Of a stretch of 64,000 bases of DNA, positions 1-64,000 are shown piece by piece; the stretch's first letter is position 1, and every line of letters begins with the position of its first letter. The DNA comes from Bispira polyomma (Eukaryota), in contig OZ287758.1 in assembly GCA_965649765.1 (NCBI GenBank), positions 20,956,001 to 21,020,000 of the forward strand, given 5' to 3'. The notes below the pieces were generated by a model, which had not been told where the DNA came from, did not search any database, and was given only the letters and a program-made list of their open reading frames with translations. The translations under genes were made by a program, and so were the position numbers.

Positions 1-1084
1 GGATTGTAATAGAATGTATTTAAAGCCCAGGGATTTAGAATTTTTATTAATTAAAAAAGGGAAACAGAAATACAGCAGAAAAGTCACCAATACTCCAATG
101 GGACTGGTTGTCCTCTATATTTAGACACTGGGAGGGTAAGTGAAGTCAAACAGGGACTTAATGTGTGATGTGATGTTTAGCAGTCAATGAACCTGGGTAG
201 GGCCTGTGTGCTGTGTTAATGGTCACATCTCTCCTAGGACTGCCACTGACCTCCAAATAGGCCCTACTCTCCTCGGAGGGATATCAAGCTGACAACTGGC
301 GGCTTTACAATTCCACCTTTTTTGTCTACTTTGGAAAAGAAGTAAGTAGGGGGAAATACTTATAAAATATTTAGTGTGACTTTCTTTGTTTTTGTATTTG
401 TTTATTTCGTGGGGTCATTTTGTGGGAACTAGGTAGGCTTGTTTTAGAGAGATGTAAATGCTATTTGTTTATTTTGAGTCTCTTCTCAAGGTGTAAATAC
501 ATATATTCTTTGAATATTTTTATCAAATGAAAGGAGATGTGTGTGTATCAGAAGGCACAATGAGATAATTTTCATTTACACAAAAATATTATTTATCTCT
601 CAAATTGGGTAATTCTCTCTTTTTTTTCTTTTTACACAGATATGCTCTCAAAATAGTAAATTCCATTACCTTAACAAAAAAAAATTAATTATGCTTTCTC
701 AAGAAAGAAAATAATTATTCATTTTACAGCATTACCAATAGGCAAATGATTTGTAAATGACAATATCCTGTAACACATTTCTAATAGATTAGTTTATGGG
801 GGGTACTAAAACTCAGTAAGAGCCCCATCCACAGTCTGATAACTAACAGACATAGTTTGACCAATACCTTGCACTGGGGTCATCAAGGGACACTGTTTAT
901 GCAGCTGTTCAAACAGAAAATGCCATTGGGGGAAATATTAGCCTGGCTCTGACTCAACGTCAATTCTTTAAATTTAATGTTGCCATAATTTATTTTTATA
1001 TAGATGCATGTAAAATATTACTTTGATATATTACAATCCAAGGGGCACGTTCTGTGGAAGGCAGAGTACTACAACATAACCTGT

Positions 1085-1265
1085 GCCATCATCCGTAGGC
1101 AATGACATGTTCATATCTTGGCTAAGTATGTAAATCAACTAAAGAATGTAGAATCATCAGATTCAATCAAACCGAGGACCTTGCCCGAACCAATCCAACT
1201 ATCCCAACCAGGAGTTTAACCTCCTGATCACCAGACCCACTTCGCAACCACTAGTCCGTGGGATT
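1085..1265 (-). mobile_element. SINE family B remnant (related copies ~28110-28250, ~51950-52100, ~58240-58400)
   Basis: Shared blocks GTCATCAGTAGGCAATGACAT and CCTGATCACCAGACC. The minus strand reads like a tRNA head (CTAGTGGTT...TCTGGTGATCAGGAGGT). Confidence 0.6.
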
Positions 1266-2988
1266 CCACCAATAAAATCCGCAAAAGACACGATATTAAA
1301 AAAACAACACATTTTTCAATAAAAATACCTTTGTGACTTAAAACATAGAGACTAAAACAATCTAATCCGACTCAGCGAGACAAATAAGAGATCATCAGCA
1401 TATAAAGCAATATTGGCTTCCATCAACCTTTTATGTCCATTTAGTCTAATAAAAAACAGGCAAATTGATTGTAGGTTCTCATTTGTTGAGGTCATTGTAC
1501 CCATATTGCATATTTACCTAGTTTGTATAAACTAATAAAGGAGAGTAAGAACGTCTGTGGATAAACATTTAGTGTTTCCTTACAAATTGGGAGTTTCTAT
1601 AAAAGGTCCACTGATGTATGATAAATTCTATCAATCTACACGAAGAAAAGTCCTGTAATAATCTCTATCTGTAACTGGTCAACTGCTAAATCATTCTAAT
1701 TGAGCTTGGATTCAGCATTTGAGATATGGACGTTTGCACAGTATTGTGTGACAGGATTACTGTTACAATTAGGAATTGTATTGCCTTAGGATTTGAAGAA
1801 AGACATATTGAAGAACTAATGTCCAATTAGGCTATCTCTTAAAGGCCGTCAGTGTGGGATATTCCTGAACCAATTAACATTGATGTATGACTTCTGAATT
1901 ACCTCCTTTATGAAAACCAATTGATTGTTGCAAAGCATAAACTGTAAACAGAATACATGAAAAAATACTTACATTTTAAAAGTTTGCTACATCATACAGT
2001 AGTTAGTGCTCAAAACCTATTCTCAGATAGAGTTCGTATTAGTGTCTGAAGCCTTTATTTCCACCCCCTAATGGACTTAAGACATGCTGTGTGGTGCCAG
2101 TAGAACTGTCCTTATGAGAGTAATGTGCTGGCTAGTTATGTTCTAGTTTATGTGACAGTCTCAGTGTCAGACTAGTCTATTGTGGGTATTTAAGGAGAAA
2201 AGCTGATAAGCAGCCAAAAGGGCTTGTTCATGTGGTTGGCAAGCACTAGTAGATTTGCTGGTGTTCCCGGGCCGGTAAATCAATTCAGCCATATTTGTTA
2301 CAGATTCAAACTGCATCAAGGGAACAATATCTATTAAGATTCCCACTTCTAATTTTCTATTCATGTTTTCCTTATTCTTAAACATTTTGAATGTCTAATT
2401 TGAATGCATAAAATCGAGTAACTCTGGTGTAAGAGTATGGGTAAAGTAATGTAAACATAAATCATAAAGGGGTTCATACATATTCTTCCAGTCCAGGTTA
2501 TAGTTTGATCCTATCAGAAAGTTTTAGAACACCTTTAGTCACTGCACTTAAAGATCTAAGAGATGCAAAAAACCCTGATGTGAATCCTATACCATGCATT
2601 TGGCAGAAGAGGATGGTCCCTGAGGAAGTACATGGTTCTAGATATATTGTAATATCTCATTGATGTCAATATATTTACTATGTTTATGGTATGACTATCA
2701 CTAGGTTAACACATACATTAATTGGACAACTCATACTTAAGTCTTTGAGTTGCTATTTTCACTCTCGTTTTGTAATTCTTTACATTATAATATTGGATCC
2801 ATTCCCTCTTTTACTTCCTTCAGAAAACACCTCAAAATTACCTATTTACATGAGCCTACCCTACTTAACCTCATCCCTTGTTCACGGTTACAACTCCCTG
2901 GATTACTGGCCCTCTTATGTCCCTCAATTTGTCAATTTTGGGGAACAATTTGTGGTTATTAGCACACTTATTTCCCTTTTTTGAGGAA

Positions 2989-3269
2989 TTTAAATTTTGG
3001 ATATTTAACGTCTACTCTAGTGCTTGTTTAGGTTATATTGGGATGGGTAGTTGGAAACACTGGAGGAAACACTGTATACAGCTGATCAAGTTTCTGCACT
3101 CAAACCAGTGGTCCACAGCAAGAAACTACCACCTTTCCTACATTGGCATTGATGAGAGTCGAACCCATGCCAGCTGGTCCCAGAGGTGAGAGACTTGCGA
3201 TTGTAAAGCGGTCCCAGAGGCGAGAGACCAGTGATTGTGAAACGCAATGATTGCTAACCACTAGGCCCC
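2989..3269 (-). mobile_element. tRNA-derived SINE family A, copy 1
   Basis: High similarity to the copies at 12688 and 15487. TSD TTTTTGAGGAA (2978-2988, 3270-3280). Internal ~34 nt duplication of GGTCCCAGAGG.GAGAGAC. Confidence 0.85.
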
Positions 3270-5390
3270 TTTTTGAGGAAGGTCCATTGTGCCTGTAAAG
3301 GTATACTGTATGTTCCCACTCACCATAGTTTGCTCACTGATGGCATAAAAATTGTTGATGTAGATCCCCAGCTGGATCACAGTCGGCCCACCTACAAATT
3401 GGCAAAGGATATATACTCATTTTCTGCATTGTAAACACATGTGGAAATTGAAGTTCATGGATCAATATTAACTTTTAGCTTTCTTAAATATTATCTAATT
3501 AACACATTCGAACGCACTGGGAAAGTTATAGTTTAGGATGTAATATTGGAAATACACAGACAACAATCTTTAAAACCAAACATACTTAGCTAACATAGTT
3601 TGTGTATTTACCCTGTATGTCTTTCATGATTAAAATATATGCTTCACATTATGATATGGTTAAACATTAAATTATTTAATTACTCCAATTTGTGAACCAT
3701 AAATATAACGATCTAGTGCTGGTAATATGATTACATAAACTAAGGGTAGCCAGCAAGTTACTTGTTTGTTATAAACAACATATACATGTACACAATAAAA
3801 TGAATATAAAGCAAATCTTGCTTCACGTTTTACTATTACAGTGTTCCAACTAAACTTGCCAAATCGTGTCATTAACAAATAGTGAACAGGTGCAATGGGT
3901 AAGCAAAAGCACAATAAGTATTGGTAAAGCCAACCAATTGGAGCAGATCATAATGCATTTTACCATGCTAATACTAAAAAGCTAGCAAAATGTGAAAAAT
4001 TTGATAATAATATTTTAAAATTGGGCTTAAGAGAAAACTTAGTGCAACAAACAAATGTTTATTGCTGATGATATTATATAATACATCATAATATTATATG
4101 ATATATAGGCAAACCGTACAAAATGAACACTTTAAAAAAAATTAAAATCTAACAATAAAGGAGAAAACTTAGTTTGTAATGCAACATAAAAGAGTTAGTT
4201 AATTGTCAAATTGCACTATTGTTATGGCACATCACGCAGTAATAAGATACACTTTACTGATAAATTATGGCAGTATTTCTTTATCTTACCATAACCCAAT
4301 ATTAGAGACATAGGTTCATGTGATTGTTTGTAATGGATCTGTAATGGTTCTGAACCTAGAAAATTTATAATAGTGCTTTAAATTCCACATTGTGTGGGTG
4401 TAGTAATGCTACGGTGAATAGGATAATGCCAAATTGTACATAGAATGCATCAATGTTTAGAAAGTTTATGGTGAAATAAAACCTTTCTAAGAACTATAAC
4501 AATCAACAACAACAGACTATCTACTCTTACAACGGAATACTATACACTAACTATATGTTACAGTATGTTCAGCCAACCTCCATACAGATGAACAACTTAC
4601 CAATGGGTGGAGGGGTGCGGGTGTAGTCTTTGGTTCGATGTTGTAATATCATAAACCTATATACATATAGGGAGAGAGTCTGGATGAACAAGTGAAGCTG
4701 AGCAGTAGGACAATGTGTGTGTGTATGTGTAATTCTGGTTATTATGTGTAGTACACATGTCACATATGGCACACAGACATATGGCATGCATATGCAGCAA
4801 AGAATAAACTTACTGATGACATATGCGACTCGTATGTAATGTATGGCACTTTGACTAACAGACTAACAATTGTGAATTCATACATACATCATACAGTACA
4901 CTAATGGATATATAGGGAAATATGTACATGAAATCCCTGAATAATATAGGTATTATATATTACATAGGACAAATGAGACAGTGATTGAATTATGAGATAC
5001 ACATGCATAATTTGATAGATTTCTGGTATGGAGGCATGGTTATATGTAATTGGGAATTCAAATCTACCTCTGAGCTTCAGATAGTACATGCACATGTGAT
5101 CAAAATGATAGGGAACTGCATTCTACACAATATACTTGGACATTTAATACGCTTTGCAGCACTATAAACGAATATTTCCTATCACAAAGCTAAGACAGCA
5201 TGTAATGTAATAAATGGCATGCATTGCGAATTGTCATTCATGAAACATAAACTTGGAAATATGTAAACAAAAAGTGGCTATTTACAATATAAAGAAACAC
5301 AACATAGGGCTGTCAGGCCTAAAAGCCATATTGGGCTGACCAAGGGTCCATATATCCTAGTATAGCCCTCACAAACAGCTTATATTCTGG

Positions 5391-5782
5391 TTATTATACC
5401 GAAGCTTTTTTTTAATAAAGATAGTCTTTCAATAAATTTTTTTTTAGAGACAACGTCTATTTTCGCGGAGATCCGAGGTTTAGTAGCACCCTTAACTCCA
5501 ATGACGAGTATGACGATTGTAGGGGTTTTCAGCGTCTTAATGATAATTTTAATAAAATGGTGTTAATTACTAGTTTTGATGTAATTCAAAGATATTTATA
5601 TGTTAAATATATTTACCATTAAAAAAATAGCAAAATATTACCGCAAATGGTGCTTGCCAAACTTTGTAAGTTATAAGGCCCGCTGCAATGCTATGGACCC
5701 CGACTTCCGGGCCATATTAGGAAATATGTTATGTCACGTGATCGCGATTTCACCAATACAATGGCTGGATTCGGTATAATAA
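5391..5782. mobile_element. Inverted-repeat-bounded non-autonomous element remnant
   Basis: TTATTATACCGAA / TTCGGTATAATAA 13 bp inverted repeat; interior CpG-rich relative to the flanks. Confidence 0.55.
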
Positions 5783-5809
5783 TACAACATACACTGGTGG
5801 GAAGTTGAC

Positions 5810-6390
5810 CTGATTACTGCAACTCAATACTGTATGGAATTGAACAGGGACAAATAAACAAGCTGCTGAGACTATCTATGCAGAATGATATGCCATGCTG
5901 GTCCGCCCACCCACACAACAACTATGTTTCAAACATTGCACGGGCTACCCATTGAGTTCTGTACCAAATTAAAGGTAATTGTCCTCATTTGTGAGACATT
6001 CAATGTGCAGTAGCCAGCCTACTTATCATCTATGTTGTCTCTCAACAATCTCACTAGGAGAATCGTTTTTCCACCTCGACTTTCTTACCATGAAACCTGG
6101 CTGGTTCAAAATCATTTCAAGTTGCAGCACCTGCTGAGTGGAATAGTCTCCCTACTAGTCTTCACAATGAGACAAGGATTACAGGCTTCAGGAAAAGGTT
6201 CAAAAACACATTTGTATTAACTCACTTTTTTGCCTAACTTTTGTCTCCTGGTCACGACTGAACTCTGATCACGAACCTTTTCCCCTATCAGACTATTTTT
6301 TTGCTTACTGATTTGTGCGCCACCGAGGATACGTGCCCACTATTACATTCCACATAAGTATGTTAATAACTGCTTTCATATTATTATAAT
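5810..6390 (+). mobile_element. Highly degenerate L2-like LINE 3' fragment
   Basis: Remnants DYCNSILYG, LH.LPI, AAP..WNSLP, F.K..KTHL, and an AT-rich tail. Confidence 0.6.
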
Positions 6391-7427
6391 TGCAGTATAT
6401 ATTATGTTTTTATCAGACGTAGCCTGTATATTGATTTTACATATTTATATTACAATGTGATTTATCAGGCACCTATGTCTTTAACAAAACCACACTCTTG
6501 TCATTACTTAATGTAACTGACTACTTTTTGTTACAGTTTTGCTATTTATTCAAATGATATTCAGCATTAACCTTAAGTTACATAACCACATCCCTGTGGA
6601 CATTGACACTCAAGACGCTTCTGAATAGCGGGTATATTTCCCCCGGCCTCTTTCACTTTAAAATTGCTTTGTACTTTGTCAATGGTATTGTTCTAGAGTA
6701 AATGAGACGTCTAGTATAAAAAAGGGTCCAGTCATTCTTCTCAGATAAAAGCACTATTTCGTCTCATGATTTCAATTTCCCCTTAAGTCCAAATTGGCTT
6801 GATTTCATTACACAGTAATTAAATTGTATTGTGGCCCACGCCAATTCAACTGTCACGCACTTACGTGATTTTGGCTACTTGTTCATTTAGATTTTCCATG
6901 CATGTGTGGCACATCCAATTCCTCGTCTATTACCTGGTCCTATTAAGCTGGCTTGTATCAAACCCTAGGGTCTCATTAGAGAGACCTAAAGCCCTCCTTA
7001 ACTCTACCTTGCTTCTAGAATGTTCTGGGATCATTAACCTGTGGTGTGGAAATTTTGGAAGTATAAATGTTTGCAAAATATTATCAACTCGTTGCTTTTA
7101 GAATGTTCCAGGGAAGCAGGGGTGTTATTTAAATTTATATTCAGTGCAATGTCTACATTTATTTATTATTAAATTAGTTAACCTTTCTTCACCTTCACAA
7201 GTGTAGCCAACCATCACCAGTTACTGTCATTAATTTGAAGACAGGAATCTTGATAATGACAGCATTTATCAACCCCAACTTCTTTAACATGTCACTGGGG
7301 ATGTCATGCAATTAGTGTCATGCCATTTTTAGTGGTCGTCTGAGCCGCTATGTATGTACCTGAGTGAGTATGTTATCCAAAAGACCACAGTTGTAGATAA
7401 ACCCATATGGGCAGCTGATATTCCATA

Positions 7428-7505
7428 TACCAAAATGCATATTCAAATCCCTATACCAAAATGTATATGCAAATCCCTACACCAAAATGCATATGCAAAT
7501 GCATG
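7428..7505. repeat. 26-nt tandem repeat, 3 copies
   Basis: ACCAAAATG(C/T)ATAT(T/G)CAAATCCCTA(T/C). Confidence 0.8.
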
Positions 7506-7849
7506 CCTTCATTTCAATGATGCAGATACCAAACATACTGCTGCGATGAATCAATGGATATCTGAAAAGTTGCCATCCCATTTTAGGGAATACATTGTAA
7601 GATGTCAAACAATCAAATTAGTATACAGAGTTGGTAAGTGGGTGTCAACAAAAATCATATCAAACTAACAAACACATCATACCAAAACATATCGGTAGCA
7701 TACATATGGACAATTGGTCAACAACATACATATTTTACTTCTAGTAAGAATATACACGTATGATACCTTTTACCAGACATAAAAGCTACATAGTTTCAGT
7801 CTTTCATTGTTGACAAAGTATCCATAATGTTGGACATATCAATGTTTAT

Positions 7850-8061
7850 AAAGTCCGCCAGTTTTATGGTCTATCAATATTTGGAACATGATATTTCTCT
7901 ACTGCACCACCATAAAAGAAATACAAATAATCTGAGGTGATATGGGTAGCATATCTGATTTGTTTAATAAATAATGATAACGTGGAAATAAACTAAAAAT
8001 AGTTTTTAATAAGATTTACCATTTACAACATAAAGTGACAATGTCCAAACTGGTGGACTTT
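7850..8061. repeat. Inverted repeat pair, probable MITE remnant
   Basis: AAAGTCCGCCAGTTT / AAACTGGTGGACTTT. Confidence 0.5.
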
Positions 8062-8332
8062 GGGTTACAACAAATAAATCTATGTCAAACTACACTAACA
8101 TCTAATATCTGCAGTCGAAATTGGAATGGGAATTGTACAATGTTTTAAAAATATGTTTAATATTAGATTTGCTTTAAATATTGAGCTAACCAAATATTAA
8201 ACTCTAAATGAATGAGTGATTTTAAAAATGTTATCTATTAAATTTAATAAAATTGTAGCAGGGGTGGGAAAGGATTAAAGCCATCTAATTGTAAAAAAAC
8301 TAATTGATTTATTAACAATCAATCACATTCTT

Positions 8333-8630
8333 GTTTTCTTGTTGGATTTGTTCTCCGTTGCCATTATTTTGAGATAAAATGAACAAAGGGCACAATATGG
8401 TGACACAAAATTATGAATCCAATGGAAACTGCAAATATTACATTCGACTTTTGGATTTGAGGACTTGAGGAGAGGACACACATTCAAAAGGCTAAATTTG
8501 TTAGCAGTGAATTCCAGATTTACCAATAGGGGGAGTTTCCTGTTTATGATATACGCTTCGTCTTACTAGTTGTTCAAATATTTCTTTGGCAGAACTTTCT
8601 CGACGCCTACAAGAAAATCAACAAGAAAAC
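8333..8630. repeat. Inverted repeat pair, probable MITE remnant
   Basis: GTTTTCTTGTTG / CAACAAGAAAAC. Confidence 0.4.
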
Positions 8631-9194
8631 AAAAATACATGCACATTATCTGCAAAAATAGATTTCTTTATGATACGATGCTATATTTTTATTAACACAA
8701 CATGAAAAAAGTATGCAATCAATCAATATTACCACAGTGCAAAGTGTTTTCATTGCTAAGATGGTTCTATGATGCATCAAATATTTACACTATCTAATAT
8801 TACTATTAAGAATAGTACCACAAAATCTGTACATTTGAAAAATAATGTAAGTTGATACAAATTCAAGAAGTATTCTACCATAATGTATTAACATGTACGT
8901 AAATATAATTGAGTGTTAAACACATGGAATATTCAAAAATACACATATACACACTTCTCACTTTGTCTTTAAATATAGAACAAAATACCCCAACATGAAA
9001 TACCTGAAACTGAAGAAAATGTTTGTTTTTCTAGACTTTAATACAGATAATAGGTCATAATGAACATAGTTGACAGACTTCAGTTCATAATATGGCACCC
9101 TCTACCCTAGCACATCAAATAAGTTTTCTCAGCAAGTAATGGATTATGCTAGAAGTTTTACAGCTTTCAACAGTTTTTTGTCATATTACAATAC

Positions 9195-9535
9195 CAGAGG
9201 AAACACTGTAAACCACCGACCAGCAGAAAGTACCTGATTTTTTTCCACATGAAGGAACAAACAGGATTCGAACCCACATTTGGTGTAAGGCCAGTGCTTG
9301 TGAAGAAGGCGCTTCTAACACATTCCTACACATTCGCTTCCCACCTCCGAGGCCCTGTGTTCAAATCTTGCCCAGGCCTTAACTGGGACAGTTGGCAGCT
9401 ACTTGCTAATGGCCAGTGGTTTACAGTGCAGACTCTGGACCAACTAGTATGCACTGCTTTTTCCAACCAGCAAATCTACTTGTCATGATACGACCAATAC
9501 AATATGTTGGAAGTGACATTCAACCTAAAGGAAAT
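9195..9535. mobile_element. Two older SINE-A-related pieces in opposite orientations
   Basis: ~9195-9325 resembles the minus-strand copies (GAGGAAACAC...TTCCACAT...GGATTCGAACC). ~9330-9535 resembles the plus copy (GTTCAAATC...CAGTGCAGA...GTATGCA...GTGACATTCAA). Confidence 0.6.
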
Positions 9536-10304
9536 CTAACCACTGGAGACTCATGCTAGAAGGAAAATACTTTCTATGCAGTGAAAAAACACAATGTACT
9601 GAGCTGGTTCCTAAAATACAGACTGCCATCTGGTATGTGTTATAATCTCAGATAATATGCTACTGTGACAAAGAAAAACATGTTGTCTGTACGTGCAAAA
9701 ATAATATACATCAGTAATACTTCGTCTGGCCAGAGAACTAACAAATAACAAAAACCCATAGCCAGCTGATTACATTGTTTACACAAGCAGTTAGACAGTC
9801 CAAACTACTATTATCACCATGGAAGAGAACATGTATACAAGAAACTGTATCGTAAAAAAGAGGAGGCAAATCCTTAAGGTAGTAGTAAAAATATGTTGTT
9901 TGTGCGTAAAACGCTTGAGTCTAAGCTGTTCATTCACACGACCATTGACCCAAGACAAGATTTACTCAGGGAGAAGTTTACCTACTCACTCTGATGAATG
10001 AGCTGCTGTTTTATCCCCGACAGCAGCAAATCATCCCTCTTTGTCTCTCTCTGGATGGGGGAAGATATATAATAAAGAAACTCCAGAGAAGGGGATTTTT
10101 TTTTATTTTTCTCCTTAAGAAATGTGAGATGCAAGAAGTCAAAAGTCTTGCACCTTTTGGGTTAACTTGTTTATGTTTGTAGTACAGATAACTGGTGTTC
10201 TCACATGCATAGCCTGTGTGAGATGTTGATGGTAAATAGTGGTGAGTAGTTAATGCAATGATCATTAGAGGCCCCTGCGGGTGTGTCTTCTTCTCTGAGG
10301 TTGT

Positions 10305-10570
10305 CAGATACACCTAACTGTAGGGGAGATATGTCTAAATGAAGGGGAATTCACAGCACGTGCTTGTGACTGGCAGAACCAGTTGGTGTTGTGTGTGGAT
10401 GTCTGTGTATGTTTCTGTGTGTGCATTTCATCTGCTACCCCTCCCAACATATACTAACTGCATTACTGCCAAGTGTCATTGCCCCTTTACTCACCAGATA
10501 CACCTAACTGTAGGGAGATGTGTGTGAATGAAGGAAAATTCACAGCACATGCTTGTGACTGGCAGAACCA
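10305..10570. repeat. Direct repeat of ~76 nt, copies 190 nt apart
   Basis: CAGATACACCTAACTGTAGGG...GCTTGTGACTGGCAGAACCA at 10305-10381 and 10495-10570. Confidence 0.85.
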
Positions 10571-10661
10571 GGCACAAATGGCATATATCATTATCTTAGT
10601 GAAATTTTAAAAAATATAGCTTTTTTTTTAGCTGTCTAAAACAACACAGGACTAAGTTCAG

Positions 10662-10951
10662 AGGCCGTATTCACGAACAAGTGAAAAAAAATTCATTTAC
10701 TTCCAAAGTAAGTAAATTTTTCCAAAAATTTCTTTAGAAGTCTTATTCACCAAAAAGTGAAAAACTCTACTTACTTAAGTTTTACTTAGAATCAAAGTTA
10801 GGAAAGAAATCTAAGGTACCTCATCTGCTTACTTGAAATCTAAGTAAGTTTTATTCCGTAAATACCACTTGGATCTAAGTTAGTAAAATATAGCCACAAT
10901 ACTTGAAATCCAAGTTAGGAATAGGATTTATCTTGTTTGTGAATACGGCCC
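10662..10951. mobile_element. MITE, possibly PIF/Harbinger-like
   Basis: TIR GGCCGTATTCACGAACAAG / CTTGTTTGTGAATACGGCC; internal ACTT/AAGT motifs; imperfect 3 bp flanks CAG/AAG. Confidence 0.8.
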
Positions 10952-12687
10952 AAGGAGTTCACATATTTCTTCCAAGATCCTATAAACATAATTGGCCAGA
11001 GTAAATCAGATATTGCCGTCTGCAAACGCATAGTGACCATGTAGAGAACTAGCAATGTAAAAAGTAAACATTTGCACAATAGGCTAATGGAGTGTACTAT
11101 TTCAAAGTCCGGAGGCCAACTACCACGGGTAAGCCTTTAAAAGCTATGGTGTTTATTTTCAAAGGACAATCACAAGAATATTGCCCTAAGTAAGCAATTG
11201 CCTTGGGGACATTGCACCATAATGATTAGGTGTTGAGGGATCAATGAAGTCAGTTTGTGTCTATTTAGGTTGGATCAATCGGTATCAGTACCTACATCAT
11301 CCCGAGTGATTGAGGGCCATCTTTAAGTCAATGTCACTAGTAAGGTAACTACAGCAGAATGCCTTAAACTAATGGGAAGAACTGGTTTTATTACTCTTCA
11401 AGTCAAGGGTTATCGTGTGCGGCAACATTTTCATAGGATCCAATAATCCATTTGAAAGACAAGTTTGATTGTCCATGCAAAAATATTTGCAAAGCATACA
11501 TTATACAGTCAGCCCTAATGACTCATCTAATTCATATTACATCTCACTCTTGTTATTCTTTTGTACACGAATAAACATTTGCTAAGAATCTTTGACAAAC
11601 TTTTTAAGATAGACAACTTGTGGAATATTAACTAAGACAGAGAAATTATGATCTTCCTAAGTTGATTTTTAACTTCTTGCCACTCTTGACAACTTACAAC
11701 CTTACATTTCAGTGGACGTAATAAAACATCCATATAGGGTGAAGCAGATCAAGCAAAATGCCTAACTGAACACGCTATAATTTAGGTGAGCTTAATAATC
11801 TACAGTACACATATTAATATGCCATTCTGATGGGTTTCTGGAAGCATGGTAGCTATGTTTCGCTAGATGACTAAATTAAAGTAAACCCTATTTTACTATG
11901 TTTGCGGTAAATATTAGCTTTATTGATACACATAATGTCTCTTTCTTGAGATAAAAAACAAAACAAATCTAATTCTCTTATTTTGAAAACTGTTCACAAA
12001 AATTAGTTTTTCACATTATTAACACTATACTAGTGACAATTACCCCCGTTTTGTACCATCCCATTTCACAAGTTGAGCCCAGTGTCTGTCGTACCTGACA
12101 CTTTACTGACTCTCCAAGCTACCCCAACTCACTCCAATTACTCACAGCCTCATGACGTCACTAACTGACTTGATCAAATTGCACAGATTATGACATGATT
12201 GAATCTTTTAGCAGTGCTCAGCAGTAGTCAACCGTGCATGTAAAAACCACCAGCATACTCTGTATTGACCTTATTACCACTACATACCAACACTCGTATT
12301 TGTCAAGTAGGATACAATTAATCTCTTAGTTTCAGACAAATTACTAATGGATTTTACCTTCATGTAGATTTACATAAAACAGCAGTAATTTTAGATCCCT
12401 AGCTATTTTGCATGATGGCATCTGATCGAAACTGACAAGGATGTCAATCTCAATATGACCTTCTCCTAGCTGATTTTTAAATTGAATTGATCTTTGACAG
12501 GTTTTTAAACAGAGGATCAAATTTATCCACTCCAGTGTACAGTTTTTGTTACCTAGAGACAGAACAACTAACAACAGCCTGCTTGATTTTTCTCGCAAAT
12601 CAGAAACCTTGTGGGGGATGTAAAAGTTTTATTTTATAACTTTCATGCCAAACACTAACACACCTTTGAGGTCTCTGATAAACTTGT

Positions 12688-12943
12688 GGGATGGCGGTGC
12701 CCAAGTGGTTAGCAAGCGTTATGCTTCACAATCACTGGTCTCTCACCTCTGGGCAGCGTGAGTTTGAATCTCGTCGATGCCTATGTGGGAAAGGTGGTAG
12801 ATCCTTACTGTGAGCCGCTGGTTTCAGTGCAGAACCTTGACCGATTGTATGCAGTGTTTCCTCCAGCATTTCCAACTACCTGCCCCAATATAACCTACTA
12901 AAAGGTATTAGAGTGGACGTTAAATATCCAAATTCAAATTCAA
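12688..12943 (+). mobile_element. tRNA-derived SINE family A, copy 2
   Basis: A-box-like GTGCCCAAGTGG, B-box-like GTTTGAATC, GACGTTAAA end and (AATTCA)-like tail. 15 bp TSD CTCTGATAAACTTGT (12673-12687, 12944-12958). Confidence 0.9.
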
Positions 12944-13434
12944 CTCTGATAAACTTGTAATCAGACCAGTATCTGGAACATTTACTGTTTATACCAATAC
13001 TTTATAAGAGACCTACTTGCATGTAACATTGCTATTGAACATTTCCAATAATATTCTGTAAACCAACAATAAACTACCCACTATTTCTATATGCCTGCAA
13101 TGATTTATTTTACGTCAGATATGAAACTTTCATGTCATAATCATCCGGCTTGATTTGTTTGTTTATGATATGACTTGAGACGGAAATACGGGATTTAACT
13201 AGAAATAAATATGGAACATTGGTGTGACAGGCAGTCATTAAGGTAGAATTTCTTGTTTAAATGACAATACCATGTCATATCAATGCTTTCTAGTATTGAT
13301 AATTCCATTCAAAGATTATTTCTCAAACAATAATGGAGAACAAATCTATGTCATGTGATTTGATGACATTTGGAATGATATGTTTATGTGATTTTATGTC
13401 ATCCAGAAAACAAGGATAGTCTTTGCATTGAAAA

Positions 13435-13635
13435 CTGGCTCAGTTGCCTAGTGGCTGACAAAGTTGCTTAGGAATGCAGAGGATCTGGGATCGATCTTTC
13501 GCTGAAGTAACCAAGTAAAGGCACATGTATAGTGACTTAACTGACCAATTAAAATGGTGGTTCTCTGTGATTGATTCCTATCTCCAGTGACAGGTTAAAG
13601 AACCGTGAGGACGTTGATAAATTGTCATCCTCATA
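13435..13635 (+). mobile_element. Degenerate tRNA-headed SINE of a different family
   Basis: TGGCTCAGTTGCCTAGTGG A-box-like and GGGATCGATC B-box-like head, followed by a non-tRNA body. Confidence 0.5.
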
Positions 13636-15119
13636 CTCCATTTATCAAGTAGGGAAATGACAGTTATCGGTTAGTTGTACTGTGCATTCAAGAATAAAAA
13701 GCTAACTAGAACTTTGAATTCCGTCAACATATAGACAAATTGCAAATGTGTAAAATTGCCTACATTTACCTAATATTGGAAATCACTGTCTCTGGTTTAA
13801 GGATGTGAGTATGTAATCATTCTTCATTATAAAGTGAACTTTAGTTTTTGAGTTTTTGTGGATTATACATCATTTTCAATATCTAAGGTCAAGTCACTAT
13901 GTACAGGTTTTTGTGTCGAGGTAAATCTATTAAGGTAAATCTCCGTCCTACTTACTGGCATACTCTTTTCAAATGAATGAACCGGTAATATTCCAACCAC
14001 TGACTTCACAGATGAAAGTCAAGTGATAGTGGATCATATGATTCTTAGCACTAGTTGCTATGTCTGCTATTGTGATAGTGGCATATCTTCGTCAAATGTT
14101 CCACACAGTTGTGTGCAAGCGATGCTACATGTATTGTGTGTATTCGCTTGATGGCTAGCACAAAAAACGATCAGTCAAAGATAAATAAATGGCAATGTAG
14201 GGGATGAAATACTACTTGCAAAGGATCAACCAAAATATGTTCCTGTTTTTATAACTTTTGAATTTAATGTGTTTTCTTGTTTTTATAACTTATCATATTG
14301 TTTTTGATTTAGCAGTGCTAAAAGCGTGTTTCAGTTTTGACTTATACAGTGAGCTGTCATGCAATAATACATTTAACTGTTTATACTGCCTAGGAAACTA
14401 TGGGCGGACTTGCAACATCAATAGCAAAAGGTCTGAACTAAAACCAGCATTTAGTTTTACTTATAACTTATATTTGTGACATGAGAATAAACAACAATTG
14501 TTGATGCTGTTCTTTATGTCCCAAGTTGGGTAAAATCATACTATGGTTTTGAGATATCACTGAGACCAAATGGGGGCAACTGGAAGGTGTGAAGAGACAT
14601 CAGGCTGTTATATGTGTATAAAAGAGAGTCTATTCAGTAGCTGTTGTAGTTTAAATAGTTGATTTGTAACTAAAAATTTATAATAATAATAATAAGACTA
14701 GACATTCAATTACCCTAAACATTTTGTCCTGATAGAATTATAAGTGTCAACTCTTGTGTCAGGTTACTACATAAAAGGTCATTATTAACCTCGGCAGCTT
14801 CGCCTGACTGAGAGGTTAGCTAGACAAGCTAACACACAGACACAGCCATACAACTAGTGATAGATACAGACATACAGACTGAATTATTCTCATATATACT
14901 GAGACTAAGGCACATAGAGGTACTGATATAGACGGATACACTGTATACATATAATACACTCACAGTCACAGTGAGTGAGGCAGAGCCATACACTAATTTA
15001 TACAAACCTTGATAGACAGATTGAGAGAAAAAGATTGACAAACTAACATACTGATATTTCTCTGTATGTAACAAAAATTACAATGGCTTTCCATTCATTA
15101 TCAAATTCTGTTTAACATC

Positions 15120-15470
15120 CATGTCACGACTTACAAATCTGTTGCCTTTCAACAACCATGATACCTTGCCACTTGTCTTTCCTTTAGAGAGGAAAGAGAC
15201 TTTCTGTTTCCTCTGTTAAAGTCACCAAGTGGGTTGGATCTAGATCTTTCTAAATCGCTGCTCCAATGTTAGTCTCCGAATTGGGCTGAGATCATTAGCA
15301 GCACTTTCCGGGTTTAGGTGAAAACTCAAAACCTATCTCTTCATACTCGCTTATCAGCCTTTGTTCTCCCTCCCTGTATACCCCACATCTTTTCTTACAA
15401 ACTGGTGAAGCTTTTTTTGACTTCTCTATTTGTTAATTAATTCTGCTGTTTTGCTTTAAAAATGCCAAAT
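15120..15470 (+). mobile_element. L2-like LINE 3' end fragment, same family as 34985-35370
   Basis: Shared AGAGAGGAAAGA, ATCTAGA.CTTTCT.AATCGCTG, CACTTTCC.G and CTATCTCTTCA.ACTCGC blocks. Confidence 0.65.
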
Positions 15471-15486
15471 GTTTTAAAAATGCAAT

Positions 15487-15733
15487 TGAATTGGGATATT
15501 TAACGTCCACTCTAGTACCTGTTTAGGTTATATTGGGACAGGTAGTTGGAAACGCTGGAGGAAACACTGCATACAGTTGATCAAGGTTGTGCACTGAAAC
15601 CAGAGGCCCACAGTAAGGAACTACCACCTTTCCCACATAGGCATTGACGGGATTCGACCTCACGCCGCCCAGAGGTGAGAGATCAGTGATTGTGAAGCGC
15701 AATGCTTGCTAACCAGTAGGCCACTGCGGCCCC
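15487..15733 (-). mobile_element. tRNA-derived SINE family A, copy 3
   Basis: Head GGGGCCGCAGTGGCCTACTGGTTAGC and B box GGTCGAATCC on the minus strand. 14 bp TSD TTTAAAAATGCAAT (15473-15486, 15734-15747). Confidence 0.9.
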
Positions 15734-18700
15734 TTTAAAAATGCAATACACTACTGCCTATATTGAACAATACGCACGATGTTAGTGGTAACAAAGTTAG
15801 AATACAATATTGCTGTGTGGAAAGAAAAGTAAGTCAGAATTGTTTAAATATGCTAATGTCTTGTGCACAAACACGTTTGTTTGATTTCACTTACAAAACG
15901 AATAATTTGGCGACGTTGGCATGACACGGGTACTTGTGGCTTCAACAAAGATGGCATCAACATTCAGCTGCATTGCCTGAATGCTAAAAAGTCACAAACG
16001 ACTCCTTTTTGGGCGATTCTTGCAAATTGATAAAATTAGCTAGCACAATAAATAAAAACATTTTTTTCCTCCTTACAATTGTTAAAAAAAATTGTCTGCT
16101 ATGAGGCTGAATTGGCGGGAAAAACAGGACACTGGTAGTGTGATCTCCATCTAATTGCAACTTCTCCAAAAAGATCCTGTTAACCTAAGTGGTCCTCCTG
16201 CAGAAATTGGATAAGCTAATGTCTTTTTAGAATGCCTCGGAGACTGTTTTCTGTCTTGCAATTTTTTGGTCTGGCTTCTTCAAAAGGTTGTCTATATTAA
16301 GAGCTTCTATGTCCCTATTTAAGGCAGTGACAGATAAAGATAGTGTATGTACTTCATGTTTACAAGGGAATAAGTATGATAACCAGTGCATTAGTGCTAC
16401 ATTATACATTATTTGTGGGTTTTGTAAAAAAAAACTTTCCTTTTGTCCTATACGTACACCACAAAATGGTGTTACTTGAATACCTTCTAAATAAGGAAAT
16501 ATTCGAGTTGATGGTAAAGATCACAGTAATAATCACGAATATGACTGAACAGTATTACTACTGGTATTGGTATTAATATGTTCTCTGTGTGTCATTCACA
16601 TGACTAAAGCTAGAAAACCAACCTGCAGACAATTACACAGGACTTTAGAGAAAGATTATTATTAATGTATAGTTGTATCAACTAATTCCACCGGCTTAAC
16701 AGGGGTGAATCATTCTCATTGGCTAAATCGTTGAATGTCTGTCTTGAGAATGGAAGAATGTTGCCCAACTTACTGTAAACAACAGCAGTGACTTAAAAAT
16801 AATGTAAAAATGGCATTGGCTAAATCTTTGAAAGCCTTAAAAATGGCCACATCTTACCCACAAAGCATAGTACATAGAAGCAAAGATAAAGAAATTCTAC
16901 AAATAGTCAAAATATTTCTAATCAGTTATTCTTCGACTCTTTGTAAGTTGCCCAAAAGGAGTATTATTTTAGTGTATAGTTTATAATAAACACAGTATAC
17001 CAGCAGAGTATCAACCCATCTACCATTCAGGTTACATATGCATCTATTTACTGCCAACTTTAACCTTTTTGTAAGCATTACATATGGAGGCTCTGGAATT
17101 CCATGGACTGAAGAGGCAGACACAACAAACAATGACAAAAGCTTCTCAATGTAGATCATGATACAGATACACTTTACACATAAAAAAGTCAAAGCTTGCA
17201 TCATACCATTCACTCATGCAAGGGTTCAGTGACTTGTTTTGAAAGGTCAATACAACCACGGATAGTGTAGGTTTTACTATAAAAAGACTAAACTAGATAA
17301 ATATAGGAATGAACTTTGCCTTATAAGTCTGGCAAAAATATCAAATATCTAGACTGGCTTCACAAAAGATCATGGCTTTTATGATCTGATATTTTCCTGT
17401 TCCTAAAATGGGAATAGGTCTGATAGTATTAAAGATTACACGTATATGAGGGAATTGAACACCGACCTGAATCAAACAAAAATGTTGTTGTTATGTTTTT
17501 TTAAATATAAAAATACTCTTTGCAGGGGCAGAATATGTGTGTGTTCAATTCAATTTTAACATTTTAATGTATTAGTTAGTTTTGAAATTGAAAACAATGA
17601 CACAAGTCTAACATGTCGTTAGGGTGTAGGAACATTGTATGGTTATTGCTGATCTTGTTCATCCACTGACACTAGGATGGATTAAACTAGTTTGGAATTT
17701 TAAAACCTGAATTAATGAGGTGTTTTAACTCTATTTTTCCTCATTTGTAATTGTACTAGTTTTGTATATGTTTTGAATTTTTAAATTGATCTCATAATAG
17801 TAAAGTCATACTTTCTTTTTCTATTTATATAAATTCAAACCAAAGCAGAATTGTTGTCATTGGCATTTTGCTGATTTAAGTAGGTCACCGATGAAAAATG
17901 GGTCCATCTAATTTTCTATTAAGACATCGATTCTGCATTAGGTTTTAAAATTGTCAACAAGAGATAAAATATAAAGGCGGCCATAGCCTAGTGAAGTTTA
18001 TAATAAATGATAAACAAACATAAAACATAAAAATAAATTTGTGCCCTATTTGTAATAAATAAAGAATACAGTATCACTGTATGAATTGTTGGTAATTACA
18101 TATGTTACTTTTAACATCGAATAATATATTGTTTTTTTTCAAAATGCAGATAAAGCTAGGCGTTTGTGAAAACTGCTCCTTTGATCAATGAAAAAATAGC
18201 CAGTGCCGGGTTTTTCATAAACCACAATGGCAGGCTGAAATATCAAAGTTTTTATCTCGCAGAATACAGACCATTTCCCAGTTGTAGACTAATGACCTTG
18301 CTAAATATACCCAATGATGTGCAAGTTCTTTTTAGGCTGATATTACACACCAGAGTCATTGCCATAAGGTTAGTCTTATTCACAAAAAAAAAGAGAGCTA
18401 TTAGTGCTTTCTATCAACCTATATTCATCTGTTTATCCGAGCAATATTGATGTAGGGGGGAAGTTGTGAATACATATCCTCCAAACAGGAATATTTTTGT
18501 TGTCTATTTATTACAAAATAGGCTTTTTAAAGCCTTAGTGTCATCAGCATATGGCAGTATTTTCTTGAGCAAAATAGCCTTACTTTGTGTAATACATTAA
18601 TACTCTTTACCAAATATAATCCCATTACTTTTATATACACTTCAGATACATTATATAAGAATTAATACTAATTATCACTTTGAATAGAATAACGTTTAAC

Positions 18701-19264
18701 ACTACATTTTCACATGGTTGAATATTTCTAATTTTAATGAAGATTAAAAACTGTATTCACTTATTTACTACTTAACATCTGTTGCCTCAGATTCTTGTGT
18801 GGTTTATATAGTAGTCTATTTCACAAATAACGTATGTAAGTTAAAAACTCTTAATTTAAGAAGTATTTTGTTTCAATTCAACATGGCTTCAAAATATACT
18901 TCATCCCTGACATGTTGTTCATAGTATTATTTGTGTGTTTTATTTTTCAACACACAAAAATCTATTATCATAATAAACTGAAGCCATTCCATTCAGATTA
19001 TTATCTAACGCGACACTGAGCTTTTCACCATCAAGTTTGTGTTTCCAACTTACCCATCTGTATCTTTGGAGTTCTTGACATCTCCTCCCAAAGGATGATG
19101 TGTGACTATCTGACACTGTCAACAACAGGTTTCAGTGGATTTTTGTCACAGTGATCATCAAAAGTAATCATAATATACGTTTTTTCAGCCAAAACTAATA
19201 AGGCAAATTTGCCAGAGGACAAGAAGCAACTTGAAAATGTTGCGTATTCACAAAAGGTTATCCC

Positions 19265-19565
19265 TATGGTCTCCTTGATGTCTCCTCAATTCCTCTTTGG
19301 TGTCTTTCTGTTGTATCTTTGTTGTTTCCAGTAATCACCTTCATTCTATTGTTGTGCTGTGTAATTTGAAAGTTTCAAATTATGTGTCACGATAAGCATT
19401 TGAGTCGACAATTTGGAGGCAATCATCTTTTTGTTTTATCTTACTCTTTGAAATCACCATCCTGTCACTTTGATCACATGTTATTGTCTTGCTTGTCTTC
19501 TATTGTCAAACCAATTAAAGTAGGTAACAGTATGCCACAAGCAGGAGACATAAAAGAGACAATGA
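19265..19565. repeat. Inverted repeat pair, probable MITE remnant
   Basis: GTCTCCTTGATGTCTCCT / AGGAGACATAAAAGAGAC. Confidence 0.45.
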
Positions 19566-22420
19566 GGTGATAAAGTCGTACACATATTTTATTCAGGTCT
19601 CACATTGGTCTTTTGATTACACTCTAAGTCTAATAGCATAGTTAGTTTACTAAAAAGGTTACTAAAAAGGTTAGTTAATCCCAGTACCCTAACACAAAAA
19701 TATGTTGGTAAATTTACTCAGAAAAAAGCTTCACAGTGCTTTTGTAGGATTCCCAAAAACGTATTTAATATGTGATAATTATGTACTCAACACTGTGGCC
19801 TTTAATGCAGACTGTGTCTTAGTCCTTATGTAAGAATAACCCAATTACTGAGTCTAAGAAAGCTCCCCTGTATCCTTCTTGTCTGTGTAGGAATAGCTTT
19901 CCTGTGTGTCTCTCACAGCTTGACAATAAAATAGACCAATCTGGATGACAAGGTAATGCCATCATTAATCATAAGCCATAGCAATGAAGATATACGTTTC
20001 AATTTTGGCAGAGACCTTTATGGCCTAAATTTTATTTGTGTTAGCTAAAATACCATTGAGATACAAGATATAATGTTTTCCATAATTCATAATAACAATA
20101 TGGAACTAAATTATCTCAACAATACCTGAAATATAGGTGTTTGAGTTCTTCTATAACTTATATGTCATAGACGTTGTCATAGTATCATGTTATGGTGATA
20201 CATAAAACATATTAAAATAGTGCACACTTGGTTATCACTAGGGGGACAGACATTTACCACATGGAGGTTCACTGTAAAGATATACAGACCAACTGTAGAA
20301 ATATGAAGAGTATTTGTATTTATCTTTATTTCTATGCATCACGAACAGCAACAGTGTCTAAGAATGAGAACTCACCCCATAGCCATATCTTATATACATA
20401 TGGCCATTGACTTTTTTGTGAAAAGCTTTTAGCACACAATAGCTTCTGTGGGAAACAATAAATCTAACATGGTACATTACAAAAGATCATTGGTACTATC
20501 AGATAAAACAAGGGCCATTACATTAAATAACAGTCAAATCAACTTACTGGCTGGATCAAAGAAACAAGAGGTTTAACCTCCAGCCTTTTTTATAAATATT
20601 AATTGTCACCATTTGGTCTTAAATCAATTTATATAGGTAATATAAAATGCCATTGTGGTACATTTATTACTCCACATTAACTAAAACTAACAACTTTCAA
20701 AGTTTATAAAACTTCAGATTTTGGCAACCCTGAAGTGAAACGATATACCATAAGGTATCAGTGGCCGTCGCTATTTATGGACTCCTATAAAAGCTGTCAC
20801 AGTCTAGTGAGCAGATGCAGCTATTAGAAGAGCTGGTGCTATGTCACCCTATGGGGTACTTATCTACTTCCTCTCTCACACTCATTTTACCATTATAATG
20901 TCTAGTAATGGACTGTATTTTTTAACAAGTTTTATTGTTGAATATTGCATGTAAACTTAATTGCAGCCGCTTTCTAAATTGCTGACGTCCTGGCCATTTG
21001 AGTATTGCAATAGTTTTTCTAGTTAAGTTTGAGTTTAAAGCCAATTTCAAACAAGTCTTATGTCATATCACGACAGACAGTTTACTGGTGGAGAAAACAG
21101 AGCAGGTTAGTTGTTCAGAGGTAGTTCTGCTCTGAAAACAACCAGCCTTCAGCCAAACTACCAACAACATTTCCACATACACATCAGGGTAGAGATTCGA
21201 ACTAGCGAATGCAGAAATAGGACGTGTGTGTAGATAATATATGTTCTCATAAATATACAAGAATCTATATTTTAATTGTCTTAAACCATTGCAAAGTCTT
21301 GTGAAAGTGAACTAATTCCAGACTAAAATTTTCCATACAAACAAAAATAAAGGAAAACATTCAAAGAAAATGATACATCTCTGATCTCTGCTCTGACCCG
21401 ATACAGTGAATGAATTAGAATAGTAAAGAAAGCATGCGTGTGAAGCTGACAGGTTCAATGTTCAAAGGATCATTCTTTCAGGCCAATTGCTCAAAGGTAA
21501 CTGCACCATTGTTAAATTAAATCAAATGAACATTTCGAACAGTTAAAAGCAGAGTTTGAGAATGAAATGATCTATTCTACAAAGGGATGTTTGCTACAAA
21601 GGTCGATGAAAATCTCTTCTCAAAGAGGCCTTCTATGGCAAGAAACCCCAATGCATTCAGTCCATAATGAAAAGCAAAATGAAAAAAAAAAAAAAAAGAT
21701 TCAAAGACGCCAATAGAATTGAATGATTATGACTGGTGTCTATTGAAGTGGAACAATCCAGCTCTTAGATACCCTCTCCGGCTTTGGAAGAAAGGTCCCA
21801 CAGGGCACTAGTTTACGCCTTACTCATTCTTTGGATGAATGTGTATTTTTAGAGGTGGTGAAAGAAATGATGGAGTAGTGTCTTACAGGTGTTTTGTTCA
21901 GTTGAATCCCATTCTCCATCCCGCAAAAAGCATGTATCTTGTACATCTCTCGCAATTGTGTTTAAAAGCGCTTCATTTGAGGTTTCTTCTCTCATGTGGA
22001 ACAGGGAAAGTAAGCTCTTGATATGGAATAGAAACAGATTATTCCTTGAAGAATATGGGTGTTTTGTTGAAGTAAAGGAATAAGAAGGGATGTGCATCTA
22101 TCCAAAGCCTAAAAGTAGTGGTTATTGTATTTATTTCAAATACACTATACAAATAGATATATCTTCCTGTTCATAATTTAAATTAGAAAAAATTCCAAGA
22201 AAAAAGGCAAAGTTATAATATATATGTTTGAGTAGATAGATATATTTTTATTATACTGACATTTGTGCTGTACAAGTACATCCATACAAAGGCTTTACAT
22301 GTTCCATTAATTTCAGCTCTGAACCTTAATGGTGGGCTGACGCCTATGCGACAGCCCCCCTCAGTTCTGGTGGCAGGTCACTGGGAGGCTAATTAAGCCA
22401 CCTGGGGTCACGGGGGCAAG

Positions 22421-22456
22421 TATAAAAGGGATTGCCGCCAACAGGCGCCATCATTA
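22421..22456 (+). promoter_or_regulatory. Core promoter of the YR retrotransposon (TATA box plus Inr-like element)
   Basis: TATAAAAG at 22421-22428 and TCATT at 22451-22455, ~30 nt downstream and ~110 nt before the gag ATG. A GC hairpin GGGCTG-A-CGC-CTAT-GCG-A-CAGCCC lies upstream (22334-22357). Confidence 0.65.
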
Positions 22457-22560
22457 CTTAAAAACAGTTCATAGATACAAGTGTTTTACAATTGGGGCTT
22501 TTACTACCCTGGGCTTTTACTACCCAGATATTGCTTTACATTTTAATTGAATGTGTAGAC

Positions 22561-23556
22561 ATGCCTAAGGAATACCCGTGTAGTGTATGTTCTGGTCAGC
22601 ACGGACGTCCAGTTGGAAAGAAATGTAAATTTAATCCGTTGGACAGCGTTGCTGATGAGGTGGCTGCCGTTGATCCTGCTGTGCCTGCTGGTTCTGATTC
22701 CGTATCTAGTTTGATACTTCAACAACTGGTCGTGATGAATGAGAAGATGGACAGCATGGATCAACGAGTACAAGCTACTGAGCCGGCGCTGTGTAAACCC
22801 AGCGCTCAGGCATGTAAAACAGTTACTAAATCTGTATCTAATGTCCCTAGTGTTAGTGAACCAGTGTTTGAGGCCGTTGTGCCCTCCCTAGATTACCTAC
22901 GTTCAAATTCCGGCTTACAAAGTCAGGTAGACCAGCGCTTGCTGCAACTGCAACAACTCCATGATTTAACGGGAGGTAAACTGAAATCCCAAAGGGGTGG
23001 CGCGGAAGCTCCCGTTAAACGTCATGTTGATTGGCCACAAAATTTTGTTTTATCTGGTGTAAAAAAGGTCAGACCCACTTACGATGACCTTACTTTGGTT
23101 CAGTTTGTCTCCGGGTTCGTTCGCTGTACGCAAGAGCAAAAAGACTCCCCTGTCCGCGAGGCCATGTTGGAATATCTGGCATGCCTGATGGATGACGCCC
23201 ATGATTTTTCGTGGGACGCCGCCAAAGCCGCTCACGCCATTTTGTTAACCAACATGGAGATGGACCGATTGAATTGGACGGATGTCGAAAAGGTCGACCG
23301 GATAAGGTGCGCTCATGCACAGCGTCATGTAACGTCCTCAGCTAGTGGGTCTGGCCTTTCTAAAAGCAATGTTGGCAGTAGGGGTAAAGCATTGGTGAAA
23401 ACAGTTGGAGTAAACTGACGATTCTTCCAGGAAGGAACGTGCAAATTTGATGCCAGCCATCGCACGTCTGGACAGTGGTTCAAACACTGCTGTGAGAGCT
23501 GTGGTGGCACGCATCAAACCAAGCTATGCTCCAAAAAATCGTTCTCAAAAAACTAA
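22561..23556 (+). CDS. gag: Gag-like ORF1 with N- and C-terminal Cys/His zinc motifs, interrupted by an in-frame TGA at 23416-23418
   Basis: ATG 22561 gives MPKEYPCSVCSGQHGRPVGKKC (CX2CX3HX7C), then a coiled-coil-like stretch and a KLKSQRGG...WPQ...YDDL core. Beyond the TGA the same frame continues RFFQEGTCKFDASH...HCCESCGGTHQTKLC to TAA 23554-23556. Confidence 0.8.
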
Positions 23557-25691
23557 GGGGCCACTGCAGTACTGCAGTGGCTGCTAAGAAACTGGTACCT
23601 AAAACCTGCTCTAGGGTTGTATATAATTCTACTTTTAGGGATTTTAAACTGTTTCATCATGTGTGTTGTAAATATAGTATGTATACTGGACCCCCACTTA
23701 ACCGGTCATACCGGGATGTGTTGCAACAGGGCCTTGTGGTTTCTGATACTGAGACTTGTGGAAACCGGGAAATGGGGAAAGTTAACCCTGTTTCTGTTAA
23801 TAGAAACCCCCAAGGTAGCAAACTTGTGTTCCATAATACCTCATTGCACAAGGTGTCGGGAAGGAGGCATTCACCCGTGAAAGTGTTAAATACACCGGCT
23901 GACAGGCGACGTGTGAAAACAAATCACCAAAAGGTGTTAAGGAAAACACCTTTGGGTGGTGCGAAAACATCCGTGAATAGGCGGGTCGGTAACCATGCAA
24001 ACCGGGTGTTACAAAATCAAGCAATTGTGTCCAAAACAATTGAATTAAGTGATGGCGAAGGGTGGCCTAAACTGCTGGGTCCTCCGAGTGTGAAAACGAT
24101 TGGTGCGGGTACCACTCCAAGTAATGCTAACAATATTGGGTTTCGCCTTCCCATTCAGAACCGGTTTAGTGGCTTAGACATTCCTCATGTAGAACTACCT
24201 GACTCGAGTGACACGTTAGGTAAGGTCGATTTCACACCTATTCCACTTCCTAAATTGAGTGACACGTTACGTAAGGTCCATTACACACCTATTCCACCAC
24301 TTAACAAGAGATCTAACCCGTGTGATGACAAGTATGTACTGGACCTCTCAGGAGGCCTTAATAAGAGACAGCGCTTAAATGCAGCTAAAGATAATGTGAC
24401 CTACAAGTTGTGGGATATACAGAATAGTGGGAAGTATGGGTTCATACCAACTAGTTCCTGGGGTACCCCAGTGATTGATTGTTCCCATAACCAATTGATC
24501 ACCGACGTGTTTACACTGCATAAGTCCCTGAAATTGGATGGGAGACCAAATTATAAGGGTTTACAAGTCCCCATACACACCCAACTGACGGTCCCTGCCT
24601 GGGAAAAGTATTTAGCGAATTATTGGGATTGGGAACTCCCCTTACTGATAAAATTCGGTTTTCCTCTTGACTGTAATGAAGAACATGAGTTCAAGTCTGA
24701 CTTGAACAATCATGCTTCAGCCAATCAGTATCCTGAACATGTGAACCATTACCTGAAAGAAGAATGTTCTATGGGTGCTATGTATGGACCTTTCGTCCAT
24801 CCCCCCATTGATGATGTGCACACATCCCCATTTATGACTAGAGACAAATCAAGCTCGGTTAACCGACGAGTTATAATCGATCTGAGTTGGCCCATCGGTC
24901 ATTCGGTTAATGCAGCCGTGTCATCAAATTCGTATCTGGACAAGGAATTTGTACTTACTTACCCTTCTATAGATGACATAACCCAACAAGTGTTGCAAAA
25001 CGGTAGGGGCTCTTTGCTATTTAAAGCGGATATTAGTCGCGCATTCCGTCACGTCACCATGGACCCCAGAGACATCAATCGTCTGGGCTTATACTGGGAC
25101 GGCTACTATCTCGACGGCTCGTTGCCCTTTGGCTACCGACACGGTTCAGTGATTTTTCAGAGAATTTCTGACAGTATAAGGTATATAATGGAAGGTGAAG
25201 GCCATCAAATCACCAACTATATCGACGATCTCTTATGTTCTTCTGTTCCCTCAAAAATCTATAAAACGTACCACCGACTGCAGGCCCTTTTGGCCGAGTT
25301 GGGTTTGACTCTTAGCAAGAAGAAGCTGGTTCCTCCAGCCACCCGGGTAACCTGCCTAGGCATAGTTATAGATACAGTTCGGTTCACTACATCGATACCA
25401 GAGGACAAACTAGCTCAGGTTCAAAAAATATGTGGCAATTGGAGTGATAAAAAGCAGTGTACTAAGCGGGAGCTCCAATGTTTATTGGGTCCTTTGCTAT
25501 ATATTTCTAAATGCGTGAAGTACTCACGGTTTTTTCTGAATCGAATGTTGCAACTCCTACGAAGCAATCACCACAAAACAAGTATCAAAATTAACCCTGA
25601 CTTCAAAAAGGACCTTAACTGGTTCATTGAGTTTCTCCATAAATACAATGGGGTGATATTTTTCATCATGCCCCCATCACTGACATTGTAG
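23526..25691 (+). CDS. pol: Pol ORF: reverse transcriptase of DIRS/Ngaro type
   Basis: Motifs FGFPL, NHASA, SPFMTRDK...RVIIDLSWP...SVN, KADISRAFR, LPFG, catalytic YIDD (25218-25229) and CLGIVIDT, preceded by ~270 aa of basic low-complexity sequence. Confidence 0.93.
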   Translation: MLQKIVLKKLRGHCSTAVAAKKLVPKTCSRVVYNSTFRDFKLFHHVCCKYSMYTGPPLNRSYRDVLQQGLVVSDTETCGNREMGKVNPVSVNRNPQGSKLVFHNTSLHKVSGRRHSPVKVLNTPADRRRVKTNHQKVLRKTPLGGAKTSVNRRVGNHANRVLQNQAIVSKTIELSDGEGWPKLLGPPSVKTIGAGTTPSNANNIGFRLPIQNRFSGLDIPHVELPDSSDTLGKVDFTPIPLPKLSDTLRKVHYTPIPPLNKRSNPCDDKYVLDLSGGLNKRQRLNAAKDNVTYKLWDIQNSGKYGFIPTSSWGTPVIDCSHNQLITDVFTLHKSLKLDGRPNYKGLQVPIHTQLTVPAWEKYLANYWDWELPLLIKFGFPLDCNEEHEFKSDLNNHASANQYPEHVNHYLKEECSMGAMYGPFVHPPIDDVHTSPFMTRDKSSSVNRRVIIDLSWPIGHSVNAAVSSNSYLDKEFVLTYPSIDDITQQVLQNGRGSLLFKADISRAFRHVTMDPRDINRLGLYWDGYYLDGSLPFGYRHGSVIFQRISDSIRYIMEGEGHQITNYIDDLLCSSVPSKIYKTYHRLQALLAELGLTLSKKKLVPPATRVTCLGIVIDTVRFTTSIPEDKLAQVQKICGNWSDKKQCTKRELQCLLGPLLYISKCVKYSRFFLNRMLQLLRSNHHKTSIKINPDFKKDLNWFIEFLHKYNGVIFFIMPPSLTL
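23547..23582 (+). promoter_or_regulatory. Putative -1 programmed ribosomal frameshift signal (gag to pol)
   Basis: A_AAA_AAC at 23547-23553 in gag phase, immediately before the gag TAA. Spacer TAAGGG, then stem GCCACTGCA/GTAC/TGCAGTGGC (23560-23581). Pol is in the -1 frame. Confidence 0.75.
24206..24300 (+). repeat. In-frame 51-nt tandem duplication in the pol N-terminal region
   Basis: SDTLGKVDFTPIPLPKL / SDTLRKVHYTPIPPL; copies start at 24206 and 24257. Confidence 0.85.
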
Positions 25692-26137
25692 AGTTGGATG
25701 CCTGCCTAACAGGCATGGGAGGAGTGTATGGCAAACAAGTATATTACCTTCCCATTCCTGCTGCTATGCACAAACATAATATTGCTTCATTGGAGATGCT
25801 GAACATTCATGTGGCTTTGAGATTGTGGGGCAAATACTGGCAAGGACGTAGACTGTTAATTAAATGTGATAACCAGGCTGTTGTAAGTGTCCTTACTCAT
25901 GGTAGAACTAGAGATAGCGAATTAGCCCTGTACTCGCGAAACATATTCATGCTGACTAGCCAGCTCGATGTAGACATACAGGTGGTTCATATTCTAGGAA
26001 ATGACAATACCACTGCTGACCTCTTGTCTCGTTGGACAAATTCAACCAAGGATAATGTTCTCTTACAGGAGCTGGTGGGCAATGCCCAATGGTGTGCCGT
26101 GACAAAGGAGCACTTACTGCTTAATCACCACATTTAG
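25661..26137 (+). CDS. RNase H domain of pol, out of frame with RT by one missing base
   Basis: DACLTGMGG, NIASLEMLN, CDNQAV and NTTADLLSR give the D-E-D-D RNase H catalytic set. Adding one T to the run at 25659-25663 restores ...NGVIFFHHAPITDIVELDACLTG. Confidence 0.88.
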   Translation, partial: FHHAPITDIVELDACLTGMGGVYGKQVYYLPIPAAMHKHNIASLEMLNIHVALRLWGKYWQGRRLLIKCDNQAVVSVLTHGRTRDSELALYSRNIFMLTSQLDVDIQVVHILGNDNTTADLLSRWTNSTKDNVLLQELVGNAQWCAVTKEHLLLNHHI

Positions 26138-26192
26138 ATATCCCTTGTCTGGTTGCATGCTATTATGTTGATCAGCCTTTACAAATGTTACT

Positions 26193-27206
26193 TTGTCTGC
26201 TTTGTCTTGTGTTATAGCTAGAACTCCCCTGCAGCAGTTGTTATATCAAAATGCAACGAAGAAGCTTCACCTGGCCTTCTGCAGGTCTACAGACAGATCT
26301 TATACTGCGATGTATAGGGTGTACCAAGCTTATGCTTCCTTCTTGGATCTGCCTTGTGACCAGGTGACAGCTATTGATCTTCTTGCTTTCTTAGAATTCT
26401 TACACTTTAACTCTGTAAAACCTGCCCATATGGCTAATTATTTATCTGCTATTAAAGCTAAGAGTATCGTATACAATGTGCCCATTCATGCCTTCAGTGA
26501 CCATCGCTTGGCTTACTATCAAAAGTCTGTCCAATTGGCTGCCCCCTTAAATGTTCAGCTCAAAAAGATTATAGACATACCTCTTCTGACGAGTATTGTC
26601 AATGTCTCCAACACCACTTACATGGGTCCTATCTTTACAGCTGTGTATTTGGTCAGCTACTTTTCCTTCCTTAGGTTATCCAACTTAGTACCCCATTCCT
26701 GTCTTCAGTTTTCTGCTTTGAGACATCTATCAAGGGCTGATGTTATGTTTCACAGGGACAAAGCTGTCCTTTTGGTAAAATGGTCCAAAACAATGCAGAG
26801 TAATAATCAGATTAGGCTCATTACTATCCCACGTTTGGTGGGTTCCCCTCTTTGCCCTGTGGGGTCACTGCAGGCAATTATGGCTCTTACTCCGTCTGAA
26901 CCTAATTCACCCTTATTTCAATTGAAAGACAAATCTCACTGGGTTCCGCTTACTGACACCTGTGTCCGCAGGCATTTCAAAACGATACTTGCCAGGCTCC
27001 AGTTGCAGGATTCTGGCCTCACACTGCACGCGTTCCGACGTTCGGGTGCCACTTTTGCCTTTAATCATAACGTCAGCATTCAGAACATCCAAAAACATGG
27101 CACTTGGACGTCGGATTGCGTGTGGAGGTATGTTACCGACTCAGTGGATGCGGGACAGCAGGTTTCGGACACATTTCGTCTTCATCTTGCTACGTGTTCT
27201 TCCTAG
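26193..27206 (+). CDS. Tyrosine recombinase (phage-integrase family) of the retrotransposon
   Basis: Catalytic set intact: R (FLRLSN), K (WSKT), HxxR (HAFRR), W (HGTW), Y (VWRY). N-terminal helical core-binding region (STDRSY...FLEFL...NYLSAI). The annotated start is TTG; the first ATG is at 26310. Confidence 0.93.
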   Translation: MSALSCVIARTPLQQLLYQNATKKLHLAFCRSTDRSYTAMYRVYQAYASFLDLPCDQVTAIDLLAFLEFLHFNSVKPAHMANYLSAIKAKSIVYNVPIHAFSDHRLAYYQKSVQLAAPLNVQLKKIIDIPLLTSIVNVSNTTYMGPIFTAVYLVSYFSFLRLSNLVPHSCLQFSALRHLSRADVMFHRDKAVLLVKWSKTMQSNNQIRLITIPRLVGSPLCPVGSLQAIMALTPSEPNSPLFQLKDKSHWVPLTDTCVRRHFKTILARLQLQDSGLTLHAFRRSGATFAFNHNVSIQNIQKHGTWTSDCVWRYVTDSVDAGQQVSDTFRLHLATCSS

Positions 27207-27816
27207 CTTCCTACGTGCTGGGTTGGGTGTTTCTACTCAAAATTTTGTCTATATTTTCATATTCTAGATAATTATGTAATTTTTGCTTTACATGTAGTCA
27301 CATGCTAGTCATGTATAGTGTCATATAGAATTTAAATTACTATTTCACTTGCTAGTCATTTCATGTTACAACTATAAAGTTAACTTCACAGAGTAGTATT
27401 TTATTTCCTAGTAATTGTATGCTACAACTATTAATTCAACTTCATGAATTAACTGTTTCATTAAAAGGTAATACAATCTGTAATTAACTGCAAAATTACA
27501 ACTTAACTATTCTTCTATACATTTTAGGGTCACCTCATTTTTAATTCCCCTATGGGTTAAAATTTTAGTATACTAACCTGTATTTAAGGTGATCTTTAGC
27601 CCCCTTTTGTAGTCTAAATTATAAGATCATCTCCATTTATAAGTACCCTACGGGCTTTGTCATTTCACTTATTTAAACTGTCTTGGGGTGACCTTATCTT
27701 GTTCTTGGAAGTTATGTAAAATATTTTATTACTTTCACTCAATTTAGTATGACTTAAAGTTACAAATTATCATGACCTTAAGTCACGTTGTATATAGAAG
27801 TTTAACATAGACTAAC

Positions 27817-27822
27817 AATAAA
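27817..27822 (+). terminator. Candidate polyadenylation signal of the retrotransposon
   Basis: AATAAA ~80 nt before the inferred 3' end, followed by pyrimidine-rich sequence. Confidence 0.45.
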
Positions 27823-28284
27823 ATATTTTACCGCATTCTGCTTACTTACTATCTTGCCTTCTTGACCTCTGACCCTTTGGCCTGTCACGCGGGAAATGGG
27901 CTTATAAGTTTACAAGTGAGATACTAATTCAATGTATGTATAAAGATAAAACTATACAAACATGTCACTGTACACTGACTATCATATTTATTCTTGACAT
28001 TTTATTTCCTTTCTTATTTTATAATTTAAAAGCATTGATATCGAGTCAAATTGTTATTTCATCCTTTAAGGTGCTTGTTCTCTTAGGGATACTCTTATAG
28101 CATAGGACTGATCGTCATCAGTAGGCAATGACATGTCCATCTCTTTCCCAATATTGGTATCCCCCAGTAACCATTATGTCACTACTAGAAGTCACCCAAG
28201 AGACCTTCTGATCACAAGACAAACATCTCAACCTGCTAAACCACGGGGAACCTTGAAACTACATACATTGACTAAACATACAGG

Positions 28285-28560
28285 TATCTTGATGTCAACT
28301 TAGTATGGAAGTTACCAAAACTACGAAGAAGTGTGAGTAATTCTTTTTTTCAAAGTGCCACATAGAGAGAAGTTTTAGTCTGGCTGACACAATACACCGC
28401 CAGATACCCTACACCTGATGTTAAACACAGTCAGCCACTTGATCACAATAGAAAGCCATTGATTGATGTGGGACCCAAAATATGGACACCCAGGGCAGGG
28501 ATCTATAAGAACTCTAGGCCAATATTGACCTAGATATGGACACAGAAATTGGGTATACCC
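28285..28560 (+). mobile_element. Possible very old RTE-like LINE C-terminal remnant
   Basis: Interrupted peptide remnants YG.LPK and LMWDPKYGH resemble RTE-group ORF ends. Confidence 0.3.
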
Positions 28561-30740
28561 TTCTTTAATAAAATTAGGCACACCACTGAAAACCATGTAT
28601 TCAAAGCCTTTATTGGTATTTGGAACTATAACTAGAGATGAATAAAGCTATATGGCATTCAGAAAAGCACAATTATTGTGACCAATGGAGGTAGATGAAT
28701 ACCACTAAAATCAGCTTAAAAGTTTAACATTTTATGCAATATACTATCATGTTCAAATGTAATATATTAACAATAAAACTTTAGTGTACCAGCCAGTAAA
28801 TAACCAAACGGTAACTAGAACCACTTATTGATGTCTAACTTATACCATTTGCATTCTTAAGTTTTATTGCATTTCCTGAAACTTGATAATTTTGTCAAGT
28901 TTAAAGCTTAATAGGCCTTTTCATGTCAGTATAAGTGTATACATTACATTGAGGCAAATACTATTAATAATTGCTATCTTTCCCTTAACACTTCAGCTGG
29001 CAGGGAGGAAAATACAAAAGACAACCACAGGCACAGTAGCAAATAGACAATAAGAGCCCACCCAACGCCAGCCAGCCAGCCCCGATGTAGGGGTTCATTT
29101 GGTGATGTAGAAGTTGGAAATCAGACAGCACTTAAGCTATCAGTAGTCCATTTCTGGGAAAATCTCTTGTGTATAAAACACAGGATGATACCCCTCCATT
29201 CTCTCTTTCTGAATATACAGTGAGTTTGGCGCAGTAATGAAATAAAACACCTTACAGGAAGTCATAACAAAAGTTCTGTGTTTTTGTGTGTAGTCTATAA
29301 TAGCTTATTTTATTACAGTGGTTGATGAGGGAAAATGGACAAAAAAGAACCCAGTTAGATGACACCGTGACGCAGTATCATGAAACACGATCACCCGGTA
29401 ATCACGGGTGATAGGGAAACAATTAGTCAAGTAAAAGAGACTGATTTGAAATAGTAGGAAAAAGATTATATTTTGGTAAAAAGGCAGTGACAAAGTAATT
29501 TTTTAGCTTCGTAAAATAGTATCAATTTCATCAGGAACTTTCACTAATTGGCCTACACTATAAATACAATTTTATTTCTCAAACGATACAATTCTTAAAT
29601 ATTTGTTTGTAGACAAACCATTAAAATATACTATATGTGTTTATGCATTGATGATTTTAATATGTTTGGATCAACAGGATTATTACAATTGGAAACTGTG
29701 GTTGATAAAAAATTCATCCCCCAGAACTTCACATTGCTATTTTATCTAACAGGCACATACACACATATGGACTCTGGCCTTTTTTTTCCTATGACGTCAC
29801 ACAACGAGACTCCAGATGATCTGTTTGGAGATTGGTGGTATTTGCAACCTAAATACTTGATCTTGTTATTGACAAATTTCCTTTGTTACTTATCGACTGC
29901 ACCTGTGTGAAACTCTCCACCAAATCACAAATCACGTTTTAGATAAGTATTCCTTAGTTTAAACAGTGTTCTTTTGGGTTGAGGTTAGGACTAAAATAGC
30001 CAAATCAAATCGGTTACTGGACAGCATGGTTCTTTGGGTCATCAGCTGCAAGGGGTGATAGTCGAGGGTTTAACTGAAATGCTGTAACAATAAACTAAAT
30101 TACAGCATACTAAGCTGCTACATAAACAACTTACATCCCTTTCTATTCAGAGATTGACTTGATTGTGTAAGGGGCAGGTAAATTATAAGTAGTATCATTG
30201 AGCATTTCTATAACACCCTATGGGTCGAAACGGGACTTTCTGATCACTGGGCCAACTACAGAAGGTGACATAGATTTCTTATTACCCAATCTGCTAGTGG
30301 GATAAATAGGAAGAACTGATAGCAAATAACAGAGTATTTCACATCCATCAAATTCAATTAATCTGTCATTAATTGGCATTCCTGTGTGTACTTAAACCAA
30401 TTAAAGTACCCAATTCTACTCCAACTGGTTACTGCAAAAGAATGTATCCACGAATTGGGCAATAACAAAAAAGGTTCGAAAACACACTGCGAATCTAGTT
30501 TACTTTGGCATTTTAATTATATCTAAAGCGATTTATTCTAGTTGTTGTTAGTTTGCAGAGACTCTTACAATTTGACTACAAATTGGTGTGTTGTCCTCTC
30601 TGTTATTTTCTACGGGTACATCCTCGAACTGTTGTGCTGAAAATTTAACCTAATGTCTTGGTATTTCAGTAACATCCTCAATTATCGCACATCAGAGATG
30701 ATAGTCATGGCACAATGTCTTTGTGGTATTGTTTCAGTAG

Positions 30741-31809
30741 CAGGCATAGGGTATTCGTATTCTACATTCGTATTCGAATGCATTCGAATACATTTTTTAA
30801 AGCATTCGTATTTGAATACATTGCAAATGTATTCGTATTCATGAATACTTTCATGAATACATTTTCAATTATTCAAATAAATAAAATAAAACCAGCAAGA
30901 TGTAATCTGGTAAATAATTTAGTAAATATCACATAAACCAGTTAAAATTTCATATTAAAAATATTAAAAACCTAACAAGTGGAGTGTGTAGACATATATA
31001 ACTGAGAGACTCAATATAATAAAAAAAATATGCTATTTTTTGGTTAAAATCAAATCATCACAATCATTATGAAACCCAAAGCATTTTAAAATTTGTCCAG
31101 TAATAAAAGGATTAACCGGTGTGCTTAATAAAATAGTATAATGGTTACATAAACAATAGGTGGCAGACCATTAAATAGAAGAGCCCCTAATTAAACATTT
31201 GTGTGGCTGTTTATGAATGCAGTTAACAGCAATATTTACTATATTTAGAGAAAAACATTGAATGATAGACCTGTGTTAAAATTTGGTATTTGCTTTACCT
31301 TTTATAAAGGAAAAACTTTGTGTATTTAAACAATACACCAAATAATACATAACTATTGAATACAAGTGTATGAAGCTATTATTTATTATCAGGATCATGC
31401 AAACTTTTTTATCGTTTTGTTTCATTTTTCGGTGCAGTTCAAAGTTCAAAGTTTCAACTTTTTGCAAATCAGAAACGTAAGGCTTTTTGTCCTAGCTTCA
31501 TACACACACAGTGAAATGTTGTTCTTAGCATTAGAAGTAAATTAATGTCAAAGGTTATTTTGAGTAAATGTTTTGAAGACACTAAATTTTACTTTAATAA
31601 TACTATAATTATAAATTAAAAAAATCGTAAATTAAACCTTCTTTGAAGTTAAAGTATTCAGGAATGCATTCATGAATACATTGCAAAAGTATTCGCAATT
31701 GTATTCGAATAATTTTAAAATCAGTGTATTCGTATTCGCATTTGTATTCGTAAAATTAGTCTTCGTATTCGTATTCAAATACATTTCACATTTATTCACC
31801 CCATGCCTG
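30741..31809. mobile_element. Non-autonomous hAT-like DNA transposon (MITE)
   Basis: TIR CAGGCATAGGGT / ACCCCATGCCTG. Perfect 8 bp TSD TTCAGTAG (30733-30740, 31810-31817). Arrays of GTATTC(G)/GAATAC subterminal repeats at both ends. Confidence 0.9.
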
Positions 31810-32779
31810 TTCAGTAGTAAGTACTACCAAAAGAAAACTGATATTTTTATTTTCATATATTTTATCATTAACATTGTGTACATGTGTAACTTCTAGGAGG
31901 CTTCAAACATCTCAGATGGTTCCACAACGGTCTGTGACATACAAATCTGATCTGACTCTTCGACGCCTGCAGATAGTTGTGCAGCTATCGATCTCATTTT
32001 AAAATATATTGTAGCTTTTGTCAAAAGAAAATGCATTAAAGACAGAAACACTAACTTGCATTCTATATTATTCTTAGCATGGGGATTGTGGCGTGTAAAT
32101 CTTTTACCAAGAATTTCTATATTAAAACCTTGACATCTGATAAAAAATTATGACAAGATTGATTTAAAGACCTTTCTTGCTAGCCAAATCTAAAATGCCC
32201 ATCTAAATTCCAACACTCACATTACAGCAGTCTGATGTTTTGTAATAAGATAAATAGACTCAAATAAAATTCCTGAAAGCCCTACAAATTTGGTTCTTGT
32301 GTATGAAACAGACATGGACATTAGATTGCAATGGATGTCTTTTAGTGAAAAAATAGAATACAAAAGTAAATGTTACAAAGGCTGAGCTTCATCAATTTCA
32401 ATACATGTGCTTTTTCTAGTTTAAGATTAATTGTAGGATTCCATTGACTTATATTGTATGGTAAATAGATACAGTCATTTTGTTTATATTACATCAATTA
32501 GTGCAGCCTATCAATCTTACTTTTATGAAATAAAACGAAACTTTATTGTACAGACAAAAATAACCAATGACAAATTGTACATCATTTGCATGGAGAAGAC
32601 CTGGATGTTTTAAAAGCATGACAGTTTATTCTGAAAAGAAAACAGTGAAGAATGTGTACTTTAAAGTGACAGGACTTAGGTTTAATACAGCCATTTTTAT
32701 TTAAACCTATAATTTCAAAAATTATACGATTCCTCCATACTGGATAACTGTAAATCATGCAAATTGTAAGACATTAATT

Positions 32780-33190
32780 GCACACAGAAAGGACATACAG
32801 GGAAAGGAACAGGTAACTGTCAGATAGACCAAATATAATGGACCTGAGCAACAGACTAAAGAGAAGCAGGTGACGGTCTGCATAAAGAGATAGACCATAC
32901 AGATAGGTCATACAAATAGGTTAGATAGACAGGCCAAATAGACCCAATATATAGGCCTGACCAACAGGTTAAACAGAGGGAAACAGCTGATAGACTGGAT
33001 ACAGAGATAGACCATACAGGTATGACAGAGAGAGGGAGAGGCCAGACAAAAACAGACAGACTGAAAGAATAAATAGACCATACCGGTCAAACAGTCTTTT
33101 ATTGTTCACAGGTTTGGCAGCTTTGCACAGGTTTGATAGAACTAAATACCGGACAGATCAAATATGCAATTCATATAGACAGATCTGGTA
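32780..33190. repeat. Degenerate ACAG/ATAG low-complexity tract (similar tract at ~14825-15050)
   Basis: Repeated ACAGA, ATAGAC and ACAGG words with strong strand skew. Confidence 0.6.
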
Positions 33191-33194
33191 TTAA

Positions 33195-34290
33195 TTATTA
33201 TTCTTATTATGAATTTTTAACGCGCTTTATTGATGCTAGACATCGTGTAAAGCGCAACAGCAAACTCATTGATCCAATCATTAAGTCCATGCACATAGCA
33301 AAGTTGTAAGGAAGGAAGTGGGAGCATGCATGAGGTAAGTTAAGGTGGGTAGGCAAGGTTAAAAAGATAGCTTTTAAGCTTTTTTCTATAACTGATAAGT
33401 GTGTTAACTGATCTGAGGTCGACTAAGAGACTGTTCAATGACAATGGAGCTGCAGTGGAGAAAGCTTTAGACCCCGTCTTCCTGATGGGTCTGACCGAAG
33501 AGACAGAAAGTCTGTTGCCTCTCTTGTAGTTACTGAAGGCGAGAAGGGAAGCAAGGCAGGGGGGCTATTGAATGACTACAGACTTAAAAGTGGTAACCTG
33601 AATCTTCAACACAATACGAGAATGAATGGGCAGCCAGTGTAATATTTTAAGGTAAGGATGGACATCTGTGCGACAACCCAGGTGAAAAATAATCGTGCAT
33701 AGGTAGTTTTGGATGGACTCGAGCTTTTTAATATGTGACTTATTTGCTCCGTACAGAAGAGAGTTGCAGTTGTCGAGGCGGCTACTCACAAAGGCATTAG
33801 CCACAGTTATCGCTGCGACCATGGACAGGTGGTTTCGGATTCTTTTGATGTCACCTATATGGTAATAGCAGGAGCGACAGATGTTGGCAATATGAGTGTT
33901 GAACGAAAAAGCTGAATCAAAAGTGACGCCCAGGTTTTTGGCATTTTCGGAAGGTAGTATGTCTTTTCCCAGCAGAGAGATGGGAAACAAAGATTTTAAG
34001 AGTTCACTGTTTTTCTTGTTTCCTACGAGAATAAATTATATTTTGTCTGGGTTGAGTTTTAGTTTGGAGTTGTTCATCCATACCTGGGCAGCGGACAAAG
34101 AGTCTGCAAGTAGTTCGATATTTGTATTTGCTTTTTGTTGGTTGAGAGAGAGATAGACTTGAGTGTCGTCTGCATACATATGGTGTTTTATATTATGATT
34201 ATTATGATAGTTCTGAGAGGATGGGTATAAAGAGTGAAAAGTAGAGGTATCCCTGGGGTCTCCGTATGGTAGCTCTATGGAAGATGATAT
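33195..34290 (-). pseudogene. 5'-truncated, degenerate L2/CR1-group LINE (RT C-terminal half and 3' UTR)
   Basis: Minus strand: PQG...PLLFTL, HMYADDTQVY, LNPDK, KNLGVTFDS, SSRLDNCNSLL, LHWLPI, RAFS-like region and a (TAA)-rich tail near 33195. Frameshifted. Confidence 0.9.
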
Positions 34291-34984
34291 TAAGGTAAAT
34301 TAAACTTAGTAATTAACATGTCCCACCAGTTCAGCACATACTCGTTGGTTAAGGAACTTCAACTTGACCTTTTAGGTCAAATAGTCATATCCTAACTTGG
34401 GTCATAATTTGGTACATTTTACTTCAAGACTCTGGTATCCGACCAAAAACTTCAAACCTTTAGGTCAAATTCATATTTTACGTGACTATTTTTTATTGTA
34501 AACTGCATAAATTCTGATGCTTAAATGAATGTTTAAGGGTCCAGGCAGTTTCTCATTAAATCTTAAGATAAGTGAGTTTTTTCATAATAACCATCTTATG
34601 AATTCATTTTCTGAAGATAACTCTAAGGGTGTTCATTAAAATATCCCATTACCATAGAAAAATCCTGTCCTCGGGTTGATTTTCCTTGCGGCCTTACTGA
34701 GAGTGTGAGTTACTAGCGAGACATACCAGGAAGTGGCTGAGATGTCTAGACCTGAGCTTGTTGTTGTCACTCCTTGTTAGAACGGAAACTCTCTCACAAC
34801 TACATGGCAGATGGTAAATGTCGTCTGCCTAAGACGATTTTCCCACCCAGTTTTTAATAGACTCCTCGAGAAGACATATTGAATTGCCAGTCAGCTAGTT
34901 CTAGTGTTAGATCTGGGAAATACAGTGGGGTTTTATAGTCCAACTTATTTTCGTGTCAAATCTGTTTTAGTATATCACATATTT

Positions 34985-35370
34985 GCAGAGATTTGTCATG
35001 ACTTTCAAAGCTTTTGTCTCACAACAGCCCTCCTACCTTTCTACTCATCTTTCCTTCGGTAAGAGAGGAAAGAAACTCCGGAAAACCCACCAAGAGGGTT
35101 AAATCTAGAGCTTTCTGAATCGCTGCCCCCCATGTTTTGGAATAGTCTCCCAGTTGAACGTAGAGCTGAAACACTTTCCAGGTGTTGTGAGAAAACTTAA
35201 AAGCTATCTCTTCAAACTCGCATATCCCTTAACTCATTCCCTGCATACACCACATCCTTCCTTAAGATCTGGCTATGATTTTTATTACTTCTGGATTGGT
35301 TTATTTATTTTGTTGATGAGCTTTTGGAGCTAACTGGAACCAATAATGCGTGTTAAAAATCCAAATAATA
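34985..35370 (+). mobile_element. L2-like LINE 3' end fragment
   Basis: RAF..AAP..WNSLP...LK.YLF.LAYP remnants. Clearly homologous to 15120-15470. Confidence 0.65.
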
Positions 35371-35962
35371 CAAGGTAGTCTCCTCTTGTATTCAACTGAT
35401 GTTTGTTGATTCTGCTGCCTGGTCCTCTATTGTTGTAAGTAAGTTAGACCCACTAGACCACAGTGGTATATGTGTCACCATGGGCTTTGTCAAATCTAGT
35501 GAAAAGTGCCTTCTGTATGTATCTTAATATTACTAGTGTGTTTTCAAATGCAGATTTCACACCGTGCTTAATCATCATGTATAAATATATAAAGCAAATA
35601 AAACATTACCATCAACAATACCTGATAATTACTGGTATTAAATCAGGCATGTTTTACGCCCACGACAGAGTTAATAAGAAGACGTCATTGCTCATTACCT
35701 ACTGCTTCATTCATATTCTCATAAATTTGATTCCTCATGTCCCTATTATTTGAAGGAGATTTCTTATATAATTACACTTCTGTACAAAGCGTGTTTTATA
35801 GCCATGGCTTTAGGTTGTCACCATAAAGAATACTTATCAGTTATATTTGCAAGTTCATTTTGTGAAGTCATTTTCTGAAGGGACTTCGTCTGTCCTTTTT
35901 TTAGTGAAGCTCATACTGCTAATTCAATTGAGCACACATAATGTTAAGCTATATTTTAAATT

Positions 35963-35966
<4 letters not shown>

Positions 35967-36001
<35 letters not shown>
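35967..36001. repeat. (AT)n microsatellite
   Basis: Uninterrupted AT run. Confidence 0.95.
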
Positions 36002-36002
<1 letters not shown>

Positions 36003-39000
36003 TCAGATCTATGAAAGCAAGTATACAACATACACTTCATCAATGTCACCTAATATAGCTTTGAGACTGAAAGTGTTTTAAAGAAGTAAATGCTTGTTAA
36101 AACACTTAATTCATGCTCCCAATGTAGCCAGTAAATTGACATAAGACTTACATAAAGCCAGTATTTGGTCACAACACCAAACTACACCCTCCAAATATCC
36201 ACAGCTGCCATTCATCACAGGGTATTTACACTGTCTGTTTATATCCAGCCGAAGATATTCAACAGCTTATTCTATTAGACCTGCTTTGTAATGGATCTGG
36301 ACATGGGCTTCAAAATGTCTCCAATAAACTGCTCATTAAAGCCATATACTGTAGAAGTGCACTTTTTTACCAGAGGAATTATTTTTTTAGCTATGGTAGC
36401 TAATTGGCTAACACAGCAAAACTTAAAAATGAGCATATAATTAGAAATATGTATTCATCTTTCAACTAAAAATTGCAAATTAGTAAATATTTGTACCAGT
36501 TAAATTTATAACTTGTAGAGCAATTGTATTCCTTGGGTCAGGGAGCACTTCATTCAGCTTTTAGTAGTTCTTTTTAGTAGCTTTGTGTCTTCATTATGTA
36601 ATTATTATTATCATAATTATCATAATCATCTTGGTTACTGTTACGATACTTACTGGTATACATGTACTGTAGTTAATCTAGTTAATCTACTAAAATACCA
36701 CTTGAACAATGTCATTATGTCTAACCACAGGAACATACGGATATTGTGAGCACTTGATTGGAATAATGGACTATAATAAACAAGATGGAAGAATTAATTA
36801 TATTACTGCTAAAACTGATTCTAAATATGGAAGCTAACTTACATATCATAAATAACGCAGTTGTAAGCTGTTTTCACAGAGTAAGTATTTACCTTAAGGT
36901 GAGCACTTTCCTAACACAGAACCCTCAGGTTAGTGATTCTGTGCAAACTACATGTGATTTGTATTCACACTAGCTCTGACTCTCAATTTACAACTTAACC
37001 AGGTCCATTATATGGATCACAAGTAGACCCCTGACAGCCTTCTCTCTAACTCGGTTTATGGATATTCCAATTTTCACCGAGGGGAAATACTGCATGACAT
37101 AGCGGAAATTGATAAAAGTAAACAAACGTGATTGATACTCCTGATGCTCACTGCTTAAGAAACATCTGAAGTGTGAACCTTATTTATGCTTGGGTGTCTT
37201 AAAATGTACTATAGTTTTACAATTAAAAGCTTTTTAAAAGATGACCATATACATGTACAGAAAGGTCATATGTCATACTCAATAAACTGTCAGGGTTGAA
37301 CATTATAGCAGTTACAATACAAATAAGTATTTTATTATTAAACTTGGCATTTATAGAAAAGAAACATGTAGCTATTTTACTTAAATAAAGATATTTTATC
37401 AATGTGTTTTTCACTTGTTGCTTCATCAGTTTGTTGGTAATCCTGACATCATTGTGATTGTTTCACTAACATCAAGTTAAATAGAAGAGTCATAGCAACA
37501 TAATAGTGCCTGAAATGTCACACTATAAAGTTGAACTGTCTGTTGCTTGCTGGTGTATTTAGTTCCTGACAAGATGCTCTTTAAATGATATCGACCTGGT
37601 GTATCAAATGTTCGCAAAGCAGCTTCAGTTCTAGGAATTACAACTTTACAACAAACAAACATAGCTTCCGGGTGTTTTTAAGCCTATAACATTATTTGAT
37701 CAGAGACCATACATGAGGTGGTAGTACCGGTTGAACTGAACTGGAAGTGCTTAAGATTTTAGTTGATGATGCTTTTTAAAAAAAAAGTTTTTATCTTATT
37801 AACATGCAATATATATCTACATATTATTGAAATGCAGTGAATGTAATTACATTCTAATAAAAAAATAATACATATTGGGGTTCGGTATCAGTTTCCGCTT
37901 AATTAGCAGTACATAATCAATATTTAAAATGAAATACAACCTAAAGAAATAACATCTTTGTGTTGATTACGTCATGTGTTTTTAAACTGACCTTGACTCA
38001 CAAAGTAAATAATGCCCGTGGTTCTGCCTTTTGCAAAAGGTAGTTCGTCTTTAAAAATAAATATTATTTCAATCCATCCCTCAGTTTGTCCTGTGGCTTA
38101 TTTCTCTGCACTGTGCAAACTTTATATGGATTTAGTGTGTGTGGATAAATTCCAATATGTGAACATTGTTTTGTTATAATCACATTGAACATGAAGGGTG
38201 GTTTCAGTACAGACACTATTTACAAAACTGAATAAACCAGTAATTGCAACCAGAATCTGAAACAAACATCTTTTTAGGTCGAACACCATCTAACATTAGC
38301 ATTAGCTGGGGGTCAATATATTGTTTGACGTATTTATATCTTGTTTTATCATGTTTAATGTTATAGTTGTCCCATATGTATTGTTACTATATATATATGT
38401 GGACTGATAAAAGGCTATTTCATAAGATTAGAAATACTAAAATATGTTAAAAAGTTGAACACACACTTTTTAGCTTTTGGAATTCTCGTGTCCGATTTTG
38501 CATCATCGCTGACCTAATTGGAAAGTAGATCAAATCACTAAGCCAAATGGTTACCACTAAAGCCTGGAATATCGCTCGGAACCAGAATAGATCCACAAAA
38601 GCATTCACCTCCTTGCTTTTTTAAAGGCTAATCTTGTTGCTGAAGTAGTTTTAATATGTGTATGATATTTCAGTTTCAATCTGCTGTAAATGACAACCAA
38701 AGTGTCAATAGGTGCCAAGTGCCTGTTTGTGTGAACTGAATACAGAAACAAACATAGTAAACAGCCTTACTTTGGATAGATCTTTTGACATACTCAGAGT
38801 ATAGAATGATTTGGTATTCAGTCCAAGTTTGCCCTAATGGTCCCATTTAGTAACAAAAGGCTAGTATTTATAGACTCTTAAGTACTATGTGTAGAGAAGT
38901 CCCCTCTATTAGGGAGTCGCCCTCTTGAGGAGGACACACTCATCTGGATTCTAGTAGCCTATTTCCATACACACGTTAAAACCATCCATGAGTGTCACAC

Positions 39001-39228
39001 GTAAACATCAAAACTTGTGCTCCTTATACATTTGTTAAGAATGTTTACCTATACATCCGTGTGCATCATGAGTATTTGTTAAAAAATCGCTCCTGGAATC
39101 ACAAAACGAATATCGGAAGTTGTTCGAAATAGTTACCTCTGTGGAACGGAACTGGGTTATTTGGTGTGTGTGAACAAAATGGTTAAATAATGGATAAGAC
39201 TACAAATTAAAAAAAAGGTACGCCGTCT

Positions 39229-39420
39229 AACAAGAGTTGTCTTTAAAAAAGACATAAACGGACAGTGTGCAATAAACGTTGATATAGCCACTATATACTT
39301 AGGCAGTCTGCGCCTGATAACCATAAATTTGATACGCTTTAGTTTGGTCAGGTCGATTGCTTACAACCAATCTATGAAGGCCTTTCATATTTTTTCAACA
39401 AGTTGACATTTTCTAGCATG
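39229..39420 (+). repeat. Dispersed repeat family C (also ~47009-47215 +, ~62219-62430 +, ~41815-42022 -)
   Basis: Shared start A(C)AAGA...GTCTTTAAA...ACATA and blocks TTGATAT.GCC..TATATACT, AGTTT.G.C.GG..GATTGC and ACCAATC.A.GAAGGCCTT. Confidence 0.75.
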
Positions 39421-41404
39421 ACCACACCTTCTTCAGAGTTAAAACGATAAGCTGCTACAAAAAAACTGATCTTCCCAAACTAAGGTGTATGGACAACGTG
39501 TACATGTGTATGGAAGCTGTACTTTAGTACAGTGAAATCTTGTCACTTGTCTCCAGATCCTATTAACTACAGTGTCTGCCCTCAATCTCTGACTTCAGTG
39601 TTAGCTGGGGGATGAGAATAAATGGCTGACAAATGGGTAATATCCGGTTCTAGATAGTGTTACCACAAACTGCTACATCTTACACACACTGTTACACACA
39701 CAGACATACACCCAAACAGAGTATAACTAAAAGTCAGAGTTTGGAGCAAGTTGTGAAACGATCATTAAGAGGTTGATTTTAACAATTCTAGATTTTCTTT
39801 TGAAATGTATGGTTACATTGATTTTGACTTTGTAAACTTTGATTTTAGCATTTATTTCATCTTTAAGACAGACACTGAATGAATTCTTCTGCATGTATTT
39901 TAAATATGATAGCATTGCATAGATATATAACATCACCTGTACTTCAGATATTTTGTGTTTTATGTGATAGAATGTTTAGACACTACTATGTAATTAAATT
40001 AAAGCTAAGCTATTATTTAAACTCTTTGGCATACACACTTAATTGCTTTAGCTGTTTCCTAAGCACATAAGCAGTAAATACATTGACAGCTAGAATTGAT
40101 CAGTCATTATCTAAATTGTCCACTAATTCATTGGCATATAATACATATACCAAAAACTACATTATGACAATTATTATGTATTGTTGAATCTATCTTAACA
40201 AAAAGGATTTATTAAGGGACATAATGTTCATCAAATTAAAAATAACTAAAATCTAACCACATGTATTTTTCCAACAAAACGTATTTGTTGAAACTGTATT
40301 GGGATAAACTCAAAACTTTTAAGTACCTTAACTAATCTAGTTCATGGAATTTAATGCTAAACTTGAATAGACACATGAAAAGGTAATGCCACATGCAGAC
40401 AACTGGGCTATCAAACAGTCTGCTATCAACTCAATGTCATATATTTGCAAGCTCCATAAATTATTCACTTTCATTACCAAAGTGCTTTTATAATGGTCCA
40501 TAACTTCACACACTGACAAGTGGAGAGGGAGTGTTTTTATGGTATGGAGTCATTTTTTTTATTAATGGCCCCTTTATTGGTCATTATTGCATTCCTATAC
40601 ACCCAATAACTAGAGCATGGACGTTGTTACTAGGTAAGCACGGTGTTTTACATACTGGCATCTATATGTGACTTTTATTCTGTTTTATATTATTTATATT
40701 GTTTTATATTAAAATAATATTATAAGCAAAACCTACACTTTCTGCAGATGAAATAACTAATATCACAAGTTTAAAACATATGCACTATCTGCAGTTTACA
40801 TGTGATGTAGTTGACTAATAGCTAATGCAAGTGATCCATTATTCAATGAATAAGAAGTCTTACTAATATCACCAGCATATTTTCTTTCCTAAAACCCCTT
40901 TGTATAATATCCACAGGTGCTCTTGATTCATACTATACATACTTTTGACAACTATACATAAATAATGTGAAAATAAATGGCCAGTGTTGGCAAACTGTTT
41001 AAAAGTTCTGTTGAGTTTTTAAAACTGTTATTTCTTCCAGACACATAGAAAAAGAGATCATTTTTTTCTTATAACAAATTCTTTGAATCACAATAAATTG
41101 ATGCCAATATTATAACAATAAATAAGTTTAAAGGAAAACATGTCACAACTGTATGGAAGTACATAGAGTACTGACATATGCATGTCGATAGATGTAGTTC
41201 TAAAAGACTGAAATGACCCCAACACTGAACCCTTTATATGGCCAATCAGGATTAACTGACTTGTTAAAAGTGCATATGAAATTCATGTTTACATCTCCAT
41301 TCATTATGTGTTTCCAGGTCAACGATTCAGCCATATATATATATGTATGCTATAAACGTCATCAACACAGGACCATAAAGGGCCAGCTCACACTGCTAAC
41401 TACG

Positions 41405-41672
41405 ACTTTGACCTTGTCCTGGCCCTGCCCACACTTCTAACCATGATTATGACATTGTCCTGGCCCCGACCACACTGCTATCCATAATCATGACCTTGTC
41501 CTGGCCCAAGCCACACTGCTAACCATGACCTTGTCCTGGCCCCGCCCACCTGTTACCCATAAAATTGTCCTGGCCCCGCCCACCTGTTACACATGACCTT
41601 GTCCTAGCCCCGGCCACCTGTTACGTATGACCTTGTCCTAGCCCCGCCCACCTGTTACCCATGACTTTGTCT
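41405..41672. repeat. GC-rich minisatellite, ~32-40 nt unit, about 8 copies
   Basis: Repeats of ATGACCTTGTCCT(G/A)GCCCCGCCCAC(CTGTTAC/ACTGCTAA)CC. Confidence 0.9.
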
Positions 41673-44600
41673 TCACACCCTACCTATCATTGCTGTCAGC
41701 CCTACTTAATGTATAAGACTCCAACATTGAAATGCTGACCTTTGGGTGAATTAAGCTAACCATAAATATATATATTTACAGCCTGTTGTATGTGTGTATA
41801 AATGCCATGTTAACATTTCTCTGATTTTTGTCGGGCGCAGCATAATGTTATTTTCATTCTACAAAAGGTGCCCCCATTGATAAGAACGTTGTCATATTAC
41901 ATATATGATGGAAGGCCTTTACGTATTGGTTGAAAGCAATCAACCCTTTCAAACTGAGGGATGTCAGATTTATTGTTATCAGGCACATCCTGCCTGAGTA
42001 TATAGTGCCGATATCAATGTTAGTTTATACTCCGATCCCTGGCTGGCCTCCACTGATACTGCTTTTAAGTAGTACTGATACAACAGCAAAACTGTAATCC
42101 TGCTTTGAACTTTTGTAAACTGTATGAAGTGTAAGGAAGCTTAAATATAATATGCTTACACTGTGTGCCACAAGTAAGTCAGCTTTGTGTAAATATTCCT
42201 TGCTTTACTGTAAGACATACATTATATAAATATTCTGAGGACCCCTGGCGAGACTGTTACGTTATTACACGAGTAGCAGTGATTAGTTGATGGCTGTTTC
42301 ATAATGCCATATTTCATGGCTTACTAAGATTTCTAGGAGTAAATACTAACTGCACTACACTTCACACTGCAGGGGAAACAACCAGTCTAGTCAGAACAGA
42401 ACATCAATCTGTGTCATTTGTAACCCTTAGTCACTTGTTGTGTTCTTATTCAACAGGAATTCCATAGTTTTTTCTCCTGTATTCCTCTTCTTATGGTACA
42501 ATCACATAGAACTCTTCAATCAAGTGGGGTGTTCGCTCGCTGTCCATGCCTTTGTGTTATATTATGGCATGTTTTTCTGTTCGCCAAGTTTAAGTCTAGA
42601 CATCTTGGCACGGGTCCCAAATAACGGGCCAATAAAACTCACTGTCGTATTGGACCTGTGGTCTTTGTGTACTTGCATTTGAAAAAAAAAAACAATCTCA
42701 GCTCAAAATATTAGAAAATATGTATTGAGTGGAGATTTAATCCCACCTTACATCTAAGTGTGTCACCATGGCAATATTAAGAAAATACGGCCGCTGATCG
42801 ACATCAAGTACCTTCTCTACTTTTCTACAAAATTTAACTAGTGGGATTCGATTTTATACATTCAGAGGTGATACACTAGTGCTTGTAAAACAAAATCTGC
42901 CACCAGGACTCATTTATTTGCATGTTCACATTTTAGTAAAAATTGTCATTGACAAAACTGTTAGATGTGTTCAAACTCACAGATCCTTACTTGGATGGGC
43001 ACTGCGTGAAATATTACATCTCTGGGATCTACATAGCATTCTCAGTGGGTACAAAATACATTGATCACTGAAATACCAGACATATTGCTCTAACCTCAAA
43101 CTCCTACAAATACTCAATTTGAATACTTAGTGCCTGTCAAAATAATAAACTGTATCTTGGTAAAAATTCAGTTTCAAAGGAAATCGTTTGTTACAATATG
43201 GTATTTGAAGCCCATAAATTCAACGTAGATGCACTGAATTACTTGGACGAATTAAAAGGGCATGATTTATTCATGAGTAAGTGGCCCTGAAATATTATCT
43301 TATTTCCTGGGAAAAAGTTGATATGATTAAATATTCTCCAGTGAAAAAAAGACAAAAAAAAACACTCTAATGAAAACCATGTGGACTTCATTAGGAACAC
43401 AAAACATTTTGCAAATTACAAATTACACCACTGCTGGTGGCGTGTAATGGAAATTAATTGTACGTTTTTCTGCTTCAAAACATCCATTTGTCTATAGAAA
43501 ACTGTGGAGATTTTGGTATGTTAACTTTTTATAGTTACATCACAATGGAAGAATTTAACAAAGTCCATTTCTATTTACAATTTATTAAGCACAAAAATAA
43601 TCTAATTATATTGTTTTTTTTATAGTCTTTTTCACCACAGTTTTGTCCAGAAGTTGAGTTGATAAAAATATCAACTTCATTGCAATGACCCTTACTAAAT
43701 TAAGTTTTGGACAAAGAAATACAATACAAATGCTAAGCATTGTATTTAAATTTACAATCAGCAAATTGACCCACCTGGTATTTAAAGTGCTAATGTGAAA
43801 AAAGTGTATTCAAAGTGTTAATAAACATTATCTTGACTACCCATGTAGAGCTGACCAGCATCAGTTACTGTCATTCTACTAACCAAGGTCAGAGACTAAA
43901 GGATGTCCATAAACATCCCAAAGGTTGTTCAGCCTGTCCCTGGTGATCGGATCCAATGCCTCCCACTGGGCCATAATTTAAAGGGAAATGTGTGATTTTT
44001 TACATATACATTGTTTTTACATTCATTATGTGTAATTTATAATGTGTTTTGATACAATATACCAGTTTGTACAAAGGAAATGTGGTTGTGTGTTCCTGTT
44101 TAATATAATTTAATTAACTCAACAAAAATTGCTGATATCTTTGTTGATCGTTTCTTTAAATATTTTAAATGGACTATTTTTTAACAACTACCTACCAAAC
44201 TTTATCATCCTATTCATTTTGTACAATGTGATATTGACCAGGTTTAAGATCAATTTTTTTTAAATCTTCTTTGAAAAAGTACCATACTCCACAACCTTGA
44301 CCTGTTAACTGTGTTTACTTTCAGATAAAGGTCAATATTTGGATAGTATACATTAGTGCATATATTCTTACAGTTTGCGTGGCCATAATAATGTAATACA
44401 CACCTATTCCCTTTACACACAGTAAACCTGATGAGGGTTCTTTAACATCCCGACCTTTGTACCCTCAACCCATAGCTTACAAACAATACATTTTAATAAC
44501 AGTTTCTCCATTCATTGTCCAAAAATCATGCAACTGATTTACCTCAGAGTACACATTCTGCCCTCTCATATTCTTCATTCGAATTACCCTTTATTCAGAC

Positions 44601-45851
44601 TTAAACTGTAAATCCTCCTTGTTCTAATTGCTATATTTACCTTATTTATCTCCTAGCCACGAGATCCTAAATATTATGACCTTTGTTTAATAATATAACC
44701 ATGGCAGGTACATCAACAAAGCATTATTGCAACACTATTTAATATATAATACTTTTGTGAATTAAAGAATTCAAGGCTAATGCTCTTCACTGGTTTAAGA
44801 TAAAACTTTACAGACCCACTTTTTATACCAACCTCCCTCACACACACACACTACTATGAATAAGCCCCTCCAAATGCCAAGCATGAACCCACAGTGTGCT
44901 GGCATATATCAAATCTGATTGCTGAGATAGTCGGTAATAAACTGCTTAAATCAACTGAACTACTCATACTGGGATTGAGAATAGTGTGCAAACAAACTAT
45001 GAAAAGTCGTCTACTGACAGCTATTACACCAGAAAATGTGTTGCAGTTTTTTTTTTGTCTTCACAGATTCTATAGTGAGATATGCGGGCTGGTACATCAT
45101 TACACCCAGCATGGATTTTGCTCGAATGATTTCAGTAAGATAGCACTACAGCTGTAAAGTGGGGCCTATCACTGATATACTGGTGTGGCAAAGTAAACGT
45201 CAACTGACTCATCACCATTTATTCTTTGACAGTTGTAACAGTACTGCCACACACTATAACATAATCTTCTACACTCATAGGACATTAGGTTTGATCTCCA
45301 TCTAACATCTTTAAAATATTATACAAAACAACGAATGAGCTTTTGATTTGATACCAAATAAACCCCGAAAAAATAGCTATATGAAAAATTCTATATGATT
45401 CTGAGAAAACCTCTCATCATGGCCACCCGTGATATTCAAAACTCCCCCATTGAGCACACGTCAAATAGCCCATTAAAGAGTAGCGAGTATAAATAATTTG
45501 ACTAAACACATTCCCTAGTAGTGTGACGTACAAGGTAAAGACTCATTAAAGTACACAAACAAACAAGCAAACAAACAAATTAAGAGTCTAATCATAACCT
45601 CTTTGGCGGAGGTCAAATATATATATCATACTGTGGATTGGTGCAACCGTACTTTATAATTATTTTGAATATAAATTATGCTGCCACAGAATAAGCTTCT
45701 TTGTAAAGTCATCGAAACTTTGTCCAGGGATCACTGAAAATAAGCCTTAATATGGAGAATGAAAAAGAAAAGTCAAGGTCACTAGTTCTGTTGCATAAAA
45801 TCGTGAAATAATTTACAAGCTAATCCTATTTAATCAAAACAAGAGGATATT

Positions 45852-46015
45852 ACTTACGCTGAGTTGCTGTTTTTGTTACCGTCCTTCCGACTTGCACCAA
45901 TCAGAACACTTCTTGCTATTACCAGTAGAAACAGAACTACGTCACAGTGAATGCGCATGGTGTCCTTGACCTTTTTGAGTGTGTAGTCACGTGCTCAGGT
46001 TTATCCAATACACTA
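45852..46015 (-). promoter_or_regulatory. Candidate host promoter and first exon ending at a GTAAGT donor
   Basis: Cluster of CCAATCAG (45897), GTGACGTA, TGCGCA, GTCACGTG, a second CCAAT and CGGAAG within ~130 nt, with local CpG enrichment. Donor AGC|GTAAGT with the exon ending at 45858. Confidence 0.5.
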
Positions 46016-49000
46016 GCAATCACATGATGAGTTTGCCTGAAAAGTTAAATGTGCATGTCAATAACACTTTATTCGTGTTATAATGGCTATGTACATTGAA
46101 TACACACAATTAAAGCGATGTTTACTGCATAATCTGTTTGTTGCTATCTTCATGTAAAGACTCAAACAATAACTGTATCTCTTAAACTGTCTAAACCAAG
46201 TACCACTTGTATCCAAGTACATAAATGACATACAGAACACCGTGACAGGGAAAGTCACGGAAATGCCAACAATAAACCATCAATTAAATAAATATATGGA
46301 GACAGCAAAAAGCAATGACAACAACAAACGTTGCAAAAAGGCCTAGTGGCAGCAATCCAATAGGCAGAACATCCTATTTAATAATATTGTAACTTCCAGA
46401 TATGACAATGCATGTCTAGGGAGGTGGAAACATCTGACTCTAGGCGATTACACTGGCTCTACAAAGTCAGCGGTAAACTTAGTAAGTCAGTTCTTCTTTT
46501 TATGGCAATATATTATTAGTGACACAACTTAAACAATGGGTTTAAGTTACATGTTAGATGTCATTATTATTCCAGATATATTGTAGGACAATAACTGTGT
46601 ATACACCTAAAAAGGTGAGAGTTTTAAACATTTCTACAGTCTGCAAACAACACTAGGTGTCTGCCTTTAGTACAATTGTTCTAGGAAGCTGTAGCATTTT
46701 TAGTCTTTGTATCGGGCATGTATAATTATACAATCCCCTTCTAGTCAATTTGATGTAATTGAGTAAACTTGTTGTACTTCATAAAAGTTTAATCCTTCCG
46801 TAGAATCCTCTCTAATGGAAGGCTTCATATATCGATACATGCAACAATATAAATATGAAGAGAGCCGACCGTCAGGATGATTTACACTGGGCTGTTCAAC
46901 CGACTTAATGACACGGGAATAAAATAATGTGAATAGGAAATGTGGGGGTGTTGCTTCCAGTGCCTGATTTTTTTGTAAATAACACAAAGAGTTTTAGTGT
47001 TACCCTTAAACAAGAATAGTCTTTAAATAAAAGACATAGACGCTAAGGTTGATATTGCCCATATATATACTCAAAACTAAATATGACACTCCTTAGTTTA
47101 GCCGGGTCGATTGCTCCCAACCAATCCACGAAGGCCTTACATATTTTTTAAGATGGCGGCACCCTTTGTTAGAATGAACACAATATCAGGCTTTGCCTGG
47201 TAAAACATAGGGAGGGGAGAGAATAATAATACATCTAGGCTCTGGGATAGAAATACTTCAAGGTACATGTTTTCATGTTATGCTATGCTATTTCCTACTC
47301 TGCCCATAGCTGGAAACTTCAAATGATACTGTTTTTTTCATAACCGAGAACAAAGCTATTATCAAACATTTTTTTTAATGCAGAATAAAATCAACACTCA
47401 CAACTATTTGAGATGTGTGCATTGCTTAATTTCATATTTTCCTGCAAACTATCATTTTAAGACTGATCATTTTATTAATGAGTAATAAAATAAGACTGCA
47501 GATTAATTGATCTCGAGCCCAACCTTTTCCTCAATACCAAAAATAGCAACCCCTTAAACAAACAAGTACATATTAGCATTATAGATTCTCGAAAAAAATA
47601 ACTTAAGAATGGCTGCAATAGATATTTAAATATTCTTGCCTGACTATAAATCAGCCAGGCTATTTTCAGACTAAGTAATCATAGATATTACTAAACAGTT
47701 GGCAAAAAATAACCCACATAATCGTCACACAGTGTACTGTTAATTCCCAGGATAAAATAACCTATTTTTGTAAATTGGATTCATGGAACAAAAAATTAAT
47801 TCCTTTACATTTCAATTTACATGACTAATACAGAAGTTGTATATTTTTTGTTCTGATCATGCAAATAAAAGCAACGGAGCTGTAGAAACACAGCCTTTCT
47901 CTGAAAATGTAATTAAAACTTTATTTTACACAATGATGAAAAGGTTGTATGCAAACATATTACCATATACGCTTTCTATTATTGTCAGCTCTTCAACCCT
48001 ATATGTAGAAAGATCTTTAAGGACTGTAGGGATGCAGCAACTTAACACTCAAGCATCAATTCGACGCATTTATACCCATTAAATATTTTCGTGGAACCTA
48101 CTGTATCAAGGTCATTTAAAGCATGATAAATAATGGTAAAAATAATTAGTTTTTCTCTATTTTCTCAAGCATTTGGACTATAGAATTTGACTTGAGGATT
48201 CAAGTTACTTGTCCAATGTTGCATATACATATTGCATCAGCCCCATGTCATTTCAAGGAACAACATTTGAACGGACTAACACATGCAGATAATTACATTG
48301 GTGACAAGATTTGCCTGCAGACTATCAAAAAGGGAGGTATCACAGTATTATTACAGTAACACTTATGGTCTTAAAAAGCAAAGGAGAAAATACGTTTATG
48401 GAGCAAAAATCCAGTCTGGTTTCCACCAAGGAAGTGCAGGTGATGGACTAAAGTGAATAGCACTTGACTGCAAGGTTAAATATACATTTTCTTGCTTGTT
48501 ATCTCTAATTGCAACAAAATGGATATTAGAAGAATAGCCAAAACAATTTATGTAATGTGGAAGTCTGATCAATTACATCTACTGTAATAGTACTTTGAAT
48601 ATAATGCTAGTATATGTTCTTACTCTCAGTGCCTCTACCGTGACTTTGATTAGTGAGACCATGACGACAATAACAGGAGCATGTGGACATATTAGTTTAA
48701 TACTATGTTATATCTATACAACTATATATAAACTGGAAGTTAAGGCCACCATACCTGATTTAAAGTTAACCTGGTATTAACCTGGATGAGATAATTTTTT
48801 AGTGTAAGGTCACCTTAAGTTTTGTGCAATCATTCTTTTATTGTGTGAAAAGGTTGACAGTGGACAAGTCGTTGTGACACCCACCCACACATTCCAAGAA
48901 TTGATCAATACTCTATTTAATTGCTTTAATGTATTAACCAATTTGTAAATGGAGCCTCTCCTCCATGTATCGTGAATTTTATGAACGTATAAAATAATAC

Positions 49001-52000
49001 ACTGATTGTTATATGTAGGTGGTAGTTGAGAAACCCCGAAAATGATGCTGGCATATGTTCTTACACTAACTCACTAACATTAGTGCAGTAATAAAACTAA
49101 GACACACTTTTAGAAAGGAGGTTCATGTAGGACAGTACAGAGAGTGTGGATGTCACTGACTCTTTACACTGACTTAAAACCTATAACTGTGAAATATTAA
49201 AGCTCCCAGTGAAAGTGACATGGGGGACTTGTTGAGGGTTCCAACGAGTCCAGTGTGAAGTCCTATGTACTATAAACCTTCTCCAAACTGGCTTGTATGG
49301 GTAGATTTAAGCACATCTCTAATACACAACAAACATAACACAGGGACATATTCCCAGTCCTGTTCTGAGTTATGACACTTGGTACTTGGTGACATAGGTC
49401 CCTGAGGTTCATGTACAAAACAGGATACTGCTGTAGATTTTAGGCGATAAACACAAATAGGACCAGCAAAGATGCATATCTAAATGAATGTGTTAGGCCA
49501 GATCACTATTTTCCTATGTGAATTTTATAATTTTTGTAATTTAATAAAGAGTAGTATCCCTTTACAACAGACATGAAAGTGATATATGGTGATATAACCT
49601 AAACATATAGCAGTATTATTTATATTTTAAGCTTACACTAATGACACAAAATTCAGCATGGTTTTTGATATAAATGGACTAATCTTACTGTGTGGGGCTT
49701 ACAAATACAATCATAACAAGGATATATACCATGTCAACCTCTGATTTATAATGTTGATGTATCCCTGAGGTACACTCATAAAGCAGGATATTTAGGACAT
49801 AAACATGTATAAATCTGGCCACATAATCATCAAACATCTTAAATTTAAAATCATACTTACACTCCAATACTGCTGTACATATTTGTTTATTAATTGGAAT
49901 AACATAAGGATGTTGTCATTTATTGTAAAAGAGATTTTAGTATGGAAATGTGAATATGTACTAATATTATAGGTGTCCTTATTGTATTACAAGATATAGC
50001 AGAACATAGTTTGAGTTTCTTGTAAAATTAAAAATCAACATGTGATTGTACCTGATTACCTTTCTTCTGACAATTGATTAGAGAGTATTCGACTAAAATG
50101 GGAAATCATATCTTATTATGTGCTTATGGAGGACTCAGTTGTAAGCTTCAGAGTGAAGTAAACTTGATAATATTTAAGCATAAAGCAGTATTACTTATGT
50201 TTGAGCTTACTCTAATGATATACAGCAATTTGACATTGTTTTTAATATAGCTGGGATATCGATCATATCGAAATATGCCTCACAAACAGGATCTCACAAA
50301 CATATTGATGATAAAGAAACCATAAAAGAGAGGGTCATACCCCATTATTTGCATTACAGCACTGATTGGCATTCCTTATAAAATATGCCGCAAGCACTCT
50401 TATTATAATCACATGCAATAATAGAATTACATGCAGTAAATACAAAACAAAAAATTTTCCCAGCCCCAAAGGACTTATATGTCACTTGAAATAAATAAAC
50501 AATATCCGATGGTTGCTTATCAGTTTTTTAAATTTAGTTGATTTTAATGATTATATTAATTAGTGGAAGAAACCAGTGCTGAAGTACTGGAAACCACTGA
50601 CCTACAGCAAGTATCAGACAGACTGACAGACTGATTTTCACCCTCAAAATGATATGAGGCACACTTATGTTTTTATAGCATTTGATGAAATGATCCACTT
50701 TAACTATGCTTTAAACCACTATCAATTTTAATTACAATTTATTTAATGTATTGATTTTCAAAGGATATACCTTTATTTTAGACGTCTAACCTAATGAACT
50801 TGGCACAGCTGACATAAAATTACTCCAAATATCATTATAGTGAATAAATATATCTGGTTTACAAGATGGCCCTTCATACCTAAATGTGAGAACATGACGT
50901 TTTATGTTATTTGTAGCCACATCTGTGAAAGACAACCCCCTTCTTGTTGGACTGTATCAAGGACAGAGGGGAGATCCTGTTCATAGCTCTCTTTAATCAC
51001 AGTTTCATTCTCTATCTACTGACTCCATGAAATATTAAAACCATAGATGATTGCGAACAACGGTCTAGCTAACTGGATCTGACAGAATCAGTTATTATGC
51101 AGAGTGTTTTCACTATTTTTTTGCTGGTGTAAATTTTTACTGTTACTTTACGTGACATGAAACTACTCCAAGTAATTATAGTAACATACAGCATGTGGCA
51201 TTGTGATGGCAGAGGATTCTCCCAATCATTCCTGTTGAATTTTAGAAAACTTTTAAATCTTGTATTTCTTAAACATACTGCATATATTTAGTTTGTACTT
51301 GCAATTGTACTTGTTCATAGTTTTTGTTGTGGAGGTAAAGAAGATTGTTAATGATAAAAAAAGAGTCTTATTTCCTGCTTGTTGTGTCTCAAACTGTACT
51401 TCATGAGAAGAGAAGAAGATCCATCACTCAAGTGAGAACAACTAGAACTGGAGAGCTACAACAATAGTCATATATCACTTTAGGGGAGTTATATGTGATT
51501 GTTTATTGACTTAACTATTTTTTATATCTCTTTATGTATGTGCTGTCAAGAATTTTCGATTTTTTAACTGTGGCTCTTTGGCAGTACTTGAAAAACATAC
51601 TTTTGACTATGATTTGTTCAACACACCACAGTATGTAGAAGCTGCATACAGTTCAGAGTCACTTTTAGGTAGAGCACCGTGTTAAAATACCACCAACTAA
51701 GAGCTACAGATATTCTAGCACCATCAACCTACTACAGCTATTATCAAATACATTCTTAGGGTTGTGGTTTTTCTTTAATAGTGCTTGGGTATTTGATATG
51801 AATATAATCCACTTATTTATATTTATCATTTAATTAACACAGAAGTGTAATGTTGAGGTAGGGAAATTTACAACAGCACTAGGTACGTTATCATTTATAC
51901 TCTAATCAATTGATCAACCATTAATCATGATGCTAATACATAACTGAATTACTTGTCATTTGTAGGCAATAGTGTGTTGACATCTTGTCGGATTATGCTA

Positions 52001-52341
52001 TCCACCAATGATGATTGTGGTGTCACATGAAGTTGAGGAGCTCCCCAGCCATTGGTAGAACTGAGAACCTTTTGATCACCAGACCAACTTCCTAACCACA
52101 AAGTATGTTTGTGAATGTTTATATATCCGAAAAAGCAAATGCTGAATTTGAATTTGCCTTTAATCCTAAGGTATCTAGGTGTGGTAATAATTGCGGAATC
52201 ATTTTCATTTGTTTACATAGAAGTGGAAGGTTGACACACAATGTTGGTCATTGTATTTCAAGTTCTGAACAATGTCAGATTGTTCCCTAAATTTTTTCCA
52301 CCGCACATTGTACTGTTAGCAGGAATCTAATTACACTCAAG

Positions 52342-53175
52342 AATCACTTGTAGCTGTATTCAGCTGTATACTACATCGTTTATTTTACTAACTATTCATT
52401 ACAAACTTTACACGGTTATAGTTTCTTTGATGTAGGCCGACAATCACACATATTATGCTTACACTTGAAGAACATTTTACATTGTTTAACATCATTCTCA
52501 GGAATGTACATGGACTTATTATTGGCAAATATGTTAAGAAAGATCATTACATAAAATTGACAAAAGTGAGTGATCAACAACCTAGTAACGATCCAATAGA
52601 TTAAAGGTAAATGTTTGTTTTTCTTCCAGCATGAAAGCTTTTTATGACATGTTATAATTCAAAGATACAAACATGTAGTAGTCTCTTTTGAACATTACTG
52701 GGGTGTATTGTACCACTGTATGACTGTTTAGGTACATATGCCATATTCTAATACTAATTACTTTCTTATGTTCAGTTGATTCTGTATGTTGCAAAACATG
52801 TGGAGTTTCTACATAGGGAACAATTTACAAAGAAAAATATAGAGATCATAAGTTTTTAATAATCACTTGTAGTTGTATGCAGCTATATGCTACATCGTCT
52901 ATTTTACTAACTTTCCTTAACAAACTTCACACGTTCATAGTTTCTTTGATGTTGGTCGACAATCAGACATATTACACTTGAAGAACGTTTTTCATTATTT
53001 GTATAGCATCATTCCTAGGAATGTCAATTGACTTATTATTGGCAAATATGTTAAGAAACACAGTGACGATCCAATAGATTTAAGGCAAATGTTTGGTTTT
53101 CCCTGCATGAAAGCTTATTATGATATGTTATAATTCAACGATTACAACATTTAGTATTATATTTTGAACATAACT
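52342..53175. repeat. Nested younger duplication (~350 nt twice) inside unit 1
   Basis: AATCACTTGTAG.TGTAT.CAGCT.TAT.CTACATCGT at 52342 and 52861, collinear to TTTTGAACAT. Only one diverged counterpart in unit 2 (~58620-58830). Confidence 0.85.
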
Positions 53176-53623
53176 GAAAGTCCTTGTTTTTTTCTCTAAA
53201 GTTTATAAACTCATTTAGTAAAGAGGAATTTCTACTATGTGGATGGTTATGACCTTAAAATGTACTACATTAAAATAGATACTATCTTAGCCCCTGCCCT
53301 ATCTCTTTACCAAATTTCATGTTAATGATTTTTCAAATATGGCTACCTATTCAAGATCCTTACTGAAAGCTCTGCAAATGTGATAAGGACATCTGTAAAT
53401 GTAGAATTTGAGATCAGGCATGATTTAAGTGTAATACCTTTAATTAATATGGCTTGATAATTTTATCTATGAGGAAACTCTCTTAAAAAATATGACATTT
53501 TTGATAACGCAATACAATTATATTTTTAATGGTTTAACCACACATTTAACAAATGTATTCGAATGTAATTTAAATATCTAAAGGGTGATTTTTGAAGTTT
53601 TAGTTTCATTTAATAAATAGAGC

Positions 53624-54130
53624 TAAGGTGGCGTTCACACTGTCTACGTTCTTAGTCCCGTTCATTCCCGTTCAGAGAATGTGTGAGAACTTGTACAAAC
53701 GTCTAACAACTGGGCGTAAATGGGGGTAGAACTTGGGCGAAGGGCAAGAACGGGAGCTACAGCCAGAAATTTTGAACATGTTCTGACAAGACATCTTCAG
53801 AGAACTTGAGAGAACTTGAGAAAATGACAGGAACAGGGCATAAACGGGAGTTCAACTACTCAGAACTTGTGTAAACGGGGCTTAAACTGCTTCTGTGATC
53901 TGGCCAGAACTGGAGAGAACTTGAGAGAACTTGAGAAAGCGTAACGTAATCTGGGCATAAATGTGGCTAAATGGGTCTAAAACGGGGCATAAAGGGGGGA
54001 TGCAAATATATGCACATGAAAATTTTTTTTGTCTTTTCTCTCCCGATCTGCCAAATTCTTCAGGTCTTGTGTTAACGGCTAGCTGGGGCTAAGCCGGGCC
54101 GTGAACTTGGACAATGTGATCGTCTCTTTA
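53624..54130. mobile_element. MITE, probably PIF/Harbinger-like
   Basis: Imperfect TIR TAAGGTGGCGTTCACACTGTC / GACAATGTGATCGTCTCTTTA, with many internal AGAACTTG and AACGGG repeats. Absent from the paralogous duplication unit. Confidence 0.7.
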
Positions 54131-57100
54131 CCTTTTTGCATTTATAATGAATACTTGGGCATTGATATATACAGCAAATTCAAATACTTATATTTGGTCT
54201 ATATGAAATATTCAAATTAGGGTATCCTTCATCTAGAATATAGTATCCAGTATTCATAATAGTTTTATTCATTAGTTGCTGACTTCTCTCTTCCATTAGT
54301 GGTTTGAATTTCAACATATTATTCCCTGGCACCTCTGCATTCTATTTATAGAAATAAATGATCCTGTATTATTGCTCTATCACCATGTTTCTAGACATTT
54401 GGCACCTTCTCCTATTCCATGTATATATTGGATATCATTGCCTAATAGAACACTGCTCTAGTGATACAGGACTGCCAATATCAACATGTATTTATACTCG
54501 TGCTTCTCTCACACAGACAGTTATAGAGACAATTTCTGGCTACTGGCAGTCAGAGATTGCATGCCAAGGAGAAATGTAGCTAAGGTTTCTCACCTAAGTG
54601 TGACTACTCCTCAACAGCGTGATGTGTGATAGGCATGCAATGATATACGAGGTTTACTCATGTAAATTACTAGAGTATATATTACAGGTTTTATGGCCTG
54701 TATGTTGTTATGCATGTACTTTTCGGATTCTGTATTGGTTTAATATTCATAAGGTGAAGTGTATTGTTGTATAATTATCAGGTTTACTATGTTGTGCTTG
54801 TTAATATGGATTAGTTACCTTTTACCTTTGTTTACATAGTCATGAAATATGCAAAGGACCCTTCTGGTTAGGACATTATTATGTAAGATAGCAGTATCAT
54901 ATGCCTTTTTTCATACTGCAAGTAATATATTCGAAACATATATTAAAATAAAATATTAATTATTGTTAAGGACAAAATTGACAATATATTAGTGCTGTCT
55001 TCAAATTTATATTTAGAACCTGTTTTCGAAGGAAAAGTCCACTTTTTTTATATATATATTGTTCTCCAAGTCATCTCACTTAGCCTGAGTATGTCTTAAG
55101 ATTTACATAATTGATTTAAGGAAAGTCCATCCAGTGACAGATATTTGTACTGGAGAAATGGTTCACTAAGATATTCTTGGTATTCTAATTTGGTTTCATG
55201 GGAGAGAGGAGAGGTCAGAGTGGGCTTTATCCAAGGACAGCTGTAACAGAAGGGGGCTTTGTAATGTGTGAGCTCTCAACTGATATCCCCAGGTCTTAAT
55301 AATGTTATGATATCATTAAAGGCGCTGACTGCTATCAGCCGGCGGATGTTAATAATCTAGGGTGAGTCATTTAAATCACAGTTTGAAATGTCAACAACCA
55401 CTCTCTATACCTTCAAGTAAATATGATTGTTTTGGTACACATATGCCATAATCTAATACTAATTGCTATTTAATATCCAGTCAATTCTGCATGTTGCAAA
55501 ACATGTGGAGTTTCTAAATGGGGAAGGACGCAGGTTTCTGGAACTGCAAAAAACGACAACTGCAATAAGTTTTAAGGTTTTAGCACTGTCAGCATATCTG
55601 TATGTCTGAATCATAGTAAGTAGATAGTAGCTAGTAAGATTGTCCATTTAAATACACAGGATGATGGTTTGCATGGTTATGCAATAAAACGCTGACATAG
55701 CAACCTATTGCTTTTGATGTTGTACAAATATATTTTGGACATTCTATCCAGACCTGTAGATCTAAGTTCCCACCTTACACCACATGTCGTCAGTGTAGAT
55801 CTAGTAACAGATCCTTGTAAATAATGTAGTGAATCTTTGACCCTCAAATAATGTTTATATTAAGACTATAGATGGCATAAAAACAAATTAACCTAAATGA
55901 GTTACTTATATTTTTGAGGACATAGTTGGTAACACACAATGGATAGGACAATACCAATGTTAAAACATAAGGTAAGTGCAGCTAATTTTTTTAGGTTTAG
56001 AACTATTGTTTAACATAGATATTATTTAGACCAGCTAGAATAACCCCTGTGCAAAAGGTTTGACAGGTCTGATAGTACTTAATTATATTTTATTACCTTA
56101 TTTTTTTTAAAGTTGACTCTATTTTTTTATTTTGCTTGGACTTGACATCATTATTCTCCATATCACACATATATGACCCCCCCCCCCCCCCCATGAGCAA
56201 GAATTTTTATTGGAAATGAACTACGAATTGTACAAGTTTGTCTTTAGAAGTCTGCCGCATTAAAAATCTATTATCACATTGCAAATCAATATTTCTATTA
56301 ATCACTGGAACTTTAATACTATGCATAGCAAGTCCACCCCAGGGGACTGCTAGATCAGTCCAACCTCCCCTTTTATCACACTACTTTAATCCCTAGCGAA
56401 TGCAATGGCATTATCCAACCAACCTATAAATTTTAATTAAAATTTATTCAATGGATGTTCTACTGCTTTGTATGTCTAAACAAATGAACTTAGTGCAGCT
56501 GAAGTAAAATTGCCCCAAAAACATAATACGAAACATCATCAGAGTGAATAAATACATCTGGTTTTCAAGATGGTCCTATAATATGCAAAATGTGAGAACA
56601 GAGTTTGATGTTATTTGTAGCCACATCTGTAAAAGATAACCCTCTCCTCCTAGGACTGTATCAAGGACAGAGAGGGGATCTTGTTCATAGCTCTCCTTAA
56701 TCACAGTTTTATTATCTATCTACTGACTCCATGAAATATTAAAACCATAGATGACTGCGAGCAAATGTGTAGCTAACTGGATCTGACAGAATCAGTTATT
56801 ATGCAGAGTGTTTTTGCTACCTTTTTTCTGGTGTAAATTTTTACTGTCACTTTATGTGACTTGAAACTGCTCCAAGTAATTATAGTAACATACAGCATGT
56901 GGAATCATGATGACAGTATTTGTTCCTGCTGAATTTTAGAATGCTTCTACATATTATATTTTTTCAACATACTCAATCCGTGTTTTTGGCTATGGTAACT
57001 TTTATTAACTTCAACTGAAGCTTATTTTTGAGTACCAAAAAATTACGATTTCATTCATGGAGTTCACCATTACTATTTATCCGTGGCAATTATTAAATTC

Positions 57101-60100
57101 ATTCCTGTGAGGTGATTATGCAAGATGGCTTTCTTATTTGAATTCATTGTGACATTTTTATATTTTGTTTGCATTTGGATGCATAGGCTATTTATGTACA
57201 ATTACTTCAAATTTCATTTTAGAATAGATTTTAAATTACAATTATACCTGTTGATGGTTTTTATTGTCAAAGTACAGAAGATTTGATGTAGTTCTGAGTA
57301 ATATTGCTAAGGAAGAAGAAAAAAGACTAATTTTCCTGCTTGTGGTGTTTTAAACTGTTAGAGTACTTCATGAGAGGAACATCCAGCACTCAAGTGAAAA
57401 CAACTAGAACTTGAGAGCTACAGGAAGAGTCATATATCACCTCAGGGGACGTTACATGTGATTGTTTATTGTCTTCATTCTTTACTTTATTGCATTATGT
57501 TTGCGGTGTCAAAGATAAACAATGTATGTTTAAGAAGTACCTGTATAAATAATTAGGTCAAGTGATACTGTGAAATAACAGAAAATGATTTAATGATAAT
57601 TCACTAAAGTTATATATACTTGTGACAACAAAAAGCCTACTGATAGCAGGCCAAATTCCCAATCACATGACCTAAATTCTCACATACAAACCAACACCAA
57701 ATCAAAGGTAATGTTTTTGTCAGTGTACCAATGTAGGTTGTGTCACTGCTGTACTGATATGCATTTGGTGGAGGGATGGGGTTTGAGCCAAAAAAGAATC
57801 GACTAGTTTGGCAGCAGATCCGGGTACATAGGAGTGAATTCATGAATTTTTTGCTTTTTTGAGCTTTAGCGAAAGTATGTGAAGTTGTACATTGAAAAAT
57901 TCCACAAAAAGATACTTTTCAACATGGTTTGATTTACATGCCATTAACTCTTTAGTACCATATTAAAATACAACGAATGAAGGGTTGCATATCATGTAGC
58001 TACATCTGCACATTCAACTTACCATGGTCATGTAGCGATTATCTACATTAACATTCCTTAAGTGTTTGATATCAATGTAACATATATTTCATATATATTT
58101 ATAGTATAATCAATGCAGATGTGTATTGTTGAGGTCCAAACAATTTACAAATCTAATTGACTAATTCAATGGTATTGTGTTATTTATTTTCTAAAAATGT
58201 TAATCCATTAATCATTATCCTAATACATCGCCAATTGGTTGTCATCAGTAGTCAATGGCATATTCAGATCACGTCGAAGGATGCTATTCTCCAATGACTA
58301 TGATGGTGTCATCAGTAGTTGAGCCTGAGACTGTCTGATTACCAGACCAACTCTCCAGCCATGAGTCGAACCAAAGACTTTCTGAAATCTCCAGACCAAC
58401 AAGATCATCAGATCAAGGTATGGTTGTGAATACTTGAATATCCAAAAAGGCAATTTGCTGCGACACACATCATGCATTTGGCTTTAATCGAAGGTGTCTA
58501 ATACCTAAGATTCCCTAATTATTTAGATTTTTTATACACAGCTTCAACACACAATGTTAGTCATTATATTCAAGTTCGTGACAATGTCACCTTGTTCGCT
58601 ATATTATAAACTTGACATTGTTATACTCTCTTTGATGTTAGCCGAGAATTGGACATATTGTGCCTTGCACAAGATAATTGCAATATCTCTATTAGGAATG
58701 TATATGGACATATAATTATTAGAGGTAAATATTTATATACAAAGAAACATAATTACATTTTATAGATTTAAAGAAAATGTTTATGTTTTTTTACTGCAAG
58801 ATAGGTTATTGAGATCTGTTACTACTTAACCACTATCAACATTTAATGTCCTGGTTATGAATGTATTTGCATTTTTCTATATTACTAATAATTTAGCAAA
58901 GAGGATTGTCTGCCACTTGATAGGCTATGCCTACAATTGTTGTGTTATTGATTTGCCCTTTACATACAAGTCAAGTATATCAATGACAAATGAAGCATTA
59001 GCCAATATGCTAAGTAGGTTCAAGTGTTAAAACTAGGGCATCCAATAGAGTGCATGTGTGTGCCAAGGTGCCATAGTGGCAAAAATAAGAAATAATTCAT
59101 GCATCAACCTTTCTATCCCGCGCTGAAGAAAAAATATAAAGTTTTGGTTAAACCAATACAATTTTATTTTGAATGATTTAAACAAATGTACAAAATCTTT
59201 AGGTTCATGTTTTACGAATCTGGCAAGAAACTTTTTCAGTTGCTGCACAATGATATACATAGTAATTGATACATTTATTGGGTTCATATACAATTAAATA
59301 TTAAATTAGGGTATCCTTCAGTTTGAGTTTATAATCTAGTGTTTATAACCGATTTACTCATTAAATATTAAAGACATTTTCTCTTCCCTCAGTGCTATGA
59401 CTTTTAATATACTATTCCCTGACATCACTATATTCTATTAAGAGAAATAATTGATAATATATTATTGCATTATCCATATGCTTCCAGACATTTAGCATCT
59501 TCTGCTATTTATATATTTCATGTATATATATTGGATATCATTACCTAATAAAACACTGCTATAGTGATACATGATTGCCAATACAAACACTAATAATATC
59601 TCCTGCTTCTCTTACAAAGACAATTAAATAACTGTGAGATACGATTACTGGCTACTAGCAGTCAGAAATTGCATGCAAAGGAGAAATGTAGCTAATGTTT
59701 CTCACCTAAGTGTGACTAATATACTTCTCAACAGCGGCTCACTATTTGCATAGGTATTTATGAAAGTGATGTGTGAAAGGCATGCAATGATATATGAGGT
59801 TTACACATGAGCAGTGGAGTAAATTACTACAGTATATATGCATGTAGTTAAGGATTCCATATTGAATCAATATTAATAAGATGAAGTGCATTCATGTGTC
59901 CTGATCAGGTATACTATATTATTAATATTAACATAGATATATTTATCCCTTAGCTTTACTCACATAGTAAGAAAATATGCAAATAATCCATTGCTTAAAT
60001 TATTGTACATAATATTGGATATCAGTATCACATGCCTTCTTTCATCCTACACTGTATTAAATTTAAAACAATTAACAAAAAGAAAATATTAATTATTCTA

Positions 60101-63100
60101 CAGGACAAGAATTGATCCACAATTTTTTTATCGTGTATATATATTCAAAGTCATCAGACGGAGTAAGTCAGAAACTTACATAAGGAACTTCACAGTAAGG
60201 TGATCCAATGATAGACATGTGTACTCAAAAAGAGTCTTACTAAGCTATTCTTGGTATCTTAGTTTGGGTCACATGGGAGAGAGGAGAGGTCAGAGTGGGC
60301 TTTATCCAAGGACAGCTGTAACAGAAGGTGGCTTTGTAATGAGCTCTAAACACACCAAGGTAAAGAAGGTGACACCCAAGTCTGAATAATGTCATCATAT
60401 TTAGGGCATTGACTGATGCCCTCGGTCTTCTGATGTTGACTCTTTGCTCTTCATCAAAAATGATTATTTGATTATGATTATCATTTAAGCTAGCTTAAAA
60501 CTTGATACATGTATATTCAAAGTAATAATAATAATCATCCCGCCAAAGTGATATCCTTACATTGGTGTATACAGCTTCACTATATGAATATAAATTACAG
60601 CTAATAATTACCACTAACTCGTTTTTTGGGTCAATCTCTTCTGAGAGGACTAGTTATTCCCTGTTGGGAAATATTTGGAATTTAAAATTAAAAAAATGTG
60701 AATATTATTATATACTGTGACAGGAAGCAGTTTGGTAGCGAATAAAAGCAAAATAGGGTGACATTTTCGGAAGTGCAAAAAAAAGGACTTCCCTATTTTT
60801 AACAAACTATCAGCATATCTTAACGTTAATCTTATTTTCTTCTGGAACCAGTAATATTGTCTGCATAGGATGGTGGTTTTACATAAATGCCTTTGGTCCT
60901 TGTTACAAACTTAAAAAGATGAGCTGTTAGACCTTAACTATATAAATTATCAGTATTGTGTGGCTATGACATCAGACTCTGACATAGCAACCTATTGCTT
61001 TTGATGTTGTACAAATATATTTTGGACATTCTATCCAGACCTGTAGATCTAAGTCCCCACCTTACACCACATGTCGTCAGTGTAGATCTAGTAACAGATC
61101 CTTGTAAATGATGTAGTGAATCCAGCCCACCAGGGATAGCCCACTGTGTGAAATTGTCATTATTATTCAACACATCTTGCCTAAAATCCCCCTTATTTTC
61201 CACTCTGTACATTCAATTAAGTGATGCCTATATCATGCCAGGGGCAAATATTAGAGAATATTTTGGTTAATGCTCTGCATGGCTTGTACAAATGACGCAT
61301 CAACATACCCACAAATAATAAACACCTTAGACTTCTTTGAATAAAGTCAATTATTTCGTATATAGTTTTTATTATACCTTAGATTTGTCCATATTTATTA
61401 TTAAGAGTCCATAGTTGTATTAAGACTAGTCAATATAAATGTGACTATTCAATACATAAATATTAATGTAATTTTTTTTCCTGTTTTAAAGAAACATTTA
61501 CTACTACTGAGGTAATATATAAGGTAAGTTGAATTAATTTGTTATGGTCATTAACAAAATGTTAACATGGACCTCATTTTTATTTAAGGGCTATAGTAAC
61601 CCATATAATCGTTCCCAATATGCAAATTACCAAAATACTTATGTTTGTAGTGTACATTATTTTATCTTGCAGTTAGTGTAAACAGCATCTGGGTACAAGT
61701 TAATATTCATTTAAGTGAATATTTACATAAATACAGAACAGATAATAGGTTGCCTTTAATTATTGTTGATGACGTTGTTGTATTAGCAATTGTAACAGTT
61801 AGTCATTATCACATTGTCAGTGGAGCTGTAAGGTGAAAACTCACACTTACGTTGGTTATCGCCTTCATGAGAACTGATGTATCAGTCAATGCATTGGAGA
61901 ATGGTTTCATTTGAATTAAATAATGCCACATACCTGATAATAACCAATTTACATATTTTCTACCATGCATAACCTACCAGATGTAGTTTTATCGTTTTGT
62001 TTTTGTTTTGCAACAACATGAATAAACTGGAACTAGGAAAAATAAGTACTGCACAATATTGGTAATATTTGAAAGATTCATCTATATTTTCACAATTTTT
62101 ACAATAAGAACTTTTATATTAAATACTGATAATATCCCATTTAATTCAAGTTTATTTTAATGCTAATGTTGTAACAGCACATGCAAAAGTAAGATTTTTT
62201 ATATCATAATATATTTAACACAAGAGATGTCTTTTAAAAAACATAGCCACACAGTGTGATAAACAATAACATTGATATGGCCACTATATACTCACAATAT
62301 ATATGACACCTCTCAGTTTGGTCGGATTGAATGCTTTTAACCAATCTATAAAGGCCTTAGTTACGACGCCCTTTTCCGAATGGAAAGAATACCAGTCTCC
62401 GCCTGATAAAAATATTAATAGAGAGTGAGAAAAAGTATTTTTGTTGGAGAGTGTAGACAATGTGAGACACAGAAGACACTACCATTAGAAGGTTTTAAAA
62501 TAGGGCGGCCTGGCTGGTAATATCCTGTTTTACACTCACCATCCATAAGAACACATCTCCACTTCCCAAAACAGATTTTTCTTTTCAAGCATCAAGTATT
62601 TGTGTTTTATGTCTGTCTATTGTCCATCCCAGACCAATCAATTGGCATCCTTCTGTTTACACTGGAGTATCATTGAGAGTAATTGTGAGCACTTATGTGC
62701 AGCTTGCCACAGTATTTACTCACTAAAAGTGACGTCACAAAAAACACCCATCAATCATGGTATAAAAGATTCTTTAGCTTGCTATTGATTAATAAAGCTC
62801 CATATTTATAAACATATATTTGTATGTCAATACCATTAATAGGAAGTTTATATTTTGATAAAACTTAACTTTTCGTTGCTTTATTATTGTCCAAAATGGG
62901 TTAAATAATTACTAACTTCAAGTAAAAGTTATCTTCTTTGTGATATTATTTTTGTTTATCATTCAGTATTTATTTTGGTTTTATAATTTTAATTTTATAA
63001 ACTGATGTAATGTTCCCTTTAACATAAAATATATCAACTTGTAGACTAAAACTATGTAAAAATACACTCATTTGTTCACTAATTACAGCGGGATAACTCC

Positions 63101-64000
63101 TTCTTCACTAGTATTTCAAACCTCATTTCTAAGAAAAATAGAATCCTGTTCTTTCAAAGTGATTAATTCTTTCTTTTTGTTCGTGTCAATGTCGGGGCAT
63201 TGGTCCCTCCCTGCTTCTTATCTGTAGCTGCTGAAAATCCTCTCTGCCATTACTAATAGATACAGCTGTATCTCGGAGATATAGCTCTCTATCTTAAAAG
63301 GTGCAAAGTAAGTAGTTAACTGTAAGTGTGGGCAGTGTGACTTGTTTTCAGGTATTATTTTTCTTGGGATTGTTGTACATTGTTGATAAAAAATATTACA
63401 TATCTGTGCCATGGCAATTAGACATGGGGGCAGTTTAAGCATAAAGTAATGATAGTACAAGTCAAGAGTAAACTATTGCTTTAAGTAAGATATATCTAAT
63501 TGGGGCTGTTGGTTAATATGCATATGAGCTAAATGAACTGGTGTAGGCTAAACAGAATGTTGAATTGGTCATGCTTAAGAACATATTCAAAGCAAGGAGG
63601 TGGGAGAGTGGAATTTAAACACTGTAAACCAATTGCATCTTATAGAAGCTAAAGGTAAAGAGTAGTACATTTAAATAAAAAGTGTAGCATTCTAACATTT
63701 TTGGTACCTTGAAGACATCTGTGAGTGTCATATGTACTTAAGGTGCCATTTTACCTGTAAAGGTGTTGCTGTATTAAAGGTAGTGGTATGCTTACAGCAG
63801 TCTTGAGGTGTTAACCAAAACCTCATCTAAGTCTCAGCCTAAAGCTCTTCTATTTAAATTAATACACTGCACACTTCTTGTTAAATGTCTATTGTGCCTT
63901 TAGCACGATTCTTCCCTTCAAAGTATCTTTTTGCAAGTAAGTATATTAGCTTACAAGCTTTCAGTTTGTGCTGCAAGGCTAAATAAAAGTTTATGCTTTT

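Follow-up and report, generated by a model that had tools for sequence, protein, structure and literature searches.

A predicted −1 frameshift signal at the gag-pol junction of a group of Ngaro-like retrotransposons in Bispira polyomma

A conserved heptamer followed by a predicted hairpin at the gag-pol junction of a Ngaro-like retrotransposon of Bispira polyomma very probably acts as a canonical −1 ribosomal frameshift signal that gives a Gag-Pol (Gag-RT-RNase H) fusion. The copy from which the analysis started lies in a window of 64,000 nucleotides (the whole stretch of contig OZ287758.1 that was analysed), and all coordinates refer to that window. Judged by comparison among copies, the putative signal is a feature of the element group, beyond this copy. 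The comparison included sibling copies and a junction-blind sample picked by a zinc-finger DNA pattern (70 loci, 55 of them gag-positive, about 33 families at 85% nucleotide level); the families share ancestry, and family and locus counts are not independent. The features of the copy in the window are listed below.

22330..22491, + strand: 5' terminus of the element, with split direct repeat A1; sibling alignments start at 22317-22330
22561..23556, + strand: ORF1, gag-like by position, 331 codons from ATG 22561 to TAA 23554-56, interrupted in this copy
22976..22977, + strand: predicted splice donor (GT, phase 1) within gag; 20/20 siblings, 11/15 divergent loci
23416..23418, + strand: premature TGA, private to this copy (0/29 siblings), hitting the first Cys codon of the zinc-finger region at the C terminus
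23416..23529, + strand: CCCH-like and second Cys/His cluster at the ORF1 C terminus, with conserved Cys/His columns
23547..23553, + strand: slippery heptamer A_AAA_AAC in gag phase; 29/29 siblings, 46/55 junction-blind gag loci
23547..25691, + strand: pol in the −1 frame, with a conserved N-terminal block, a variable linker and reverse transcriptase (YIDD; RVT_1, E 1e-8)
23554..23559, + strand: 6-nt spacer starting with the gag stop codon; length kept, sequence variable
23560..23581, + strand: putative stimulator, a 9-bp hairpin whose 4-nt loop varies, predicted from folding and covariation
25643..26137, + strand: RNase H, separated from RT in this copy (Pfam RVT_3 and RT_RNaseH)
26172..27206, + strand: tyrosine recombinase (YR) frame (Phage_integrase E 0.0064, sibling 0.0024, both under the curated cut-off)
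26216..26217, + strand: predicted splice acceptor AG before the recombinase, pyrimidine-rich and of matching phase; this copy and 16/20 siblings
27224..27898, + strand: repeat B1, where this copy stops, without A2 and B2

The element and the copy in the window

As read from its sequence, the element carrying the heptamer at 23547-53 is a Ngaro-like tyrosine-recombinase retrotransposon. As in Ngaro (order DIRS), the gag-like, RT/RNase H and YR genes follow one another on the same strand, and no Pfam match to a methyltransferase domain was obtained. RNase H extends to the pol terminus, 35 nt ahead of the point where the YR frame opens. Split direct repeats in the order A1-ORFs-B1-A2-B2, a further likeness to Ngaro, were present at family level in full-length siblings (8/20) and in related clades too; the stretch 22330..22491 recurs after repeat B in these 8 of 20 and partly in a ninth. 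There are differences as well: A2 and B2 are separated by a spacer of about 480 nt, and a heptamer stands at the gag-pol junction, whereas the published Ngaro passages describe overlapping ORFs (PMC9210276, PMC8547959, PMC4157794, PMC3783388) and contain no slippery site.

The name Gag for ORF1 is a label by position. The predicted structure of the protein comprised an N-terminal coiled coil, a helical core and the C-terminal Cys/His region (pLDDT 78, pTM 0.47), and fold searches with the whole model as the query gave nothing clear, with no Foldseek match at an E value of 0.001 or better and a best Z of 4.9 in a second search. A weak zf_CCCH_4 match (E 0.059) was found in one sibling. ORF1 was intact from ATG to stop, with 331 aa, in 24/29 siblings.

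The copy in the window is, judged from its reading frames, a defective relic, whose premature gag stop prevents synthesis of the fusion. All 29 siblings have a Cys codon in place of this TGA, which lies 43 codons upstream of the slippery site, so that ribosomes would not normally reach the heptamer. The other letter at position 23418 also occurred in contigs of three public runs, these being contigs of unknown kind that represent family variants only. The sequence-only reading had proposed that RT is made as a Gag-Pol fusion with no encoded protease; the proposal gained support from the comparison of copies, but for this one it is precluded by the premature stop. RT and RNase H are split in this copy because the T run at 25659-63 has changed in length by one base; this run had one common length in 18 of 20 siblings and differed in two. 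A second programmed site at this run was rejected, RT and RNase H being one ORF in unbroken siblings.

Heptamer, spacer and predicted hairpin

Read past the internal TGA at 23416-18, gag ends in TCA AAA AAC TAA. The letters and coordinates that had been given for the junction (heptamer 23547-53, 6-nt spacer, palindrome 23560-81) were all correct, and reading of the sequence confirmed that the heptamer is in gag phase and pol in the −1 frame. Thus, an X_XXY_YYZ heptamer in zero-frame phase is followed by a spacer of 6 nt (5 with the G-U pair), in agreement with the −1 frameshift rules in the passages of PMC3542737 (X_XXY_YYZ, 5-9 nt, structure). Passages of PMC5009743 rank A_AAA_AAC among the most shifty heptamers. 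Across families the spacer measured 6-7 nt.

The alignment of siblings and families, which had been proposed as a check, showed both heptamer and stem kept in 29/29 siblings and across families, with covariation. Variable columns within the close family amounted to 0/7 and 1/18, compared with 26/127 and 10/78, and conservation at this range points only weakly to a signal. In the junction-blind sample, AAAAAAC was missing from 9 of the 55 gag-positive loci, two of them in the readthrough clade described below and the rest apparently decayed. Gag tails of the form Lys-Asn-stop (32/55) used AAA for Lys in 32/32 cases (background 354/665) and AAC for Asn in 32/32 (background 159/399), and the preceding wobble base was A in 31/32 (background 660/3133). 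A genome search for the heptamer followed by N5-9 and GCCACTGC returned 612 matches versus 7 for the reversed control, so the heptamer-hairpin pattern is not due to chance. Twenty matches chosen for differing spacers comprised 15 from this element type and 5 from an unrelated repeat. The pattern AAAAAACGANTAR did not exceed its control (1230 matches versus 1740) and was not used.

In a more distant heptamer clade, the heptamer was in phase in 28/30 loci, the gag stop was displaced downstream by one codon and the spacer length was unchanged; two of its families had other downstream sequence. A stop-triggered single-tRNA shift was judged less likely because the stop sits one codon further away in this clade. 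TTTAAAC near the gag end of one family (that of L072) was rejected as an alternative slippery site, being out of phase in a family with an in-frame TAG.

Beyond this genome, support was at the protein level only: 38 of 54 Gag homologues end in K-N, K-N-E/D or K-N-E plus a short tail. Scans of viral and metagenome contigs with the gag alignment found no relative. A motif scan of metagenomes gave at least 118 stretches, and gag or pol similarity was found in 0 of the 80 listed and examined; hence, there was no cross-genome evidence from DNA.

The predicted hairpin of the copy in the window is a 22-nt palindrome at 23560-81 with the loop GTAC and an extra G-U pair (23559/23582), with a folding energy of −21.7 kcal/mol (z −4.8; 0/200 shuffles as good). 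Hairpins of 9 bp stimulate −1 shifts according to passages of PMC3203594. The perfect palindrome to which the sequence-only reading had drawn attention recurred in 1/29 siblings, and only the loop varied (GTAT in 24, GTAG in 4 and GTAC in 1). Thus the 9-bp stem, kept in siblings, stood as part of the predicted signal, and the palindrome, a property of this copy, did not: on the aligned sequences it is incidental, and the conserved feature is a stem with a variable loop.

Covariation was scored in 27 hand-chosen rows from which copies with damaged stems had been left out; 93% of cells were paired and 3 of 9 pairs had changes on both sides, while 0/500 shuffles reached the score and slid controls were 18-48% paired. 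The six inner pairs showed no change on both sides, and the five G-C rows at pair 21-40 probably represent one event. In 36 of the 46 heptamer-bearing junction-blind loci at least 6/7 core pairs were kept, and in 10/46 the stem was damaged. Families of the L216 type had a weak predicted structure (−5 to −12 kcal/mol). The 4-nt loop varied freely between families, which argues against a conserved second stem (pseudoknot), the folding tools used covering structures other than pseudoknots. The earlier assignment to the MMTV/HTLV type held for heptamer, spacer and structure, but the stimulator appears to be a simple predicted hairpin rather than an MMTV-type pseudoknot.

Access to pol and recombinase

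Under the preferred reading, most ribosomes would terminate after gag and yield the 331-aa Gag protein. In a minority of cases, with the ribosome held up by the hairpin while the Lys and Asn tRNAs occupy AAA AAC, it would slip back one base and read on through the junction S-K-N-L-R-G-H-C, giving in unbroken copies a fusion of about 1,190 aa. The outcome would be a low Pol:Gag ratio, with RT packaged via its Gag part, and the fusion would probably stay intact, barring cleavage of the linker by a host protease. In the window the open pol frame spans 23496-25691, −1 relative to gag; in the element it is open from the site onward, with no conserved start of its own. Over 40 codons, the −1 frame was stop-free after the site in 34/41 loci and before it in 3/41; the +1 frame was stop-free in 1/41. 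In 16/17 family representatives the first ATG is preceded by the protein block R-x-x-Y-x-x-x-F-x-x-F-x-L, and pN/pS was 0.50 in the N-terminal block versus 0.93 in the linker (uncorrected, with pS near saturation).

It is very unlikely that pol is instead translated alone, whether from ATG 23526 or from the first downstream one (33-75 codons on), through re-initiation, internal entry or a subgenomic RNA, a process in which the hairpin would then serve. Such a start finds some backing in a first Met 33-51 codons past the site in many families and in an ATG 6-7 codons before it in the copy in the window, in a few families and, at a 23526-like register, in about 9/120 Pol homologues from other genomes (read by eye). 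However, ATG 23526, which had been named as a start that would speak against frameshifting, is private to this copy (0/29 siblings), and an upstream −1-frame ATG at about that register occurred in 9/70 more distant loci of this genome and was absent from 61. Where present, it overlaps the last zinc-finger Cys codon and can be a by-product. The first downstream Met falls at 44, 75 or 391 codons in siblings, with no column shared across families, and the conserved block precedes it in the 16/17 representatives. Nor would an own start explain the AAA-AAC usage in 32/32 tails.

Equally improbable is that the dyad serves mainly as a site recognised at the DNA or RNA level (for packaging, dimerisation, or binding of the recombinase or a host factor) with frameshifting secondary. 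The core CACTGC/GCAGTG, near invariant across families with about 35-55% gag identity, does exceed what pairing alone needs. Nevertheless, the core encodes His-Cys..Ala-Val in the pol frame and each of its wobble bases is paired with a first-codon base; coding and pairing constraints together can therefore explain the invariance. Moreover, the dyad is always found 6-7 nt after a heptamer in phase, its loop is unconstrained and its outer pairs covary; some families keep the heptamer with other downstream sequence, and the readthrough clade has no dyad. In the boldest form of the frameshift reading, which we offer as a speculation with a small chance of being right, the invariant stem core would be a putative binding site, for example for Gag's zinc fingers, through which protein binding would switch frameshifting and so give feedback control of Pol output.

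A route to pol by splicing, with the gag donor at 22976 or a different one joined to an acceptor close to the pol start, appears slightly less probable still. The predicted donor is conserved, and most loci have an AG overlapping the stop or after it, but the sequence upstream of that AG is A-rich and has no pyrimidine tract. The spliced pol RNA, another condition set against frameshifting, was checked on DNA: the first 900 nt of pol, compared across 17 family representatives, held no conserved acceptor; 10 of these representatives had no pyrimidine-rich YAG there, and in the others it varied in place and phase. The donor phase fits the acceptor before the recombinase. Among siblings the YR frame took all three phases relative to pol, which argues against a frameshift into the YR ORF; the single frameshift proposal found in the literature concerns that ORF (Poulter and Butler 2015, as quoted in a passage of PMC13003380).

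Polymerase slippage on the A run, or an overlap due to mutation or assembly error, has almost no likelihood: 7-8 A's occur at the site in a few decayed copies, but a run of six A's is short for polymerase slippage, and the −1 layout common to dozens of families excludes an error.

Known systems and the readthrough clade

The mechanism of canonical −1 frameshifting is textbook, which limits the surprise. As in the MMTV-type gag-pro signal, an identical heptamer stands just before the gag stop, followed by a short spacer, a 3' structure and a next ORF in −1. By contrast, the partner ORF here is RT/RNase H and not a protease, there is one shift instead of two, a simple predicted hairpin takes the place of the MMTV pseudoknot, and LTRs, a DDE integrase and env are all missing from the element. 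Animal LTR retrotransposons encode a protease that processes their Gag-Pol. They share the signal class and the purpose of a low-ratio Gag-Pol fusion, and −1 gag-pol heptamers occurred in 28/51 of them in a 2003 survey, as summarised in part of PMC5009743; they differ in the protease, which YR elements do not have according to passages of PMC3783388. In the present element no protease family gave a Pfam match, and D[ST]G occurred in 2/15 pol frames, both of one family, so that it was not conserved.

How DIRS-order elements produce RT is not settled in the literature examined. "DIRS" is not mentioned in the part of the PMC5009743 review considered here, and no report of a gag-pol frameshift in DIRS/Ngaro was found, although Goodwin and Poulter 2004, Poulter and Butler 2015 and the 2003 gag-pol recoding survey may describe one. 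The junction described here offers a precise, short and testable site, common to hundreds of copies, dozens of families and protein ends in other genomes. Pol annotations that start at the first ATG would miss the N terminus.

In a related but distant clade of this element type, gag-UAG-G-pol forms a single frame (66/75 loci), and such a layout would likewise be built for a Gag-Pol fusion. The arrangement resembles that of gammaretroviruses, whose UAG-G is classed as type III readthrough in passages of PMC3542737, and the single stop is likely read through. In contrast to gammaretroviruses, no compact pseudoknot and no strong, consistent stem were predicted downstream of the UAG. The two clades suggest that a low-ratio Gag-Pol fusion is required even without a protease; how RT could function while joined to Gag then becomes a question. 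We consider it fairly probable that protease-less Ngaro elements make Gag by default, Gag-Pol by recoding and the recombinase by splicing, and that deep clades in this genome swapped −1 frameshifting and UAG-G readthrough, a divide that parallels the one among retroviruses. In an unrooted gag tree, all 12 readthrough families fell on one side of a branch with 100/100 support, and junction type is a simple way to tell two deep clades apart. The motif RRCCRAC followed the UAG in 36/50 readthrough loci.

The gag-pol junction of a defective Ngaro-like element

Comparison with 20 siblings (close-family copies) placed the element boundaries at 22330-27898, and a Pfam search of the element matched RT, RNase H and, weakly, a tyrosine recombinase; neither a protease nor a methyltransferase was found in that search. 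Eight of the 20 siblings run on through a second 5' repeat copy, a spacer and a second 3' repeat copy, the split-direct-repeat layout described for Ngaro in PMC8547959 and PMC4157794. We file the element as Ngaro-like on structural grounds. The flagged copy is defective. Its T run at 25659-63 has changed in length by one base, which separates RT from RNase H; 18 of 20 siblings agree in the length of this run. Like 11 of the 20 siblings (within the fetched stretch), it stops exactly after repeat B1; such copies possibly arose by deletion between B1 and B2. In full-length siblings, ∼480 nt of extra sequence separates repeats A2 and B2. A TATA-like TATAAAA lies at 22421-22427, inside repeat A and 134 nt 5' of the gag ATG. 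The junction features are as follows:

22561 (ATG), via TGA 23416-18, to TCA AAA AAC TAA, + strand: gag, from sequence reading
23547-53, + strand: slippery heptamer A_AAA_AAC, in gag phase
23560-81, + strand: hairpin, after a 6-nt spacer from the heptamer

On re-reading, all letters and coordinates given for this cassette by the sequence-only reading were borne out, as was its description of a -1 frameshift arrangement, with the heptamer in gag phase, a 6-nt spacer, a hairpin and a pol frame that is -1 with respect to gag. The predicted fold of the hairpin had an energy of -21.7 kcal/mol (z, -4.8). The heptamer plus 5' arm matched once in the window (0 expected); across the 1.04-Gb genome it had 612 matches, and the reversed control had 7. 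Two further features of the flagged copy are not family traits: the perfect palindrome occurs in 1 of 29 siblings (the fourth loop base is variable), with stem pairing possible in 29 of 29, and the internal gag TGA occurs in none of the 29.

The signal fits the -1 frameshift rules (heptamer, 5- to 9-nt spacer, structure) given in PMC3542737. Other papers describe A_AAA_AAC as highly shifty (PMC5009743) and as the MMTV/HTLV gag-pro site (PMC12789967), the same heptamer as at the junction studied here, and 9-bp hairpins as stimulators (PMC3203594). Most likely, the hairpin would stall ribosomes and favor a tandem -1 slip on A_AAA_AAC, yielding, in low proportion to Gag, a Gag-RT-RNase H fusion whose length would be about 1,190 aa where the copy is unbroken. 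Since no protease is recognizable, we infer that the fusion would be left unprocessed. The junction signal is real and strongly conserved, and the copy in which it was noticed is a dead one. Frameshifting to a Gag-Pol fusion is very probable. In the literature passages searched, no gag-pol slippery site was described for DIRS-order elements; the Poulter and Butler review and Goodwin and Poulter 2004 lie outside those passages and may cover gag-pol too. The -1 signal is canonical and its mechanism class is already known; those passages gave no description of it for this group of elements.

Conservation of the signal and the start of pol

Gag loci were drawn blind to the junction with a zinc-finger DNA pattern (1400 matches; control, 125). 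The sample comprised 70 of the first 100 listed matches, namely, the first 30 and then 40 in list order, omitting from the latter already-fetched loci, a tandem array and some unrelated-looking loci. Fifty-five of the 70 were gag positive (∼33 families at 85% nucleotide identity); AAAAAAC was present in 46 of these, 36 of which kept at least 6 of 7 core stem pairs. When tails were picked instead by their protein sequence, 32 of the 55 ended in Lys-Asn-stop. In these tails, whose families are related by ancestry and are not independent events, Lys was AAA in 32/32 (background, 354/665), Asn was AAC in 32/32 (159/399), and the preceding wobble base was A in 31/32 (660/3133). Judged from these counts, the AAA-AAC choice is not predicted by protein constraint alone.

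In a stem alignment of 27 hand-chosen rows, with damaged-stem copies excluded, 93% of cells were paired, two-sided changes occurred at 3 of 9 pairs, and the covariation score was reached by 0 of 500 shuffles. The inner six pairs showed no two-sided change among the 27 rows, and a single event probably accounts for the five G-C rows.

In a more distant clade, located with a gag homologue of another genome, 28 of 30 loci have an in-phase heptamer and one more has AAAAAAT, the gag stop sitting one codon further on. The stem GGCACTGCA-loop-TGCAGTGCC is found in most families of this clade; downstream of the heptamer, the L216-type and L222 families carry other sequences. The L216-type family (L216-L221, L240) keeps A_AAA_AAC, but the structure predicted behind it is another one, weaker and long-looped; by eye, a segment of the loop could pair further 3' in a possible pseudoknot. 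In one L222 copy, an unrelated short hairpin was seen by eye ∼11 nt 3' of the heptamer. Of 54 Gag homologues from other genomes, 38 terminate in K-N, in K-N-E/D or in K-N-E with a short tail after it, and none of the 54 was a gag-pol fusion (search range, 341 to 2000 aa). The heptamer search pattern also matched an unrelated repeat (L032, L035, L039, L046 and L049), which carries AAAAAAC with a CAAGATGGC-like motif behind it and in which no gag or pol similarity was found. The Ngaro-like elements are very abundant and diverse genome-wide, with the 1400 zinc-finger matches and thousands of first-look gag-query candidates.

Among 41 signal-bearing junction-blind loci, the -1 frame was stop-free for 40 codons 3' of the site in 34 and upstream of it in 3; the +1 frame was stop-free downstream in 1. 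Could pol start from its own upstream ATG? Such a codon occurs in 9 of 70 loci and, among Pol homologues from elsewhere, in about 9 of 120; it shares bases with the last zinc-finger Cys codon, and the simplest view is that it is a by-product. ATG 23526, the pol start that the sequence-only reading had set against frameshifting, proved private to the flagged copy (0/29 siblings). In 16 of 17 family representatives, a conserved protein block lies 5' of the first ATG, with an uncorrected pN/pS of 0.50 in the block versus 0.93 in the linker, and the first pol Met falls at codon 44, 75 or 391 among siblings. The first 900 nt of pol in the 17 representatives showed no conserved splice acceptor. The N-terminal block (23583-23660) reads R-x-x-Y-x-x-x-F-x-x-F-x-L, then Y-x-D/E-x-V/L, and is followed by a variable basic linker of 200 residues; the block had no Pfam match and is visible too in Pol homologues of other genomes.

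A gag-TAG-G-pol clade, the recombinase and other repeats

Two junction-blind loci without the heptamer signal led to a deep clade of the same element type (L101-L125, L166-L215 and L364-L367), with RT 37 to 41% identical and unchanged gene order; of its 4 long loci, 3 have split repeats. Gag ended in TAG-G in 66 of 75 loci of the clade. After TAG-G, the same frame was open for at least 100 codons in 47 of the 66 and the -1 frame for at least 30 codons in 1; an in-phase slippery heptamer was present in 1. This layout matches the in-frame gag-UAG-G-pol of gammaretrovirus type III readthrough, as given in PMC3542737, and suggests readthrough at this TAG-G. In an unrooted gag tree, one side of a 100/100 branch is made up of the 12 families of this clade. 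A motif, RRCCRAC, lies 3 to 8 nt 3' of TAG-G in 36 of 50 loci of the clade, and in one locus (L109) a sense codon replaces the gag TAG.

A frameshift is probably not the route to the recombinase: among siblings, the recombinase frame occurs in all three phases relative to pol, and a phase-matched predicted splice donor in gag (22976) and an acceptor ahead of the recombinase (26217) are both conserved. The variable frame argues against the frameshift proposed for the YR ORF by Poulter and Butler (quoted in PMC13003380), the only frameshift proposal found in the literature passages searched.

Elsewhere in the window, a short interspersed repeat occurs in both orientations (2996-3265, 12694-12957 and 15466-15727), a GC-rich minisatellite of 34- to 41-nt units occupies 41380-41685, and patchy duplicated segments at 5.1- to 6.0-kb spacing span 50899-61122.
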